From positions 2,144,001-2,208,000 of the forward strand of contig OZ241889.1 of NCBI GenBank assembly GCA_965203355.1: a stretch of DNA of 64,000 nucleotides, in the 5' to 3' direction. The DNA comes from Candidatus Latescibacterota bacterium. GTDB lineage: Bacteria; Latescibacterota; UBA2968; UBA8231. Positions 1 through 64,000 of this stretch are shown piece by piece (position 1 is the first letter of the stretch; every line of letters starts with the position of its first letter). The notes under the pieces are model-generated. The model saw nothing but the letters and a program-made list of their open reading frames with translations. It had not been told where the DNA came from and did not search any database. The position numbers were made by a program, and so were the translations under genes.

Positions 1-759
1 GTCCGCGGAGCATGGGGCGAAGTTCAACTTCGCCGCGTAGTGGAACTAGCTGGGATGGTCAAGTACTGCGACTACGAAGAACAGATCAGCATTGAATTAG
101 ACGATGGCAACCGCGAGCGTCCCGACATGGTCGTCCGTATGCCCAACCAACGCACTATCATCATTGACGCCAAAGCTCCCATGAACGCATATCTCGAAGC
201 CATAGAATCCGACAATGACACAGATCGTGCAGAAGCCATGAAAGAGCATGCCCGTCAAGTCCAAGATCGTGCCCGTGCTCTGGGCCAAAAATCCTACCAA
301 GAAAAATTCAACTCTCCCGACTTCGTAGTTATGTTTATACCTGGCGAAGCCTTCCTACAACCCGCCCTTGAAATAGATCGCGGACTCATTGACAAAGCCA
401 TGCAACGAAAGGTGGTAATTGCCACGCCTAGTACGCTCATGGCGCTCCTCAAAGCCGTCGCTATGGGCTGGCGCGAAGCGCAGGTTGCCGAGGAAGCCGC
501 CAGAATAGCCGCCCTTGGACAAGAACTTCATGACCGGATCAATACATTCGCAAATCATATAAACGACATGAGAACCTCTCTCACTAGAACCGTCGAATTT
601 TTCAACAAAAGCGTTGGTTCCCTCGAATCAAGAGTCCTCATCTCTGCCCGCCGCTTCAAGGAACTAGGCATCGCCTCCAGCCAAGACATACCCGAACTCC
701 AAGAAGTCGAAGTCCAAATACGCGAACCCCGTTCCTTTCCTGCCGGTGAGGAAAATTGA
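1..759 (+). CDS. rmuC: DNA recombination protein RmuC (5'-truncated by window)
   Basis: Frame is open from base 1 (VRGAWGEVQLRRVVE...). RPDMVVRMP...IIIDAKAP, PDFVVMFIPGE and VIATPSTLMALLK are RmuC-family motifs. Confidence 0.92.
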   Translation, partial: VRGAWGEVQLRRVVELAGMVKYCDYEEQISIELDDGNRERPDMVVRMPNQRTIIIDAKAPMNAYLEAIESDNDTDRAEAMKEHARQVQDRARALGQKSYQEKFNSPDFVVMFIPGEAFLQPALEIDRGLIDKAMQRKVVIATPSTLMALLKAVAMGWREAQVAEEAARIAALGQELHDRINTFANHINDMRTSLTRTVEFFNKSVGSLESRVLISARRFKELGIASSQDIPELQEVEVQIREPRSFPAGEEN

Positions 760-768
760 GGAGCAAAA

Positions 769-1632
769 ATGCCCTTTGACCTTCTAACCGCGCTTTTAGA
801 CACGCAAGCGTTGCGCCTTGCCCCACCGGGCGAGGTGTTTTGGTACACCTCGGGTACCGTCGGCCCCTATTACATCAATACCGAATATCTCTATGGCGGG
901 CCAGAGCAAGCGCAGCTACTGCTCGCCTTCATTGACGAGCGCAAAGAGGACGCGGATTTTCCGCAGCGTTTGCAGGAACGGGTGGAAAAGCAATACGCGG
1001 AAAATGCCGTGTATCGCCAAGTCGTCGATGGGTTGGTCGCGCTGGCGCGAGAAAACGGGGCGGATTTTAACGGCGTATCCGGCGGCGAGCGGCGCGATTG
1101 GTTTTTTTCTCTCGCCGTAGCCGAGCGGTTGGGAAAGCCGGCGCTGTTGATTTACAAGGACGGGCGCACGGTGGTGCTGGATGGCCAAACGCTGCGACCC
1201 GGGTGCGCCAACGACATGGACGTGCTGCATGTGGCCGACTTGGTGACCGAGGCGTCGAGTTACGTGCGCGATTGGCTCCCGGCCGTGGCCGCAGGTGGGG
1301 GGCGGATAGCGTATGCGGCCAATGTGATCGACCGGGGCCAAGGTGGCCTTGAGACGCTCGCCAAGCAGGGCGTTGCGGCCGGAGCGCTCATGCGGATCGA
1401 CGACGCCCTGTTTGACCGCTTATGCGCGATGGGGCAGATTGACGCGAGGCGCCATGCCTTGCTCATCCACTACCGCCGCGACCCACACGCGGCCATGCGG
1501 GCCTTTCTCCAAGATCATCCCCAGATTGTGCGAATGGCTCTCCAGGGAGACGATGCTAAGGCCGCTGCGCGCGCGCGCTTATTGGTGGCTGAAAATCCCT
1601 ACGCGCTCGACGAGTCGCGCTGGCGGGATTGA
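769..1632 (+). CDS. Phosphoribosyltransferase, orotate PRTase-like
   Basis: FWYTSGTVGPYYIN and SGGERRDW, plus PRPP-binding loop VLHVADLVTEASS. GAGGAG RBS upstream. Confidence 0.7.
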   Translation: MPFDLLTALLDTQALRLAPPGEVFWYTSGTVGPYYINTEYLYGGPEQAQLLLAFIDERKEDADFPQRLQERVEKQYAENAVYRQVVDGLVALARENGADFNGVSGGERRDWFFSLAVAERLGKPALLIYKDGRTVVLDGQTLRPGCANDMDVLHVADLVTEASSYVRDWLPAVAAGGGRIAYAANVIDRGQGGLETLAKQGVAAGALMRIDDALFDRLCAMGQIDARRHALLIHYRRDPHAAMRAFLQDHPQIVRMALQGDDAKAAARARLLVAENPYALDESRWRD

Positions 1633-1633
1633 G

Positions 1634-4600
1634 CTATCCCGCTGCTGCAGTTTCTAATTCTTCGCCCTCGACCCGCACCGAAACAAGCTGAGAAACCCCT
1701 TCCTCGGGCATGGTGACGCCGTGCAGAGCGTCGGCGGCCGCCATGGTGATCTTGTTGTGCGTCACGACGACGAACTGGGTCTCGCCGGCAAATTCCTTGA
1801 GCACGCGCACGAAGCGATTGATGTTGGCGTCGTCGAGCGGGGCATCGACTTCATCGAGGATGCAGAACGGGCTGGGTTTGACTTGGTAGATGGCAAAGAG
1901 CAGCGCGATGGCCGTCAGTGCCCGCTCGCCGCCCGACAGCAGGGCAATGTTTTGCAGGCGTTTGCCGCGTGGACGGGCGATGATGTCGATGTGAGCCTCT
2001 AGCGCATCGACGTTTTCTTCGAGATAGAGATCGGCTTCGCCGCCGGGGAAGAAGCGGACAAAGGTCTCTTTGAACGTCGCGCGGATCTGCTCGAAAGACT
2101 TGAGGAACATTCGCCGCGCCGTGCGGTCAATGAGGCCGAGGGTTTTCTTTAAATCTTCGGCGGCGATGACTAGATCATCGCGCTGTTGGCGGAGAAAGTC
2201 GTAGCGCTCCTTTTGTTCTCGATGTTCTTCCAAGACGCCTAAGTGTACCGAGCCTAAGCGATGTAGGGACTGCCGCAACTGGTCAATGCGCTGTTGCGCC
2301 GCTTCCTCGTCGATGGCTTCGTCGAGAGGCCCTAGGGCCGAGACATCGCAGTGATACTCCTCCTGCAAGCGCGTGCGAAGGTGCCGAGCCTGTAGCTGCA
2401 ACTCGGAGATGCGCACTTCGAGGCTCGTGCGGCGCTCGCGCTGCTCGTTGAGTTGCCGCTGCAAGTGGCTGATGTTTTCCTGCAACTCGCGGTTTTGTGC
2501 ATTGGCTGCGGCCCAGTGCTGGCGACGCTGGTCTTGCTCGGTAGCCAAGGTCTCGCGGCCTTGATGCAGCCCCTTGAGTTCGTCGGCCAAGGCCGTGCGA
2601 CGCGCACTGCACTCGGCCTGTTGACGCTCGGCCTCGGCCCCTTCAGCCGCTAGCCGCTCGATGTTATTGTGCAGATTCTCGTCGATGTTTTGCAGGCGGG
2701 TGGCGTCGCGCTCTAGCCCTTGGACTATTTCGGCGGTGCGGGCGTGTTCCACCTGAAGGGTGCCGAGTGCCTCGCGCTGCGTGCGGCGGCGGGTTTCGCT
2801 CTTTTTGAGCTCTTCTTCCAAGGAACTGCTTTCCTCGCTGAGACGGGTGCTCTCGGCCTCGTTGTGGCGTAGGTGCTCGGCTTGTTCGGCGATGCTTTGG
2901 TCTAGTGCTTGGCCGCGCTTGGCTAAGCTGGTGCTTTCACGGTGGAGTTGCTCGAGGCGTACGGCGAGCCGCTCGGCGTCGGTGCTGGCGCGCTGGTGCT
3001 GGTGGACCTGCTCGCGCTCCTTGGCGCGCCCAGTTTCGCTTTCAGCGGCTAGGCTCTCTAGGCATTGCGTGAGCGCGGCGAGTTGCGCGGCGAGTGTGTC
3101 TAGCCGGGGGCCGAGGGCTGCGTAGCGGGCTTTTTGGTGGGCGACGAGCGAGCGCAGGGTGCGGATTTCCCGCCCGCGGCCGAGGACGCCTGAATCCTCG
3201 GCTTGACTCTGGCCGCCCGATGCGAGGCCAAAGAGATCGACGGCATCGCCGTCGGGCGTGACGCAGCGCACGTAGGCATCCGGGTAGCGGCGCGTCAGAG
3301 CCAATGCGGTTTGCAGGTCATCTACTAGAAAGGTGTTGTGCAAGAGGCCGGCGATTAGGGAGGTGATGGAGGCTTCGGGTTGCACGTAGTTCAGCAGCGG
3401 GCCGCGCAGCCCGGGCATGGGCTCTGGGGTTAAAGCCGGGCCGAGGGTGCGCGGGGGAGCCGCTAGCGAGAGAATGCCGACGCGCCCGCAACGCTCTCGG
3501 AGATGGGCAATGCCTTTGAGCAGGCCCCGGTCCGAGTCGGCGATCAGGGCTTGTAGGGCCTCGCCGAGGGCGACCTCGACCGCGCGGGCGCATGCTGTTT
3601 CGACCTCGACTAGATCGCCTAATACGCCGCGGAAGAGAGCGGCGTGGGGCGATTCGAGCATCAAGGTGCGAACCCCGCTTTGATAGCCTTCGTAGCTAGC
3701 GCGGACTTTTTCGAGGACTTGGAGCCGCGCTTGGTTGGCCTCAGCGGCGCGCCGGGCCGCATCGCGTTGTGCGCCGAGGTCGCCGAGGTCCGCCTCGGTT
3801 TGGTCGCGGGCGGCGAGGGCCGTGGTGCGCTGTTGTTGGCCGGTGGATAACTGCTGGCGAGTTTCGGCGAGAGCGGCTTCGGCCGCTTCGGCCGCTTGCA
3901 GTGCTTGGTCGCGCTCGGCTGTGGCAGCGTCCTCTTCGGTGCGGATGGCAACGGCGCGCTCGTCGAGGGCGTCGCGCTCGGCCTGTTGGCGCTCGAGCGC
4001 TCGGCTTATTTCGCTTCCTTGGCGCAGGTGATCCATGCGCCCGCGCTGGCGTTGGTCTAGCGCGGCTCGGCCGCGGTCGTATTCCGCTTCGGCTTGGGCG
4101 GTGCGCTGCTGGTGGGTCTGCAATTTTTGCTCTATTTGCACCAAGGTCGCGCGCGCTTCATCGCGGTGCGCGATATTGTCGCGGTGCTGTTGCTGCACGG
4201 CTTCGAGCTGGCGGCTGTAATCGGCGTGCTCGCGGGCCGTGCGTTTGCGGATTTGTTCGGCGGCCTCGCGCCGCTCGCGCACGGCTACAAGACGCTGTTC
4301 GCGCTCGTGGATGGCTTCGATGCGGCGATTGAGCTCAAGGCCCGCTTCCTGCATGGCCTTCTCGGCTTCCGTCAGCACGAGGCGGGCCTTTTCGAGCTCG
4401 GCCTCACGGCCGGTGAAACGGGTATAGCCTTCTTCGGCCGCTTGGCTGAGTGCGGCGAATTCGTCTTGCAGTGGGTTGATTTGAGTGTTGAGGGCGAAGA
4501 AGCGCTGGCGCCCTAAGCGCACGTCGATCTGGTCCAATTCCCCTTTGAGTTCGCGGTAGCGGCGCGCGCGGCCTACTTGGCGACCGAGATAGTCAACTTG

Positions 4601-5200
4601 GCGTTTGACCTCGGCGATGATGTCTTCAATCCGCTGTAGGTCGGCTTGGGTGGCTTCTAGGCGGTTCCGCGTGGAGCGCCGGCGCACTTTGTACTTGGTG
4701 ATGCCGGCGGCCTCTTCGAGGATGCGGCGGCGGTTCTCGGTCTTGTCGCTGATGATTTCATCGACCATGCCCTGCTCCATTACCGCATAAGCACCTTGGC
4801 CCAAGCCGGTATCCATGAGCAGGTTGGTAATGTCTAGGAGGCGGCAGGGAATCTTGTTGAGCAGATAATCGCTTTCGCCGGAGCGGAAAAGACGCCGGGT
4901 TAGCACGACCTCGGCGAATTCGACGGGCAGCGCGTTGTCGCGGTTTTCAATCGCCAGCGCGACTTCGGCCATGCCGAGGGCCTTGCGCTGGCGCGTGCCG
5001 GCGAAAATCACGTCTTCCATGCGCTGGCTGCGGAACGTGCCGGTGCGCTGTTCGCCTAAGACCCAGCGGATGGCTTCCACCACATTGGACTTGCCACAGC
5101 CATTGGGGCCGACGATGGCGGTGATGCCCGGTTCAAAGGGAATGACGATCTTTTGGGCGAAGGACTTAAAACCGAAGATCTCAAGTTGATTGAGGCGCAC
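1634..5200 (-). CDS. smc: Chromosome segregation protein SMC
   Basis: GFKSF, Walker A GPNGCGKSN, long coiled coils, central hinge, LSGGE signature, Walker B ILDEVDAPLD; 1188 aa. Confidence 0.97.
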   Translation of the reverse strand: MRLNQLEIFGFKSFAQKIVIPFEPGITAIVGPNGCGKSNVVEAIRWVLGEQRTGTFRSQRMEDVIFAGTRQRKALGMAEVALAIENRDNALPVEFAEVVLTRRLFRSGESDYLLNKIPCRLLDITNLLMDTGLGQGAYAVMEQGMVDEIISDKTENRRRILEEAAGITKYKVRRRSTRNRLEATQADLQRIEDIIAEVKRQVDYLGRQVGRARRYRELKGELDQIDVRLGRQRFFALNTQINPLQDEFAALSQAAEEGYTRFTGREAELEKARLVLTEAEKAMQEAGLELNRRIEAIHEREQRLVAVRERREAAEQIRKRTAREHADYSRQLEAVQQQHRDNIAHRDEARATLVQIEQKLQTHQQRTAQAEAEYDRGRAALDQRQRGRMDHLRQGSEISRALERQQAERDALDERAVAIRTEEDAATAERDQALQAAEAAEAALAETRQQLSTGQQQRTTALAARDQTEADLGDLGAQRDAARRAAEANQARLQVLEKVRASYEGYQSGVRTLMLESPHAALFRGVLGDLVEVETACARAVEVALGEALQALIADSDRGLLKGIAHLRERCGRVGILSLAAPPRTLGPALTPEPMPGLRGPLLNYVQPEASITSLIAGLLHNTFLVDDLQTALALTRRYPDAYVRCVTPDGDAVDLFGLASGGQSQAEDSGVLGRGREIRTLRSLVAHQKARYAALGPRLDTLAAQLAALTQCLESLAAESETGRAKEREQVHQHQRASTDAERLAVRLEQLHRESTSLAKRGQALDQSIAEQAEHLRHNEAESTRLSEESSSLEEELKKSETRRRTQREALGTLQVEHARTAEIVQGLERDATRLQNIDENLHNNIERLAAEGAEAERQQAECSARRTALADELKGLHQGRETLATEQDQRRQHWAAANAQNRELQENISHLQRQLNEQRERRTSLEVRISELQLQARHLRTRLQEEYHCDVSALGPLDEAIDEEAAQQRIDQLRQSLHRLGSVHLGVLEEHREQKERYDFLRQQRDDLVIAAEDLKKTLGLIDRTARRMFLKSFEQIRATFKETFVRFFPGGEADLYLEENVDALEAHIDIIARPRGKRLQNIALLSGGERALTAIALLFAIYQVKPSPFCILDEVDAPLDDANINRFVRVLKEFAGETQFVVVTHNKITMAAADALHGVTMPEEGVSQLVSVRVEGEELETAAAG

Positions 5201-5328
5201 GGTCGAGCTCCTGCCGGGCGCTGGGGAAGGGCGCTCCGCTGGGGGAGAGGGTGAGATGTGGGCGATGCTAGGGGAGTTGGTTAGTACTCAAAACAAAACG
5301 AGAAACGCTGTCAAGGCCATGGCCGCGC

Positions 5329-5817
5329 TCAGAAGTCCAAAGCCGAATCATCGACCGTGGTTGGATCGTCTTCCTTGCCCATGGCGATGATGTGCTCGGC
5401 CGCGATTTCTTGGCGCCCGGCGTACCCGGCGTTCAGTTCGTGCCAATAGGCGACTTGGGGTTCGCCGCGCTGCCAGCACAGCAGCACCCAACGGCCTTGG
5501 TAGGTGGTGGGGAAGTCGAGGAGGCCGCGATCGAGACCGCCGACCGGGAAGCGGATGCCTTCGGCTATGATTTCCTCGGTGACGATGCGCTTGATGTCGA
5601 TGATTAGGTCGTTGACGCGGCAACGGTGCTGGTCGAAGGCAGCGCGGTCGGGGTTGGTGCTGCGGGTGACCGCTTGGCCCCAGAGCGCGTCGAGAATTTG
5701 CAATTGTTGGTCGTGATAGCGGACGGCTCCCTTCTTGACCTCTATGCGCTGGAGCGCGTCTTCTAGCTGAGGCAGTTTGGCGTTGGCCTCTTCAATGGTA
5801 AATGCCTTGCGCGTCAT
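5329..5817 (-). CDS. DUF2203-family protein
   Basis: FTIEEANAKLP at the N-terminus and GLLDFP...VLLCWQRGEPQVAYWHELNAGYAGRQ; ATG at 5817. Confidence 0.8.
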   Translation of the reverse strand: MTRKAFTIEEANAKLPQLEDALQRIEVKKGAVRYHDQQLQILDALWGQAVTRSTNPDRAAFDQHRCRVNDLIIDIKRIVTEEIIAEGIRFPVGGLDRGLLDFPTTYQGRWVLLCWQRGEPQVAYWHELNAGYAGRQEIAAEHIIAMGKEDDPTTVDDSALDF

Positions 5818-6003
5818 GGGGTTTTGTCGGCTTTGTCGGATGGGCGCCGTTTGCTTGTCATGCGGCAAAGTATAGGCATTGAGATGCCGCGCTACAAGCC
5901 CTTGCGCTGCTTTTGGCGATGCGTGATATTTAGCCCTGTTTTGCAACGTGGAAGGGGCCGGCGCAGCCAGTCCCGTCTTTTTATTTCAGGTTGAAGTTCA
6001 CCT

Positions 6004-6291
6004 ATGGCGGTTACTATAGAAGAGGTCCGCGAGGTCGCCGAGTTAGCGCGGTTGCGCTTTTCGCCGGCCGAGGAAGAAAGGCTCGTCGGAGCCCTGAACC
6101 GCATCTTGCGCTACATGGACACGCTCAACGAGCTAGACACCACCGGCGTAGAGCCAACGTCCCACGTGCTGCCTCTCGCCAACGCGTTTCGCCGCGACGA
6201 GGCCGCGTCCTTTCCCGCCGCGGCCGAAATCGTCGCCGCAGCCCCGCAGCGCCAAGAGGATTACTTCAAAGTTCCGAGCATCATCGATTGA
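6004..6291 (+). CDS. gatC: Asp/Glu-tRNA amidotransferase subunit C
   Basis: EEVREVAELARL...LNELDTTGVEPTSH...FKVPSII; 95 aa. Confidence 0.95.
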   Translation: MAVTIEEVREVAELARLRFSPAEEERLVGALNRILRYMDTLNELDTTGVEPTSHVLPLANAFRRDEAASFPAAAEIVAAAPQRQEDYFKVPSIID

Positions 6292-6297
6292 CTATTG

Positions 6298-6335
6298 AGC
6301 CGCGGAGGCAGGGCCCTGTCTCCGCGGCTGTTTTT
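6298..6335 (+). terminator. Probable intrinsic terminator after gatC
   Basis: AGCCGCGGAG-GCAGGGCCCTGT-CTCCGCGGCT hairpin followed by GTTTTT. Confidence 0.6.
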
Positions 6336-6359
6336 GGGCGGCTCGAAGGAGCGCACAAC

Positions 6360-8150
6360 GTGGCCACAGAATACAAAGGCCCCAAATACGTCGTCGTGAC
6401 CGGCGGCGTGATAAGCGGCGTGGGCAAGGGCTTGACCACTGCTTCCATCGGCAAGATCCTGCAGCAATACGGCTACAGCACCACGGCCGTCAAGATCGAT
6501 CCGTATATCAACTACGACGCCGGCACCATGCGGCCCACCGAGCACGGCGAAGTGTGGGTGACGGACGATGGCGGCGAAATCGATCAGGATTTGGGCAATT
6601 ATGAGCGCTTCTTGGGGTTGGACCTGCCGCGCTCCAACAACCTGACCACCGGGCAGATTTACCTCACGGTCATCGAGCGCGAGCGCCGCGGCGAATACCT
6701 CGGCGAGACCGTGCAGCCGATCCCGCACATTACGGACGAAATCACCCGCCGCTTGCAGGAGGCGGGGGCGAGCTACGACATCGTGTTGGTCGAGATTGGC
6801 GGCATTGTCGGCGACTACGAAAACGAGCCGTTTCTCTTCGCGGTGAAGACCTTGGAACGCGACTTGGGCGAGGAGCACTTTGCCCACCTGCTAATCACCT
6901 ATCTGCCGATACCGCCACACGTCGGCGAAATGAAGACCAAGCCCACGCAGCAGGCCATTCGCATGCTCAGCGAGCACGGCATTTTTCCCGACTTCATCGT
7001 CTGTCGCGCCGAGACCGCCACCGACGAAGCGCGCAAGAAAAAGATCCAGATCGGGGCCAACGTGCCCTACGACCACATTATTTCGGCCCCGGACTCGGAG
7101 ACGATCTACAACATCCCGCTGGTTTTGGAAGAGGAGCGGCTCGGCGAGAAGATCCTCAGTCGGCTCGGCTGCACCCCCAAGAAGACGCCAGACTGGCGGC
7201 CTTGGCTGGAATTGGTCAAGCGCAGTCGGCAGCCGCGCCAGTGCGTCCGCGTGGCCATGGTGGGCAAATACGTGGTCACGGGCGACTTTCAACTTACGGA
7301 CTCGTACATCTCGGTCAACCAATCGCTGATACACGCTGGCGTGGCGTCGGACGCGCGGGTCGAGATCACTTGGATTGACGGCCATCAGTTTGAGCGCGGC
7401 GAAATGGAGCTCGCTGCGCTCGCCGCATTCGATGGCATTATCGTCCCCGGGGCCTTTGGCGCTGGGGGGGCGGAAGGCGTGATTGCAGCCATTCGCTACG
7501 CCCGCGAGCACAACATCCCCTATTTGGGCTTGTGCTACGGCTTGCAACTGGCCGTGATCGAATACGCCCGCCATGTCGCCGGGATCGCCGAGGCTACTTC
7601 CGAAGAGTTCGACGCGGATTCCGAGTGGCAGGTCATCTGCGTCCAAGACGCCGAGCAAAAGAGCGCGCTAAAAGAAAATCGCTACGGTGGCAGCATGCGC
7701 TTGGGCGCGTACGCGGCCGTGTTCAAAAGCGACAGCCGCGTCCACCAGATTTACGAAGCGTCGGGTCGCCTCGATGAAGACGCCCGCCGCATCGAACAAC
7801 TGCTGGCCAATCCCGACCAAGCGTTCCGCGTTGGCTTGGTCATGCTGGAGCGCGACAAAGTCGCCCTGGAGCGCCACCGCCATCGCTACGAGGTCTCGCC
7901 CCGCTTCGTCGAATTGCTCGAAGAGGAGGGGTTGGTCTTTTCGGGGTATCACCGCCGCGGAGACGGCACGCGCTTGATGGAGTTTCTCGAATTGTCGGAC
8001 CACCGCTTCTTTATCGCGACCCAAGCCCATCCCGAGTTCAAGTCGCGGATGGACAATCCTTCGCCCCTGTTTGCCGGGTTTGTCGAGGCCGCGCTGGCCT
8101 ACCAACAGGAGGTCGCAAACCATGGGGAGGGGCAGGCGGCGGCCTCCTAA
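6360..8150 (+). CDS. pyrG: CTP synthase
   Basis: GTG start with AAGGAG RBS; KYVVVTGGVISGVGKG, KTKPTQ, glutaminase GLCYGLQ, RHRHRYE, QAHPEF. Confidence 0.96.
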   Translation: MATEYKGPKYVVVTGGVISGVGKGLTTASIGKILQQYGYSTTAVKIDPYINYDAGTMRPTEHGEVWVTDDGGEIDQDLGNYERFLGLDLPRSNNLTTGQIYLTVIERERRGEYLGETVQPIPHITDEITRRLQEAGASYDIVLVEIGGIVGDYENEPFLFAVKTLERDLGEEHFAHLLITYLPIPPHVGEMKTKPTQQAIRMLSEHGIFPDFIVCRAETATDEARKKKIQIGANVPYDHIISAPDSETIYNIPLVLEEERLGEKILSRLGCTPKKTPDWRPWLELVKRSRQPRQCVRVAMVGKYVVTGDFQLTDSYISVNQSLIHAGVASDARVEITWIDGHQFERGEMELAALAAFDGIIVPGAFGAGGAEGVIAAIRYAREHNIPYLGLCYGLQLAVIEYARHVAGIAEATSEEFDADSEWQVICVQDAEQKSALKENRYGGSMRLGAYAAVFKSDSRVHQIYEASGRLDEDARRIEQLLANPDQAFRVGLVMLERDKVALERHRHRYEVSPRFVELLEEEGLVFSGYHRRGDGTRLMEFLELSDHRFFIATQAHPEFKSRMDNPSPLFAGFVEAALAYQQEVANHGEGQAAAS

Positions 8151-8175
8151 CTGGGTGGGTAATACCATCGTCTCA

Positions 8176-9984
8176 ATGGGCCGCGCTTTCCCCAGGGGAG
8201 CGCGGCTTTTTCGCGCCGGGTGTTGCGGGGCGGTGCTTTGGGCCTGTGGCGCGGGAGACGGGTCCGAAGAGCCGTTGCAAATTCCCGAAGTTGATGGGGA
8301 AGCATGGGACGCGCACATCGAGATGGGCCGCCCCGGCTACCGCATCCAGATCCGCGCCGCTTATTTGCGCGAATTTTCCAAGTCAGAGCAGGTCGTCGCC
8401 ACGGGCGGCGTAGAGGTTGCGTTCCGCGGCGACGAGGCCGTTTCAACGCTGAGGGCCGAGCGCTTGGTGCTAGAGCACAAGCGGGATCGCTTTGGCGTAG
8501 CGGGCGGCGTGGTTTTGCACGCTGGGGACAGCCTAGAGGTGCAGGCCGATACCCTGTTGTGGGAAAGTGCGCACGAGCAGTTGCGCATTCCGGGTGCGCT
8601 GCGCGTGGAGGTGAGCCAAGGACGGGAGTGGGGCCGCAATCTCACGAGCAATTTCGCCGTGGATGCGTGGTCTTTGGAAGCGGTCGAAGGGCTTTGGCGC
8701 GGCCGGGATGGGATGATGGTGGAGGTGCGCGCCCAACGCGAGGAAAGCCGCCGCGTCGCCGGGGTGCAAGAGATCGCCTACGACAGCGTCGAGGTGCGCT
8801 ACGATGGCGTGCGATTGACCGGGCCACGCGCCGCGTTTTTTCCCGAGGCTCGTCGCTTTGACATCAGCGGTGGAGTCGAGGGCGTCGATTCGCTGGCGCA
8901 GTTTGCCGCCGCCGAAGTGGTGGTGGATGCAGCAAAGCAGCGGCTAGTGGCGCAGGGCGCGGTCCGCTACCGAGAAGAGGGCGTTGAACTGCGGGCTACA
9001 AAAGTAGAGGAAGATCGCAACGCCGCGTTATTGCAAGCCCTCGGGGAGCCAGCGATCTTTGTGCAGGGGGAGCGGCGGGTCGAGGCGCGCCAGTTGGCGT
9101 ATTCGCGTTCCGAGCGGGAACTGACGGCGCAGGACGGGGTCGTCTTGCGCGATGGCGCCCGCGTGCTGACGGCCCAAACCCTCGGCTATACGCGCGATGG
9201 CCAAGTCCACGCCGAAGGCGCGGTCGCGCTAAAGGCACCCGAGCTGGATGGCTCGCTCGCTGGCGATTCGCTCTTTTTTGACTTGGAGCAGGAGGCTGGC
9301 TGGTTGCGGGGTGCTCCTTCGCTGCGCCAGCGTGCGCTCGTGCTCGCGGCGCCTGTACTGCGGTTTGATCTCGTGCGGAGCCGGTTGGCCGGGACGGGCG
9401 GTTTTGCCCTGCGCGCCGAAGGGGTAGAGGTTGCGGCCGCACGCGGTGCGTACGAAGCGGATTCGGCACGGGTGCGGGTCGCCGAGGGCGTGGTGTTGGA
9501 AGAACGGGACCCCGAGCGCGACTATCACAGCCGCCTGATGGCCGATTCGATGATCGTCGCCTTGGCGGACAGCCAAGTCGAGTGGATCGCCATACCCGGC
9601 CAAGTGAGCGGCCAAATTGAAGTGGGCGACCGCCATAGTTGGATCGAGGGGCAGGGCGGGCAAGTCTTTATGGCCGATGGCGACTTGGAGCGGGTTGAAG
9701 TGCGTGCCGCAGCCGACGTGACGCACCGCCGAGCCGAAAATGAAGAGATCAATCGCTTTCGCGGGCAGCAGATGACCCTGTACTTTGACCCGGCGGGGTT
9801 GCACCGTGCCTTGGTAAAGGGCGCGGCCGAATTGGTCACGCGCCTGCAAGAGGGCGACGAGGTTTCCGTCAACGAGGTCAGCGGCGAAGCGTTGGATATC
9901 CGCTTTGTCGAAGGATCGCTGGCTGAGGTGCGAGTTGGCCCGGAGATTGAGGGCCGTTATTATCCGCCCGCAGAGGAGCCGTAA
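8176..9984 (+). CDS. LptC/LptA (OstA-like) multi-beta-jellyroll protein, probable lipoprotein
   Basis: Repeated beta-rich motifs (ATGGVEV, LRAERL, AQGAVRY, AEGAVAL), lipobox-like LWAC, directly upstream of lptB. Start codon uncertain. Confidence 0.7.
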   Translation: MGRAFPRGARLFRAGCCGAVLWACGAGDGSEEPLQIPEVDGEAWDAHIEMGRPGYRIQIRAAYLREFSKSEQVVATGGVEVAFRGDEAVSTLRAERLVLEHKRDRFGVAGGVVLHAGDSLEVQADTLLWESAHEQLRIPGALRVEVSQGREWGRNLTSNFAVDAWSLEAVEGLWRGRDGMMVEVRAQREESRRVAGVQEIAYDSVEVRYDGVRLTGPRAAFFPEARRFDISGGVEGVDSLAQFAAAEVVVDAAKQRLVAQGAVRYREEGVELRATKVEEDRNAALLQALGEPAIFVQGERRVEARQLAYSRSERELTAQDGVVLRDGARVLTAQTLGYTRDGQVHAEGAVALKAPELDGSLAGDSLFFDLEQEAGWLRGAPSLRQRALVLAAPVLRFDLVRSRLAGTGGFALRAEGVEVAAARGAYEADSARVRVAEGVVLEERDPERDYHSRLMADSMIVALADSQVEWIAIPGQVSGQIEVGDRHSWIEGQGGQVFMADGDLERVEVRAAADVTHRRAENEEINRFRGQQMTLYFDPAGLHRALVKGAAELVTRLQEGDEVSVNEVSGEALDIRFVEGSLAEVRVGPEIEGRYYPPAEEP

Positions 9985-9985
9985 G

Positions 9986-10717
9986 GTGGCATTGGAAACG
10001 CACGTATTGAGCAAGCACTACGGGGGGCGCGCCGTCGTCGACAAAGTCAGCATCCGCGTCGAGCCGGGGGAGGTCGTCGGCCTGTTGGGCCCCAATGGCG
10101 CGGGCAAGACCACGACCTTTCACAGCATAGTCGGCTTTGCCGCGCCGGACCGGGGCCGCATTTTGCTCAACGATGCGGATATCACCGGGCTGCCAATGTA
10201 TCGCCGGGCGCAGATGGGCATTGGCTATCTGCCGCAGGAGACCTCCATTTTTCGCAAGTTGAGCGTGGCCGACAACATTCGCGCCGTATTGGAAGCGCGC
10301 GGGCTCGACAAAGCGCACATTGCCGCACGCCAACGGCAACTGCTAACCGAACTGGACTTGCTAGAACGCGCCAATCAGCGCGCCGACACGCTTTCGGGCG
10401 GCGAAACGCGCCGGGTTGAGATCGCGCGGGCCTTGGCCGGCGAGCCGCACTACATGCTCCTCGACGAGCCTTTTGCCGGTATTGATCCGCGCACGGTCGA
10501 AGACATCCAAAACATCATCGCCGCACTGAGAAACCGGGGTCTCGGCGTACTGATTACCGACCACAACGTGCGCGAGACCTTGGAGATCGCCGCGCGCGCC
10601 TATATCCTGGTGGATGGTAAAATTTTAACCGCGGGCACGGCCGAGGAGCTAATTGCCAACGAGCAGGTGCGGCGGATCTACCTCGGCGAGCGCTTTAGTT
10701 GGCGGGTCGATCGGTAG
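9986..10717 (+). CDS. lptB: LPS export ABC transporter ATP-binding protein
   Basis: GLLGPNGAGKTT, GYLPQETSIFRKLSV, LSGGETRRVEIARAL, LITDHNVRETL, YLGERF. Confidence 0.95.
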   Translation: MALETHVLSKHYGGRAVVDKVSIRVEPGEVVGLLGPNGAGKTTTFHSIVGFAAPDRGRILLNDADITGLPMYRRAQMGIGYLPQETSIFRKLSVADNIRAVLEARGLDKAHIAARQRQLLTELDLLERANQRADTLSGGETRRVEIARALAGEPHYMLLDEPFAGIDPRTVEDIQNIIAALRNRGLGVLITDHNVRETLEIAARAYILVDGKILTAGTAEELIANEQVRRIYLGERFSWRVDR

Positions 10718-10817
10718 GCGCGTTTGCACCTTGACTTTTCGCGCTGTACGGGCTTGTTTTTATAGCTGCAGTCAAGACAGGATTTTTCATTAAATGATTA
10801 ATTTACAATAATTTATA

Positions 10818-12272
10818 ATGATTCGTTCCGGGCAAAGTGCCAGCTTACGCCTCCAGCACAGGATGGCGCCGCACCTCATCAAGTCTCTGCGGCTTTTGCA
10901 GATGTCCACCTTGGATTTGGCGCTGGAGGTCCAGCAACAACTCGAAGAAAACCCCTTGCTTGAAGAGGTCGTTGAACTGGGCGAAGAGGAGGTGCGCGAG
11001 CGCGAGGAGGGGATCAAGGAAGAGGAGGAACTGCCCGCGGACTTGGAGGAGGTCGATTGGGACGCGCTGTTGGACGACCAGTTCGACGCGGGCGCGTACA
11101 ATAGCGAGCGCACGGAATACGATTCCAACTGGGAGGCCAACCGCGAGCCACAGGAAAACCGCATCACCGCCATGCCGCCCCTCTTAGAGCACCTGTACCG
11201 TCAGCTAGGTGAGATTGGCGATTTGGGACCGGAAGATCGCAAAATCGCCGAGTACATCATCGGCAGTATTGACGAGCGCGGTTACGTTGGCTGTTTGCTT
11301 GCCGAAATCGCCGATGATCTACAAGTGGAAGTGGCTGCGGTCGAAAGAGTACTGCGCGTCATTCAGTCTTTTGACCCGCCTGGAGTCGGCGCACGCGACT
11401 TGCGCGAGTGTCTGATGATCCAGTTGAGCCAGCGCGACGATTTGCTCAGTGCGCTGGCCTTTCAGGTGGTGCGCGACCATTTAGAGAATCTGACGCAGCG
11501 GCGGCGGCGGCCCATCACCCGCGCCTTGGCCATCTCCGACGAGAAGCTCAAAGAGGTTTTGCAGGTTATTGAGCACTTACAGCCGCATCCGGGCCTATTG
11601 GCCAGCAGTGCCTACGACAATCTTTTGACGCTGGACAGCGAAGTCGAGTACATCACGCCGGACTTGATCGTCGAAAAAATTAGCGAGGAGTGGCAGGTGT
11701 GGCTGGCCGATGGGTCCATGCCGTCCTTACAAGTCAATTCTGAATACCAGCATCTGCTCGACAATGCCCGTGGCGACGGGGTGGTCAAGGACTACGTGGC
11801 CAAGCATCTCAACGACGCCCGCTGGTTCATCCAGGCCATCCATCAGCGCCGCACGACCATACTCAAGGTGGGTAACTACTTGTTGCAGGCGCAGTTGCCC
11901 TTTTTCGAGCAAGGGCCATCGCGGTTGCGGCCCTTGGTCTTGCAGGACGTGGCTGACGCCGTGGGAATGCACGTATCGACGATTAGCCGCGTCAGCAACG
12001 GCAAGTACATCCAGACGCCGCACGGGGTTTTTGAACTGAAGTACTTCTTCGACAACAAGCTCAGCACGGACGAGGGCGAAGATGTGTCCGTGCGCTCGGT
12101 GAAGGAGAAAGTTGCCCAGCTCGTCGCCGAGGAGGACAAGGTCCGGCCGCTTTCGGACCAACAGATCGTCGAGGAGTTGAGCAAGAATGGCTTGAAAATT
12201 GCACGCCGCACGGTGGCCAAATATCGCGGTCAGCTAAAAATTCCGGCGCAGCGTTACCGGCGGGAGTTGTAG
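10818..12272 (+). CDS. rpoN: RNA polymerase sigma-54 factor
   Basis: LEENPLLE, GVGARDLRECL, HVSTISRV and the RpoN box ARRTVAKYR. Confidence 0.97.
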   Translation: MIRSGQSASLRLQHRMAPHLIKSLRLLQMSTLDLALEVQQQLEENPLLEEVVELGEEEVREREEGIKEEEELPADLEEVDWDALLDDQFDAGAYNSERTEYDSNWEANREPQENRITAMPPLLEHLYRQLGEIGDLGPEDRKIAEYIIGSIDERGYVGCLLAEIADDLQVEVAAVERVLRVIQSFDPPGVGARDLRECLMIQLSQRDDLLSALAFQVVRDHLENLTQRRRRPITRALAISDEKLKEVLQVIEHLQPHPGLLASSAYDNLLTLDSEVEYITPDLIVEKISEEWQVWLADGSMPSLQVNSEYQHLLDNARGDGVVKDYVAKHLNDARWFIQAIHQRRTTILKVGNYLLQAQLPFFEQGPSRLRPLVLQDVADAVGMHVSTISRVSNGKYIQTPHGVFELKYFFDNKLSTDEGEDVSVRSVKEKVAQLVAEEDKVRPLSDQQIVEELSKNGLKIARRTVAKYRGQLKIPAQRYRREL

Positions 12273-12339
12273 AGAGGCGGGCGGGCTGAGGTGGTTACAA
12301 CGCGCATCTTCTATTAATCCCCATCTCGTATTTTTCGAC

Positions 12340-13593
12340 TTAGCGCAATCGCCCCGCGCTGTCAAAAGCCATATCGGCCAGTGCGCCGATTTGCTCTAGG
12401 TCGGGGTGCGCGCCGAACTCTCGCAGCAAACTTGCGGATAGGTGGATGTGGCCGATGTCGAGGGTGTTTTTGATGCGGACGACGCGCGCCTGTTCGGGGT
12501 TGGGCAGGTTTTGCACCGAAAGCGCGGCTTCAATGGCCTCGCGGTCGGTTGCCATGACGACGGGGATGTACGCGCGATTGAGGAAAGTGGTGGTGAAGAC
12601 GTTGGCGTACGTGGCCGCGAAGTCGATGCGCTCGTACAGGCGGCGGGTGATGATGTCGGCGAGGCCGACGCCGTTGGCATTGCCGTGGGTTTCGTCGGTC
12701 AGATCGAGTACCGCGATGCGGGCCGCGCTTGGGGATTCTGGTTCTTTGACGCCGGGCAGGAGCATGCGGCCGACGACGTTGGTGTCCATGCCCGTGCCCG
12801 AGATATTCTTGCCGATTTGTTCGATGATCAGCAGGTCGATGCCTTGGACTAAGATGCGGGGCATGGCGCGCCGTGCTGCGGCCAAAAGCTGCGGCTCGCG
12901 GCTTGGGAACTGCCGAGGTTGTAGTGCTTCGACGCAGAGCGTCTCTTCATAGGCGTTTTCGACGATGGCTAAGCCCATGAGAATCGGCGCTTGCTCGAGG
13001 ATGCAGCGGCCCCAAGCCGGGATCAGGCGGGCGAGGCCCTCGGCGCCGCCGGCGTGGGCCATAGTCGCGCCTTTGTGGCTACCTAGGCCAATGGTCATCA
13101 TCTTCATCAGGCCGCTTTCAAAGGTCCCGCGGAAGGAGGTGTGCGGCTTGACGCGATTGATGAGCACCACGCCATCGGCTTCGGTGGCGAGCCGGTTGAG
13201 CAGCACCGGGGTGCCGTCGTCGAGTTGGGCGACCTCGACGACATCCATAGTGGCCTCAACCGGGCAGCCCACGCGCTCAGCGTCGAGACCGTAGCTAGCC
13301 AGCACCTGCTTTTGGCCCTCGGCAGTGGCGCCGCCGTGGCTGCCCATAGCGGGCAGCAGGAAGGGCGCGCCGCCAGCCTCTTTGATGCAGTCGATAACAG
13401 TGCGGGTGATGAGCTGGATGTTGGCGATGCCGCGGCTGCCGCCCGTAACGGCGATTCGCGCACCGGGGGCGATAGCGTCGGCCAGACCGGCTTGCGCTAG
13501 CTGGCCGCGGACCTCGCCCGCCACGTCGTCGAGCGAGTCGCTGGCAAAGTGCTGCTTGACCGGAGCCATTTGCGGTAGTTGCATGGCCGGCAT
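12340..13593 (-). CDS. LarA-like (lactate racemase N-terminal/DUF2088) protein
   Basis: AVTGGSRGIANI, PAMGSHGGATAEGQ, INRVKPHTSF, GKNISGTGMDTNVVGR. Confidence 0.75.
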   Translation of the reverse strand: MPAMQLPQMAPVKQHFASDSLDDVAGEVRGQLAQAGLADAIAPGARIAVTGGSRGIANIQLITRTVIDCIKEAGGAPFLLPAMGSHGGATAEGQKQVLASYGLDAERVGCPVEATMDVVEVAQLDDGTPVLLNRLATEADGVVLINRVKPHTSFRGTFESGLMKMMTIGLGSHKGATMAHAGGAEGLARLIPAWGRCILEQAPILMGLAIVENAYEETLCVEALQPRQFPSREPQLLAAARRAMPRILVQGIDLLIIEQIGKNISGTGMDTNVVGRMLLPGVKEPESPSAARIAVLDLTDETHGNANGVGLADIITRRLYERIDFAATYANVFTTTFLNRAYIPVVMATDREAIEAALSVQNLPNPEQARVVRIKNTLDIGHIHLSASLLREFGAHPDLEQIGALADMAFDSAGRLR

Positions 13594-13595
13594 CG

Positions 13596-14162
13596 CTAGC
13601 TCTCAACTAGGGCGGTGCGCAGGCGCTGGGCGCGCTCGAGGATCGGCCGGGCCGGTTTGGGCACCGGCTCGGTAGCCGGGGCGATTTTCCAGATAAAGAC
13701 GACCGGGCCTTCTTCGGCAAAATGCTGGTCGAGCTTGGCGTCGAAGTCCTCGTCGGTGTCGATGGTATAGACGCGCTGAAGGCCGGCCCCACGGCAAATT
13801 TGCTCGTAGTTGATAAAGGCAGCACCGGGCACCGGCTGACTGCCGGTTACTTCGTACGTGCCGTTTTCAGTGATGACGAGGGTCAGATTAGGAGCCGGGC
13901 GCTGGGCCAAGGTGACGAGGACGCCCAGCGACATGAGGGTGCTGCCGTCGCCGTTGATGCACAAGACCCGGCGCTCGGGCTGGGCAATGGCCAAGCCCAA
14001 CGCAAAGTCGGCGGCGTGGCCCATGGCGCTTTCGACGTGGGCAAAGTCCAGCGGGCCGTCGGAGTGCGCGGCCCAAGGCATGGCCACGCTCATGGTGGTG
14101 ACCACGACTTCGTCCGTGCGCTGGGCGGCTAGTTTTGCGAGACAGGTGTATTTGTCGAGCAT
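13596..14162 (-). CDS. Thiamine-diphosphate enzyme, TPP-binding subunit (ComE/phosphonopyruvate decarboxylase beta-like)
   Basis: TPP motif NGDGSTLMSLG...ENGTYEVTGSQ; ATG at 14162. Confidence 0.8.
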   Translation of the reverse strand: MLDKYTCLAKLAAQRTDEVVVTTMSVAMPWAAHSDGPLDFAHVESAMGHAADFALGLAIAQPERRVLCINGDGSTLMSLGVLVTLAQRPAPNLTLVITENGTYEVTGSQPVPGAAFINYEQICRGAGLQRVYTIDTDEDFDAKLDQHFAEEGPVVFIWKIAPATEPVPKPARPILERAQRLRTALVES

Positions 14163-14163
14163 C

Positions 14164-14658
14164 TTATGCGGTCTCCGCGACCAGTAGCACAGCCGTTGGC
14201 TGCGAAGTCTCTTGGGCCTTGGCGAACGCGGCGTCGATTTGGCCGCAGTCGCCATCGGTGTGCATGGCACTGTAGGGGATGTTCCAAGCCTTGAGCGTTG
14301 GCTCGAAGAAGGTGGCGGCCGTATCGACCCGGGGGGCATCTGGGGCCAAGGTCGCGTAGCCTCGGTAGCCGACGAGCATGACGAGCGGAATGCCCATGTT
14401 GTAGGCCGTGCCGCGAAAGGCGTCGCCGGCCTCCAAAAAGCCGGTGTTCTGGATAAGCACCAGCGGATGGGCACCACCCAAATACAGGCCGGAGGCCAAG
14501 CCATACGCCTCGCCTTCGCGGCTGGTGAGGATCACTTCGATGGTGTCGTGTTCCCACAGGCGCTCGTACAGGACGCACGAGCCGTTGTCTGGGACTCCTA
14601 ATACATGCGTAATGCCGTGCCGTTCGAGGGCAGCGATGATCTGGGCGGCGCTGATCAC
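14164..14658 (-). CDS. Thiamine-diphosphate enzyme, PYR-domain subunit (ComD-like)
   Basis: GITHVLGVPDN, REGEAYGLASGLYLGG, IQNTGF, MLVGYRG; adjacent to the beta subunit. Confidence 0.8.
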   Translation of the reverse strand: MISAAQIIAALERHGITHVLGVPDNGSCVLYERLWEHDTIEVILTSREGEAYGLASGLYLGGAHPLVLIQNTGFLEAGDAFRGTAYNMGIPLVMLVGYRGYATLAPDAPRVDTAATFFEPTLKAWNIPYSAMHTDGDCGQIDAAFAKAQETSQPTAVLLVAETA

Positions 14659-14662
14659 GGGA

Positions 14663-15859
14663 CTACTCGGCGAAGATCGCACGGGTGGCGATGCCGCTCT
14701 GATGGCCTTGCTGCTGGATGCCGCCGATGAACTGGGCGGTGCGACCCGCAGGTGCGGTGCCGGCGTAGTACGCGCTGAAGGACTCGTTGAAGGCGACCAA
14801 GCCAGCGCGATTTTGCGCGGAGTCGGCCCCGGCGACGATGTAGGCGTTGTTGAAGACGCCGTCCGCTTTGAGGCCCGCGCCGCCGGCTTCCTTGATCCGG
14901 GCGTCGAGTGCGCCGAGCTGTTGGCCGGCGTCGTTGCCGCCGACGGCTGAGACGTGGACTTCGCGCACGCCGTGGTGGCGCAGGGCCGCCCAGGTCGAGA
15001 AGCCGTCCTCGATCTGCCCCGAGCGGACGATCTCGACTTCGCCGGAGACCACGCGCGGCTGCGGCTCGATGATGCCGTCGAGATTAGGGATGCGCGACAC
15101 CGGGTAGATCAGGCCAGCGGGCCGGTCGTCGCCGTAGTAATCCGCAAAGACTTGGCGGGTGGTCTCGATGCGCTCCCAAGTTTTGGCTGGCGCGTCGTCC
15201 ACGGCCACGAGGATTTCCATGAATACGGTCTGCTTTTTGAAGTCAACGCCTTGCTCGGCAAAGGGCTTGGCGTATTGCTCGTCGAGTATAAAGCGCATTT
15301 CCTCGGCCAAGTCGGAGCCGAGTGTGGTGATCATTTTGCCATTGCGCTGGTGCATGACGGACGCGCCCGAGGGCTGGTGGTCGACCCAAGTACCGTAGTC
15401 GATTTTGCCGCTGCTGATGGCGACGGTCTCGCCGACACAGGCTTTGATCTGAGTTTCGAAGAGGGCCGCTGGATCCGGGAAACCTTCCGGGTGGGTGAAG
15501 CGGGCCATGCGGTTGGAGCGCAAGGGGCCGCCGGTGATCGCGGCGATCATAGGTCCGTAGCAGGCGTTGAAGTCGTTTTTGCGCTGGTCGCACTCGTCGC
15601 GGTCGGCAGAGGGGGTGGTCCACAGGACGTCGGTTTTGTACACATCCGACCAATGGACGCCGCAAATTTCGAGGCCCTTGTTGAGATTTTCGATGGTGCC
15701 GAACCACTCCGAGCCGACATCGTTGGCATATTGGGTGCCGACGTTGCCCGAAGGCTCGACGAGGCGCACGACGTGGCCGTTGTCGTCGGTGATAATTACT
15801 TCAGTGGGGTTGGAAAAGATGGCGATGGGGTTGTGGCGCACGATATTGACTTGGGCCAT
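14663..15859 (-). CDS. Hypothetical protein with tandem RidA/YjgF-like domains
   Basis: SGNVG...IENLNKGLEICGVHWSDVYKTDV...FNACY...FETQIKA resembles the RidA fold; similar patterns recur later (FADYYGDDRPAG, FSAYYAGTAPAGRT). Confidence 0.5.
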   Translation of the reverse strand: MAQVNIVRHNPIAIFSNPTEVIITDDNGHVVRLVEPSGNVGTQYANDVGSEWFGTIENLNKGLEICGVHWSDVYKTDVLWTTPSADRDECDQRKNDFNACYGPMIAAITGGPLRSNRMARFTHPEGFPDPAALFETQIKACVGETVAISSGKIDYGTWVDHQPSGASVMHQRNGKMITTLGSDLAEEMRFILDEQYAKPFAEQGVDFKKQTVFMEILVAVDDAPAKTWERIETTRQVFADYYGDDRPAGLIYPVSRIPNLDGIIEPQPRVVSGEVEIVRSGQIEDGFSTWAALRHHGVREVHVSAVGGNDAGQQLGALDARIKEAGGAGLKADGVFNNAYIVAGADSAQNRAGLVAFNESFSAYYAGTAPAGRTAQFIGGIQQQGHQSGIATRAIFAE

Positions 15860-15947
15860 GAGCTCCTCGATTGATTTTGTGAAAGGTTGCCGCGAATTAT
15901 ATTGCAAAAAATAGGCGGTCTGCCGACGATAGACAAGGGAGGGGTGG

Positions 15948-16628
15948 ATGTCCACCTGCGCCGTGCTCTTTGCCAAAAAACCAACGCCTGGAGCGGTCAA
16001 GACCCGGCTCCAGAGCCATTTGAGTGCCCGCGATGCCGCGCGTCTGTACGAGGCCCTACTGCTCGATTGCGCCACGGCACTACGCGCCACACAGGCCGCT
16101 GCCCGGGTCGTGGCCTTTACTCCGGCCCATGCCGAAGACGCCCTCCGCAGTCTGCTGGCCCCGATTGGCGTCTTCGAGTACGTCCCGCAGCCCGAAGGCG
16201 ATCTAGGGCAGCGGATGGAGGGCCTGATGCAGTGGGCCTTTGCGCGCGAGGCCGAGCGGGTGGTCCTCGTCGGCTCGGATAGCCCTTCGCTGCCCGCTAG
16301 CTACATCGACGAAGGGCTGGCCTTGTTGGGCGCGAAAGAAGTGGTCTTAGGCCCCAGTACGGACGGAGGCTACTACTTGGTGGGTCGGCGAAAAGGGAAA
16401 AGCCGGATATTCCAAGACGTGGCTTGGAGCACTGAGATGGTACTAGAGCAAACCTTAGCGCGCTTGGGAACGCAGACCCTCGGCCTGCTGCCGCCTTGGT
16501 ACGATGTGGATACGCCGACTGAAGCTGGGTTCTTAAAAGTGCATCTCGAAGCCTTGGCTCGGGCGGGCAGTACTCAAGGGCAGCACAGCTTGGCCGTGCT
16601 GCGCGACCTGGCCCTACCGCGGCCTTAG
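15948..16628 (+). CDS. DUF2064/TIGR04282-like glycosyltransferase
   Basis: FAKKPTPGAVKTRL, QPEGDLGQRM, VGSDSP, LGPSTDGGYYLVG, WYDVDT. Confidence 0.85.
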   Translation: MSTCAVLFAKKPTPGAVKTRLQSHLSARDAARLYEALLLDCATALRATQAAARVVAFTPAHAEDALRSLLAPIGVFEYVPQPEGDLGQRMEGLMQWAFAREAERVVLVGSDSPSLPASYIDEGLALLGAKEVVLGPSTDGGYYLVGRRKGKSRIFQDVAWSTEMVLEQTLARLGTQTLGLLPPWYDVDTPTEAGFLKVHLEALARAGSTQGQHSLAVLRDLALPRP

Positions 16629-17254
16629 CGATCGGTTTTCTTGCGGAACAGGGCTTCCCAGTAGTCGATTTCGCTGGGGTTGAGTGGTGGGTGAGGTTCG
16701 GTGCCATCGCGGGCGGGCGCCGGCGTACTCGGAGCCTCGTCGGCTTTCTCGCGGAACAAGGCTTCCCAGTGATCGAGGTCGTCTGGGTCGAAAGGTGGGT
16801 GAGGTTCAGTGCCGTCGCGGGCGGGTGCTGGCGATGGCTCGGGTGGGGCTTGGACCGGTCCGGTGAGTTCGTCGAGAAAATCCTCAGAACAGGTCGAGCG
16901 GATCTTATGGCGCGTTGCGCTGCGCTGGACGGCGCGGTCCGAACTGATGACCCGCAGCCATTTGGCGCCGTGTTTTTTTTTGACTGCTTGCGCGATCAGA
17001 TCGTCGGCCTGCTGAGGGTAGCGCGAGAATTCTATGGTGACGCGTGGGCCACTTGCGCTGACTGCGCTCGGCTCGGCGCTGTTGCCGTCGTAGTACAGCG
17101 TAACGTGCTTGCCGGTGCGACCGGCATAGGTGGCGAGTGCCTTTTGCAAGCGGTTGCGCGCCTGTTCCAGTGAGTCGCCTCGGCCTTGGAAAAGCGGACT
17201 CACTTTGATGAGGTTGTAGCCGTCTATGAGCAAGTGCTCGCTCTTGGTAGTCAC
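16625..17254 (-). CDS. NYN/YacP-like PIN-fold RNase with duplicated C-terminal motif
   Basis: LLIDGYNLI, YYDG, ADDLI, VISSDRAV. Confidence 0.8.
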   Translation of the reverse strand: MTTKSEHLLIDGYNLIKVSPLFQGRGDSLEQARNRLQKALATYAGRTGKHVTLYYDGNSAEPSAVSASGPRVTIEFSRYPQQADDLIAQAVKKKHGAKWLRVISSDRAVQRSATRHKIRSTCSEDFLDELTGPVQAPPEPSPAPARDGTEPHPPFDPDDLDHWEALFREKADEAPSTPAPARDGTEPHPPLNPSEIDYWEALFRKKTDR

Positions 17255-19092
17255 GCGAGATGGATGCCTTGGGCGTTGAACTGATAGGCGACCACGCGGC
17301 TTTTGGCAAAGGCCGCGCGTTGGCGCAACTTGTCGAGCCTAGCGCACAACGCGGCTGTTCGCCCTTCAGCGGCGATGAGCAGGGCAAATCCGCCGCCGCC
17401 AGCTCCCGTGAGAAGCCCGCCCTCGGTTAGGTCGGTGATCTGGGGATTTTCGAAAAGGTGTTGCAAAGCGTCGTTGGTGGCTTGGGGGTCGAGGATGCAG
17501 CGCAACTGCCAGTAGCGGTCGGCCAGCCGACCGAGGTCGGCGTATGCGCCCGCCCGCAGTGCCGCCACCATTTCATCGTGAATGGCCAGCGATTCGCCGA
17601 TGGCGGCATAGCGCAGGTGGTCGCGCGACAGATAAGCATCGAGGACGGCGTTGAGGCCGCGGGTGGCCGAGCGCGCGATCCCGGTGTCGAAGAGCACGAC
17701 TCGCTCGGTGAACAAGTGCTCATCTATCTCGGTGAGGAATGTGCGCTCGGGCGCGGGCAGACCCTGGGTCGGAGGTGCGTAGAAGTTCTTGATGGCCGAG
17801 GGGCCGCCGCTGGCACCACGCGCATCTTGCCAACCGCTGTTGAGGCCGAGGCTTTGTTCGAGCATGAGGCTCTCGTCGTAGAGGCCGGGGTACTCGTGTG
17901 CGGGCGCGGCGTAGGGGTGGCCGGAGAGGTGGTAGAGTATTTTGAGAATGGCGGCGGACAAGATGCCGCTGGTCCCCAAGCCGGACCCTTGGAGCACTTT
18001 GCTACTGGTGGTGATTTCCAGGCCGCCGCCGCCGGTAAAGGCGGCGATGTCTTGGATGACGTCTGTGGAGTTTGGCCGGACGATGCCCGCGTGGACTAGC
18101 CCTTGCTTGACCAACCGCAGGGCTTCGTCGCCACTGCGGCGATAGGCAAAAAACAGCTCGCTGACGGTTGCAGCCGAGCTGTGTTTGTTCACCTCAAAGT
18201 CGGCCTTGAAGCCCCGCGAGCGCGAGCGGAGGATGAGTTGGGGTTCGGGTAGCCTTCTCGCGGTGACTTTGAGCGGCGGTTGGGCGTGCTTTTCTCGGTC
18301 CTGTTGCAGATCGACGGCGATGTTGAGGGTTTTGCCGCCCTGTTCCTTGCTGCGCAAGTGATTGTCCGAGGCATTGGCGCTGGAGAGGCCCAAGCGCAGG
18401 GGCGACTGAATACAAAAGGCCTGCTCGTAAGCCGCTTCGCTCATGCGCGGCGCAGCCATGCGACCCTGGTCGAGGGCGGCCAAGCTGTGCCGCAAGTCAA
18501 GGCTCTGTAGCTGGTTGATCCGCGTCTCGTAGGCGGCGGCCAGCTCGTCAATTTTCTTGGCTTCTTTGAGCTGGACGATGGCTTGGCCGTCGATGCAGCA
18601 GGGTGGCAGTACGCGTCGCCAGCCCCGCGATTCCTCGGCAAGCGTCCGGTAGATGTCGGCCATGATGCGGGCGACGCGCATCCCGCGCAGATAGCGGTCT
18701 GAGCCAGCGCATTCTTCTAGATAGGCATTGAGGTGTTTGAGCACCTGCAAGAGCACCTTGGAGGATTTGGGGGGCAAAAGCCGCAGCAGTTGGCGGTGGT
18801 CGAGATCGACCAAGCCGTCGACTAGATCGACGGTTAGCTGCGGCAACTCTTGGGCAACCGCCGCGCCGAAGCGTGCTTCCCACTCGCCGGGCGCGGTTGA
18901 CGCGAGGAGCGCGTCGATAGCCGCCGGAGTTTCCGAGCGGGACAGCAGGGCCTGATTGAAGAGCAGGTCGCGGAGGAAGCGGCGTTTTTGCTCGGATTTG
19001 CCGGTCCGCGCTGCGCCGAGGATGTGATCGACGAGCGATTGGACTTCGCGTAAATCAGCGGCTTGTTCGAGCCGTTCGAGGAATGCTTTCAT
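17251..19092 (-). CDS. GHMP-family sugar kinase with long N-terminal extension
   Basis: QGSGLGTSGILSAA, SGWQD and LTGAGGGGF motifs in the C-terminal half. Confidence 0.75.
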   Translation of the reverse strand: MKAFLERLEQAADLREVQSLVDHILGAARTGKSEQKRRFLRDLLFNQALLSRSETPAAIDALLASTAPGEWEARFGAAVAQELPQLTVDLVDGLVDLDHRQLLRLLPPKSSKVLLQVLKHLNAYLEECAGSDRYLRGMRVARIMADIYRTLAEESRGWRRVLPPCCIDGQAIVQLKEAKKIDELAAAYETRINQLQSLDLRHSLAALDQGRMAAPRMSEAAYEQAFCIQSPLRLGLSSANASDNHLRSKEQGGKTLNIAVDLQQDREKHAQPPLKVTARRLPEPQLILRSRSRGFKADFEVNKHSSAATVSELFFAYRRSGDEALRLVKQGLVHAGIVRPNSTDVIQDIAAFTGGGGLEITTSSKVLQGSGLGTSGILSAAILKILYHLSGHPYAAPAHEYPGLYDESLMLEQSLGLNSGWQDARGASGGPSAIKNFYAPPTQGLPAPERTFLTEIDEHLFTERVVLFDTGIARSATRGLNAVLDAYLSRDHLRYAAIGESLAIHDEMVAALRAGAYADLGRLADRYWQLRCILDPQATNDALQHLFENPQITDLTEGGLLTGAGGGGFALLIAAEGRTAALCARLDKLRQRAAFAKSRVVAYQFNAQGIHLA

Positions 19093-19151
19093 GCGCGTCA
19101 GTGGGGGCGAGAGTACGCTAGAAATTATAGGCAAAAAACGCCCATCGCGCA

Positions 19152-19772
19152 TCAGGGCGGGACGGCATCGCGCATTAGTTCGCCGGCTTCCACGGCGAAA
19201 TCGAGGTGGTTTTGTCGCGGGGGCAGCGGGCAAATATAGGCGGGATTGTACGCACAGTATGGGTTGTACGCATTATTGAAATCAATGACGTACATGCCAT
19301 CGTCCTCCCGCCCTAGGCGTGCGTAACGCCCACCCCCATACGTGGTGTGGCCGTTGGTCAAATCCTTGAAGAAGATTTCCGTTTCGCCGGTTTGCGGGCT
19401 GCGGTACACCTCCAGCCAAAAGTTTTTTTCGCCAAAGGCCGCAACAAAGCGCCCAAATCGCTCCAACTCGGTGGTGGTGCCATCGGTATTGGGGATTTCG
19501 ACGATGCGCTGGCGGCCGTAGACATGCAACTCGCCCCGCAGGCGATAGCGGAGGTCAATGGGATAGTACGCAAGCTGCTCAAAGTGGGCGCGCTGGGCTG
19601 GCAGCAGCGGCGAATCCTCGCTTTTGAGCAGGCTATCCTTGGCGGCGCGGAGTGCCTCGATCTGGGCGCGGATGGCGTCGTCGGCTGCGGCCGATCCAAA
19701 GGCTAGGCATAGATAGCAGGCGATGGCGCAAGCGCTTATCTGGCTGGTTCCTTTGACAAGGGGATTTTTCAT
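19152..19772 (-). CDS. DUF1684-family exported protein
   Basis: FKDLTNGHTTYGGGRY, IDFNNAYNPYCAYNPAYICPLPP, VEAGE; signal peptide. Confidence 0.9.
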   Translation of the reverse strand: MKNPLVKGTSQISACAIACYLCLAFGSAAADDAIRAQIEALRAAKDSLLKSEDSPLLPAQRAHFEQLAYYPIDLRYRLRGELHVYGRQRIVEIPNTDGTTTELERFGRFVAAFGEKNFWLEVYRSPQTGETEIFFKDLTNGHTTYGGGRYARLGREDDGMYVIDFNNAYNPYCAYNPAYICPLPPRQNHLDFAVEAGELMRDAVPP

Positions 19773-19824
19773 TTTTTGCCTGTATGCTCGGTTGACGACG
19801 CGGCTGTTTTCTGGCCGGGGCGAT

Positions 19825-21000
19825 CTAATGATGAAAAAGCCGCGTTCCCGAATTAATCATCAACATTCCGTATTCGTCGGCCGCCTCAATTACCCGATTA
19901 TCCCGCGTTGACCCGCCCGCTTGGACTACGTACTCCACGCCTGAACGCCGCGCTCGGTCGATGTTGTCGCGGAAGGGGAAAAAGGCGTCTGAACTCAGGG
20001 CCACGCCCTTGAGCTGGTCTAGCCATGCCCGCTTCTCCTCGGGGCTGATCCGCTCTGGGACCGCGCGGAAGTTGGCTTCCCAAGCCCGGAGTTCGGCTGG
20101 GGTGACGTCGTCTTGCAGATAGAGGTCGATGGCGTTGATTTTTTCCGGGCGTTTGAGGCCCTTGGCGAATTTCATGCCCAACACTTTGGGGTGTAGGCGC
20201 AGATACCAGTTGTCGGCCTTGGCGCAGGCCAAGCGCACACAGTGGATGCGCGACTGCTGGCCAGCCCCCGTGCCGATGACTTGGCCGTCGCAGGCTAGGC
20301 ACACCGAGTTAGATTGGGTGTACTTGAGGGCGATGGTTGCCACCGTGAGGTCGCGGCGGGCACTGGCCGACAAGTCCTGGCGGGCCGTGACGATGTTGTG
20401 GAAAAAGGCGTCGTCCGGGATGAAGTCGTTGCGTTGCTGCGCGAGTTGGACGCCGAATATCTGGCGTTGCTCGGTCGCCGCTGGCGCGTAGTTCGGGTCG
20501 ATTTGTAGGATGCGGTACTGACCGCCCTTTTTCTTTTTTAAGATCGCTAAAGCCTCCGGCTCATAGCCGGGGGCGATGATCCCGTCGGAGACTTCGACGC
20601 GGATGAGGTCGGCCGTAGGGAAATCCACCACGTCGCTCAGGGCGATCCAGTCGCCGAAGGAAGCGAGGCGGTCGGCACCGCGGGCGCGGGCGTAAGCCGT
20701 GGCCAGCGGACTGAGGTCGCGGTCGGCCACAAAGTAGGACGCGCTCAAAGTTTCGTTGAGCGGTGCGGCGATGGCAGCACCGGCTGGAGAGACGTGTTTG
20801 AACGAGGTGGCGGCTGGCCGGCCGAGGGCCTGCTTGAGGTCTCGGACGAGCTGCCAAGCGTTGAGCGCGTCCATGAGGTTGATGTAGCTAGGGGCGTCGT
20901 TGAGCGGCTCGATGGGCAAGTCGCGGCCATCGGCCATTGAGCAGCGGGCGCCGGTTTGGTGGGGGTTGCAGCCGTAGCGCATGTCGATTGTCGCGGGCAT
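19825..21000 (-). CDS. purH: AICAR transformylase (PurH lacking the IMP cyclohydrolase domain)
   Basis: MRYGCNPHQ at the N-terminus, SFKHVSPAG, LKYTQSNSV, GQQSRIHC, SDAFFPFRDN, RLFHH. Confidence 0.88.
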   Translation of the reverse strand: MPATIDMRYGCNPHQTGARCSMADGRDLPIEPLNDAPSYINLMDALNAWQLVRDLKQALGRPAATSFKHVSPAGAAIAAPLNETLSASYFVADRDLSPLATAYARARGADRLASFGDWIALSDVVDFPTADLIRVEVSDGIIAPGYEPEALAILKKKKGGQYRILQIDPNYAPAATEQRQIFGVQLAQQRNDFIPDDAFFHNIVTARQDLSASARRDLTVATIALKYTQSNSVCLACDGQVIGTGAGQQSRIHCVRLACAKADNWYLRLHPKVLGMKFAKGLKRPEKINAIDLYLQDDVTPAELRAWEANFRAVPERISPEEKRAWLDQLKGVALSSDAFFPFRDNIDRARRSGVEYVVQAGGSTRDNRVIEAADEYGMLMINSGTRLFHH

Positions 21001-21022
21001 GGTTCCTCCTCGATGAGACTAT

Positions 21023-21052
21023 TTGACAAGAGTTGGGGCAGCGTATTATGTT
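21023..21052 (+). promoter_or_regulatory. Putative sigma-70 promoter for dapA-dapB
   Basis: TTGACA at 21023 followed after 18 bp by TATGTT. Confidence 0.4.
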
Positions 21053-21122
21053 CGGCAATCGCGGTACAAAGACAATCGCCAATCCACCCGTTTTTGACAA
21101 GCTAAGGCGAGGTAAAAAGACC

Positions 21123-22160
21123 ATGTTCAAAGGTTGCAGCACGGCCCTAGTGACGCCCATGAACGCAGACGGTAGCATTGACTACGGCGGCTTAGAGCAA
21201 CTCGTAGAATTCCAAATTGCCAACAATATCCAAGCGGTACTCGCGGTTGGCACGACCGGCGAAAGCCCGACCCTGTTGTGGGAGGAGCACAACGAAGTCA
21301 TCGAGCGCACGGTCGCGCTGGCTAAGGGACGCACCTTATCGATTGCCGGCACAGGTAGCAACTCCACCAAGGAGACCATGGTGGGCAGCGAGCACGCCGC
21401 CCACCTTGGCGCAGACGCCGTGCTGCTGGTCGATCCCTACTACAATGGGCCTAGCTCCTTGGAGATCCGCCGCGAATACGTCGAGCCGGTGGCGCGGGCC
21501 TTTCCCGAAGTGCAGATCATTCCCTACATCATTCCCGGGCGCACCGGCTGCATGATGCAGGTGGAGGATTTGGCCATCCTCGCCCACCAGTATCCCAACG
21601 TGGCCCAAGTCAAAGAGGCCACCGGCGACTTGGACAATATGGCCAAGACGCGCCGGCTCTGCGGCGATGATTTTACCATCCTCTCAGGCGATGACGACAA
21701 GACCGTGGCCATGATGAAGAGCGCGGAGATCCGGGCCGCTGGCGCGATCTCGGTGATGTCCAACGTCATTCCGGGTCCCATCCAGCGGCTCACCGAGCTG
21801 CTCAACGCCGGTCAGGCAGACGAAGCGGACGGTTTGGCCGCGAAGCTAGCGCCGCTTTTTGGCATCGTCGGCGTTGCGACCACTGAGCAGAGTGCTTATG
21901 GTCCGGTCGAGTGCAAAGTCCGCAACCCGGTGCCGATTAAGACGCTGATGAATATTCTCGGTATGCCGGCCGGCCCCGTGCGGCCGCCGCTGGGTAAGAT
22001 GACGCGCGCGGGCGCGCAAGTGGTGCTGGCCGCCGCGCGCCAAGTGCTCGCCAATGACCCCACGGCGTTTGCGCCGATCGCCGAATTTTTCGGAGTGGAT
22101 GTGGAAGCGCGTCTATACGACGACTCGCTTTTTGAGCGCGCAGTGTATCCATCGTATTAA
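21123..22160 (+). CDS. dapA: 4-hydroxy-tetrahydrodipicolinate synthase
   Basis: ALVTPM, GTTGESPTL, PYYN, VKEATG, LSGDD; upstream of dapB. Confidence 0.92.
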   Translation: MFKGCSTALVTPMNADGSIDYGGLEQLVEFQIANNIQAVLAVGTTGESPTLLWEEHNEVIERTVALAKGRTLSIAGTGSNSTKETMVGSEHAAHLGADAVLLVDPYYNGPSSLEIRREYVEPVARAFPEVQIIPYIIPGRTGCMMQVEDLAILAHQYPNVAQVKEATGDLDNMAKTRRLCGDDFTILSGDDDKTVAMMKSAEIRAAGAISVMSNVIPGPIQRLTELLNAGQADEADGLAAKLAPLFGIVGVATTEQSAYGPVECKVRNPVPIKTLMNILGMPAGPVRPPLGKMTRAGAQVVLAAARQVLANDPTAFAPIAEFFGVDVEARLYDDSLFERAVYPSY

Positions 22161-22174
22161 GCGAGGCTAGCGCG

Positions 22175-22978
22175 ATGACCAAAATCGCAATCTGCGGGGT
22201 GGCCGGGCGCATGGGCCAACGGCTGGCCCATTTGACTTTGGCGGCGGCTGACTTGGAGCTGTGCGGCGGCAAGGAACACCCGGCTCACGAGGCCGTGGGA
22301 CGCGACATCGGCGAAGTCGTCGGCGCGCGGCCCCTCAACCTAACCGTCAGCGACACGTTGGCGGGCCTCATCGAACCCGACCAAGTAGTAGTCTGTTTTA
22401 CGACCCCGGAGGCCACGCTTGAGGACGCGGCCCTCTGCGCGGTGCGCGGGGTGCCTATGGTGGTGGGAACCACGGGTTTTACCCCGGAGCAACTAGCGGA
22501 GTTTAAGCAGACCGTAGCGGGCATTACCTGCGTGTTCGCGTCGAATTTTAGCACAGCCATGAACGTGTTGTTCAAATTGGTCGAAGAGGCGGCGCGGATC
22601 TTGGGCGATGACTACGACGTGGAAATCATTGAAGCGCATCATCGGCACAAGGTCGACGCGCCCTCTGGGTCGGCGCTGACGCTGGCCGAGCGGGTCGCCG
22701 CGGGCTTGGGCCGCAATTTGCGCGAGGTTGCCGTACACGGGCGCTCGGGCGCGGTCGGCCCGCGCCCGAGCCAAGAGATTGGTATGCACGCGATCCGCGC
22801 CGGCGATTTGGCTGGCGATCACACGGTGCTCTACGCGGCTTTAGGCGAGTGCCTCGAACTCCAGCATCGCGCTACGAGCCGCGATTCGTTTGCTTTGGGT
22901 GCGTTGCGTGCCGCGCGTTTTGCCGCGCAAGCTGCGCCGGGGATGTACTCGATGGGAGACGTGTTGGGGCTGGGCTGA
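22175..22978 (+). CDS. dapB: 4-hydroxy-tetrahydrodipicolinate reductase
   Basis: GVAGRMG, VGTTGF, EAHHRHKVDAPSGSA, IRAGDLAGDH. Confidence 0.96.
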   Translation: MTKIAICGVAGRMGQRLAHLTLAAADLELCGGKEHPAHEAVGRDIGEVVGARPLNLTVSDTLAGLIEPDQVVVCFTTPEATLEDAALCAVRGVPMVVGTTGFTPEQLAEFKQTVAGITCVFASNFSTAMNVLFKLVEEAARILGDDYDVEIIEAHHRHKVDAPSGSALTLAERVAAGLGRNLREVAVHGRSGAVGPRPSQEIGMHAIRAGDLAGDHTVLYAALGECLELQHRATSRDSFALGALRAARFAAQAAPGMYSMGDVLGLG

Positions 22979-22982
22979 CCGC

Positions 22983-23750
22983 TCAGCGCTTGGGGCGGAG
23001 GAGGTGCTGTGGCGTCGGCCACAGGGTCTGAATCTGGTCGCGCAGCCGCGCGGCTTCCTCAAAATTTTCCGCCTCCACAGCCACCTGTAGGTCGCGCTCT
23101 AATTGTTCGCGCTGGGACAGCGGGCGCTCCTGCTCTAATTCCTCGTACCATTCGCGCAAAAAGGAAATCTCGGGCAAATCCTCGTCTAGCTCGGATTCCC
23201 ATTCCTCGACAAAGCTCTCGATGTGGGCAATGCCTTCTTGCACGGCGTGCATGGCCGCTGGATAGTCGTCGTTTTGCAGCGCGAGCATGGCGTACGCCCG
23301 GGTCTGCATCATAATCGCGTGTGGATAGTACTGCTCAAAGTACCAGCGGATTTCGTCGTTGGGCGCGCACTGATCGACCAATTCAAAAATCTGTAGGGTG
23401 TGCTCGGTATCGGCGACGACCCCTTCGTAGTCCTCTAAGTTGAACAGACTTAAATAGCGGTGGTAATACTGCCACGCCTCTTGGAAGAGTTCTTCGCACT
23501 CGTCCTCGTTTAGCGCGAAGCCTGCTGGCGTGTCGTGCGACTTGATGAGGTCTTGGTAGTAGTTGAGCAGCGAGGGGCAACCGTGCGGTTGTTGGCCGTC
23601 GGGACGGCCATGCAACTCGAGCTGAAGGAGCCCCATGTCGATGCGGATCTGAAGTTTTTCCTCGCCCTTGCTGGTGCGGATGCGCCGAGCGAGGAACTCG
23701 TCGGGCTTGAAGTCCCAACTGTTGAGCAAGTCGCCGATATCGCAATTCAT
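22983..23750 (-). CDS. UvrB/UvrC-motif protein
   Basis: C-terminal LQVAVEAENFEEAARLRDQI (UVR motif); QIRIDMGLLQLELHGRPDG. Confidence 0.75.
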   Translation of the reverse strand: MNCDIGDLLNSWDFKPDEFLARRIRTSKGEEKLQIRIDMGLLQLELHGRPDGQQPHGCPSLLNYYQDLIKSHDTPAGFALNEDECEELFQEAWQYYHRYLSLFNLEDYEGVVADTEHTLQIFELVDQCAPNDEIRWYFEQYYPHAIMMQTRAYAMLALQNDDYPAAMHAVQEGIAHIESFVEEWESELDEDLPEISFLREWYEELEQERPLSQREQLERDLQVAVEAENFEEAARLRDQIQTLWPTPQHLLRPKR

Positions 23751-24017
23751 GGGCGCGCTCTCTGCAAAAAAATAGAGTGAAGAAACTCAAGCCCAAGGAG
23801 GCTGAGGGAACACAAGGGACAATATAGGGCAGAACCTAGTACTGCGCTACTAATGGACGCATTTCTCGTCAAGTAGTTGGCCCAGGCAAAAAGCGCCAAG
23901 TTACAAGCCCCGCGCTTATCGTGTTATGTACATTATTAAAAATACGAAAAAAGAGATAACATGTCAAAAAATATCATTTAAGTGTATTATAAATAATGAG
24001 TTAGAAAAAATTTCATC

Positions 24018-24046
24018 TTGACCCAAACCACGGCCTAACCTACCTT
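24018..24046 (+). promoter_or_regulatory. Putative sigma-70 promoter with AT-rich upstream tract
   Basis: TTGACC-17 bp-TACCTT, preceded by about 90 bp of AT-rich sequence; GAGGAGG RBS before 24087. Confidence 0.5.
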
Positions 24047-24086
24047 AAGATCGCCCCCAATTTCAACACTCCACAGAGGAGGACCT

Positions 24087-24854
24087 ATGTCCCAGCACGA
24101 GAACGATGCGCTGCAAGTGCAAGGCGACCGGGTGGTGCTAGGGGAGTGGTCGGGCGATCTGGAAGAATTGATTGCCAAGAATGTGACTTTGCGCCAGATG
24201 TTGCGCGAAGGGTGCGCCGAAGCGGCCGGTGCGCTGCTCAAGGCGCAGGCCGTGGAGGAACAAGCCGCGCTGGTGGCCATAGACGAAAACCCCGAGGAGG
24301 TGCTCTCGCTGACCGGCATGGATGCCCAAGGTCGCCCGGGCTACTTGCCCGCTGTGGTCGATAAGCTGCCGTCGGAGATCATCGCCGAGTTAGTCGCCCC
24401 GGGCGAGGACAAACTGGCGAGATTCAACACGGTGCTGTTGCAAACCATGTCGGCCGAGTCGTTTGCCCGCGCCGTGGAGGACACGCTCGATCCGGTTTAC
24501 TACCTCGGCAACCGCACTAAGGTGTCGTGGGAATGGCTCGAAGCGGTCGCGGCGCTAGACGATCCCAACAAGTGCGCCGCGCTCTTGTCCAAGGTGGATC
24601 AGGGCCTGTTAGAGGACGCCTTCCTCGATAAGGTTGATAGCATCGACATGCACGCCCAAGTCAGTGCGCTAGAGGATGTGGGTGCGGTGTCGGCCTTCAG
24701 CCTGCTGTCGGAATCGGGTCAGGCGGTGATGCTGCCACCGATTGACGATCCAGCGGTCCGCGAGGTCGTCTACGTCTTGCACCAAGCCGCGCCCGAACTG
24801 CTGGCAAGGGTGCTGCGCGGTGCTTGGGAACGGGCGACGGGAGGGGCTTTGTGA
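24087..24854 (+). CDS. Hypothetical protein (possibly DUF6178 N-terminal-like)
   Basis: Strong RBS, 255-aa helical ORF, stop overlaps the next start (GTGA). Confidence 0.7.
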   Translation: MSQHENDALQVQGDRVVLGEWSGDLEELIAKNVTLRQMLREGCAEAAGALLKAQAVEEQAALVAIDENPEEVLSLTGMDAQGRPGYLPAVVDKLPSEIIAELVAPGEDKLARFNTVLLQTMSAESFARAVEDTLDPVYYLGNRTKVSWEWLEAVAALDDPNKCAALLSKVDQGLLEDAFLDKVDSIDMHAQVSALEDVGAVSAFSLLSESGQAVMLPPIDDPAVREVVYVLHQAAPELLARVLRGAWERATGGAL

Positions 24855-25786
24855 ACCGGCTAGTGCGCGTCGATCTCAACCAAGTTCCGCTGGACCGCCA
24901 TAGTTTTATTGGCCAAGTGGTCGCTGCGGGCCTCGAATACGAGCAGTTGCCGCCGCGCTTTATGGATTCGCTGCGGGCCTATCTGCAAATCCGCGGGCTG
25001 GGCTTTGCTCAGGGCAACCGCACGGGCATCGCTCTTGGCCGCGATCTGTTGCGCCGAGGCATGGAGCAGGGCTTGGCGTGTATGGACTTGGCACTAGAGG
25101 AGGCAAGCGGTGGCGATCTCAACGCCGCTGTCGCCCAGCTAGCCAGCGACTCGTTTGACGCGCTCTACAAGCAGGGTTGGGAGTGTGCTGCCCAGCGCTT
25201 GGCCGAGATGCGCGCGCAGGCCCGCGCCTTGGTCGGCTGTCCCGAGCTGGACTTTTGGCCTGATCGGCAGCCCAGAGTCGCCGCCTTGGCAAAGCTCGTG
25301 CCCGAGACGTGGACCGGCCCCAGTGCCATCGACCTGCGCACCGACGGCCAAATGCTGCAAGATCTAACCGGCAAGGTGGCCTTTGTGCGCTCGTTGCCAC
25401 CGCCGTCGATGGCCGATTTGCTCAAGCAGGTCAAGGAGGATTTCGCTGGCGTGATGGATTTCGCCGGCGTGCTGCACCGCGTCATTTTGGCGTTGGCACT
25501 CGGGCGCGTCGAACTCGTTGCCAAAAAGGAACACGTGTCGCGCTTTGGTGCCGAGTGCTTTGACGCGCGTGGGCTGCGCCCTCACGTGCGGCGGCAGGTG
25601 TTAGACCAGTTCGGCGGGCACTTAAAAGATACCGTGGGGGATGCGGATGTTCGGGCGCGGATGGCCGACGAGTTAGGCGCGGAAATTGAGGTGCTAGAAC
25701 AGGCCGCGAAGCGGGACGACCTAGTGGCGTTTTTTTTACCGTCTCCGCCGCCGGGGTCGCTTTTTTCGCCGGAGGAATTTGAGTAG
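24851..25786 (+). CDS. Hypothetical protein (possibly DUF6178/DUF6179 C-terminal-like)
   Basis: Translationally coupled GTG start; ALEEASGGDLNAAVAQL...LYKQGW. Confidence 0.65.
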   Translation: MNRLVRVDLNQVPLDRHSFIGQVVAAGLEYEQLPPRFMDSLRAYLQIRGLGFAQGNRTGIALGRDLLRRGMEQGLACMDLALEEASGGDLNAAVAQLASDSFDALYKQGWECAAQRLAEMRAQARALVGCPELDFWPDRQPRVAALAKLVPETWTGPSAIDLRTDGQMLQDLTGKVAFVRSLPPPSMADLLKQVKEDFAGVMDFAGVLHRVILALALGRVELVAKKEHVSRFGAECFDARGLRPHVRRQVLDQFGGHLKDTVGDADVRARMADELGAEIEVLEQAAKRDDLVAFFLPSPPPGSLFSPEEFE

Positions 25787-25828
25787 CTTTGCCAATCCCC
25801 CGGTACTCCACACCTTCTGCGAGGTCTT

Positions 25829-26749
25829 ATGGCTCATCTCGAATTCACCCCCACCCACTACCACAATACCATCGGCTGGCACGAGCCCGTGCTGGCCATT
25901 GCTCCCGGCGATACGGTCTCTACCACGACCGTTGACGCCCGCGGCCAAGACCAGCACGGCGCGCGCGTTGCCGAGCGCGGGAACCCGATGACGGGTCCTT
26001 TCTACGTAGAAGGGGCCGAGCCGGGCGACACCTTGGTCGTTCGCTTCGACAAGCTCTACCCCAACCGCGACTGGGGCTGGACCGCTAGAGCAATCGCGCC
26101 CAATGTGCTCGACCCGGGTTTTGCGACCGGGATTGAGCGCGACGATCGGCCGCTCCGGTGGCCGATTGACCTAGCGGCCGGTACGGCAACGCAGCCGGAT
26201 GTGTTGCCGGGCTTGGTGCTGCCCCTCAATCCGATGGTCGGCTGTTTTGGGGTGGCCCCGCCGCGCGGTCAGGCCATTTCCACGGCGACCTCTGCGACCC
26301 ACGGCGGCAACATGGACTACCGGGGTTTTGTCGCCGGTGTGACCGTCTATTTGCCGGTCGCGGCCCCGGGCGCGCTCTTTTACTTAGGCGACGGCCACGC
26401 CGTCCAGGGCGATGGCGAGATCGTCGGTACGGGCGTGGAAACTTCCTTTGACGCGACATTTAGCCTAGATGTGATCAAAGGCCAGCCGATCGGTTGGCCT
26501 CGCGCTGAAAACGACACGCACCTTCTCGCGGTCGGCAATGCGCGTCCCTTAGACCAATGCGTACAACACGCGACCAGCGAGTTGGTGAATTGGCTCGTTG
26601 CGGACTACGGTCTCAGCGAGTTGAGTGCCCACGCGCTTTTGGGACAGTGCGTGGAATACGATATGGGGAATGTGTACGACCCGGCCTATACGATGGTTGG
26701 CAAAGTCGCCAAATCGTTGCTCGAGGCTATGGGGGCCGAGTGCTCATAG
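25829..26749 (+). CDS. Acetamidase/formamidase family protein
   Basis: TGPFYVEGAEPGDTL, HGGNMD, LGDGHAVQGDGEI. Confidence 0.9.
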   Translation: MAHLEFTPTHYHNTIGWHEPVLAIAPGDTVSTTTVDARGQDQHGARVAERGNPMTGPFYVEGAEPGDTLVVRFDKLYPNRDWGWTARAIAPNVLDPGFATGIERDDRPLRWPIDLAAGTATQPDVLPGLVLPLNPMVGCFGVAPPRGQAISTATSATHGGNMDYRGFVAGVTVYLPVAAPGALFYLGDGHAVQGDGEIVGTGVETSFDATFSLDVIKGQPIGWPRAENDTHLLAVGNARPLDQCVQHATSELVNWLVADYGLSELSAHALLGQCVEYDMGNVYDPAYTMVGKVAKSLLEAMGAECS

Positions 26750-28228
26750 ATCGGCGATGGAATCCAAGCCTTCGGGCGGCGGTAGGACGTAGCGGACGGG
26801 TTGGATGGTGCCGTCGCGGCGGTGCGCCTGTTCGACTCGTTTGCACTTGATGACCGAGTGCTCGATGAGCAGGTCGTCGTCGATTTGGCAGCCGTAGAGG
26901 TAGCTGGTGCCCTTGATGGTTACGCGCGCGCCCACGCGCATGGGATGTTCGTCGCTGCCTGTCAGGAGCACGCCCGACTCGATGCGGCTGTGCGCGCCAA
27001 TCCGCAGGTTCCCCTTGATGATATTGCGGCTGAGTACTTGGACCTCCTCGTCGAGCGCGAGGGTTTGATTTGGATGCGTACTCAGCTCGACGCCCACGCC
27101 AATTTGTACTCCCTCACCGAGCACTATGTGGCCGCTCAGATGGCTGCGGTCCCCGATGGTGACGCGGCGGTTGAGTTGGACTTGGGGGCCGATGTACGTG
27201 CCCTTGCCGATGACAATGTCCAAGGGGCCGCGCTCCGCGTCGAGGTTGAGTATCTGCTCGACGACCTCGTCGGCGATGAAGAAGTCCTCCTCGTCGGCGA
27301 TGGTGATGGTGTCCTTGAGCTTATCGTAGGCCCAGCGGCGGGCGATGGCCTGCATCTGACGCCAGACGCTTTTGACGTTGAAGGCGAGGAGTTCCTCTTC
27401 GCTGTCGGCCGGGGCGGCCCGCACCACGAGTTGGTGCTGATTGAAAATTTGCACCAAGTCAGTAAGCAGCAATTCGCCTTGGGCATTGTCGGTGTCGAGA
27501 TGCTCGATGTACGTCCGCAGCGCGTGTTCTCTAAAGGCGACGACGCCGGTGTTGATCTCGCGCGTTGCCAGCAGCTCTTGGCGCGTGAAGGCATAGGTGC
27601 GGCCATTGTACGCGGCCTCGTAGGGCGTGTCCGCGTCGAGACTGAGGATGTCCTTGTGCTCTCTGATTTCAATGACCTTGTCGCGGTCCGGTCCCGCCGC
27701 ATCGGTGGCTGGTACGCGCAGGATGCGGCCATAGGAGTTGGTCTCGGCCGGGCCATTGTACAGGGCCGTGAGCACCATCATGTCGCAGTCGGTGCTTTCA
27801 AAACTGGCGCGAAATTGGGCGACGACCTGCTCGGTCAACAGCCCCATGTCGCCTAAAAAGACGTACACGTCGCGGTCGGCCGCCGTGGCGGGCAAGGCTT
27901 GGAGGCCAACGCGCACGGCGTCGCCGGTTCCGGCCGGCCGGCCGAGGACCGGGTTTTCTTGGTAGGCGAAAAGACGCCCTAGTTGGGGGCCGGCCGCGCG
28001 GGCGACGTCTAGGCCCTTGATGCCCACGACGATGACCTGATTGGGGCTGTCGAGCCCTTCTTGCACGGCGCGGGCCACGCGCACGGCCGTTGGCTGGCCC
28101 CAAATTTCGTGCAGCATCTTGGAGGTCTCCGAGCGGATGCGCTTGCCGTGGCCAGCCGCCAAAACGAGGCCGATGCGGTGGATGTCGGCTAAAATGGGCG
28201 AGTTGATTTCTGCGAGTAGGTCGTGCAT
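26744..28228 (-). CDS. GlmU-like nucleotidyltransferase with left-handed beta-helix tail
   Basis: LAAGHGKRIRSETSKMLH, GTGDAV, YGRILR, EINTG, DNAQGELLLTDL and hexapeptide repeats. Start may be 28249. Confidence 0.8.
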   Translation of the reverse strand: MHDLLAEINSPILADIHRIGLVLAAGHGKRIRSETSKMLHEIWGQPTAVRVARAVQEGLDSPNQVIVVGIKGLDVARAAGPQLGRLFAYQENPVLGRPAGTGDAVRVGLQALPATAADRDVYVFLGDMGLLTEQVVAQFRASFESTDCDMMVLTALYNGPAETNSYGRILRVPATDAAGPDRDKVIEIREHKDILSLDADTPYEAAYNGRTYAFTRQELLATREINTGVVAFREHALRTYIEHLDTDNAQGELLLTDLVQIFNQHQLVVRAAPADSEEELLAFNVKSVWRQMQAIARRWAYDKLKDTITIADEEDFFIADEVVEQILNLDAERGPLDIVIGKGTYIGPQVQLNRRVTIGDRSHLSGHIVLGEGVQIGVGVELSTHPNQTLALDEEVQVLSRNIIKGNLRIGAHSRIESGVLLTGSDEHPMRVGARVTIKGTSYLYGCQIDDDLLIEHSVIKCKRVEQAHRRDGTIQPVRYVLPPPEGLDSIADL

Positions 28229-28263
28229 TGGGTCTCTTTCTTCGTGCATTGGGTTCCGGTGCG

Positions 28264-30351
28264 CTAGCACTCGACGTCAAGGTCTTCACCGAGGGCTAGG
28301 CGCATGAGCAGATTCTGCATGCTGTCGCCCGGGGCGTCGCCTTCGGGCTGGCGGCGGATGTACGCGCCGTCTGGGCGCATTTGCCGAGATTTGGCGCGAT
28401 CGGCGAGCGCGAAGACGAGGAGCTCGCGATAGACGCGCTGCTTCAGGCCGGGATCCAAGATGGGGAAAACGACTTCGACCCGGGTACGCAGGTTGCGATT
28501 CATCCAGTCTGCGCTGCCGAGCCAGATTTCTTCGTCGCCGCCGTTGGCAAAGTAAAAGACGCGGCTGTGCTCTAGGAATCGGCCAATGATGCTGTACACG
28601 CGAATGTTCTCGCTGATGCCGTCGAGGCCGGCGCGCAAGCAGCAAATGCCGCGCACAATCAGATCGATTTCGACGCCGGCTTGCGAGGCCGCGTACAGGG
28701 CCTTGATGATCGCCGGGTCCATGAGGCCATTCATCTTGGCGATGATGGCGGCTGGCCGACCGGCGCGGGCGTGTTCGCTTTCGCGCTCGATGCGGTCGAG
28801 CATGCCTTGCATCAGCCCGGAGGGCGCGACTAGCAGTTTTTCAAATTGACTGATGCGGCTGTGGGCGGTGAGCATGTTGAAAACCTCGGCCACCTCGGCG
28901 GTGATCGTTGGCTCGGCCGTAATCAGCCCCAGATCTGTGTAGAGCCGCGCCGTGGTGTGGTTGTAATTGCCGGTGCCCAAGTGGGCGTAGCGACGCAGGC
29001 GATCTTGATCGCGGCGCACCAGCATCGACAGCTTGCAATGGGTCTTCAGGCCCATGATGCCATAGATCACGTGGATGCCGCTGTTTTCGAGGCGCTTGGC
29101 CCATTCGATGTTGGCCGCTTCGTCGCCGCGGGCTTTTAGTTCGACGAGCACGGTCACTTCCTTGCCGCGCTCGGCCGCGTCGATGAGTGCCTGCCCCACC
29201 TCTGAGTCGTCGCCCGTGCGGTAGATGGTCTGTTTGATGGCCAGCACTTTGGGGTCATTGGCCGCCATGCGGATGAAATCGATCACCGTAGAAAACGACT
29301 CGTAGGGATGGTGGAGGAGAATGTCGCCCGCGCGGATGGAGTCGAAGAAGGCGTCGGAGTCCGCGGGTACATCGCGCTCCACGGGTGTGAAGGGCGGATC
29401 CTTGAGGGCCGGCCGCGAGACCAGGCCGTAAAGAGCCATGACCCGATGGAGGTTGACCGGCCCGTTGACCCGAAAGACTAGGCTGTCGTCGAGATCGAAT
29501 TGCTGTTGCAAGAGCGATACGAGTGGGTCGGGTGCGCCCAGCGCGATCTCTAGCCGCACGGCGTCGGCTTGGCGCTGTTTGGTGACCTGTTCCTCGATTT
29601 CTTCCAGCAAATTGTCGGCGTCTTCTTCGTTGACATATAACTCGCTGTTGCGGGTGATGCGGAACGGAGCCGAGCCGATGACCTCGTAGCCGAAGAACAG
29701 TTCTTCGACCTGTATATCCATGATCCCGGCCAAGGTCACAAAGTGGAGGCCGTCGCTTTGGTCGGGCAGGCGCAAGATGCGCGGTAGCACGCGCGGCACG
29801 GTTGCCACGCCCATCATCGTCTGTCCCTGTTCTTCGAGCAAGGCCCCGATGCACAGGGCCTTGTTGAGCACGTGGGGGAAGGGATGGGCCGGATCGACGA
29901 CGATGGGCGTGAGGATCGGTTCGAGTTCTTCTTCCCAGTACTGACGCACAAAGTCGAGATGTTCGTCTTTGAGTCGGCGCGCCTCCCATAGGTAGATGCC
30001 TTCGGCGGCTAAGGCCGGGATGAGGTCCTCGTTCCAGCAGCGATACTGTTCGGCGACTTGCTCGTGGGCTTGTTGGGTGATGCGCTCGAGTTGCTCGGCC
30101 GGAGTTAAGCCATCGGGGCGGCTGGGATTGGCCCCGGATTCGTGCAATTGCAGCAGACCGGCTACGCGGATTTCGTAGAACTCGTCGAGATTGCTGGCGA
30201 CGATGGCCATGAACTTGACGCGCTCTAACAGGGGATTGCGCGGATCTTGGGCTTCTTCGAGCACGCGGGCGTTGAAGTTGAGCCACGAGAGTTCGCGGTT
30301 GATGTAGAGTTCGGGACGATCGTAGGTGGGCGGGGGGGCCATTTCGCTCAT
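28264..30351 (-). CDS. ppk1: Polyphosphate kinase 1
   Basis: YINRELSWLNFNARVL, SNLDEFYEIRV, LLHHPYESF, HLGTGNYN, GRFLEHSR, SADWMNRNL. Confidence 0.97.
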   Translation of the reverse strand: MSEMAPPPTYDRPELYINRELSWLNFNARVLEEAQDPRNPLLERVKFMAIVASNLDEFYEIRVAGLLQLHESGANPSRPDGLTPAEQLERITQQAHEQVAEQYRCWNEDLIPALAAEGIYLWEARRLKDEHLDFVRQYWEEELEPILTPIVVDPAHPFPHVLNKALCIGALLEEQGQTMMGVATVPRVLPRILRLPDQSDGLHFVTLAGIMDIQVEELFFGYEVIGSAPFRITRNSELYVNEEDADNLLEEIEEQVTKQRQADAVRLEIALGAPDPLVSLLQQQFDLDDSLVFRVNGPVNLHRVMALYGLVSRPALKDPPFTPVERDVPADSDAFFDSIRAGDILLHHPYESFSTVIDFIRMAANDPKVLAIKQTIYRTGDDSEVGQALIDAAERGKEVTVLVELKARGDEAANIEWAKRLENSGIHVIYGIMGLKTHCKLSMLVRRDQDRLRRYAHLGTGNYNHTTARLYTDLGLITAEPTITAEVAEVFNMLTAHSRISQFEKLLVAPSGLMQGMLDRIERESEHARAGRPAAIIAKMNGLMDPAIIKALYAASQAGVEIDLIVRGICCLRAGLDGISENIRVYSIIGRFLEHSRVFYFANGGDEEIWLGSADWMNRNLRTRVEVVFPILDPGLKQRVYRELLVFALADRAKSRQMRPDGAYIRRQPEGDAPGDSMQNLLMRLALGEDLDVEC

Positions 30352-30352
30352 G

Positions 30353-31156
30353 TCATTCGAGTTGAGAAATGGTTTCGCGCACGAATTGCACCGACTGTTT
30401 GAGTGCGTCGCGGTGCGCGCCTGCGATGCCGCATTCGTAGGCCAGATAGCCGCTAAAGCCGATGTCCTTGAGGGCCTGTAAGCCCGCGCGCCAGTCAATG
30501 TCGCCGGTGCCCGGCTGTAGGCGCGTGTTGTCGGCCAGGTGGACGTGGGCGACGTGGTGGCCCGCTTGGCGGAACGCGGCCGGGGTGTCGGTCTCTTCGA
30601 TGTGCATGTGGAAGAAGTCGCTGAGCAGGGCCACGCCTTGGGGGCTACCGGCGCGCTCGATGATTTCGACGCCGTCGGCTTGGCGGCGCAAGAGGTGTTG
30701 TTCGTAGCGGTTGAGGGGTTCGAGCAGGAGTAGGGTGCCTTGGCCCGCGGCATGGGCGGCGAGCTCTTTGACCAACTCGACGAGCAGGGCCTTTTCTAAG
30801 GAAATGGCGTCTTGGAGCGGCGAAAGGTCGGGTATGCGCGGCGGCCCAAAGATGGGGGGGACGATCTGACCGACGGCTTGAAAGTGCCCGCAGGCTTCGA
30901 GTTGGCGGCGGGTCTCGGCGAGGCTGTTGGCGCGCTTGTGCGGGTCGGGGTCGAGCCAGTCAAAGGTTTCTTGGCCGCAGATGGAAGCGATCTGGATGGA
31001 GCGACCGGCGAGGGCCTGTTCGTATTTTTCAACGCGATCGTACAGGCGTGTGCGGCCGCTGACTTCTAGCCCTTCGACGTTCAGCGATTCGGCGAAGTCG
31101 AGCTTTTCCGCGAGGCTTTCTCCGGGCAGCAGCCCTTCCTGTAAGGCAATTTTCAT
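30353..31156 (-). CDS. Sugar phosphate isomerase/epimerase (xylose-isomerase-like TIM barrel)
   Basis: LEPLNRYE, DFFHMHIEE, HVHLADNTRLQPGTGDIDW, YEC. Confidence 0.88.
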   Translation of the reverse strand: MKIALQEGLLPGESLAEKLDFAESLNVEGLEVSGRTRLYDRVEKYEQALAGRSIQIASICGQETFDWLDPDPHKRANSLAETRRQLEACGHFQAVGQIVPPIFGPPRIPDLSPLQDAISLEKALLVELVKELAAHAAGQGTLLLLEPLNRYEQHLLRRQADGVEIIERAGSPQGVALLSDFFHMHIEETDTPAAFRQAGHHVAHVHLADNTRLQPGTGDIDWRAGLQALKDIGFSGYLAYECGIAGAHRDALKQSVQFVRETISQLE

Positions 31157-31234
31157 GGCGTCCTTTCTTGACGTTGGGTGCGTTTTTTGGGTTTATAGCG
31201 GGCCAGAATATACACTGACAAGGAAGGATATGCC

Positions 31235-32197
31235 ATGCCAGAACGCGTACAGATCGTAGTACCCGGCGACAATCCAAGCCAGATTGCCGGTTCGCCGCAT
31301 TTGCAGCGGCTCGCGCCCTACGGGGATGTCGCGCTTTTTGAGGATACGCCGCAAAGCGCGGATGAGAAAGTCGCGCGTGCCGAGGGCGCACACGTTATTA
31401 TCAACACGCGCGGAGTCGTCACGTGGCGCGAGGAAATGCGCCGTTTGCCCGCGCTCAAGATGATTGCCACCTGCTCCATCGGCACGGATATGATCGACCT
31501 AGAGCTGGCCAAGCAGCTCGGAATTGTGGTGTCGAACCAGCCCGGTCGCACCGCGCCCGTGGTGGCCGAGCACATGTTCGGGCTGATGTTCGCGCTGGCC
31601 AAGCGCGCCTATTTCCAGACCGCCGAGCTGAAGGCTGGCCGCTGGACGCGCAAGATGAACACCATGTTGCAGGGCAAGGTGTTGGGCGTGGTGGGCACCG
31701 GGCCGATTGGCGCGGAGATGGCGCGGTTGGGACGGGCCATCGGCATGGAGGTCATTGCGTGGACTTTCCGTCCGTCGCCGGAACGCGCTGCTGCCTACGG
31801 AGTGCGCTTTGTCGAGATCGACGAGTTGTTACAGGCCGCGGATGTGGTCAGTCTACACGTGAAGTTGACCGAGGATACTCGGCATTTGCTCGGGGTGCGC
31901 GAGTTTGGCCTGATGAAGGAGGGGGCGCTGGTGTTGAACGGTGCGCGCGGCGATGTGCTGGACATCAACGCCTTGCGCGCGGCCCTGTTGTCTGGGCATT
32001 TGGGCGGAGCCGGGCTGGACGTGTTTCCGCAAGAGCCGCTGCCGCACGACGATCCCATCCTCGATTGCGAGCAGGTGGTGCTAACGCCTCATGCCGCGGA
32101 TCAGACGCCCGAGGGCGTGGATTTGCTGAACGAGGGCGCGGTGGATAATGTGATTGCATTTTTAGCGGGACGGCCGCGGCATAATGTGGCGGTGTGA
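31235..32197 (+). CDS. D-2-hydroxyacid dehydrogenase (NAD-binding)
   Basis: GVVGTGPIG, DVVSLHV, NGARG, GLDVFPQEP, LTPHAA. Confidence 0.92.
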   Translation: MPERVQIVVPGDNPSQIAGSPHLQRLAPYGDVALFEDTPQSADEKVARAEGAHVIINTRGVVTWREEMRRLPALKMIATCSIGTDMIDLELAKQLGIVVSNQPGRTAPVVAEHMFGLMFALAKRAYFQTAELKAGRWTRKMNTMLQGKVLGVVGTGPIGAEMARLGRAIGMEVIAWTFRPSPERAAAYGVRFVEIDELLQAADVVSLHVKLTEDTRHLLGVREFGLMKEGALVLNGARGDVLDINALRAALLSGHLGGAGLDVFPQEPLPHDDPILDCEQVVLTPHAADQTPEGVDLLNEGAVDNVIAFLAGRPRHNVAV

Positions 32198-32230
32198 CCA
32201 AGGTGGATAAGGAGCGTTTGAGAAAAGGCT

Positions 32231-32941
32231 ATGGACAGCGCAAAACAGCTTGAAAAAGAAAAAGAGAAGTTTGTCGCGGCGATAGGGCACGAGCCGTCTT
32301 TGGCAACGGTGGATGATAAGGGGCAGACGGACCTACACCACGCAGCGGCCCTGTACTTGCCCGGCTTGGCTGGCTCCTTACTGGACCGCGGGGCCGATGT
32401 CAACGCCGGGGATAAAGAAAAAATGACGCCGCTGCATAGTGCAGCCATGCGGAACGAGACTGAGGTGTCGCGGCTTTTGCTAGAGCACGGCGCGGATGTC
32501 AACGCCAAAGATAAAGACGGCCTGATCCCGCTGCATATTGCGGTGGCGCGGGATAAGGTGGCGGCGGCGGAGTTTTTGCTCGACAACGGCGCGGATATCA
32601 ACGCCAAGAACTACTACCACGGCCTGACGCCGCTGCATATTGCGACGATGCGGAACAAGGTGGCGGCGGCGGAGTTTTTGCTCGACAACGGCGCGGATAT
32701 CAACGCCAAGAACTACCACGACAGCCTGACGCCGCTGCATATTGCGACGATGCGAAATATTTTTCGCGTCGCCGAGCTTTTGTTGGATCGCGGCGCGGAT
32801 GTCAACGCCAAGACGCGCGATGGCTGGACGCCGTTGTTTCTTGCCATACACAAAAAAGACATGGTCAGTACGTTGCTCCGTTTCTTTGGGTTCGAGACGA
32901 AGATGGTGCGTTTGTTGCGCCATTATGGGGGGCGGACGTGA
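32231..32941 (+). CDS. Ankyrin-repeat protein
   Basis: About 6 repeats of GADVNAK..G.TPLH.A; two 34-aa units are near-identical in DNA. Confidence 0.92.
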   Translation: MDSAKQLEKEKEKFVAAIGHEPSLATVDDKGQTDLHHAAALYLPGLAGSLLDRGADVNAGDKEKMTPLHSAAMRNETEVSRLLLEHGADVNAKDKDGLIPLHIAVARDKVAAAEFLLDNGADINAKNYYHGLTPLHIATMRNKVAAAEFLLDNGADINAKNYHDSLTPLHIATMRNIFRVAELLLDRGADVNAKTRDGWTPLFLAIHKKDMVSTLLRFFGFETKMVRLLRHYGGRT

Positions 32942-32967
32942 AGGTTGGCGGGTTCGGAGATAGGACG

Positions 32968-34539
32968 ATGCGTTTTTTTAATACGGCGGGGCCGATCAAG
33001 CCGGCAAGACACTACTGCATTCCACCGTTGGATCGGATCAACCTCGCCGAGGTGCGTGCGCTCATTCGCGACGAGAAGTATTTCGTTTTGCACGCGCCGC
33101 GGCAGACTGGCAAGACCTCGACGTTGCTGGCCCTGCGCGACCTGCTCAATCGAGAGGGGGTCTATCGTTGCGTGTACGTCAACATTGAAGCGGCCCAAGC
33201 CCTGCGCGAAGATGTAGAACGGGCGATGCCCATCGTGCTGGGTGGGTTGGCGTCTCGGGCGCGTTTGATGGGCGACGAGTTTTTGGATGCGATCTGGCCC
33301 GATCTTTTGGCGAAATACGGTTCGGGTGCGCTGGGCGAGGCGTTGACGCGCTGGGCGGCCGCCGATCCCATGCCGCTGGTGCTGCTGATCGACGAGATCG
33401 ACTCGCTGGTCGGCGACACTCTCGTATCCGTGCTGCGGCAGTTGCGGGCGGGCTACGATTTGCGGCCGGCGGGATTTCCGCAGAGCGTGGTATTGTGCGG
33501 GGTGCGCGATGTGCGCGACTATCGAATTCAGTCGACGGCAGAAAACGCCATCATCACCGGCGGCAGCGCATTCAACATCAAGGCTGAATCGCTGCGACTC
33601 GGCACGTTCAGCTTAGCGGAAGTGCAAACGCTGTTGGCGCAGCACACCGAAGAGACCGGGCAGGTGTTCACCGACGACGCGCAGTACGCGCTCTGGGAAT
33701 TGACCCAAGGGCAGCCGTGGCTGGTCAACGCCTTGGCGTATGAAGCCTGCTTTAAGAGTGCGGCCGGGCGAGACCGCAGTCGTCCCATTAGCGCGGCGGC
33801 GATTGGCGCGGCGTGCGAGCAACTCATCGCACGGCGCGAGACGCACTTGGATCAGTTGACTGATAAGCTCAAGGAGGAGCGGGTGCGGCGGGTGGTTGAG
33901 CCGCTGCTGAGTGGGGGACCACAACGCTACTTTGCCGACCGCGACTTGGAGTATGTGCGCGATCTGGGGCTGGTGGCTCAGGATCGTCCGCTGCGTATGG
34001 CCAATCCGATCTACGCCGAGGTGGTACCACGCGAACTGACGTGGGTGGTGCAAGAGGAGTTTGAGCAAGAGACCGCGTGGTATGTGGATGCCGATGGCGG
34101 CTTAGACGTGGGCCAATTGCTGTCGGCGTTTCAAGCGTTCTTCCGCGAGCATTCGGAGCACTGGGTGGAGCGGTTCCAGTACAAGGAAGCCGGGCCGCAA
34201 CTGCTGCTTCAGGCGTTTTTGCAGCGGATCGTCAACAGCGGCGGTCGGATCGAGCGCGAATACGGCTTGGGTCGGATGCGGACGGATTTGCTGCTGGTGT
34301 GGCCGCAGGGGGGGCAGACGCGCAAGGTGGTGATCGAGTGTAAGGTGTTGCACAAGAGTTTGGAGCAGACGATGGCTGAGGGATTGGAGCAGACCGCGGC
34401 CTACATGGATCGCTGTGCGGCCGAGTCCGGGCATCTGGTGATTTTCGACCGGCGAGCCGGGCGGCGGTGGGACGATAAAGTGTTTCGCTGCCGTCGGGCG
34501 GCGGCTAGTGGGGTGGCGATTGAGGTGTGGGGGATGTGA
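32968..34539 (+). CDS. AAA/STAND-like ATPase with C-terminal PD-(D/E)XK-like nuclease domain
   Basis: MRFFNTAGP, Walker A HAPRQTGKTS, Walker B LLIDEID, C-terminal EREYGLGRMRTDL...VIECK...QTAAY. Confidence 0.8.
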   Translation: MRFFNTAGPIKPARHYCIPPLDRINLAEVRALIRDEKYFVLHAPRQTGKTSTLLALRDLLNREGVYRCVYVNIEAAQALREDVERAMPIVLGGLASRARLMGDEFLDAIWPDLLAKYGSGALGEALTRWAAADPMPLVLLIDEIDSLVGDTLVSVLRQLRAGYDLRPAGFPQSVVLCGVRDVRDYRIQSTAENAIITGGSAFNIKAESLRLGTFSLAEVQTLLAQHTEETGQVFTDDAQYALWELTQGQPWLVNALAYEACFKSAAGRDRSRPISAAAIGAACEQLIARRETHLDQLTDKLKEERVRRVVEPLLSGGPQRYFADRDLEYVRDLGLVAQDRPLRMANPIYAEVVPRELTWVVQEEFEQETAWYVDADGGLDVGQLLSAFQAFFREHSEHWVERFQYKEAGPQLLLQAFLQRIVNSGGRIEREYGLGRMRTDLLLVWPQGGQTRKVVIECKVLHKSLEQTMAEGLEQTAAYMDRCAAESGHLVIFDRRAGRRWDDKVFRCRRAAASGVAIEVWGM

Positions 34540-34578
34540 TACTGTGAATGAGTTGATTTTGAACCAACCGGAGATATT

Positions 34579-36642
34579 ATGAGCGCAGCGCAACAACCTC
34601 TCAACGCCTTGCCGCAAGGCCATCGGTTGCAAGAATACGAACTGGTTCGCGTTTTGGGCTTTGGTGGCTTTGGTATGACCTATCTGGGCTTTGACCACAA
34701 CTTGGACAAAGCCGTCGCCATCAAGGAGTACCTACCTTCCGACATCGCCACCCGCATCGCGGACCACAGCGTCGCTCCGCAAGCCAGCGAATTTCGCGGC
34801 GACTTCCAGTGGGGGTTAGAGCGGTTCTTGGACGAGGCGCGTACTTTGGCCCGCTTTGATCATCGCCACATCATTAAGGTGTATCGTTTCTTTGAGGCGC
34901 ATGGCACGGCGTATATCGTGATGGAATATGCCGAAGGCGAGACCTTGTCGGCGCATCTGACGCGCAAAGGGACGCTGACGGAAGACGAACTCAAAGGGAT
35001 TCTGTATCCGCTTTTGGACGGTTTGGCGGTCGTGCATGGCGCGGATTTTCTGCATCGGGACATCAAGCCGGGCAACATTATCCTGCGGGATGCGGATGGC
35101 TCGCCGGTGCTGTTGGATTTTGGCGCGGCGCGTCAGGCGATCGGGGCCAAGAGTCGTTCGGTTACGTCTATCGTGACGCCGGGGTATGCGCCGCTTGAGC
35201 AGTATTCGAGTCGGGGTCGTCAGGGTGCTTGGACGGACATTTATGCGTTGGGTGGGGTGTGCTATCGGGCGTTGACCGGGGATGTGCCGGCGGATGCGAC
35301 GGATCGGGTGCGTCGTGATCCGCTGGTTCCGGTTTCGCAGCGGTGTGCGGGGCAAGCTAGCCAAGCGTTTCTTTCGGCGATTGATGAGGCGTTGTCGGTG
35401 GATGAGGAGGATCGTCCGCAGAATGTTGCGGCGTGGCGGACAGCGTTGGAGGCTTCGGTTCCCGTGCAAGAGGAGCGTCGTAGGGAGCAAACGGCTCCGT
35501 TAGTAGATACTGAGGCGGTAGCCGCGCAGGATACGGCAGAGAGTGCGCCTATCGTGAGGGATAGCAAGGAAAGTGCGCCGGACTCAAAGTCGCCGGATCG
35601 GTCGCCGTACAAACGGCTTGTCATAGCCTTGAGTGTGGTGGCGGTCGGTTTTATTGGGTTCATAGTTGACGAACAGTACGAGCAGCAGATAGTTGTCGAA
35701 CAGTACGAGCAGCAGGCGGCGTTAGAAAAGCAGCGCCGGGAGCAAGCGGCAGAGAAGCAGCGTCGGGAGCAGGCGGCACTAGAGAAACAGCGTCGGGAGC
35801 AAGCGGCGTTGGACAAGCAGCGTCGGGAGCAGGCGGCACTAGAGAAACAGCGTCGGGAGCAAGCGGCGTTGGACAAGCAGCGTCGGGAGCAGGCGGCAGA
35901 GAAGCAGCGTCGGGAGCAGGCGGCACTGGATAAGCAGCGTCGAGAGCAGGCGGCGTTGGATAAGCAGCGTCGAGAGCAGGCGGCACTGGATAAGCAGCGT
36001 CGCGAACAAGCGGCACTGGAAAAGCAGCGACGAGAGCAGGGAGCGTCGGTCAACGCGAAGGACAACGATGGCAGAACGCCGCTGCACCGTGCGGTGTTGA
36101 AATCAGCGGCGGTAGCGGTTTTGCTGAATCAGGGAGCGTCAGTCAACGCGAAGGACAACGATGGCAGAACGCCGTTGCACTGGGCGTCGAGTGAGAATGC
36201 TTCAGAGTCGGTGGCGGTTTTGCTGAATCAGGGAGCGTCAGTCGACGCGAAGGACAACTATGGCCGGACGCCGCTGCACTGGGCGGCGTTGGAGAATGCT
36301 TCAGCGGCGGTAGCGGTTTTGCTGAATCAGGGAGCGTCAGTCAACGCGAAGGACAAAGGTGGCGAAACGCCGCTGCACTGGGCGTCAAGTGAGAATGCTT
36401 TGAGGGCGGTAGCGGTTTTGCTGAATCAGGGAGCGTCAGTCAACGCGAAGGACAATGATGGCTTGACGCCGCTGCACTGTGCGTCGGAGATGAATGCTTC
36501 AGAGACGATAGTGTTGTTGCTGAATCAGGGAGCGTCGGTCAACGAGAAGAGCAACTATGGCCGGACGCCTCTATACGTTGCGTTGAGGGCGAATGCTTCA
36601 GATGCGGCGGCGGTGTTGCGCCGTTATGGTGGTACAAAATAA
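34579..36642 (+). CDS. Receptor-type Ser/Thr kinase 1: kinase-TM-repeat stalk-ankyrin ectodomain
   Basis: GFGGFG, AIKE, HRDIKPGN, DFG, TPGYAPLEQ; TM LVIALSVVAVGFIGFIV; then EQAALxKQRR repeats and 6 ankyrin units. Confidence 0.92.
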   Translation: MSAAQQPLNALPQGHRLQEYELVRVLGFGGFGMTYLGFDHNLDKAVAIKEYLPSDIATRIADHSVAPQASEFRGDFQWGLERFLDEARTLARFDHRHIIKVYRFFEAHGTAYIVMEYAEGETLSAHLTRKGTLTEDELKGILYPLLDGLAVVHGADFLHRDIKPGNIILRDADGSPVLLDFGAARQAIGAKSRSVTSIVTPGYAPLEQYSSRGRQGAWTDIYALGGVCYRALTGDVPADATDRVRRDPLVPVSQRCAGQASQAFLSAIDEALSVDEEDRPQNVAAWRTALEASVPVQEERRREQTAPLVDTEAVAAQDTAESAPIVRDSKESAPDSKSPDRSPYKRLVIALSVVAVGFIGFIVDEQYEQQIVVEQYEQQAALEKQRREQAAEKQRREQAALEKQRREQAALDKQRREQAALEKQRREQAALDKQRREQAAEKQRREQAALDKQRREQAALDKQRREQAALDKQRREQAALEKQRREQGASVNAKDNDGRTPLHRAVLKSAAVAVLLNQGASVNAKDNDGRTPLHWASSENASESVAVLLNQGASVDAKDNYGRTPLHWAALENASAAVAVLLNQGASVNAKDKGGETPLHWASSENALRAVAVLLNQGASVNAKDNDGLTPLHCASEMNASETIVLLLNQGASVNEKSNYGRTPLYVALRANASDAAAVLRRYGGTK
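35662..36039 (+). repeat. Coding tandem repeats: 27-bp duplication plus about 11 units of 30/27 bp
   Basis: ATAGTTGxCGAACAGTACGAGCAGCAG twice, then GAGCAGGCGGCxxTGGAxAAGCAGCGTCGG-type units encoding EQAAL(E/D)KQRR. Confidence 0.92.
36040..36630 (+). repeat. Ankyrin tandem repeats (about 99-bp period, 6 units)
   Basis: Recurring GCGGTTTTGCTGAATCAGGGAGCGTCAGTCAACGCGAAGGAC. Confidence 0.92.
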
Positions 36643-36670
36643 ACCAATCCTTGAAATGACCGAAGAGACC

Positions 36671-38242
36671 ATGAACGACGAACAGCATCGCTTGGCGTTG
36701 CCGCAAGGGACGCGCATACGGGATTTTGAGTTTCATCGGGTCCTTGGCCACGGCGGTTTTGGCATCACCTATCTGGGCTGGAACGTCACGTTGGATATCC
36801 CGGTGGCGATCAAGGAGTATCTGCCGGCCGACTTGGCGACCCGGGAACAAGACCTGTCGGTTGTGCCTCAGACCTCGCAGGCGGCGGCGGACTTTCAATG
36901 GGGTTTGGATCGGTTCTTGGACGAGGCGCGTACTTTGGCGCGCTTTCAGCATCCTAGTATCGTCCGGGTGCATCACTTTTTTGCCGCGCATAGCACGGCT
37001 TACATTGTAATGGACTATGTGGAGGGGGAGGACTTGTCGGCGTATCTGACGCGCAAGGGGACGCTGAGCGAAGCCGAACTCAAGGCGATTCTGTATCCCC
37101 TGTTGAGTGCTTTAGAAGTGGTGCATGGCGCGGATTTTCTGCATCGTGACATCAAGCCGGGCAACATCGTCCTGCGGGATGGGGATGGCTCGCCGGTGTT
37201 GCTGGATTTTGGCGCGGCGCGTCAGGCGATCGGGGCGAAGAGTCGTTCGGTTACGTCTATCGTGACGCCGGGGTATGCGCCGCTTGAGCAGTATTCGAGC
37301 CGGGGGCATCAAGGGCCTTGGACGGACATTTATGCGTTGGGCGGGGTGTGTTATCGGGCGTTGACCGGAGACGTGCCGGACGATCCGATGGATAGGATAC
37401 GCGACGATCCGCTGGTTCCGGTCTCTCAGCGGTGTGCGGGTCGTGCGAGTGCTGGGTTTTTGTCGGCGATTGATGAAGCGTTGTCGGTGGATGAGAGAGA
37501 TCGTCCGCAGAGTGTTGCGGCGTGGCGGACAGCGTTGGAGGCTTCGGTTCCAGTGCAAGAGGATCGTCGTAGGGAGCAAACTGCTCCGTTAGTAGATACT
37601 GAGGCGGTAGCGCCGCAGAATACGGCAGAGAGTGCGCCTATCGTGAGGGGCATTCTCGATGCACTGGTTACGCAGGTGGACGGCGACCCGCAGAATACGG
37701 CAGAGAGTGCGCCTATCGTGAGAGATAGCAAGCAGAGTACGCCGGACCAAAATCAGAGCACTAGACCGCACAAAATTACTTCCGCAATCAAACTGCTCTA
37801 TATCGCACTTGGGATTAGACTTTTTGAGGCCATTATCATTATGTCCAAATCAGTGGGGAGTAATGTTCCCGTCGGTGAAAGTATACTCCTAGCATTCCCA
37901 GCATTCATAGGATCAATAGTATGGGGTCCGTTTCAAGGACTAAGAATGGGGCCGTTTCAGTATGTACCCGGCGTATTAATAGGAGTAATAGGAGGGGGGC
38001 TGTTGCAGAGGCTCTTCATCCTCAAGATCGGAGAAGGCCGCAATTGGGCACGTATCACTTTTTTGGTATTGTCCATCATACGCATACCTATCTTTTTATT
38101 GATTCTAATATCACGTGATGTTGATATAAATGCTATGTCGGAATTGCTTGGCATCGTACAAAGCATCATAGAGATAGTTGCTATAGTCTTTCTCTGTCAG
38201 AAACCATCTTCTGACTGGTTCAGGGAAATGAAAGCGAACTAG
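36671..38242 (+). CDS. Ser/Thr kinase 2 with C-terminal multi-pass membrane domain
   Basis: Intact kinase motifs; AT-rich hydrophobic C-terminus with several TM segments and GRNWARITFLVL. Start may be 36656. Confidence 0.9.
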   Translation: MNDEQHRLALPQGTRIRDFEFHRVLGHGGFGITYLGWNVTLDIPVAIKEYLPADLATREQDLSVVPQTSQAAADFQWGLDRFLDEARTLARFQHPSIVRVHHFFAAHSTAYIVMDYVEGEDLSAYLTRKGTLSEAELKAILYPLLSALEVVHGADFLHRDIKPGNIVLRDGDGSPVLLDFGAARQAIGAKSRSVTSIVTPGYAPLEQYSSRGHQGPWTDIYALGGVCYRALTGDVPDDPMDRIRDDPLVPVSQRCAGRASAGFLSAIDEALSVDERDRPQSVAAWRTALEASVPVQEDRRREQTAPLVDTEAVAPQNTAESAPIVRGILDALVTQVDGDPQNTAESAPIVRDSKQSTPDQNQSTRPHKITSAIKLLYIALGIRLFEAIIIMSKSVGSNVPVGESILLAFPAFIGSIVWGPFQGLRMGPFQYVPGVLIGVIGGGLLQRLFILKIGEGRNWARITFLVLSIIRIPIFLLILISRDVDINAMSELLGIVQSIIEIVAIVFLCQKPSSDWFREMKAN

Positions 38243-38259
38243 TAACTCGTCGCCAAGAA

Positions 38260-38314
38260 ATGGGGTTTGGGTTCCTATTTTTGTTTTTTCTTCTGATTTT
38301 TAGCTGCTGACAAC
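38260..38314 (+). pseudogene. Orphan relic of a kinase-3-type C-terminal TM tail
   Basis: Reads MGFGFLFLFFLLIFSC* followed by CAAC; kinase 3 ends MCGMLFLFLIGLIILVNSC* followed by CAAC. CTATTTTTGTTTTT and TGCTGACAAC are shared. Confidence 0.55.
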
Positions 38315-38323
38315 GGAGAGGTT

Positions 38324-39961
38324 ATGAACAAACAATACCTATCTTTCATCGTGCATTTCGCAATAGCTTGGTTCCTTTGCATAAGCCCCGTCTCGGCGCA
38401 AATAAGTGTCGATGTTGTTTCTGAAAGCATCGTGCGGGTTCGCGCTTATGACGATCACAAAATCGCGGTTGAAGGGAGCGGGTTTGTCGTCAACGAAGCG
38501 GGCTACGTGCTGACGAATGCCCATCTTATAGCCAAGGCCGAGGGATTGACCGTGTTCTCTCTGAATACCGGGGCCGAACTCGTGGCGCAGCGGGTGTTCA
38601 CTAGCCGCGACATGAACTTGGCCCTGCTGCGCGTACAGGGCTTGAATTTGCCGTCCCTCAGTTTATCTGAGCAAGGGGCCGATGTAGGCCGGGTCGTGCA
38701 GACGCTGCGGTTTGAAGGTCCGAAGGATGTGCGGCTTACTCGCGGAACGATTGGCACATACCAAGCTGTCTTTGGCAAGAAAGCTAGCCGTCCTGTGGCA
38801 CGTTTGCTCCAACACAATGCCTTGATAACGGCCCAAGACTTTGGCATGCCCTTGTTCAATGAGTGTGGGGATGTCGTCGCCATCAATCTGCCAGATGCGA
38901 ATAGCGGCTCGTGGCCGTTTCGGAAAGCTAAGCCCAAAGGTACCATTTTTGCGCTGCGGAGCGGTGACATAATAACTGTGCTCAAAGAGCGAGAGATCGC
39001 ACATACAGTGGTTGAAGCAGAATGCCTGAGTGCTGTTGAACGTGCTGAACGCGATAGAAAAGCCGCCGCCGATAGCCTCAAGGTGGTTCAGGCTAAAGCC
39101 GACTCGGCAAGTAAAGCCGCAGAACAGGCTCAGGCTAAAGCCGACTCGGTAAGCAAAGCCGCAGAAAAGGCGCAGGCCAAAGAGAAGATCAATCGGCGCG
39201 CCGCAGAACAGGCGAGAGCGCGGTCTGATTCGGCCAGTAAGGCAGTCGCCGACAGTCTCAAGATGGCACAAGCCAAAGCCGACAGTCTCAAGGTGGCGAA
39301 AGCGCAGGCCGATTCCGCAAAGAAAGCAGTGGCCGACAGCCTCAAGATGGCACAAGCCAAGGCCGACAGTCTGAAGATGGCGAAAGCGCAGGCCGATTCG
39401 GCCAGTAAGGCGGTCGCCGACAGCCTCAAAACTATGGAAGAGAAGGCCGCGCAACGGTTGAAGTGGGGCCTTCTCGCCGGGGCGGGACTAGTTTTGCTCG
39501 CACTCCTCGGTTGGTGGCTTTCCTCGCGGCGCAAAAAGGAGCAATTACAGAGTGCCGAATCCCGCGTGAGCGAAGCCGAACAAACGGCCGAAGTAGCGCG
39601 TCAAGCCGCGGCGAACGCACCACAACCCGCGCCTTTTAGATGTCTATTGGAAGGTCGAGACAGCACCGACCGGCCCTTCGCATTGACCGTATCGGCATTG
39701 GCATTGGGTGATCGGGCTGGTGTGACGCTCGGAAGAAGCCCGGCCAATGCCGAATTTATCATTGACCACGAAGAAGTCTCCCGTGAACACGTCCGGCTTA
39801 CGTGCGTTGACGGCGAACTCTACGCAGAGGATTTGGATGCTCTAAATGGCACCAAGGTTAATGGTCGTCTGCTCAATCCCCGCGAACAGGTGCTATTGCA
39901 AAACAATGATCGGCTGGAGATCGGGCCGGTTGTTTTTGTCGTGCGTTTAGTTCAGGAGTGA
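38324..39961 (+). CDS. Inactive trypsin-like pseudoprotease-stalk-TM-FHA protein
   Basis: Signal peptide; GSGFVV, LTNAH; DLA replaced by NLA and GNSGGP replaced by QDFGMP; ADS repeats; TM; FHA (LGRS, VSREH, NGTKVNG). Confidence 0.85.
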   Translation: MNKQYLSFIVHFAIAWFLCISPVSAQISVDVVSESIVRVRAYDDHKIAVEGSGFVVNEAGYVLTNAHLIAKAEGLTVFSLNTGAELVAQRVFTSRDMNLALLRVQGLNLPSLSLSEQGADVGRVVQTLRFEGPKDVRLTRGTIGTYQAVFGKKASRPVARLLQHNALITAQDFGMPLFNECGDVVAINLPDANSGSWPFRKAKPKGTIFALRSGDIITVLKEREIAHTVVEAECLSAVERAERDRKAAADSLKVVQAKADSASKAAEQAQAKADSVSKAAEKAQAKEKINRRAAEQARARSDSASKAVADSLKMAQAKADSLKVAKAQADSAKKAVADSLKMAQAKADSLKMAKAQADSASKAVADSLKTMEEKAAQRLKWGLLAGAGLVLLALLGWWLSSRRKKEQLQSAESRVSEAEQTAEVARQAAANAPQPAPFRCLLEGRDSTDRPFALTVSALALGDRAGVTLGRSPANAEFIIDHEEVSREHVRLTCVDGELYAEDLDALNGTKVNGRLLNPREQVLLQNNDRLEIGPVVFVVRLVQE

Positions 39962-39964
39962 ACA

Positions 39965-41305
39965 TTGCATCGCTCCAGACGCTGGCGTCTCGTCTTTTTT
40001 TTGTGCGTACTTCTGCTGCCGTGTCGCGCTGTTGCCGCACCAGACTTTGCCGCGCTTGAAAAGAGTGTGGTACGCATTATAAGGCAGACCGACCAAGGGC
40101 TTGGTGCTGGTACTGGATTTGCCATAAATGATCAAGGCTATATTGCGACCAATATCCACGTCATAGCCGACGCCAACTCGATCAAAGTCATTCCAACAAA
40201 CTCCAACGAGCTATACGATGTGGAAGTAGTCGCCATGTCCGAGGAGCTCGACCTCGCAATCGTCTATATCCCAGATATAACCTTGCCGCCGATCACGCTT
40301 TCACTCGCACCAGCCACAAAAGGGCAGAAGGTGTGGTCCATAGGCTATCCCGGTGGTGCGGACCGGAACAGACCGGCTTACGATCCGACCGTGCAAGACG
40401 GCGTCATTGGGAGGATTTTTGCCGGAGCATGGCATACGCAAGAGCTCGCGATTATTCAGCACAATGCGCCGACTAACCCGGGCAACAGCGGCGGTCCTTT
40501 ACTAGATGATTGTAACCGGGCAATCGGCGTTAATACGCAGGCGTCTCTCGTCGTCATTACCAGTCCAGCTAGCGGGGTGACGCGGGTGCCCCACGCAGCG
40601 GGCATTTACTGGTCTTCGCATATAAAGGAATTGGCGAACCTATTAGACGACTACGGCATTGCTTTTCAATCGGAGAGCGACGATTGTGTGGCGGCGAGCG
40701 GTACGGGGAGTTCTGGCGGGGCAAAAAAGGCCCAGCGCGAAGCGGAGAAAGCACGACGCGAGGCCGAACAAGCGCGAGTGCAAGCAGAAGAAGCAAGCGA
40801 TCGATTTTTCTTCTGGCTTCTGTTGTTGGGCAGTGTGGCCTTGGCGGCCTTGGTTGTTGCCTTAAAGAAGCCGCGCCAGTTCGCTCAGCAGACCTTGGAA
40901 AAGCCACGCCAGCTCGTCCAACAGATGAGTCGGCGCGTAACCCAAAAAGAAGAGATAGAAGCCATTGCAAAAGGCCCAAGTCGCGGCCTCGTGCTGGCCG
41001 GTTTTGACGGTGGCGGCAATCGCGTCTGCATTGAGTTGTCGCCCGCCCGGTTTGTCGGTCAGCGATTAGGGCTTTCGCTCGGCAGGCATCCCGATTTGGT
41101 GGATGAAATCGTCGCGGATAAAAATGTATCCCGCCGGCATCTGCGGATTGCAGCCGATGGGGATCAATTTTACGTCGAAGATTTGAATTCCAGCAATGGG
41201 ACGTTGCTGAATGAGCAGCGTTTGTCGCCCTTTAAGCCAATGAGGTTGGACTATGGGGCCAAAGTCGCGCTGGGCGATTTGGTGCTCGTGGCGTCCAAAC
41301 TTTAG
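39965..41305 (+). CDS. Trypsin-like serine protease-TM-FHA protein
   Basis: Signal peptide; triad ATNIH, LDLAI, PGNSGGP; TM FFFWLLLLGSVALAALVVAL; FHA (LGRH, VSRRH, SSNGT). Confidence 0.88.
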   Translation: MHRSRRWRLVFFLCVLLLPCRAVAAPDFAALEKSVVRIIRQTDQGLGAGTGFAINDQGYIATNIHVIADANSIKVIPTNSNELYDVEVVAMSEELDLAIVYIPDITLPPITLSLAPATKGQKVWSIGYPGGADRNRPAYDPTVQDGVIGRIFAGAWHTQELAIIQHNAPTNPGNSGGPLLDDCNRAIGVNTQASLVVITSPASGVTRVPHAAGIYWSSHIKELANLLDDYGIAFQSESDDCVAASGTGSSGGAKKAQREAEKARREAEQARVQAEEASDRFFFWLLLLGSVALAALVVALKKPRQFAQQTLEKPRQLVQQMSRRVTQKEEIEAIAKGPSRGLVLAGFDGGGNRVCIELSPARFVGQRLGLSLGRHPDLVDEIVADKNVSRRHLRIAADGDQFYVEDLNSSNGTLLNEQRLSPFKPMRLDYGAKVALGDLVLVASKL

Positions 41306-41319
41306 CTAGGGTATTGAGC

Positions 41320-42207
41320 ATGAAAAAACGCAGCCGAGAGGTCAGCATCTTTAGTATGTCTGCGCTTGATCTGTTCGCATCGGCTCTTGGTGCTTTTATA
41401 CTCATTACCATAGTACTACTGCCCTTTTTCCCGAATCTGAACATAGCGGAACGAGAGAAAGCTGAGTTGGAGCAGGCAAAGGCTCAGTTGGCGCAAGCGG
41501 AGGCCAAATTGGAGCGGGCCGAGGCCAAACTAGAACGGGAAAAGGCCAAATTGGAGCGGGAAAAAGCCAAGCTGGAGCAGGCAAAGGCCAAAGCGCCTAA
41601 AACAAAAAGTCAGCTTGTAAAACGGGTGGAGGCTTTGCAACGGGAGATAGACGACACCACTGTTTTGTTGGGCATTAAGACGAAGGCGAAGAAGTTCGCG
41701 TTCGTCATAGATATGTCGGGCAGTATTTATCAGCGTGGACAGCAAGATTATCGCCAGTTCATAACGTTGTCCATACAAGACATGCTCGCTGCTTTTAAGT
41801 CGGAAATAGCAGTCTGTCTCATTGGTTTTCAAGGCTCAAATCAGTTGCACTATTGGCCTCAAAGTAGAGGCTACTTTCAAGTGAAGAAGAATACGCGCGA
41901 TCGCGTTATGGGACAGGTGAGCGACTGGATGAAATCGGTGGGTGGCGGTACGCCCACACTCGCAGCCTTGCTGGCGGCGATTGCATTGCGCCCCGAAGAA
42001 ATCATCCTATTGAGTGATGGTGCGCCCTCAGAACCCTCAGAAGATTGGCGCATGGTCGTGCGGGCTGTAACGAATAAAAATAGGCAAAAAATACCCATAC
42101 ACGCCGTAGCCGTTGGCAATTACGTGTCAGACCGAAAATTCATTGATTTTCTAGTGGAGCTAACAGAACGGAACAATGGGTATGTCGTGGGAGCCAAGCC
42201 GGGTTGA
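41320..42207 (+). CDS. MotB/ExbD-like Asp-containing TM anchor + coiled coil + vWA domain
   Basis: REVSIFSMSALDLFASALGAFIL; heptad AKLER repeats; MIDAS FVIDMSGS, GGTPT, LLSDGAP. Confidence 0.8.
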   Translation: MKKRSREVSIFSMSALDLFASALGAFILITIVLLPFFPNLNIAEREKAELEQAKAQLAQAEAKLERAEAKLEREKAKLEREKAKLEQAKAKAPKTKSQLVKRVEALQREIDDTTVLLGIKTKAKKFAFVIDMSGSIYQRGQQDYRQFITLSIQDMLAAFKSEIAVCLIGFQGSNQLHYWPQSRGYFQVKKNTRDRVMGQVSDWMKSVGGGTPTLAALLAAIALRPEEIILLSDGAPSEPSEDWRMVVRAVTNKNRQKIPIHAVAVGNYVSDRKFIDFLVELTERNNGYVVGAKPG

Positions 42208-42208
42208 C

Positions 42209-42577
42209 ATGAACAAGTCGAGATTTTTGGTATATCGAATTGGTCGTGGCTCAGGCGTGGACATCCAGATTGACCATGCTTCGGTCTCTCGTATTCACGC
42301 CGAACTCATTGCGATGCAAAGCGGCTCTTACTACCTGACCGATTGCGCCAGCAGCCGAGGTAGTTATGTTGCGCGGAACGGCGAGTGGAGACGTATCCGG
42401 CAAGAATCTATAAGCGCGACAGACGCGATTTTACTCGGTCATTATCAGACGACCGCACCCGCACTTATCGCCATGGCCGCGCCGAGGGAATGCCGTTCAG
42501 AAGAGGGTGCATCCCGGCCCCAGGGACCAGTGCGGCGCAACGCAGATACGGGTGAGATCATTGGCGAGGAGGATTGA
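42209..42577 (+). CDS. FHA-domain protein
   Basis: YRIGRG...SVSRIHAEL...LTDCASSRGSYV. Confidence 0.85.
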   Translation: MNKSRFLVYRIGRGSGVDIQIDHASVSRIHAELIAMQSGSYYLTDCASSRGSYVARNGEWRRIRQESISATDAILLGHYQTTAPALIAMAAPRECRSEEGASRPQGPVRRNADTGEIIGEED

Positions 42578-42578
42578 C

Positions 42579-43364
42579 ATGGCAAAAGGGCAAGGGGTAG
42601 AGCTGGAACAACGCCTAAAAGCGAGCGGCATTAGTCTGTTAGGAGGCATCATATCCATAGCGATTATGAGTCTAATTTTCGCGGATCCCGATTCCGCGGC
42701 CGGTGCTTTCTTGCTAGATCGTCACACGGAAAATTTTCCCTATCCGTTTACGATCCAAAACGTCATGTGGCTCATGTTTTGGGTCGGCTGCGGTGAACTC
42801 TGGGTGCGGTTTAACCAAGCCAAGCTGGAAATGGAGCAGGTGTCAAAACGCTATCTGCCGGAGGACGATGAGGTCATGTTGCGGGCGCGGGATTTGGGTT
42901 CCTTTTATCAAAAGGTGCGGCCTATGGCCGAGAAGCCAACCTTTTATTTGCAGCGTCTGATCATGCGCTGTATTCTACAATTTCAGGGCAGCCATTCCGT
43001 GGACCAAGCCAATTCGCTGTTGAACTCGTCCCTCGAATTATTTCAGCACGAGCTCGAACTCAAATACGCGATGTTGCGCTATCTCGTATGGCTGATACCC
43101 ACGTTGGGTTTTATCGGCACTGTGGTGGGCATCGCGTTTGCCTTGGATTATGCCGCCAACATTGAAGACCCACGGGATCCGACCTTGCTGGCCGGGATCA
43201 CAGGTCGGCTGGGCGTAGCATTTTACACGACCTTGCTGGCGTTGGTCCAATCGGCCCTGCTGGTGTTTGCGCTGCACATTGCACAGAGCCGGGAAGAGAT
43301 GGCGCTAAACCAATCCGGCCAGTACTGTTTGGACAACTTAATCAATCGGCTTTACGAGAAGTAG
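42579..43364 (+). CDS. MotA/TolQ/ExbB proton-channel family protein
   Basis: LIPTLGFIGTVVGIAFAL and RLGVAFYTTLLAL; GAGGAGG RBS. Confidence 0.88.
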   Translation: MAKGQGVELEQRLKASGISLLGGIISIAIMSLIFADPDSAAGAFLLDRHTENFPYPFTIQNVMWLMFWVGCGELWVRFNQAKLEMEQVSKRYLPEDDEVMLRARDLGSFYQKVRPMAEKPTFYLQRLIMRCILQFQGSHSVDQANSLLNSSLELFQHELELKYAMLRYLVWLIPTLGFIGTVVGIAFALDYAANIEDPRDPTLLAGITGRLGVAFYTTLLALVQSALLVFALHIAQSREEMALNQSGQYCLDNLINRLYEK

Positions 43365-43416
43365 CTGTGGGTGAGACGCCTGTACAGCCGGTATAACCCA
43401 AAGATAGGAGGGCACC

Positions 43417-44070
43417 ATGCCTGTTTATCGCGGCCCCGACGGAAAAATCATTGAGGAGAAGACCGCTAAGCGGAAAGAGGAGACCAAACGAACAGACCTA
43501 GCCAACAGGCCGTTGCCGCCGGCACCACAAGGCAGCGAGCAACCGGCTGGTGCCGGGCGTTTAGATGCGCCCACGCAGCGGATGGGTGAAAACCGCGCTC
43601 CGGCCAGTGTCGGCGCGGAGGAGCGGACGCGCTTGGTGGGTGGACGGCGGCGGCAAGAAGATGAGGAGCGGCGGCAAGAGCGCGCCGAAGAAGATCGCGG
43701 CATGGATGATCCGGTTGTAGGATGGTTGGTGATCGTTGAGGGGCCGGGAAAAGGGCGGGCCGTGCAGTTGGGTTATGGTTCCAATCCGCTCGGCCGCGGT
43801 GCAACCGATCGCATCAAGCTGGATTTTGGCGACGATCAGATTTCGCGCAGTGGTCATGCCGTTATTACGTACGATCCACGCGGCCGAAAGTTTTACGTGC
43901 AGCACGGCGGTGGCACCAACCTGACGTATCTCGGCGACCAGCCCGTGCTCACGCCGACTGAGTTGCCGGCGCTGAGTCACATCAACGTCGGTAATACGGT
44001 TCTTCGTTTCGTACCGCTGTGCGGTGCCGAGTTTGATTGGCAAGAGCCAGAAGGTAGTGAAGCGCGATGA
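43417..44070 (+). CDS. FHA-domain protein with disordered Thr-containing N-terminus
   Basis: PVVGWLVIVEGPGKG...LGRG...ISRSGHAVITYDP...GTNLTYL. Confidence 0.85.
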   Translation: MPVYRGPDGKIIEEKTAKRKEETKRTDLANRPLPPAPQGSEQPAGAGRLDAPTQRMGENRAPASVGAEERTRLVGGRRRQEDEERRQERAEEDRGMDDPVVGWLVIVEGPGKGRAVQLGYGSNPLGRGATDRIKLDFGDDQISRSGHAVITYDPRGRKFYVQHGGGTNLTYLGDQPVLTPTELPALSHINVGNTVLRFVPLCGAEFDWQEPEGSEAR

Positions 44071-45164
44071 ACGAACTAGACGGACGCTTTGCCGCGCGGC
44101 AAATTCCCGGCAAACGGGAGTATCAAGAGGATGATTACGGCCTGCTGGACGGGCGCGACCTCGGCCTGGATGGCAGCGAGCACACCATGTTGTTGGTGGC
44201 CGATGGCATGGGCGGTCACGTGGGCGGCGCGACGGCTAGCGGCCTTTTGAGTAAGACCTTTGTCGAGGCGTATCCGCTGGCATCCGGGCCCATTGTCGAT
44301 CGGCTCAGGGATTGTCTCGAAGGGGCGAATAAAGCCATCGCCGATGCTATTACCAAAAATCCCGAACTCGACAGCATGGGTTCGACCTTGGTCGCGGCGG
44401 TTGTTTCAAGCGAAGGGCTGAACTGGATCAGCGTGGGCGACTCGCCGTTGTGGTTGTTCCGCGAGGGGCAATTGGAGCGTTTGAATGCAGACCACTCTAT
44501 GGCTCCGGTTCTGGCGGATCTCGTGGCAACCGGGCGTATGACCGCAGAGGAAGCGGCTCTGGATCCGCGGCGGCATTCGCTGCGGTCGGCGGTCATGGGC
44601 GATGACATACATTTGGTTGACGTGTCGTCGCAGCCGGTAGCTGTAAAGCAGGATGACCGGCTGCTATTGGCGAGTGATGGTTTGATGACCCTCAGCGAGC
44701 AAGAGATTGCCGCTATTCTAAAGGAAACGCAAGACGCGTCGTTGGAGGATAGTGCTGCGGCCCTCATCCAAGCAGTGGAAACTGCCGAACAGCCCCACCA
44801 AGACAATACGACTGTCTTGTTGTACGCGCCGGCCGTGGGGACGAAATCGGCGGCGGCTGTTGACGAGAGAGAAGCTGCTCAGGACAAGCCGCGATCAGGC
44901 CGAAAACGCTGGGGCAGACTGTTAGGGATGTTACTATGCGTTGTTGTCTTATGGGGGGTGCTTTATTGGCTTAGGCAGGGCGAAGATGTGGCTGAAGATG
45001 TGGCTGTTGAGCCGCCAGCGGCAACGTCTGATGTTCAACGATCAATAGGAGCCGACGCCAAAGAGAATGCCCCGGCTTCTCAGGAGGAGGTGACAAGAGA
45101 CAGCATGCGTGTGGGCGAGAAAGTCGAACTTAACGAGCCACAAGAAGGAACAAGCTATGAGTGA
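44067..45164 (+). CDS. PP2C/PPM Ser/Thr phosphatase with C-terminal TM
   Basis: REYQED, VADGMGGH, VGDS, ASDGL, DNTT; TM LLGMLLCVVVLWGVLYWL. Confidence 0.92.
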   Translation: MNELDGRFAARQIPGKREYQEDDYGLLDGRDLGLDGSEHTMLLVADGMGGHVGGATASGLLSKTFVEAYPLASGPIVDRLRDCLEGANKAIADAITKNPELDSMGSTLVAAVVSSEGLNWISVGDSPLWLFREGQLERLNADHSMAPVLADLVATGRMTAEEAALDPRRHSLRSAVMGDDIHLVDVSSQPVAVKQDDRLLLASDGLMTLSEQEIAAILKETQDASLEDSAAALIQAVETAEQPHQDNTTVLLYAPAVGTKSAAAVDEREAAQDKPRSGRKRWGRLLGMLLCVVVLWGVLYWLRQGEDVAEDVAVEPPAATSDVQRSIGADAKENAPASQEEVTRDSMRVGEKVELNEPQEGTSYE

Positions 45165-46239
45165 GGAACAGCATCGCTTGGCGTTGCCCCAAGGGACGCG
45201 CATACGGGATTTTGAGTTTCATCGGGTCCTTGGCCACGGCGGTTTTGGCATCACCTATCTGGGGTGGAACGTCACGTTGGATATTCCCGTGGCGATCAAG
45301 GAGTATCTGCCGGCCGACTTGGCGACCCGGGAACAAGACCTGTCGGTTGTGCCCCAGACGTCGCAGGCGGCGGCGGATTTTCAATGGGGTTTGGATCGGT
45401 TCTTGGACGAGGCGCGGACGCTGGCGTGCTTTCAGCATCCCAGTATCGTCCGTGTGCATCACTTTTTTGCGGCGCATAGCACGGCTTACATTGTGATGGA
45501 CTATGTGGAAGGGGAGGACTTGTCGGCGTATCTGACGCGCAAAGGGACGCTGACCGAAGCCGAACTCAAGGCAATTCTATATCCGCTTTTGGACGGTTTG
45601 GCGGTCGTGCATGGCGCGGATTTTCTGCATCGTGACATCAAGCCGGGCAACATCGTCCTGCGGGATTCGGATGGCTCGCCGGTGCTGTTGGATTTTGGCG
45701 CGGCGCGTCAGGCGATCGGGGCTAAGAGTCGTTCGGTTACGTCTATCGTAACGCCGGGGTATGCGCCGATAGAGCAGTATTCGAGTCGGGGTCGTCAGGG
45801 TGCTTGGACGGACATTTATGCGTTGGGTGGGGTGTGCTATCGGGCGTTGACGGGAGATGTGCCGGCGGATGCGACGGATCGGGTTCGTCATGATCCGCTG
45901 GTTGCGGTCTCGCAGCGGTGTGCGGGGCGTGCGAGTGCTGGGTTTCTTTCGGCGGTTGATGAGGCGTTGTCGGTGGATGAGGGGGATCGTCCGCAGAGTA
46001 TTGTGGCGTGGCGGACAGCGTTGGGGGCGGAAGGGGTGGCAGGAAAGAGGCGGGAGACAGGAGGTGCCTCAGACGTGCAGCGTAAGGAGTCACGGCCGCG
46101 TCCTAGTGAGCCGGTTGTGAGAGCTGAACGGTCTGGCAATAAAGAAGAGGAAAGGGGTTGTATTGATAAAGGTCTTAGGATGTGTGGGATGCTATTTTTG
46201 TTTTTGATCGGCCTTATTATTTTGGTCAATAGTTGCTGA
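45157..46239 (+). CDS. Ser/Thr kinase 3 with a single C-terminal TM anchor
   Basis: Intact kinase motifs; ends in a hydrophobic tail with no ectodomain. Confidence 0.9.
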   Translation: MSEEQHRLALPQGTRIRDFEFHRVLGHGGFGITYLGWNVTLDIPVAIKEYLPADLATREQDLSVVPQTSQAAADFQWGLDRFLDEARTLACFQHPSIVRVHHFFAAHSTAYIVMDYVEGEDLSAYLTRKGTLTEAELKAILYPLLDGLAVVHGADFLHRDIKPGNIVLRDSDGSPVLLDFGAARQAIGAKSRSVTSIVTPGYAPIEQYSSRGRQGAWTDIYALGGVCYRALTGDVPADATDRVRHDPLVAVSQRCAGRASAGFLSAVDEALSVDEGDRPQSIVAWRTALGAEGVAGKRRETGGASDVQRKESRPRPSEPVVRAERSGNKEEERGCIDKGLRMCGMLFLFLIGLIILVNSC

Positions 46240-46260
46240 CAACCTCCCCGAACTTTTACA

Positions 46261-46354
46261 GAGAGGTTATGGACAAACAACACCTATCTTTAATCGTGCA
46301 TTTCACAGTGGCTTGATTCCTTTGCACAAGTCCCGTCTCGGTGTAAGAAGTCGA
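46261..46354 (+). pseudogene. Decayed copy of the RBS and 5' end of the pseudoprotease-FHA gene (38316-38412)
   Basis: GAGAGGTTATG...MDKQHLSLIVHFTVA*FLCTSPVSV* versus MNKQYLSFIVHFAIAWFLCISPVSAQ; TGG>TGA and CAA>TAA stops. Confidence 0.85.
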
Positions 46355-46410
46355 CCTTGTTTGATGAAATGGAATCACGCGCCAGCCATTACTCGCAAAA
46401 AGGAGAAGCT

Positions 46411-47256
46411 ATGTTTCGCTCGCTGTCGCCGGGGGCTATCGGCGTCAATGTAGAAAACCTCGCAGACGGGCTTGACTTGGCCGCGCGACACGGGTTTGCC
46501 GGCTATCACTTTAGCATCGGTGAAGTCGCGGTCCTGGGCGCCGAAGAAGCCCTCGCGTTAGCCGAGCGCCGAGGGGTGCGGCTGTCGGCGTGGGGATTCC
46601 CCGTTGATTTTCGCGGGGAGGAGGCCGCCTATCAACGGAGCTTGGCGCAGTTGCCCGCGTTGGCCAAGCTCGCAGCGGCGTTGGGGGTGCGGCGGACCGC
46701 GACTTGGATTATGCCGACCTCGGACGAACTGACGTACCAAGAAAACTTTGCCTTTCACGTCGAGCGGTTGCGGCCGGCCGCGGCCATACTCGCCGACGAA
46801 GGGGTGCGGCTGGGTTTGGAATATGTCGCGCCGAAAACGCTATGGACGAGCAAAAAGTACGAGTTTGTCCACGCGATGGCGCAAATGGAGGAACTGTGCC
46901 AAGCCGTGGGCGAAAACGCGGGCTTGCTGCTCGATAGCTGGCATTGGTACACGGCCCGCGAGGCGGCTGAGGATGTGCGCCGCTTGCATCCCCAGCAAGT
47001 GGTGGATGTCCACGTCAACGACGCACCGGCCAACGTAGAAATTGACGATCAGCTCGACCAAGTGCGCGAATTGCCCGGGGCGACTGGCGTAATCGACATC
47101 GCGGCGTTCCTCGGTGCGTTGCAGCACATTGGCTACGACGGCCCGGTCATGGTCGAGCCGTTCAGCGAACAGGTGCGCGCCATGAATCGAGAAGAGGCGG
47201 TGGCGACTACGGCCGCCGCGCTGGGCCGCGTGTGGGCGCAAGCCGGACTTGTGTGA
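46411..47256 (+). CDS. Sugar phosphate isomerase/epimerase (TIM barrel)
   Basis: LGLEYV, LLDSWHWY, VHVNDA, RELPGATGVID, VEPF; AAGGAG RBS. Confidence 0.85.
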   Translation: MFRSLSPGAIGVNVENLADGLDLAARHGFAGYHFSIGEVAVLGAEEALALAERRGVRLSAWGFPVDFRGEEAAYQRSLAQLPALAKLAAALGVRRTATWIMPTSDELTYQENFAFHVERLRPAAAILADEGVRLGLEYVAPKTLWTSKKYEFVHAMAQMEELCQAVGENAGLLLDSWHWYTAREAAEDVRRLHPQQVVDVHVNDAPANVEIDDQLDQVRELPGATGVIDIAAFLGALQHIGYDGPVMVEPFSEQVRAMNREEAVATTAAALGRVWAQAGLV

Positions 47257-49009
47257 CGTGGAAACTCGCACCATTGAATGCGACATCTTGGTTTTGGGCG
47301 GCGGTTTGGGCGGCGTGGCGGCGGCCGTGCGCGCCGCGCGCTTGGGCTACCGGGTCTGCCTGACCGAAGAAAACCCGTGGATTGGTGGCCAAGCCACCAG
47401 CCAAGGCGTCGCCGCCCTAGACGAGCATCCGCACATAGAGCACTTTGGCGGCACCGCCCTGTACGGCGAGTTCCGCGCTGGCATCCGCGCGTTCTATCGC
47501 CGCAAGTACAAACTGAAAAACCCCGACGACCCGCACTTCAACCCCGGGGCTGGCTGGGTCTCTGCCCTGTGCTTTGAGCCGCGCGCCGGTCTAACGGCCC
47601 TGCTGTCGTTGATCGCACCGCAGGTTGAAGCCGGTCGCCTGATGCTGTTTTACCGCGCCCGTGTGGCTGCCGTTCACGTCCAAGGCCAGTCCATCCACGC
47701 CCTAGAGGTCATCCAAGATGGCGGCCCGCACGTCTTGCGCTTTGCCCCGGCGTATGTGCTCGACGCCACCGAATTGGGCGACCTGCTACCCTTGTTGCCG
47801 GTCCCCTACGTTTCTGGTGCTGAAAGCCGCGCCCAGACCGGTGAGCCGCACGCCCGCGCTGAAGGCCCGGCCCCGCAGCTAACCCAGTCTTTTACCTGCC
47901 CGTTTGCAGTTGATTTCTGCCCTGGTCAAGATCACACCATCCCCCGCCCGCCCAACTACGAGCACCACCGCGACCAGCAGCCCTACACCTTGACCTTGCA
48001 GTACGCCCGCGGCCAGCGCACCTACCGATTTTTTGAGACCGCTGGCGATTTGCCCGGCTCCTTTTGGGCCTACCGCCGCTTGTTGTGCGCCGATCAATTC
48101 GCCGCCGGTCAGGTGCCTGGGGACGTGGCGTTGATCAACTGGCAGGGCAATGACTACACCGGCGGCACCCTCATTGACGTGCCGCCCGCTGAGCAAGCGC
48201 AACAGATAGCAGCGGCCAAGGAATTGAGCTTGGGCTTGTTGTACTGGCTGCAAACTGAGGTGCCGCGTGACGGCGGCGGGCGCGGTTATCCCGAGCTGAG
48301 GCTGCGCCCCGACATCATGGGGACTGCCGACGGCTTCTCCCAGTATCCCTACATCCGCGAGTCCCGGCGCATTGAAGCGCGCAAGACCATTGTCGAGCAA
48401 GAAGTCGCTGCTCCGCACCAACCCCATGCGCGTGCCGCTCCTTTTAGCGACAGCGTCGGCGTGGGCTGGTACGCCATCGATATCCACGGCCAAGCCACCG
48501 ACGTGGTGTACACCGCGCCTACCAAGCCCTTCCAGATCCCGTTGGGTGCGCTCGTGTCGCGGCACTTGGACAACCTGTTGGCGGCCGGCAAAAACATCGG
48601 CACCACGCACATCACCAATGGCTGCTACCGCTTGCATCCCGTGGAATGGAATATCGGCGAGGCCGCTGGTGCGTTGGCTGCGTTTTGCTTGGGACAGCAA
48701 CGGACTCCAGCGGAGGTGTGCAGCAGCGCGGCTTGGTGCCGTCAGTACCAGCAGACCTTGCTGACGGCTGGCGTGCCGCTGTATTGGTATGAAGATGTGC
48801 CGCTTGGGCATCCGGCCTTTGCAGCCGTACAGATGCTGGCCGTGGCGGGGATATGGCCGGGCTGCGCCGATCATTTGCGCTTCGATCCAGACGCCTTGGC
48901 CGACGCGCCCGTCGAGCGTCTGCGGGCGGCCGGGCTGTCGCCGGACCTGGCGGGCCGCGAGCCTATAACGCGCGAGGACTTGGCGCGCCGGATGGCCCAG
49001 CATTTGTAA
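47249..49009 (+). CDS. FAD-dependent oxidoreductase
   Basis: DILVLGGGLGGVAAA, DATELGDLL, PYIRESRR, FQIPLGAL, YRLHPVEWNIGEAAG. Confidence 0.88.
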   Translation: MCDVETRTIECDILVLGGGLGGVAAAVRAARLGYRVCLTEENPWIGGQATSQGVAALDEHPHIEHFGGTALYGEFRAGIRAFYRRKYKLKNPDDPHFNPGAGWVSALCFEPRAGLTALLSLIAPQVEAGRLMLFYRARVAAVHVQGQSIHALEVIQDGGPHVLRFAPAYVLDATELGDLLPLLPVPYVSGAESRAQTGEPHARAEGPAPQLTQSFTCPFAVDFCPGQDHTIPRPPNYEHHRDQQPYTLTLQYARGQRTYRFFETAGDLPGSFWAYRRLLCADQFAAGQVPGDVALINWQGNDYTGGTLIDVPPAEQAQQIAAAKELSLGLLYWLQTEVPRDGGGRGYPELRLRPDIMGTADGFSQYPYIRESRRIEARKTIVEQEVAAPHQPHARAAPFSDSVGVGWYAIDIHGQATDVVYTAPTKPFQIPLGALVSRHLDNLLAAGKNIGTTHITNGCYRLHPVEWNIGEAAGALAAFCLGQQRTPAEVCSSAAWCRQYQQTLLTAGVPLYWYEDVPLGHPAFAAVQMLAVAGIWPGCADHLRFDPDALADAPVERLRAAGLSPDLAGREPITREDLARRMAQHL

Positions 49010-49041
49010 CGGATAATCCGATGGCGTAAATTTAAACGAGA

Positions 49042-49117
<76 letters not shown>

Positions 49118-49134
49118 ACCTTTTTCTTCAGTGT

Positions 49135-49223
49135 GCCTTACTTCGCCAATCCCCGCTCGGCCTTCTGCTCAAAATCTCGCATCTCGTCCGCCCCGTCCAA
49201 CACGCCGATTTCCATGTTGAACT
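49135..49223. repeat. 89-bp direct repeat, left copy (duplicated 3' end of the epimerase gene)
   Basis: Matches 51259-51347 with one mismatch. Confidence 0.95.
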
Positions 49224-49340
49224 ATGGTCGAGGTGAGGATGGAGTGGTTGCCGTGAGCTAGGGTGCAGCCGGGGAGACAGGATGGGGCGTAAAATGCGGG
49301 TCGTCGCTGGTAGCCAACTGAATCCACGATTCCGAATTCA

Positions 49341-49844
49341 TCAAAGCGTCCGATCAGCCCGTTCCATAAGTTCTGGGCACAGAAATGACACTTTGATGCC
49401 GTGTCGATCCAAGACATTGCGATAGTTCCACCAGTCCGTGTCCGAGGCGTTGAGTATCGGAGGGTTGGTTTTGCTCGATAGTGCCACAGCGACAAACTTT
49501 CTGTCATCTCGGTCGAAGTTGGCAAGAGCAGAATCATCTGGGAACTCTGCAAAGCCGTGGTCTGTGTGCGGTGTTACTGCTACTTTGCGGCAGTGTTCAG
49601 GATTAGCCTGATTAAAAAAAAGCCACTTAAAAAAGGAGTCACCCATCCCGGGATGTCCGCTGAAACTCAGTGTCTTCTGATATTCGTCAAGTATCAATCC
49701 ATCCGAGTCAAGCACTACTACACATCCATTAACTACGCGCTCCAGTTCAGCAATGCATCGTTCAACACATTCATCACTTGCTTGTTGAGCAAAACCATTG
49801 GCAACTACTGCGACATTCGTATCCACTATGACCTCCGACATCAC
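49341..49844 (-). CDS. PIN-domain protein (putative RNase toxin/effector)
   Basis: VIVDTNVAVVAN, ILDEY, DRDDRKFVAVA, NASDTDW; overlaps the ATPase stop. Confidence 0.75.
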   Translation of the reverse strand: MMSEVIVDTNVAVVANGFAQQASDECVERCIAELERVVNGCVVVLDSDGLILDEYQKTLSFSGHPGMGDSFFKWLFFNQANPEHCRKVAVTPHTDHGFAEFPDDSALANFDRDDRKFVAVALSSKTNPPILNASDTDWWNYRNVLDRHGIKVSFLCPELMERADRTL

Positions 49845-51187
49845 GAGGTCCTATCGCGCTTGCGTTGTAGTGCAGCTTTACTCATGGCAGCGATTTCGCC
49901 AAACTGGTCACCAAAAAAATTTTGCGGCCAGTTAACGATATGGCCGAATAGGTCGAGTTTGAGTTCCGTGATATTCGAGCGCGTCCTATTTGTCTCGCAG
50001 AAATACAGTCCGATTGCTTCCTCTTTGACCTTGCCCTCAGCAAGCCGCCGCTGCAAACGATTCAACAGGTGTTCGCTGTGACTCTCTAGAATGACTTGCA
50101 CCCGTCGTTTGTCCCATGTGTCAATCAATATGTCCGCGAGACCCGCTTGGACTGCGGGATGTAGGTGGATTTCAGGTTGTTCTAGAATGATGGTAGAGTG
50201 CTCTGGCACATAGAAACACAGCACCAGTACGGGAAGGATTTGCGAGACACCGAAGCCGACATCGGTGATGAGGACCTCGGCTGCCTCCGAAGTACGGCGA
50301 ACCTTGACCGCAAAAACTGGGCTTCCTTCGGCAAGAGGTTCGACGCGGAAGTCGTGGATGAGTCCGAGCTTTTTGAGCCATTCCGCAACGTACTCCTCAA
50401 GGGTAAGGCGTCTATAGCCTCGACCGCGACTGATCTTATCACCTCGTTCCCGTGAGGCAAGGATCGCATCCACAACGAATTCCCCTGCCTGACCCACATC
50501 GATTGGTTGTGCTCCAGTCCAGGTATATCGACGCTCGGGGTAGGCACGTAGCGGACCAAGATAGTACACATCCTTCAGACGTTCTTCGAGTGCTAGTTCG
50601 AGATCGGCTACAAAGCCGGCATTTTGAAAGTAGGCTCGTGCTTGGTCTGGAAAGCCGTAACATTTGGTGGGCGCAGGCAATGGCCATTTCCGTCCCATAG
50701 CATGGACAAAGCTGAAATCTGTCCCGTGCGAAAAGAGTTCATACTGGGGTTTGTTCCCTGAGCTCCGGCGCATACCGAAAGTGGCGTCGCCGACGCGATA
50801 CGCCATTTCACGTACAATCTGTTCAGCCTGAGTCCGGAAGCCAAGCTGCTCGCTGTCGGCGACGACCTGATTGGCGTTCTTTGAGTTGACCACTTTGAAG
50901 GGGCGGGCGACTTTCCAGTCGATCTCCATGTCCAAGAAACCATTCGCATCGTGCCCATGAACGGTGCTTTGGAAGTCGCCCAAGTCTGCCGGCGTCTTTC
51001 TGTCGCCAAAATTGAAGACCAGTGAACGGTCTGGCGAATCGGCTGTCTGCTTTAGGAGGAGAAGAGCTTGGATCAGGCTCGTCTTGCCGGAACTATTCGT
51101 TCCGAAGATTCCCGTGATTGGGCGCAGGTTGATATCGCCGGTATCGGGCCAGGACTTGAAGCCCTTTAGACGTAGATGAGTTAGCAT
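49841..51187 (-). CDS. ABC-type (AAA_21/DUF3696-like) ATPase
   Basis: GFKS, GTNSSGKTS, YLGPLR, DVGFGVSQILP, LEQPEIHLHP, ESHSEH, WPQNFF. Confidence 0.88.
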   Translation of the reverse strand: MLTHLRLKGFKSWPDTGDINLRPITGIFGTNSSGKTSLIQALLLLKQTADSPDRSLVFNFGDRKTPADLGDFQSTVHGHDANGFLDMEIDWKVARPFKVVNSKNANQVVADSEQLGFRTQAEQIVREMAYRVGDATFGMRRSSGNKPQYELFSHGTDFSFVHAMGRKWPLPAPTKCYGFPDQARAYFQNAGFVADLELALEERLKDVYYLGPLRAYPERRYTWTGAQPIDVGQAGEFVVDAILASRERGDKISRGRGYRRLTLEEYVAEWLKKLGLIHDFRVEPLAEGSPVFAVKVRRTSEAAEVLITDVGFGVSQILPVLVLCFYVPEHSTIILEQPEIHLHPAVQAGLADILIDTWDKRRVQVILESHSEHLLNRLQRRLAEGKVKEEAIGLYFCETNRTRSNITELKLDLFGHIVNWPQNFFGDQFGEIAAMSKAALQRKRDRTS

Positions 51188-51258
51188 TAGAACGTCTCCT
51201 TCACGAGATGTCGGTCATTGACGTACATTTCTCTTTGATTCCGCTAACGCCCAGCGTG

Positions 51259-51347
51259 GCCTTACTTCGCCAATCCCCGCTCGGCCTTCTGCTCAAAGTC
51301 TCGCATCTCGTCCGCCCCGTCCAACACGCCGATTTCCATGTTGAACT
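51259..51347. repeat. 89-bp direct repeat, right copy (current 3' end of the epimerase gene)
   Basis: Matches 49135-49223 and includes the TAA stop at 51262. Confidence 0.95.
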
Positions 51348-52350
51348 CGCGCACCTCGCCCGGCTCGATGTACTGCAAGGTCCCGTGCTTGCGGTTCCAG
51401 GCGCGGCCGAGCACTGAGCAGTTGCCCGGCTCAATGCCGGTGACGTAAGTGCCCTTGTGGAAGTGCTGCCAGTGGTTGACGATGGGGAGCTCGCTGTGCT
51501 TGAACCGCCAATACAACCCCAAGCCGAGCGGCTCGTTGAGCAGGCCGATGTGGACGCGCCCTTGGCGGTCGGTTCGGGGGCGATGCACGTACACATCGTC
51601 GTGGGCGTGTGGTTGCGGCCCTTTGGCCACGGCGTAGTCTGCGGGGCCAACCGGGTGGTCCTCGGTCCATTCGGTGCTCTCGTGGCTGTGGAGGACAAGA
51701 CGCGTTCCGGCGTCGAGCAGGGGGAAGCCGGGGTTGCAGTGATACACGAACATGAGCGGCGAGCGGTCGGCCGCCAGGTTTTCGATGCGGTCGCGGATGT
51801 GGATGCTCCGCTCGCCGAGCACGGTCGAGATCTCGCGCGACAGCTCCAGATTCTCGGCAAAGACTTCGGCTTGGCGCATTTGGCCGCGGATGCGGACGAC
51901 GTAATCCGAACCCTCCCAGCCCGCCTCAATACCGACGTTTTTGGCCGGGATGTACGAGAGGCGGCCGTGCAGCGGCATCTCGGCGTTTTCTTCCTGGGGA
52001 TCGACTTCTGGGTGGCCGACAAAGTCGAGGCCGCAAGAGGTGACTAGCCCGCCGAACCAGCCGCGTCCCCATTTGAAGCCCTGTGACTCGTAGAAGGCCG
52101 GCCCGACGTCGCCGGGGCCAGAGCGGAAGCACAGCGACTGGCCCTTGTAGTGGGCCGAGGCAATGTCGAGGGCGCGGCCGGGCAAAACGGAAAATGCCAA
52201 GCCCGAAGCGTTGAACACGTCGATGAGGTCCGCGCCGCGCTCGAATCCTTCGCGACGCTCGGCGCGGCGGGCGTACATGAGTTGGCTGATGTCGCCGACG
52301 CGGTTGAGCAGTTGGCGGCGGGTGAAGTTGCGACCGAAGAGTTTGGGCAT
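51262..52350 (-). CDS. Aldose-1-epimerase-like (DUF4432) protein
   Basis: GRALDIASA, GGLVTSCGL, PLHGRLS, YHCNPGFPLL, YVTGIEPGN. Confidence 0.85.
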   Translation of the reverse strand: MPKLFGRNFTRRQLLNRVGDISQLMYARRAERREGFERGADLIDVFNASGLAFSVLPGRALDIASAHYKGQSLCFRSGPGDVGPAFYESQGFKWGRGWFGGLVTSCGLDFVGHPEVDPQEENAEMPLHGRLSYIPAKNVGIEAGWEGSDYVVRIRGQMRQAEVFAENLELSREISTVLGERSIHIRDRIENLAADRSPLMFVYHCNPGFPLLDAGTRLVLHSHESTEWTEDHPVGPADYAVAKGPQPHAHDDVYVHRPRTDRQGRVHIGLLNEPLGLGLYWRFKHSELPIVNHWQHFHKGTYVTGIEPGNCSVLGRAWNRKHGTLQYIEPGEVREFNMEIGVLDGADEMRDFEQKAERGLAK

Positions 52351-52474
52351 GAGGGATCTCCTGTGTACAGGCGAAGCCTTGTAGATGTTTGGGTTTTTCA
52401 ATATAAGATTATAGAGCAAACGGGCGAATGGCTCTTCCCGGTCCCTGTAAACGCATTGAGAGCGATCAGAAAGC

Positions 52475-53386
52475 ATGGCTTTTACAACGGCGGTACAGCT
52501 CGAAGACGTGTGGAAGCACTTTGGCTCGGTCGAGGCCGTACGCGGGGTGTCGCTGCGCGTACCCGCGGGGTGTATCTACGGGCTGTTGGGCCCCAATGGC
52601 GCGGGTAAGACGACCCTGATCCGCATGATTATGAGCATCTTCTTCGCCGACTCCGGGCGCATCGGCCTGCTGGATGGGCAACAGGCCCTCGCGGTCAAAG
52701 ACCAGCTCGGCTACCTGCCCGAGGAAAAGGGCCTGTACAAGAAGATGAAGGTCGCCGAGGTCATGATCTATTTCGCGCAGCTCAAGGGGATTGCGGCCGA
52801 TGCGGCCCAGCAGCGGGCGGCCGAGTTGTTGCAGCGCTATGGCCTCGGGGGCTATCAGGATCGGCGTTGCGAGGTGCTGTCCAAGGGCATGGAGCAAAAG
52901 GTGCAATTGCTCGCGGCGCTGATCCACGAGCCCGAGCTAGTCATTCTCGACGAGCCTTTTTCCGGGCTCGATCCGGTCAACCGCGATCTGATGCGGGATG
53001 TCATCTTGCAGATGCGCCGCGACGGCAAAACGGTGATTTTCTCGACCCATCTAATGGATCAGGCCGAGCAGCTATGCGACTTTGTCGCGCTGATCCACAA
53101 AGGGCAAAAGGTAGTTGATGGCCCGTTGGGCCAAGTGCTCGCCAGTGGGGGGCGCGCCGCAGTGCTCGACTACGATGGCGACGGGCGGGTGCTGCGCGGG
53201 CTGCCGGGCGTTGTTCGGGTCAATGACTCGGGCAAGCGGGCCGAGCTTTTTCTGGCCGAGGGCGCGGACTCGCAAGCGCTGTTGGCCGCGCTCGTTCCCA
53301 AGGTGCAGATACGGGGCTTTGCCCTGCGCACGGCCTCTTTGCACGAGATCTTCATCCGCGCCATAGGGGAGGCCGACGATGCGTAA
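52475..53386 (+). CDS. ABC-2 exporter ATP-binding subunit
   Basis: GPNGAGKTT, GYLPEEKGLY, LSKGM, LDEPFSGLDPVN, FSTH. Confidence 0.92.
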   Translation: MAFTTAVQLEDVWKHFGSVEAVRGVSLRVPAGCIYGLLGPNGAGKTTLIRMIMSIFFADSGRIGLLDGQQALAVKDQLGYLPEEKGLYKKMKVAEVMIYFAQLKGIAADAAQQRAAELLQRYGLGGYQDRRCEVLSKGMEQKVQLLAALIHEPELVILDEPFSGLDPVNRDLMRDVILQMRRDGKTVIFSTHLMDQAEQLCDFVALIHKGQKVVDGPLGQVLASGGRAAVLDYDGDGRVLRGLPGVVRVNDSGKRAELFLAEGADSQALLAALVPKVQIRGFALRTASLHEIFIRAIGEADDA

Positions 53387-54911
53387 AATTGCTTTAGTTG
53401 CCCGGCGCGAATACGCCGAGCACGTCCGCACGAAGGGGTTTTGGCTCGGCGTCTTGGCCTTCCCGCTCATCCTCGCGTTGAGCGTTGTGGTGCCCCTTCT
53501 ATTGAGTGAAACCAAACAGGCGCGGACCTATGCGGTAATCGACCATTCGGGTTTTGCGTTAGGGGAAGTGGAAAAGGGCATTCTGGCCGAAGATCTGGGT
53601 ATAGTGCTGCGGGATGCTGCCGAGCGCTATCGCGATGGTGGGCAGGATTGGGAGCGTTTGCCAGATGCGATTCGGGCGGCCGCGAAGGGCTATGTGAGCT
53701 TGGACGAAGCGGAGCGGCCAGCACTGGTTCAGGGCTTCACGGCGGGCGAAGATGAGGTTGCGGCGGGCCTCGTCGAGTGGTGGCAGCAGGTGTCGGCCGA
53801 GGAGTTAGAGGCCCTCGATTTGGAACTCTCGCGCAGCCGCTACGTCCGGGTGGAAGTGCCCAAGGGCGACGATCCGCCAGCCGCACTCAACCGCATGGTG
53901 AACGACGGCGCGCTCTTTGCCTACTTCGTCATCGCTCCGGATCCCGTCGCTAGCGACGAGGGGTGCAAATATATCTCTTTGAATCGGACCGATCAGGACT
54001 TGCGCCATTGGTTTGCAGACCGGGTGTTCCAAGCGGTGCGGGCGCGGCGCATTGAACAGGCGGGCCTCGACGCAGCAACGAGCAACTGGCTGCATACTCC
54101 AGTGCATTTTGCCGAGCACAAGGTCGATAAGCGCGGCGACGAGGCCGAGGTTTCCACGGTCGATAGGGTCCAGCAATGGGCCGTCGTACCGTTCGTTTAT
54201 CTCTTGTGGATGGCGATATTTGTCAACGCGCAGACGCTTATGACCAACACGGTAGAAGAGAAGTCGTCGCGCCTCATCGAAGTGCTGCTGTCCGCGCTCT
54301 CACCCTTTGAGTTAATGGCTGGAAAAATCGCGGGCACGGCCGCGGTTGGGCTGACCTTGGTTTTTACTTGGGTCGCGTGCGTTGTGATAGGGGTGGTAAT
54401 CGCACCCGCCGCGTTGGGGGACGATGCGGCCTCTATCGTCCGTATTGCTAGTACGCCGCTGTACTTGTGGTCCTTTGTTTTTTACTTTTTGGCTGGCTTC
54501 CTGCTGTACGCCTGCTTGTTGGTAGGGGCCGGCTCGCTGTGCAATAGCTTAAAAGACGCGCAGAGCTTGATGTGGCCGCTCCTCGTACCGCTGATCGTGC
54601 CGTTGCTCACCATGATACCCGTCACTCAAGACCCCAACGGCACCTTGGCGCGCGTGATGTCCTACATCCCGCTCTTCACCCCTTTTGTCATGATGAATCG
54701 GGCCGCTGGCTCGCCGCCGCTGTGGGAGTATCTGGCGACCACCGTGCTGCTTTTGCTGTCCATCTACCTGGCGGTGCAGGGAGCGGGCAAGGTCTTTCGC
54801 ATCGGCATCTTGATGACGGGCAAGCCGCCGCGGTTGGGCGAGGTCATGCGCTGGTTGACGGCCAAAGAAAACATCGGCCCGGCGGCACACGAAGCGGACG
54901 AGGTCAGTTGA
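53379..54911 (+). CDS. ABC-2 permease (NatB/YhaP-like)
   Basis: VARREY...RTKGF, large extracytoplasmic loop, VEEKSSRLIEVLLS, multiple TMs. Confidence 0.9.
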   Translation: MRKIALVARREYAEHVRTKGFWLGVLAFPLILALSVVVPLLLSETKQARTYAVIDHSGFALGEVEKGILAEDLGIVLRDAAERYRDGGQDWERLPDAIRAAAKGYVSLDEAERPALVQGFTAGEDEVAAGLVEWWQQVSAEELEALDLELSRSRYVRVEVPKGDDPPAALNRMVNDGALFAYFVIAPDPVASDEGCKYISLNRTDQDLRHWFADRVFQAVRARRIEQAGLDAATSNWLHTPVHFAEHKVDKRGDEAEVSTVDRVQQWAVVPFVYLLWMAIFVNAQTLMTNTVEEKSSRLIEVLLSALSPFELMAGKIAGTAAVGLTLVFTWVACVVIGVVIAPAALGDDAASIVRIASTPLYLWSFVFYFLAGFLLYACLLVGAGSLCNSLKDAQSLMWPLLVPLIVPLLTMIPVTQDPNGTLARVMSYIPLFTPFVMMNRAAGSPPLWEYLATTVLLLLSIYLAVQGAGKVFRIGILMTGKPPRLGEVMRWLTAKENIGPAAHEADEVS

Positions 54912-55746
54912 GCGGGATCAAGCGATTGGCAAGAACGCGGATGTTGTGCTCGATGGTGGAGGCGTCCGCGGCGTCGCCGGCCCAGCGAAGGTACTCGTTA
55001 AAGGCTTCAATGGCCTTGAGGTACTCGCGGGTGTGGTGGTAGAGGAAGCCGAGGTCGCGGTGGTTTTCGGCTTCGGCCGGCTGTAGATAGGCGATTTTCT
55101 CGGCCCAGCCGATGGCGGTGGAAAACTCCCGAGCTTGGAGGTGTAGGCGTTTGAGGTTGCGGAGCATGCGCGCCAAGACATGCAGCGACGAGGCTGGCTC
55201 GATGAATTCAGGGGCCAATTTGAGTCGGCGGCCCTCAATGATCGGCAGCCGCTCGCCTAGGGACTCGCCATCGACAAAAGCACCGTCGGCAAAGGGATCG
55301 ACGAAGAGCGGCTCGTCGCCTTGGGTGCTGCGCACGAGGAAGTGATGCGGAAAATTGACCCCGGCTAGGGGAATGGACAGCCGCTTGCCCAGCGCCAGAT
55401 AGACGACCGCGAGGGTGATGGGAATGCCGAGGCGGCGGTCGAGGACCTCGTTGAGATAGCTGTTGCGGGGATCGTCGTAGTGGGTGCGGTTGCCGCGGAA
55501 GCCGAGGTCGCCGAACACGTATTGGCTCAAGTTAATAAGCGAGGCTGGCAGGGAATCGGCTGGGGCATAGCGGGCGCGAAACTCCTCGCTCAGCGCGTCG
55601 AGCTGCCGCAGGTAGTGTTTGATATCGAGGTCGGGATAGGCCGACAAGGCGATGAGCAAGGCCCCGTGGGCGAGGTCGATCTCGCCGGAGGAGTGCCGCG
55701 CCTGCTGGACGAGTTCAAAAAAAGGGTCGGAAGGCCGTGGACGCAT
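54904..55746 (-). CDS. SirB1-like transglutaminase/TPR protein
   Basis: GFRGNRTHYDDPRNSYLNEVLDRRLGIPITL, GVNFPHHFLVR, RMLRNLK, RDLG. Confidence 0.88.
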   Translation of the reverse strand: MRPRPSDPFFELVQQARHSSGEIDLAHGALLIALSAYPDLDIKHYLRQLDALSEEFRARYAPADSLPASLINLSQYVFGDLGFRGNRTHYDDPRNSYLNEVLDRRLGIPITLAVVYLALGKRLSIPLAGVNFPHHFLVRSTQGDEPLFVDPFADGAFVDGESLGERLPIIEGRRLKLAPEFIEPASSLHVLARMLRNLKRLHLQAREFSTAIGWAEKIAYLQPAEAENHRDLGFLYHHTREYLKAIEAFNEYLRWAGDAADASTIEHNIRVLANRLIPLN

Positions 55747-55761
55747 ACGCTGCGGCCCCGG

Positions 55762-56751
55762 TTAGACGCAGCGGTTGTGGATCCAACTAAACTGCAACGG
55801 TGCGGTGTGTTTCAGCCGTCGCTCGCTGCGCTCGGCTAGCTTGGCGTAGCGCGGCCCGAGCGAGCACAAGTAGTCTTGGGCGGCGGCCGCTTCGCCAGTG
55901 AGGCCGCTGAGCGAGTCGAGGTTCCACTGGCGGACGAGGTGCTGGATGATTTCGGAGTAGTGCTTGGCCGTGTACACCCCGAGTCGCTGGGCTACTATTG
56001 AGAAGTGTTCAAAGAGGTTGGGGTCTTGTCCGTCGGTCATCAGGTGAGCGGGCATGACGATTTGGTGTTTCATCAGATCGTGGAAGGCCAATATCGCGCC
56101 TTTGGGATCTAGCTCGAAAATTTTCTTGATAAAGTTCGTGTACGCTTTTTCGTGGCGGGCTTCGTCGCCGGCCACGACGCCGCAGATGGTCTTGAGGTGC
56201 GCATCGCCGGCTTTTTGCGCTAGGCGGGCCACGTTGCTGTGCGAGATGCGGGTCGCCCGCTCTTGGAAAGATGTATAGACGAAGCCTTTGTAGGGGTCTT
56301 GGGCGGCCTGCGGGTTGAAGCCATTGCGCAGCAGGTATTGGATGGTCGTCTCGATGGCACGCATATCGACTCGGCCCGTGAGAAAAAGGTATTTGTTAAG
56401 CAGGTCGCCGTGGCGATTTTCCTCGGCGGTCCAACCGCGCGACCACTGGGCCCACGGACTGGGGTCCGTGCCAGTGGTGTCCGACACGCCTTCAAAGCTG
56501 TTGAGCAAGGTCTGGTAGGTGGGCAGGGCTTCCTCGGTGATCATGTCGCCGACGAGGACGACGAGGACATCGTCGGGAAGCGCCTGAGCGCGGGCGCGGA
56601 ACTCGCGTATGGAGTGTTCCCAGTTTTCCGCGCCCACATCCGGGAGAAAATCGTCGGGTTGCCAACTATCCTCTACGGACTTGAGCAATTTGAGTTGGCC
56701 CCTGACAAAATCCTCCATGCTCGCGATGACTTCTCTCTTGTGCGGATTCAA
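55762..56751 (-). CDS. Soluble acyl-ACP desaturase (di-iron)
   Basis: WQPDDFLP, GDMITEEALPTY, WTAEENRHGDLL, YTSFQERAT, DEARHE; TTG start with GGAG RBS. Confidence 0.93.
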   Translation of the reverse strand: MNPHKREVIASMEDFVRGQLKLLKSVEDSWQPDDFLPDVGAENWEHSIREFRARAQALPDDVLVVLVGDMITEEALPTYQTLLNSFEGVSDTTGTDPSPWAQWSRGWTAEENRHGDLLNKYLFLTGRVDMRAIETTIQYLLRNGFNPQAAQDPYKGFVYTSFQERATRISHSNVARLAQKAGDAHLKTICGVVAGDEARHEKAYTNFIKKIFELDPKGAILAFHDLMKHQIVMPAHLMTDGQDPNLFEHFSIVAQRLGVYTAKHYSEIIQHLVRQWNLDSLSGLTGEAAAAQDYLCSLGPRYAKLAERSERRLKHTAPLQFSWIHNRCV

Positions 56752-56895
56752 CGGAGTTTCTCCATCATTGAGTGTTTGAAAGGTACCGCAGGCGGCATGA
56801 ATTTATATATATAGATACGGATATAAGACAAAATGGACAAATTGAGCTATGGATTCAAGCCGCGCTTCCTCGGTGAGCCTGTGTTGACGTACCGC

Positions 56896-56929
56896 TGGCG
56901 ACTCGCGCCAAAAGTGGCGCACACCGCCA
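56896..56929. promoter_or_regulatory. Two TGGCG-N5-CGCCA palindromes (candidate enhancer-binding-protein UAS, PspF-like)
   Basis: TGGCGactcgCGCCA (56896-56910) and TGGCGcacacCGCCA (56915-56929), about 80-110 bp upstream of a -24/-12 element. Confidence 0.65.
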
Positions 56930-57007
56930 TAAATGCGGGCGGTTTTCACCCGGCTATTAATGTCCTATCTATTTGTTTGTAAATAAGTTGCAAATCATGT
57001 AAATCAG

Positions 57008-57023
57008 CGGTACGCTCTTTGCT
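57008..57023 (+). promoter_or_regulatory. Sigma-54 (-24/-12) promoter
   Basis: CGGTACGCTCTTTGCT versus consensus TGGCACGNNNNTTGCW, with GG-N10-GC spacing; upstream of the pspA operon. Confidence 0.7.
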
Positions 57024-57064
57024 AGTAAACGGGGTGAATCCCTTACCCCAACAAGGAGGATACC

Positions 57065-57262
57065 TTGGTGAACAAAGGATTTAGCAGAGAGCAGATCGAG
57101 CGCGTCGCTCGGATGTACAAATGCAATCAGGACGCCAGCCGGGCGCTGGGGATTACGAACCGCAGCTTTAGCCGGCTCTGCCGCAAATACGACATTGAAT
57201 CGCCTTTTGCGCGGCGGCAGCGGCAGCGCTCTCGGGTGGCCCAAAGCACTAACCCCGTATAG
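57065..57262 (+). CDS. Small Fis-type HTH protein
   Basis: NQDASRALGITNRSFSRLCRKYDI resembles the Fis/NtrC HTH; AAGGAGGA RBS. Start may be GTG 57068. Confidence 0.7.
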   Translation: MVNKGFSREQIERVARMYKCNQDASRALGITNRSFSRLCRKYDIESPFARRQRQRSRVAQSTNPV

Positions 57263-57272
57263 GAGGCCTATC

Positions 57273-57938
57273 ATGGGAACAATGGAGCGGCTCGCCGCCA
57301 TCTGGAAGGCGAACCTCAACGAAGTGCTGGACCGGATCGAGAATCCAGCGAAGATGGTAGATCAAATCGTCCGCGACGCCGAGTGCGCTGTCGACCAAGC
57401 CGTAGATGCTTTGGTTAAGGCTCGGGCCACCAAGTGGCGTCTAGAGCGCGACCTCCGGCGCCACGCCGAGCAGATACAGATGTGGCAAGACAAAGCCGCC
57501 GCCGCGGTAGCGGCCGGAAACGACGAGGGTGCGCGGCTCGCCTTGATACAGAAAACCGAGCTGGATCAGGCGCGTGGACCGCTAGAACCGGCCCTCGCGG
57601 AGAGCTGTGACACCGTGGCCGAGCTAGAGGAGCAGGTCGAGATCCTGCGCCAAAAGCTGCGCGATATCCGCGCACGGAGGGGCCAGTTGATCGCCCGCTG
57701 TTGCGCCGAGCGCGAGCGCGGTGTAGTACTCGGCGAAGACGCGCCCGTGCTGCGCTTTGACGCGATCGCGCATCAGGTACAGCAAAGCGAGCGCGAACTG
57801 GCGCGCTTTGAGCAACAGGTGGATCAGGCCGTCGCTGAAGCCGAAGTGCTGCGCGAATTAGCCGCCAAGCGCCGCGTCGAGCGCGACCACAAAGTCGCGG
57901 AGGAACTGGCCGCGCTGAAAGCAGAAAAAACATCGTAA
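57273..57938 (+). CDS. pspA: PspA/IM30 family protein
   Basis: MGTMERLAAIWKANLNEVLDRIENPAKMVDQIVRD...WQDKAAAAVAAGNDEGARLAL...EELAALK. Confidence 0.88.
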   Translation: MGTMERLAAIWKANLNEVLDRIENPAKMVDQIVRDAECAVDQAVDALVKARATKWRLERDLRRHAEQIQMWQDKAAAAVAAGNDEGARLALIQKTELDQARGPLEPALAESCDTVAELEEQVEILRQKLRDIRARRGQLIARCCAERERGVVLGEDAPVLRFDAIAHQVQQSERELARFEQQVDQAVAEAEVLRELAAKRRVERDHKVAEELAALKAEKTS

Positions 57939-57950
57939 AGGAGGTCGGTC

Positions 57951-58319
57951 ATGTTAGCCAGAATACTAGGTGTGCTATTGCTACTTGGGAGCGTTGCTTG
58001 GGGAGTCAAGCTGATTTTGCCCTTGTTCGGCAGTCTCTTTGGTTTGCTCGGCGCGGTCGCGATCGGTCTCTTGGCTGCCGCTGCGCTCTACATGGGTCTG
58101 CGTTGGCTGCGCGGCGAGAGCATCTTGGGCCGGGTCGTCGGCGCCTTGGTCTTGCTCGTCGGGATCTGGCTGGCGTTTACAGCGGCGTTGAGCTTGGTGT
58201 CGGGTGTCTTTGGTGCCGCGTTTTTGCTGTTGCGGGTCGCTTTGGTGCTGGGGATCTGCTACGTGGGCTGGCGGTGGCTGGACAACGGCGAGTTTAGCCT
58301 GCGGCACTGGAGAGTTTGA
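57951..58319 (+). CDS. Small multi-pass membrane protein (psp operon partner)
   Basis: Very hydrophobic, about 4 TM in two similar halves; AAGGAGG RBS. Confidence 0.8.
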   Translation: MLARILGVLLLLGSVAWGVKLILPLFGSLFGLLGAVAIGLLAAAALYMGLRWLRGESILGRVVGALVLLVGIWLAFTAALSLVSGVFGAAFLLLRVALVLGICYVGWRWLDNGEFSLRHWRV

Positions 58320-58343
58320 GGACGAAAAAAGTGGTTAAATTAC

Positions 58344-58394
58344 TTGACAACTGCACTTATGTTCAGTATATTGATGACTGAACATAAGTGCAGT
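58344..58394 (+). promoter_or_regulatory. Sigma-70 promoter overlapped by a perfect 18-bp inverted repeat (twin LexA-like operators)
   Basis: TTGACA-17 bp-TATATT; ACTGCACTTATGTTCAGT-N9-ACTGAACATAAGTGCAGT. Confidence 0.8.
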
Positions 58395-58460
58395 AAAGCG
58401 ATTTTCCCACGTCCTCTCTGGCGCATCCCCAAGCGCCAGTACTCCCTTAGGAGGTTGCCA

Positions 58461-58757
58461 ATGCACAGGCCCCGCGCATCATTCCCCACAGCCCCATCTA
58501 TAGCCCGTCTGGGCGGCGAGCTCAGTGCAGTCATCAATCGGGTGCGAAGTGCTTTCGGCCCCATTCCCATGCGCGGCTCGGCTACCCGTCCCCGAGTTCA
58601 ACGGGCCGAGCAAGTCGTCGATCAAACCGCTCGTCAGCTCTTGCGCGGCGAAGCAGACCTGAGCGCGTGGTACCGGGTGCTGCGTCAATACGAAGATGCT
58701 TGGATGCTAGAGTTGGAAAAGGTGCGCGGGGCGCGGGCCGAGCGCTGTGCGGCTTAG
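58461..58757 (+). CDS. Hypothetical small protein (98 aa)
   Basis: AGGAGG RBS, ATG at 58461, downstream of a near-consensus promoter. Confidence 0.7.
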   Translation: MHRPRASFPTAPSIARLGGELSAVINRVRSAFGPIPMRGSATRPRVQRAEQVVDQTARQLLRGEADLSAWYRVLRQYEDAWMLELEKVRGARAERCAA

Positions 58758-59017
58758 CGGAGATGGATCTCGTCCACTTTGCCGACGATAGCTGCATCCG
58801 TAGGCAGTGGAGGGGCGAAGGCATTGCAGGCTTCGCGTGCGACCTCGACGATCACCGCGTCGCCCTCGCGCAAGGCTACCCAAGTCGCGCAGACCTCGGC
58901 TTCGCCCACAAGCGCTAGGCGCTCGTCAATGTCTTGGGTCAGGTGCAATATCTGGCCGCGGAACGGCTCAATGCACTGGGAAAGCACTACGGTGCCCACC
59001 ACCTTGGCTAGTTTCAC
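58754..59017 (-). CDS. BMC vertex (pentamer) protein, EutN/CcmL family
   Basis: MKLAKVVGTVVLSQ...GDAVIV...DAAIVGKVDEI. Confidence 0.8.
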   Translation of the reverse strand: MKLAKVVGTVVLSQCIEPFRGQILHLTQDIDERLALVGEAEVCATWVALREGDAVIVEVAREACNAFAPPLPTDAAIVGKVDEIHLR

Positions 59018-59274
59018 GCGGCCGCTCCTTCGTCGATAATACCCACGATCACGCTCCTGCACGGGGGCCGCTCGGCTCCGGTCACCGCGGCCCCGGCAGC
59101 CCCGGACTGCACGACTAGCACTTTGACGCCGATCCCCGCCTGGACCCCATCCACCGCTACTTGCAAAGCACCGCTCTCTTCGGCTTCGGAGCGGACCACC
59201 ATGATCTTCTGCCCGGCGAGCAAGGGATGCTTGCTGCTGGCGACTACGTGGCCAATGACGCGGCAGACCCTCAT
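59014..59274 (-). CDS. BMC vertex (pentamer) protein, EutN/CcmL family
   Basis: MRVCRVIGHVVASSKHPLLAGQKIMVV...VAVDGVQAGIG...SVIVGIID. Confidence 0.88.
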   Translation of the reverse strand: MRVCRVIGHVVASSKHPLLAGQKIMVVRSEAEESGALQVAVDGVQAGIGVKVLVVQSGAAGAAVTGAERPPCRSVIVGIIDEGAAA

Positions 59275-59573
59275 GCTACTTGCTTTTCTAGGGCGCGTCC
59301 AAACGCCTGTAGCGAATCCACGATGCCGATGATCAGCGCATCTACGGGCATCTTATCCATGCCCGGGGCCTGCCGTGCCGAGCTGCCCTGCACGACGACG
59401 ACGAGTTCGTCTTCGCCCGCTTGTACGCCATCGATGCAGACGAGGTGCTTCTGGGTGCGCTGCAAGCCCTCGGGCGTGGTGGCCAGGATCTCGACTATTA
59501 AGAGTTTTTCGCCTTCGAGCGCATCTACCTTGGCGCTGGAGACCACGTGCCCCTTGACGAGACCGAGTATCAC
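59271..59573 (-). CDS. BMC vertex (pentamer) protein, EutN/CcmL family
   Basis: MILGLVKGHVVSSAKVDALEGEKLLIV...DGVQAGEDELVVVVQGSSAR...PVDALIIGIVD. Confidence 0.92.
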   Translation of the reverse strand: MILGLVKGHVVSSAKVDALEGEKLLIVEILATTPEGLQRTQKHLVCIDGVQAGEDELVVVVQGSSARQAPGMDKMPVDALIIGIVDSLQAFGRALEKQVA

Positions 59574-60826
59574 GGGCTTTCCTCAAAGAGTTGCAAGCGG
59601 GTGGCGTTGATTTCTTGCGCGTCGTATCCGTACAAACCAGCGACCTTCTCCAACACTTGGTTTATGAGGATATCCGGGCAGGACGCGCCCGAGGTAATGA
59701 TTAGCCGCACAGGCAGGGGCCGCGGTAGCCAATCCTCGCTCTCGATTATCTTTTTAGTGAAGATGTCAAAATGTCGGATGCGCTGAGCCGATAGGATTTC
59801 GTCGCTGTTGGCGATGAGGAAGCTGGGCATGGATTGCAAGCACAACTCGACTAAATGCGAGGTGTTCGAGCTGTTGTAGCCACCGACGACCAGGGCCAAA
59901 TCGGCACCCGAGCTTAACAGCGAGCGCATGGCGCTCTGGTTCTGGTGAGTGGCGTAGCACAGGGTGTCATTGGTGTCGGCGCAGTGGTAGTCGAGGTTCT
60001 CCGATCCATAGCGCTGGCGCATGGCGCGGCGCAAAATGGCGGCCATTTCCTGCGTTTCTTCGGCGAGCATGGTCGTCTGGTTGACCACGGCCACCCGCTC
60101 TAGGTCCTTTTGTGGGTCGAAGCCCGGTGAGCTTTTGCCGGCAAAGGTGCGCTCGAAGTCGGCGATCGGTAGTGTACCAGTGATGTACGCGGCCACCTGC
60201 TCGGCCTCGGCGACGTCGAACACCACTAGGGTTTTGGTGTGTGCCTCGGTGTGCGAATGAGTCGCTTGGGTCTCCTCGTGGTTGTACTTGCCGTGGATGA
60301 TGATGGTATAGCCTTGGCGGCCGAGCTCCTCGCCGCGCTTCCACACCTTGGACACAAAGGGGCAGGTGGTATCGTAGTTTGCCCGGTATTCTTCGGATTC
60401 GATGTCGATGCCGCTGCGGCGGAGCGATTCCTCGATCTGTATGGTAGTGCCAAAGGCCGGGATGAGCGCGATATCGTCGCTGTTTAGCTCGGCCTCTGAG
60501 ACCTGGCGGTCTCCCTCGGAATTGTAGATGAAGCGGACGCCTTGCTTTTTGAGGTCATTGTTGATCAAGGGATTGTGGATGATTTCGCTAACGAGGTACG
60601 CGTTGCGATCTGGGTTTTCCTTGACGGCTGAAAAGGCCATGTGAATGGCCCGCTCAACCCCAAAACAAAAGCCAAAGTGCCGGGGGATTAAGACCTGTAA
60701 CTGACCGATTTGTAGGAGGGTTGGGCACAGCGAACGCTTGCCGTTTTTCAGGCGGTAATCCTTGACGCGCTGGATGATGGGGCCGGCGTAGTGATTGGGG
60801 ACTTGGTTGAATTGCGGATACGCCAT
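59570..60826 (-). CDS. ispH: 4-hydroxy-3-methylbut-2-enyl diphosphate reductase
   Basis: FGFCFGVERA, IIHNP, DTTCPFV, NQTTM, TLCYAT, VGGYNSSNT, TSGASCPD. Confidence 0.95.
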   Translation of the reverse strand: MAYPQFNQVPNHYAGPIIQRVKDYRLKNGKRSLCPTLLQIGQLQVLIPRHFGFCFGVERAIHMAFSAVKENPDRNAYLVSEIIHNPLINNDLKKQGVRFIYNSEGDRQVSEAELNSDDIALIPAFGTTIQIEESLRRSGIDIESEEYRANYDTTCPFVSKVWKRGEELGRQGYTIIIHGKYNHEETQATHSHTEAHTKTLVVFDVAEAEQVAAYITGTLPIADFERTFAGKSSPGFDPQKDLERVAVVNQTTMLAEETQEMAAILRRAMRQRYGSENLDYHCADTNDTLCYATHQNQSAMRSLLSSGADLALVVGGYNSSNTSHLVELCLQSMPSFLIANSDEILSAQRIRHFDIFTKKIIESEDWLPRPLPVRLIITSGASCPDILINQVLEKVAGLYGYDAQEINATRLQLFEESP

Positions 60827-60960
60827 GTGAAGATCCTTGTGGTATTTATGTTTAGCAGTACATAACAGCATCAGGTTAAGCTGTCAATAGCACCCTACTT
60901 GAGGCCGGGCGATTGGTTTGTTGCCCGGTGCGGAGTTCACCTGTACGGGAGTGTCAACTA

Positions 60961-62025
60961 ATGAAATTCGTCATTCGCGCCGGCGGGGTGGGTACGCGGC
61001 TGTGGCCCTATAGCCGTGTGCACAAGCCCAAGCAGTTCCACTGCATGGCCGGCGAGCAGACCATGCTACAAGACGCGGTCGCCCGCATTGGCGCGATTGC
61101 CGCGCCGACCGATGTGTACGTATCGACCGGAGATCCGTTGCGGTCCTTGGTGCGCGAGCAGGTGCCGACGCTGACGCCCGAGCGGCTCATCGTCGAGCCG
61201 GCCCGGCGCAATACTGGCCCGGCCATCGGCTTGGAGTGTGCGCTGCTAGAGGTGCGCCATCCGGGCTGTACGGTCGCTAGCTTGGGATCGGATCACTACA
61301 TAGGTCGGCCCGAGGAGTTCTGTCGCTTGTTGCAAGTCGCCGACCAAGCCCTAACCGATCGGCCCGGCTATTTGTTTACGCTCGGAGTCAAGCCGACGCG
61401 CGCTGAAACTGGCTATGGCTACATCCGCCGAGGCTCCATGCTAGCGCAGGTGTGCGGGACATCGGTGTACGAAGTCGCCGAATTTACCGAAAAGCCTGCG
61501 GCGCAGCAGGCGGCTGAGTACGTGGCTAGCGGCCATTATTTGTGGAACAGCAACATGTTCGTCTGGAAGGCGGCGACCGTGCTGGAGCTTTTGGCCCGCT
61601 TTGAGCCGGAAATGTACGCTGGGTTGCAGCGCATCCAAGCGGCCGTTGGCACACCGCAAGAGGAAGCGATCATCGCCCGCGAGTATCCAAAGCTCAAGCC
61701 GATTTCCATCGATCACGCCTTGGTCGAGCGCGCTCCCAAGGTAGCCACACTAGAAGCGGATATCGACTGGGGCGACATCGGCTCTTGGTCGGCACTGACG
61801 GACGTGTTGCCGACGGATGCGGCCGGCAATTTGTTGGCCGGCGAGGTGATGGCGTTGGATACGGCCCGTTCAACGGTGTATGGGCCGGCCGACAAGATCG
61901 TGCTGCTGCTGGGGGTGGAGGACTTGGTCGTGGTGGATACTGAAGACGCACTGCTGGTGTGCGCGAAGGGGGCGGCGCAAAAGGTGAAAGACGCGGTGGA
62001 TCTGCTGAAAGAGCAATATCGCTAG
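60961..62025 (+). CDS. Mannose-1-phosphate guanylyltransferase
   Basis: AGGVGTRLWPYSR..KPKQF, EPARRNTGPAI, ETGYGYI, FTEKP, WNSNMF, WGDIGSW. Confidence 0.92.
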   Translation: MKFVIRAGGVGTRLWPYSRVHKPKQFHCMAGEQTMLQDAVARIGAIAAPTDVYVSTGDPLRSLVREQVPTLTPERLIVEPARRNTGPAIGLECALLEVRHPGCTVASLGSDHYIGRPEEFCRLLQVADQALTDRPGYLFTLGVKPTRAETGYGYIRRGSMLAQVCGTSVYEVAEFTEKPAAQQAAEYVASGHYLWNSNMFVWKAATVLELLARFEPEMYAGLQRIQAAVGTPQEEAIIAREYPKLKPISIDHALVERAPKVATLEADIDWGDIGSWSALTDVLPTDAAGNLLAGEVMALDTARSTVYGPADKIVLLLGVEDLVVVDTEDALLVCAKGAAQKVKDAVDLLKEQYR

Positions 62026-62157
62026 GCTTAGGATTCTCGTTGCCTACCAGCGACATGCCCCGCACGATGGCGCAAGTGGAGCGCTGCTGACGACTCATCG
62101 CCTCTTATCAGCGGGAATGCTTTGTTAGGGCCGCTGGGGATTGCTACCTACAATGGG

Positions 62158-62409
62158 CTATTGAGACGCGATAAAAATAATGATGAGAACCATAACAAGT
62201 GCTACCACTAACCCGAAGCAGCCGAAGCCAGAGAAGGAGTGTTCGATCTCTCTGCCCCAACGTTCAGAAAACGTCCCGTCTTTCTTGTCACCTCCCATCG
62301 CCTTTATTGCCGAGAGTATAGCTAGGCCTAAGAAAATAATCGCTATCGGTGGTAGTGGTATTGTTACGAAGGCTAATATGAGTAAAACGACAGCAACAAG
62401 GCATCCCAT
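62158..62409 (-). CDS. Small membrane protein (83 aa)
   Basis: Hydrophobic segments; GGAG RBS; low-GC island context. Confidence 0.6.
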   Translation of the reverse strand: MGCLVAVVLLILAFVTIPLPPIAIIFLGLAILSAIKAMGGDKKDGTFSERWGREIEHSFSGFGCFGLVVALVMVLIIIFIASQ

Positions 62410-62430
62410 TGATTTGTCTCCGATATAGCA

Positions 62431-63243
62431 CTAAAACGCTTCACTCACCATCAGCTTGTAGAAACGCGACTCCACGGCCTGCAAGCGCTGCTGATAGAGC
62501 TTTTTGTCCGTTGGGCCGGTTGAATCAAAGACCCGCACGAAAAATCGACACTTTCTCGACTTGGACCACCCGAATAAGTCAGACGTTGAAGAAAGAAAAA
62601 GTTGTTCTGAAATGTCCTGATTCAAGACGATTTCTTGCACGGGTAGTGCCTGCCGTTCACTCGCTCGCTGCGGCAAGTCGGTCTCCCGCACGACTAAGCC
62701 GATGGGCGTCAGGTTCACGTCGTATATGTATTCAATGGTTCCGTCGTCATGCGTCCAACAGGATGGGACTTCAGTACCTTTGCCTACCGATTCCCGCACC
62801 AACTCCAACAGATGTTCTACATTCCTTTTTCCATCTGGTAGCAACTCCCGAATGGCTGAGTATTCACGTCCCAATTCTAGCGTGTTTATTATGGTTTCCG
62901 GTTCGGACAAAAAACCAGCTTCTTCTGTGGTATTCTGAAGCCTTTCAAGTTGTTGCTTTGTATCTCGGAGCAGTACCAGTTCACGCTGTAATTCCTCGAT
63001 ATTTTTACCGCTACTCGGCAACACTTCTTGAACAATGGAAAGCTGGGCTTCGAGTTGGTTGATTGTTTCTTGGCGTTCTTCCGCTACGCGCTTGGCTTCT
63101 TTCTGCTTGTCTTGTTGGTGTACCAATAAGGCGGCAAAGGCGAGCAGCAGAACGAAGATGATGAGAATGGCGATCTCAGCCATTGTGAGACCGAGGATAA
63201 GACCTTGCCGATAGGACGCGCTCCGCTTTTCAAAGTTTGCCAT
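62431..63243 (-). CDS. MotB/ZorB-like single-TM protein with coiled coil
   Basis: LGLTMAEIAILIIFVLLLAFAALL with an acidic residue at the TM start; coiled coil; C-terminal PSCW...CRFFV domain; overlaps the upstream gene. Confidence 0.6.
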   Translation of the reverse strand: MANFEKRSASYRQGLILGLTMAEIAILIIFVLLLAFAALLVHQQDKQKEAKRVAEERQETINQLEAQLSIVQEVLPSSGKNIEELQRELVLLRDTKQQLERLQNTTEEAGFLSEPETIINTLELGREYSAIRELLPDGKRNVEHLLELVRESVGKGTEVPSCWTHDDGTIEYIYDVNLTPIGLVVRETDLPQRASERQALPVQEIVLNQDISEQLFLSSTSDLFGWSKSRKCRFFVRVFDSTGPTDKKLYQQRLQAVESRFYKLMVSEAF

Positions 63244-64000
63244 CTGCGGGCCGTTGTTCGTCGGCTGTTCGTTTTGTCGATGTTTCAGACTGTTGGAGAA
63301 GAGTTGCGATGAAGTCTTCGGATGTTTGTATATTATTGATCCTCCCAACAAGGTCACTCACGCTGGCAGACACTGCCTCCGAATTGGATTTTATCGCGCT
63401 ATCTAAATTCGATACTTGTGCATTAAAATCGGATACGGTCTGACCGAAACTGTCGAGGTTGACTTGAAACTGCTGAATCGGGGATTGCAGAAGTCGTTCG
63501 AGTAGGTCTTTGGGCACGTCCATTTTGTTGATCTTTTCAACAAGGTCTCTAACACTGGCAGATAACGCATCCGAACTGGCATTTACTTGTTCGGCTCCGG
63601 TTTCAATGCTCTGTACGGAGGGACGTAGGAGTTGTTCGAGTAGGTCTTTGGGTACGTCCATTCTGTTGATCTTTTCAACGAGATCTTCCAAACTGGCAGC
63701 CACCGCGTCCGAACTAGAATTGACTACACTATTGAGATTTGACACTCGCTCGTTGAGGCCGGATACGGTATTGACGAAACTATCGAGATTGACTTGAAAC
63801 TGATCACGGCCCTCTTCAACAGTCTTAGTGAAACGAGTCACTGATGATTTGAATTGAGTAATAGCTTTCTTTTGTCTCTCGCCTGCCTCTCTGAGGATTT
63901 GCTGTAGCTCTATTCTAAAAGAGGAAAACTTTCTCAGTTCATAGTCGAGGTCGGACACGCCCTTGCTGAGCTTGCGTACCGTGTCGCTGAAATCGGATAC
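63230..64000 (-). CDS. Long helical repeat protein, C-terminal part (ZorA-tail/MCP-like); 5' end outside window
   Basis: Frame is open to the window edge; repeats SSDA(V/L)xASxxDLVEKINxMDVPKDLLE and QFQVNLDSF. Confidence 0.6.
   Translation of the reverse strand, partial: VSDFSDTVRKLSKGVSDLDYELRKFSSFRIELQQILREAGERQKKAITQFKSSVTRFTKTVEEGRDQFQVNLDSFVNTVSGLNERVSNLNSVVNSSSDAVAASLEDLVEKINRMDVPKDLLEQLLRPSVQSIETGAEQVNASSDALSASVRDLVEKINKMDVPKDLLERLLQSPIQQFQVNLDSFGQTVSDFNAQVSNLDSAIKSNSEAVSASVSDLVGRINNIQTSEDFIATLLQQSETSTKRTADEQRPADGKL

Follow-up and report, generated by a model that had tools for sequence, protein, structure and literature searches.

The window, a stretch of 64,000 nucleotides, contains ten co-oriented open reading frames on the + strand, from 34579 to 46239 (Table 1). 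The sequence-only reading of this DNA had listed ten genes for kinases, a phosphatase, FHA proteins, trypsin-like proteins and a motor-like pair, and our ORF check and Pfam searches found all of them where it had placed them and with the domains that it had named. Taking the most likely start codons, neighbouring genes between TrpFHA1 and K3 are -4 to +82 bp apart. In agreement with the topology given in the earlier reading, a hydrophobicity scan gave one transmembrane (TM) segment in each of K1, K3 and the PP2C, five C-terminal segments in K2, an N-terminal signal-like segment plus one internal TM in each of TrpFHA1 and TrpFHA2, and none in FHA133 and FHA217. The G+C content of the cluster core (0.53-0.56) is lower than that of the flanks (0.60-0.62). 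The flanks, scanned with Pfam from 28 to 51 kb of the window, carry metabolic genes, and within this interval we agree with the earlier remark that the neighbourhood is free of T6SS, TonB, Tol and flagellar genes.

Table 1 Genes of the cluster and its two upstream neighbours, with Pfam matches and their E-values.
Feature	Coordinates	Strand	Pfam match
Ankyrin-repeat protein, 236 aa	32231..32941	+	Ank 6.4e-43
AAA-type ATPase, 533 aa	32938..34539	+	AAA_22, AAA_35, AAA_16, all weak
K1, Hanks kinase	34579..36642	+	Pkinase 1.1e-37, Ank 6.9e-43
K2, Hanks kinase, five C-terminal TM	36593..38242	+	Pkinase 7.6e-36
TrpFHA1	38324..39961	+	Trypsin_2 2.5e-16, FHA 5.9e-15
TrpFHA2	39965..41305	+	Trypsin_2 6.3e-28, FHA 1.5e-15
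vWA partner, B-subunit-like	41314..42207	+	VWA_3 9.6e-10
FHA133, small soluble FHA protein	42176..42577	+	FHA 1.7e-13
A subunit, MotA/TolQ/ExbB family	42579..43364	+	PF01618 MotA_ExbB 6e-10
FHA217	43417..44070	+	FHA 2.8e-6 (28.1 bits, cut-off 20.7)
PP2C phosphatase, C-terminal TM anchor 284-302	44067..45164	+	PP2C_2 1.7e-9
K3, Hanks kinase, C-terminal TM anchor	45109..46239	+	Pkinase 5.9e-36

Catalytic or binding motifs of the encoded parts are intact, and judged by these motifs the parts look active. The kinase motifs are complete in K1 (VAIK, HRDIKPGN, DFG), K2 and K3. In K1 the kinase domain is followed by a TM segment (residues 347-365), a stalk of 10-residue repeats and about five ankyrin repeats predicted to lie outside the cytoplasm; a 30-nt tandem repeat occurs 11 times at 35711-36040. 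K2 probably starts near 36656-36671 and K3 probably at ATG 45157, and the two genes are 94% identical over 300 nt. Kinase copy number and sensor domains differ strongly from strain to strain. The PP2C has the metal-site motifs DGMGG, GDS, DGL and DNTT, and it matches the NCBIfam Stp1-like model with an E-value of 6.2e-40, under the cut-off of that model.

Both trypsin-like proteins are built from a signal peptide, a trypsin-like domain, a stalk (with repeats in TrpFHA1, short in TrpFHA2), a TM segment and a predicted cytoplasmic FHA domain with its motifs present (GR...SxxH in TrpFHA1). The triad of TrpFHA1 reads HNF, with His kept, Asp replaced by Asn and Ser by Phe, and that of TrpFHA2 is an intact HDS (His65/Asp96/Ser175), as expected from the earlier description of a protease and a pseudoprotease. 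The arrangement is regular: in each of the 29 two-copy loci the leading trypsin-FHA gene is the one without the catalytic Ser, and the one that follows has His-Asp-Ser. In this window the genes of the two soluble FHA proteins lie immediately on either side of the A-subunit gene, 1 and 52 bp away from it. FHA133, whose start is probably ATG 42209, has a C-terminal tail, PVRRNxxTGEII, that is kept across phyla. FHA217 has a conserved motif at its N-terminus (MPVYRGPDGKIIEEKT) and an FHA domain at its C-terminus; the linker between them is disordered and contains two conserved Thr motifs, DAPT and EExTRLV (Thr71, present in at least 90% of 39 sequences). FHA217 matches the NCBIfam FhaB/FipA-like model under the cut-off (E 1.9e-13). 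In both proteins the conserved Thr motifs have a hydrophobic residue at +3.

The A subunit has 261 residues when read from ATG 42579 (the frame is open from 42507) and scores 39.4 bits against the MotA_ExbB model, for which the cut-off is 22.9. Its profile matches TolQ with an E-value of 0.003, and its sequence resembles that of the solved TolQ weakly. In its AF2 model (pLDDT 85.7) it has a TolQ/ExbB-like fold, and the top Foldseek matches are all ExbB, TolQ, PomA or MotA (best 8vlw_B, TM 0.67). The vWA partner has a short basic N-terminus, one TM helix with Asp19, a helix of about 70 residues and a vWA domain with the MIDAS motif DMSGS...T...D; the corresponding AF2 model (pLDDT 87) comprises helices 13-38 and 44-114 and the vWA domain at 116-297. 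The N-terminal helix is the most conserved part of this protein, and the Asp of its motif RSREINIFSMSALDLFASALGAFILI is present in all but one of 47 sequences (46 of 47). What stands behind the helix varies among 70 partners: 27 have a coil and a vWA domain, 20 a vWA domain directly, 20 an unnamed beta domain and 3 something else. In the closest complete relative genome no other ExbB or ExbD gene lies nearer to the cluster than about 264 kb. Across three complete related genomes, all other strong ExbB-family matches (above 80 bits) lie within about 1 kb of ExbD matches, and no ExbD match lies within about 250 kb of the A subunit of the cluster. The conserved Asp, the TolQ-like fold, the helix/vWA model and the lack of a nearby ExbD together favour the earlier proposal that the vWA protein is the Asp-bearing partner of the MotA-like channel.

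Our comparison covered 80 loci in which the MotA-like gene occurs; they belong to Latescibacterota, Gamma- and Alphaproteobacteria, Binatia, Acidobacteriota and Gemmatimonadota, and 60 of them have at least 5 kb on each side, some contigs being short. The downstream FHA gene (FHA217) is present in 65 of the 80 loci, the Asp-TM partner in 64 (absent from 16), a PP2C gene in 62, a kinase gene in 62, an FHA gene as the immediate upstream neighbour of the MotA-like gene in 53 and a trypsin-TM-FHA gene in 48 (absent from 32). About 30 Latescibacterota loci carry the same gene set, which occurs in other phyla as well, and the gene order within the cluster is shuffled between lineages. The cluster is a real conserved gene set, beyond a chance neighbourhood. 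Two findings had been named in advance as fatal to the idea of a new system, namely missing synteny elsewhere and a complete match to a described system. The homologues turned out to be syntenic across phyla, and the cluster maps neither to a T6SS module, judged by the five carrier genomes searched for the sheath gene, nor to any PADLOC system. In 11 of the 80 loci, all from Gemmatimonadota, the motor pair stands alone, which suggests that the motor can work without the phospho-module.

We favour, with a probability of roughly 0.55, one conserved and horizontally mobile envelope system around an ion-driven motor of the 5:2 type, tied to a phosphorylation circuit and a protease pair. By homology, the 261-residue TolQ/ExbB-like protein would form a pentameric channel and the vWA protein a dimeric inner subunit, whose Asp-bearing N-terminal helix would occupy the pore position of ExbD, TolR or MotB. 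The long helix and the vWA head may reach into the periplasm and grip a ligand, on which proton flow would exert torque or pull. Linkage and motifs suggest that a Ser/Thr phosphorylation circuit controls this motor. The membrane Hanks kinases would be the writers of the circuit; their sensor parts, which would face outwards, are ankyrin repeats or multi-TM segments in this cluster and PEGA or PDZ domains elsewhere. The membrane-anchored PP2C would be the eraser and the four FHA domains the readers. Likely phosphorylation targets are the juxtamembrane linkers of the kinases themselves, the two Thr motifs in the linker of FHA217 and the TGEI sequence in the FHA133 tail. The aligned A-subunit sequences have no invariant cytoplasmic Thr, and so no FHA docking site is evident on the motor itself. 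Since two of the readers would be the cytoplasmic ends of the periplasmic protease/pseudoprotease pair, phosphorylation inside could recruit or release a tethered periplasmic protease beside the motor, or the signal could run in reverse. Gene linkage is also what speaks for the coupling of phosphothreonine signals to proteolysis and the motor, and for a possible immune-like or host-sensing surveillance role, both of which the earlier reading had put forward. Our best guess is that the system controls an envelope or cell-surface process, responding to periplasmic cues.

The earlier reading had also not recognised the system as a characterised one. This stands for the whole assembly, which alone is undescribed, and not for each part, as a comparable motor pair has been proposed. 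In a 2025 paper (Mol Biol Evol 2025;42:msaf138, PMC12204202), TolQ-like pentamers with transpore-helix vWA (TPH-vWA) partners are predicted in silico, and the Asp-helix/vWA proteins are proposed to insert into the TolQ-like pentamer and rotate inside it. It covers 200 homologues, describes the partners as occurring 'predominantly in heterologous pairs' in Proteobacteria and Verrucomicrobia, and has 0 occurrences of kinases in its text. As described there, that system shares with ours a TolQ/ExbB-family gene without a tolR or exbD neighbour and a partner with an N-terminal Asp helix and a periplasmic vWA domain, the evidence being in silico on both sides; however, the clade studied here usually has one partner (coil plus vWA, vWA or a non-vWA beta domain) and lies within a kinase/PP2C/FHA/trypsin-FHA set. 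A family that fits the description in the paper (A gene, 450-aa gene, two tandem partners) scores 75-103 bits against our profile, versus more than 280 for orthologues, and the long branch that separates it in the tree has full support. In the literature searched we found no link of such a motor to phospho-signalling and proteases.

Other known machines resemble parts of the cluster. The A-subunit fold is common to ExbBD-TonB, TolQRA and MotAB/PomAB, and the 'P..GF.GTV.GI' and 'A..TT' helices align to those of TolQ, although the A subunit here has an extra N-terminal TM. The Asp is essential in MotB, ExbD and TolR, and the partner likewise has a single helix with an essential-type Asp, but Pfam finds in it neither the periplasmic domain of ExbD/TolR nor an OmpA-like domain that binds peptidoglycan; nor is a TonB or TolA gene seen at the cluster. 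The T6SS threonine-phosphorylation pathway (PpkA/PppA/Fha1/TagR, with a periplasmic vWA domain in PpkA) similarly places a Hanks kinase, a PP2C and an FHA reader over an envelope machine. However, T6SS genes are lacking, the sheath gene VipB/TssC was found in 0 of 5 carrier genomes searched, and the FHA proteins score under the TagH model cut-off. In Sulfolobus, the network of ArnA (FHA), ArnB (vWA), the kinases ArnC and ArnD and PP2A represses the archaellum; it too combines FHA, vWA, Ser/Thr kinases and a phosphatase acting on a motor-driven surface structure. That network, however, belongs to an archaeon and works through gene expression, with a cytoplasmic vWA protein and without a TolQ-like channel or proteases. 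MamE and MamO, the protease-pseudoprotease pair of magnetosomes, are likewise a membrane-tethered HtrA/trypsin-like protease and a degenerate paralogue, and in NCBIfam TrpFHA1 matches MamO (E 2e-9) and TrpFHA2 matches MamE (E 5.6e-13), each of them far under the cut-off. The cluster, however, lacks magnetosome genes, PDZ domains and haem motifs, and each of its trypsin paralogues ends in a predicted cytoplasmic FHA domain.

The phage-defence system Zorya (ZorAB) is an ion-driven motor serving neither motility nor import, like the motor proposed here, and weak profile similarities to ZorA2 (E 4.6e-6) and, at the N-terminus of the partner, to ZorB (E 1.9e-4) were found. ZorA has a long cytoplasmic tail that the A subunit lacks, the long coil of the cluster belongs to the B subunit and is predicted on the periplasmic side, and genes of the ZorC, ZorD or ZorE type are absent. 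An anti-phage or conflict system of this type, in which the motor senses an envelope breach, the kinase and FHA proteins relay it and the tethered protease or another factor is the effector, would fit the patchy distribution (8 of 400 sampled gammaproteobacterial genomes, the centre genome included), a strongly supported tree that mixes phyla and thus points to horizontal transfer, the lower G+C of the core, two copies in some genomes (L037 and L047; L089 and L092), a variant on a conjugative Rhizobium megaplasmid, the variable kinases and a full-length HEC-03B candidate defence ATPase 3.6 kb downstream. Nevertheless we consider it unlikely. A nuclease, an NADase or another usual effector is absent from the cluster. 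PADLOC matched no system, two conserved metabolic genes separate the HEC-03B gene from the cluster, viral contigs gave only three weak partial matches, and many Latescibacterota keep the same chromosomal flanks (a hydroxyacid dehydrogenase and/or a TIM-barrel/FAD oxidoreductase in 10 of 34 related loci counted).

Somewhat less probable still are two independent modules side by side, a general Ser/Thr kinase/PP2C/FHA circuit for growth or division, comparable to the actinobacterial FhaA/FhaB/PstP/PknA/PknB cluster, and an unrelated TolQ-like/vWA motor. The motor pair on its own in Gemmatimonadota and in Rhizobiales and the FhaB/FipA resemblance of FHA217 agree with this, but the co-occurrence outlasts repeated shuffling of gene order across at least four phyla, the small FHA genes adjoin the A-subunit gene directly, no RodA, PBP or FtsW-type genes are among the Pfam-scanned neighbours, and a distant sister motor family adjoins an FHA-bearing gene and a kinase in 1 of 4 loci examined.

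Least probable is mainly a host-interaction device of sponge symbionts, whose vWA head and ankyrin, LRR and WD40 proteins engage host molecules: many carriers are MAGs with isolate names resembling sponge codes, from which we assume a sponge habitat, the K1 ankyrin repeats are predicted outside the cytoplasm and in related loci the cluster is accompanied by LRR, WD40, collagen and LDL-receptor-repeat proteins, but the core also occurs in cultured Alteromonas lipotrueae, Halioxenophilus sp., Nioella ostreopsis and LSUCC0112 and in SAR86 and Pseudohongiella MAGs that are not sponge MAGs, and the kinases of these non-sponge carriers have PEGA domains instead of ankyrin repeats. The genomes of such symbionts are rich in eukaryote-like repeat proteins in all their parts, so that finding some of them next to the cluster is weak evidence for such a device. 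The ankyrin-repeat gene upstream of K1 is a lineage-specific accessory outside the core, found in some related loci only (e.g. L004, L026). The AAA-type ATPase gene next to it, which has no PADLOC match, is probably a sporadic neighbour outside the system, with a counterpart in few related loci (L007, L017, L026, L053).

Pfam bore out every domain that the sequence-only reading had named in the ten-gene inventory of the cluster, the ORFs of which are co-oriented, and a hydrophobicity scan was concordant with the topology it had stated. Three of the genes encode Hanks kinases: K1, with ankyrin repeats; K2, which ends in a multi-TM block; and K3, with an anchor at its C-terminus. In TrpFHA1 and TrpFHA2 a signal-like segment is followed by a trypsin-like domain, a repeat stalk and one TM segment, with an FHA domain at the C-terminus. 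The vWA partner has an N-terminal TM segment, a long helix and a vWA domain, the soluble FHA proteins FHA133 and FHA217 are of 133 aa and 217 aa, and the PP2C has its TM segment at the C-terminus. We found the Gly loop, VAIK Lys, HRD...N and DFG in all three kinases, intact PP2C motifs and an intact MIDAS site in the partner. The Gly-Arg and Ser-x-x-His residues are kept in 4/4 FHA domains, which should accordingly be able to bind phosphothreonine. From TrpFHA1 through K3 the genes overlap or are separated by gaps of at most 82 bp, which suggests one transcription unit; a promoter and terminator scan gave counts near those of shuffles and was uninformative. Over 300 nt, K2 and K3 are 94% identical in their 5' parts, and K1 has 81-84% nucleotide identity to both, which suggests recent duplication or gene conversion, while the predicted C-terminal sensor parts differ. 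Tandem repeats encode the stalks of K1, TrpFHA1 and the partner. These predicted periplasmic stalks may be variable in length, because the lengths of orthologues vary (273-333 aa for the partner in Latescibacterota).

Two genes upstream of the cluster, one for an ankyrin-repeat protein and one for an AAA ATPase, are present in some related loci only and are treated as accessory. The flanking genes are metabolic and encode a 2-hydroxyacid dehydrogenase, a protein with a xylose-isomerase-like TIM barrel and an FAD oxidoreductase. The window also has a polyphosphate kinase 1 gene, which has no evident link to the cluster. Two metabolic genes lie between the cluster and a gene for a 448-aa ATPase (AAA_15/AAA_21/DUF3696), the full length of which matches HEC-03B, a candidate defence protein of PADLOC (E 2.4e-151).

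Coordinates of features in the window and in related loci (L-numbers)
Feature	Locus	Position	Strand
Polyphosphate kinase 1 gene	window	28264-30753	-
ORFs of the ten-gene cluster	window	34579-46239	+
5' part of K1	window	34801-35100	+
Tandem repeat of 30 nt, K1 stalk	window	35711-36040	
5' part of K2	window	36662-36961	+
Cluster core, G+C 0.53-0.56	window	38001-44000	
TrpFHA1	window	38324-39961	+
Tandem repeat of 42/84 nt, TrpFHA1 stalk	window	39088-39462	
TrpFHA2	window	39965-41305	+
vWA partner	window	41314-42207	+
Tandem repeat of 21 nt, partner stalk	window	41467-41592	
A subunit (MotA/TolQ/ExbB-like)	window	42579-43364	+
5' part of K3	window	45148-45447	+
HEC-03B-like ATPase gene	window	49841-51187	-
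Last 2 kb, G+C falling to 0.48	window	62001-64000	
Second unit of Halioxenophilus	L088	205-7229	-
Split trypsin-FHA gene (Thiosymbion)	L031	10917-12300	
Repeat-protein genes (short Latescibacterota variant)	L052	3077-5310, 12219-15788	
Repeat-protein genes (Gemmatimonadota)	L093	5168-7866	

We aligned 80 trypsin-FHA proteins to the triad His65, Asp96, Ser175 of TrpFHA2. The triad is complete in TrpFHA2, and TrpFHA1 has His, Asn and Phe at these positions, so that the earlier description as a protease and a pseudoprotease is correct. A full triad is present in 38/80 proteins and Ser is absent in 41/80; the remaining one, from the split gene of L031, keeps Asp and Ser and is without the His region. 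That gene consists of two overlapping ORFs, probably by frameshift or assembly error. In 29/29 two-copy loci, the window included, the upstream copy is without Ser and the downstream copy is intact. The pairing is therefore a conserved design feature. Among single-copy loci, 10 have only a Ser-keeping copy (nine with the full triad and the L031 fragment) and 12 only a dead one.

The A subunit passes the curated cut-off of PF01618 (39.4 bits against 22.9, E 6e-10), and its profile matches solved TolQ at positions 64-240 (E 0.003). A Foldseek search of the PDB with its AlphaFold2 model (mean pLDDT 85.7) listed only ExbB, TolQ, PomA and MotA, at probabilities of 0.99-1.00 and with every E-value above 0.001; the best match was TolQ 8vlw_B (TM-score to target 0.67, rmsd 4.0). 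The model thus has an ExbB/TolQ-type helical fold. Six residues in the last two TM helices (T175, G177, G180, T181, T217 and T218) are invariant in 36 sequences and align to the 'GTVwGI' and 'aTaiGL' helices of TolQ; we take the conserved pore-lining Thr to be essential residues. In three complete related genomes, other strong ExbB-family matches (>80 bits) each lie within about 1 kb of ExbD matches, and no ExbD match lies near the A gene of the cluster, the nearest being about 264 kb off in the closest genome. There are 2-3 further weak ExbB-family matches per genome that are likewise without an ExbD neighbour.

The best conserved part of the partner across phyla is its N-terminus, 'M-K-x-R-S-R-E-I-N-I-F-S-M-S-A-L-D-L-F-A-S-A-L-G-A-F-I-L-I'. 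The TM Asp (Asp19 in the window) is kept in 46/47 aligned partners, the exception being the Chelatococcus form. The structure model of the window protein (pLDDT 87) has a TM helix at 13-38 and a single long helix at 44-114, followed by the vWA domain, which is probably periplasmic, since the N-terminus is basic (positive-inside rule). A ZorB (MotB-type) model matches the partner weakly (E 1.9e-4), and Pfam gave no ExbD, MotB_plug or OmpA match in it, its periplasmic part being coil and vWA. Being without the periplasmic domains of ExbD, TolR and MotB, the vWA protein is not a member of these families and would rather be their functional counterpart. Pfam finds vWA at E <= 0.001 in 22/47 partners, and we detected divergent vWA domains with Pfam and a second seed profile. 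The periplasmic part among 70 partner ORFs is coil and vWA, as in the window, in 27, vWA directly in 20, a beta-rich domain without Pfam match in 20, and other or split in 3. An alternative C-terminal domain of about 130 aa with the motif 'DVDLHVxDPxGxE' and no Pfam match replaces vWA in about 20 partners (L060, L068-L072, L075-L078, L083, L086-L089, L098).

FHA domains usually prefer Thr with a hydrophobic residue at +3, and the placing of a phospho-motif upstream of an FHA domain is reminiscent of the self-inhibition switch in GarA/OdhI. In the alignment across phyla, the soluble FHA protein upstream of the motor gene has a conserved C-terminal tail, 'P-V-R-R-N-x-x-T-G-E-I-I'. The downstream one has a similar N-terminus, 'M-P-V-Y-R-G-P-D-G-K-I-I-E-E', with Asp where the upstream protein has Thr, and its disordered linker holds two conserved Thr motifs, 'D-A-P-T' and 'E-E-x-T-R-L-V', the Thr of the latter (Thr71) being present in at least 90% of 39 sequences. 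These Thr motifs outside the FHA domains are candidate phospho-sites. The alignment of 36 A subunits has no invariant cytoplasmic Thr, and a docking site for FHA domains on the motor is therefore not evident. A complex prediction with two copies of the A subunit and FHA217 (score 0.00, mark 0.32) gave no answer either way.

We read the cluster as a periplasmic force transducer that is ion-driven, under phospho-regulation and joined to a protease, at a probability of roughly 0.55. Among the ion-driven 5:2 motors, which serve flagella, TonB import, Tol-Pal, gliding and Zorya defence, no example with a connection to Ser/Thr phosphorylation is known to us. Here, for the first time, such a motor would be under the control of eukaryote-like phospho-signalling, with writer, eraser and four readers, and would share one unit with a membrane-tethered live/dead protease pair. 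A more detailed version, which we regard as speculative and rather unlikely as it stands, is a phosphorylation-gated, proton-driven 'pull-and-cut' machine that would serve generally in envelope surveillance or in an immune-like role and would have spread from phylum to phylum. In this version the vWA head on a rotating B subunit would seize a periplasmic or outer-membrane ligand, the motor would strain it, and the FHA-recruited protease/pseudoprotease pair would cleave the strained ligand. Kinases with outward-facing sensors would arm the device and PP2C would disarm it, and sponge symbionts would have re-fitted the system with eukaryote-like sensor domains.

The motor pair itself is of a kind already proposed in silico in 2025. 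In section 8 of PMC12204202 (Mol Biol Evol 2025), TM-tethered vWA proteins ('transpore-helix vWA') are reported to co-occur tightly with tolQ homologues lacking tolR/exbD and to be 'predominantly found in heterologous pairs'; their function is given as unknown, and the word 'kinase' is absent from the text of the paper. Like those, the cluster has a TolQ-like gene without tolR/exbD and an adjoining TM-Asp/vWA gene; in contrast to the pairs described there, the window has one partner, and pairs are present only in L064, L065 and L112. A sister family of 75-103 bits fits the description: its A gene is accompanied by a gene of about 450 aa and by two Asp-TM/vWA partner genes in tandem. In our tree the clade of the window is a distinct, long-branched relative of this family, and the clade may overlap with the homologues of PMC12204202. 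Sister-family loci L115-L118 have TPR, PEGA+FGE-sulfatase, DUF6174 and M12 metalloprotease neighbours, and one of the four has an FHA domain on the 450-aa gene and a kinase-TPR gene upstream. The vWA 'force transducers' predicted in 2025 had no known role, and the cluster would place them in a concrete functional setting. In open-access text we found no paper on the joining of the motor to a live/dead tethered protease pair and a complete set of phosphothreonine writer, eraser and readers, nor one that connects FHA, PP2C and trypsin-FHA genes to a MotA/TolQ/ExbB gene. Kaur et al. 2020 eLife (PMC7159879) was considered as a prior description and rejected, as the cluster is not described in the accessible portion of that article.

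A defence role appears unlikely to us. PADLOC, which the sequence-only reading had proposed to run, matched the cluster to no system and returned only generic kinase matches, weak ZorA/ZorB matches and one candidate-model PP2C match. Compared to Zorya, in which ZorA has a long C-terminal tail, the A subunit has 261 aa; weak matches came from a single ZorA model and two models of ZorB, and the models of ZorC, ZorD and ZorE match nothing in the cluster. The TerY-P triad, reportedly the subject of Anantharaman et al. in 2012, is said to combine a soluble TerY-type vWA protein, PP2C and kinase, often with ter genes. Compared by description, the vWA protein here is membrane-anchored and predicted periplasmic, and there are no ter genes among the scanned neighbours. 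The cluster is also not a T6SS regulatory module, which the earlier reading had named as a described system that it might map to: no T6SS core genes are among the scanned neighbours, and VipB/TssC was found in 0/5 carrier genomes searched. Viral contigs gave 3 weak partial matches only.

That two modules are merely co-located is an improbable explanation, on which the conservation of the neighbourhood bears. With tblastn of the window's proteins in 34 related loci, the core recurs at 55-95% identity, often within the same metabolic flanks. It comprises one or two trypsin-FHA genes, the vWA partner, often a small FHA gene, the MotA-like gene, FHA217, PP2C and at least one kinase; kinase and ankyrin genes vary in number, and some are fragmented. 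A profile of eight MotA-like proteins gave 206 relatives in one-genome-per-species contigs, and for the best 80 we mapped domains on all ORFs by jackhmmer, with the window's own domains as seeds.

Occurrence of cluster features at the loci of the best 80 of 206 relatives of the MotA-like protein
Feature	All loci	Loci with 5 kb or more on each side
FHA gene directly upstream of motor gene	53/80	38/60
FHA gene directly downstream of motor gene	65/80	49/60
PP2C	62/80	47/60
Kinase	62/80	50/60
Asp-TM partner	64/80	56/60
Trypsin-TM-FHA gene	48/80	42/60

The cluster is real and non-random. The full set is present in Latescibacterota, Alphaproteobacteria (including Nioella ostreopsis), Binatia, one Thermoanaerobaculia MAG and Gammaproteobacteria, the last including Alteromonas lipotrueae, Halioxenophilus sp. 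WMMB6, strain LSUCC0112, Pseudohongiella, SAR86, Halieaceae and Thiotrichaceae. The usual gammaproteobacterial order is FHA, A, FHA, PP2C, two trypsin-FHA genes, partner and kinase. Gene order differs between lineages, so that content is kept and order is shuffled. At 11 Gemmatimonadota loci there is the A gene with a convergent partner gene and nothing else of the cluster, and a conjugative Rhizobium leguminosarum megaplasmid carries a variant with a vWA-TM-FHA protein in place of trypsin-TM-FHA. Our search for longer fused forms gave only distant MotA-family proteins with other domains. The protein P0018 was rejected as an FHA-MotA fusion, its middle part being an out-of-frame read-through of an overlap also present in L010.

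In a quick maximum-likelihood tree of 89 A proteins, that of the window falls within a Latescibacterota group, in a clade that also has two MAGs labelled Gemmatimonadota and one Acidimicrobiaceae. The group is nested (99% support) in a clade that also has Gammaproteobacteria, SAR86 and Pseudohongiella among them. Nesting among Gammaproteobacteria likewise holds for the Gemmatimonadota and Binatia groups, and starred branches force at least five changes of the label 'Gamma'. This nesting and the lower G+C of the cluster core compared to its flanks (0.60-0.62) indicate that the cluster was transferred between phyla. Carriage is sparse in Gammaproteobacteria: of 400 species genomes sampled evenly, 8 carry an orthologue at E <= 1e-85, one being the centre genome, chosen for having one, and a further 33 have a weaker match only (75-103 bits), one of these in a genome flagged as unpublished. 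Among 1.84 billion cluster representatives in one library, we counted 213 proteins with a match at E <= 1e-30.

The nearest relatives of the A subunit (up to 96% identity) are from Latescibacterota MAGs, many with isolate names that resemble sponge codes; a symbiosis-specific role is the least probable of the explanations considered. The role of the putative force transducer is directly testable, since cultured marine carriers (Alteromonas lipotrueae, Halioxenophilus sp., Nioella ostreopsis and LSUCC0112) and the Rhizobium leguminosarum variant exist. Eukaryote-like repeat proteins flank the cluster in L052 and L093, with LRR, WD40, collagen and LDL-receptor class B repeats and a PG-binding+LRR protein. 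In Halioxenophilus L088 an OmpA-family gene follows the main cluster, and a second, divergently transcribed unit has the same theme with other parts, namely an M4 thermolysin-like peptidase-TM-FHA protein, a PP2C fused to a thermolysin-propeptide motif, an RDD protein and PEGA-domain kinases.
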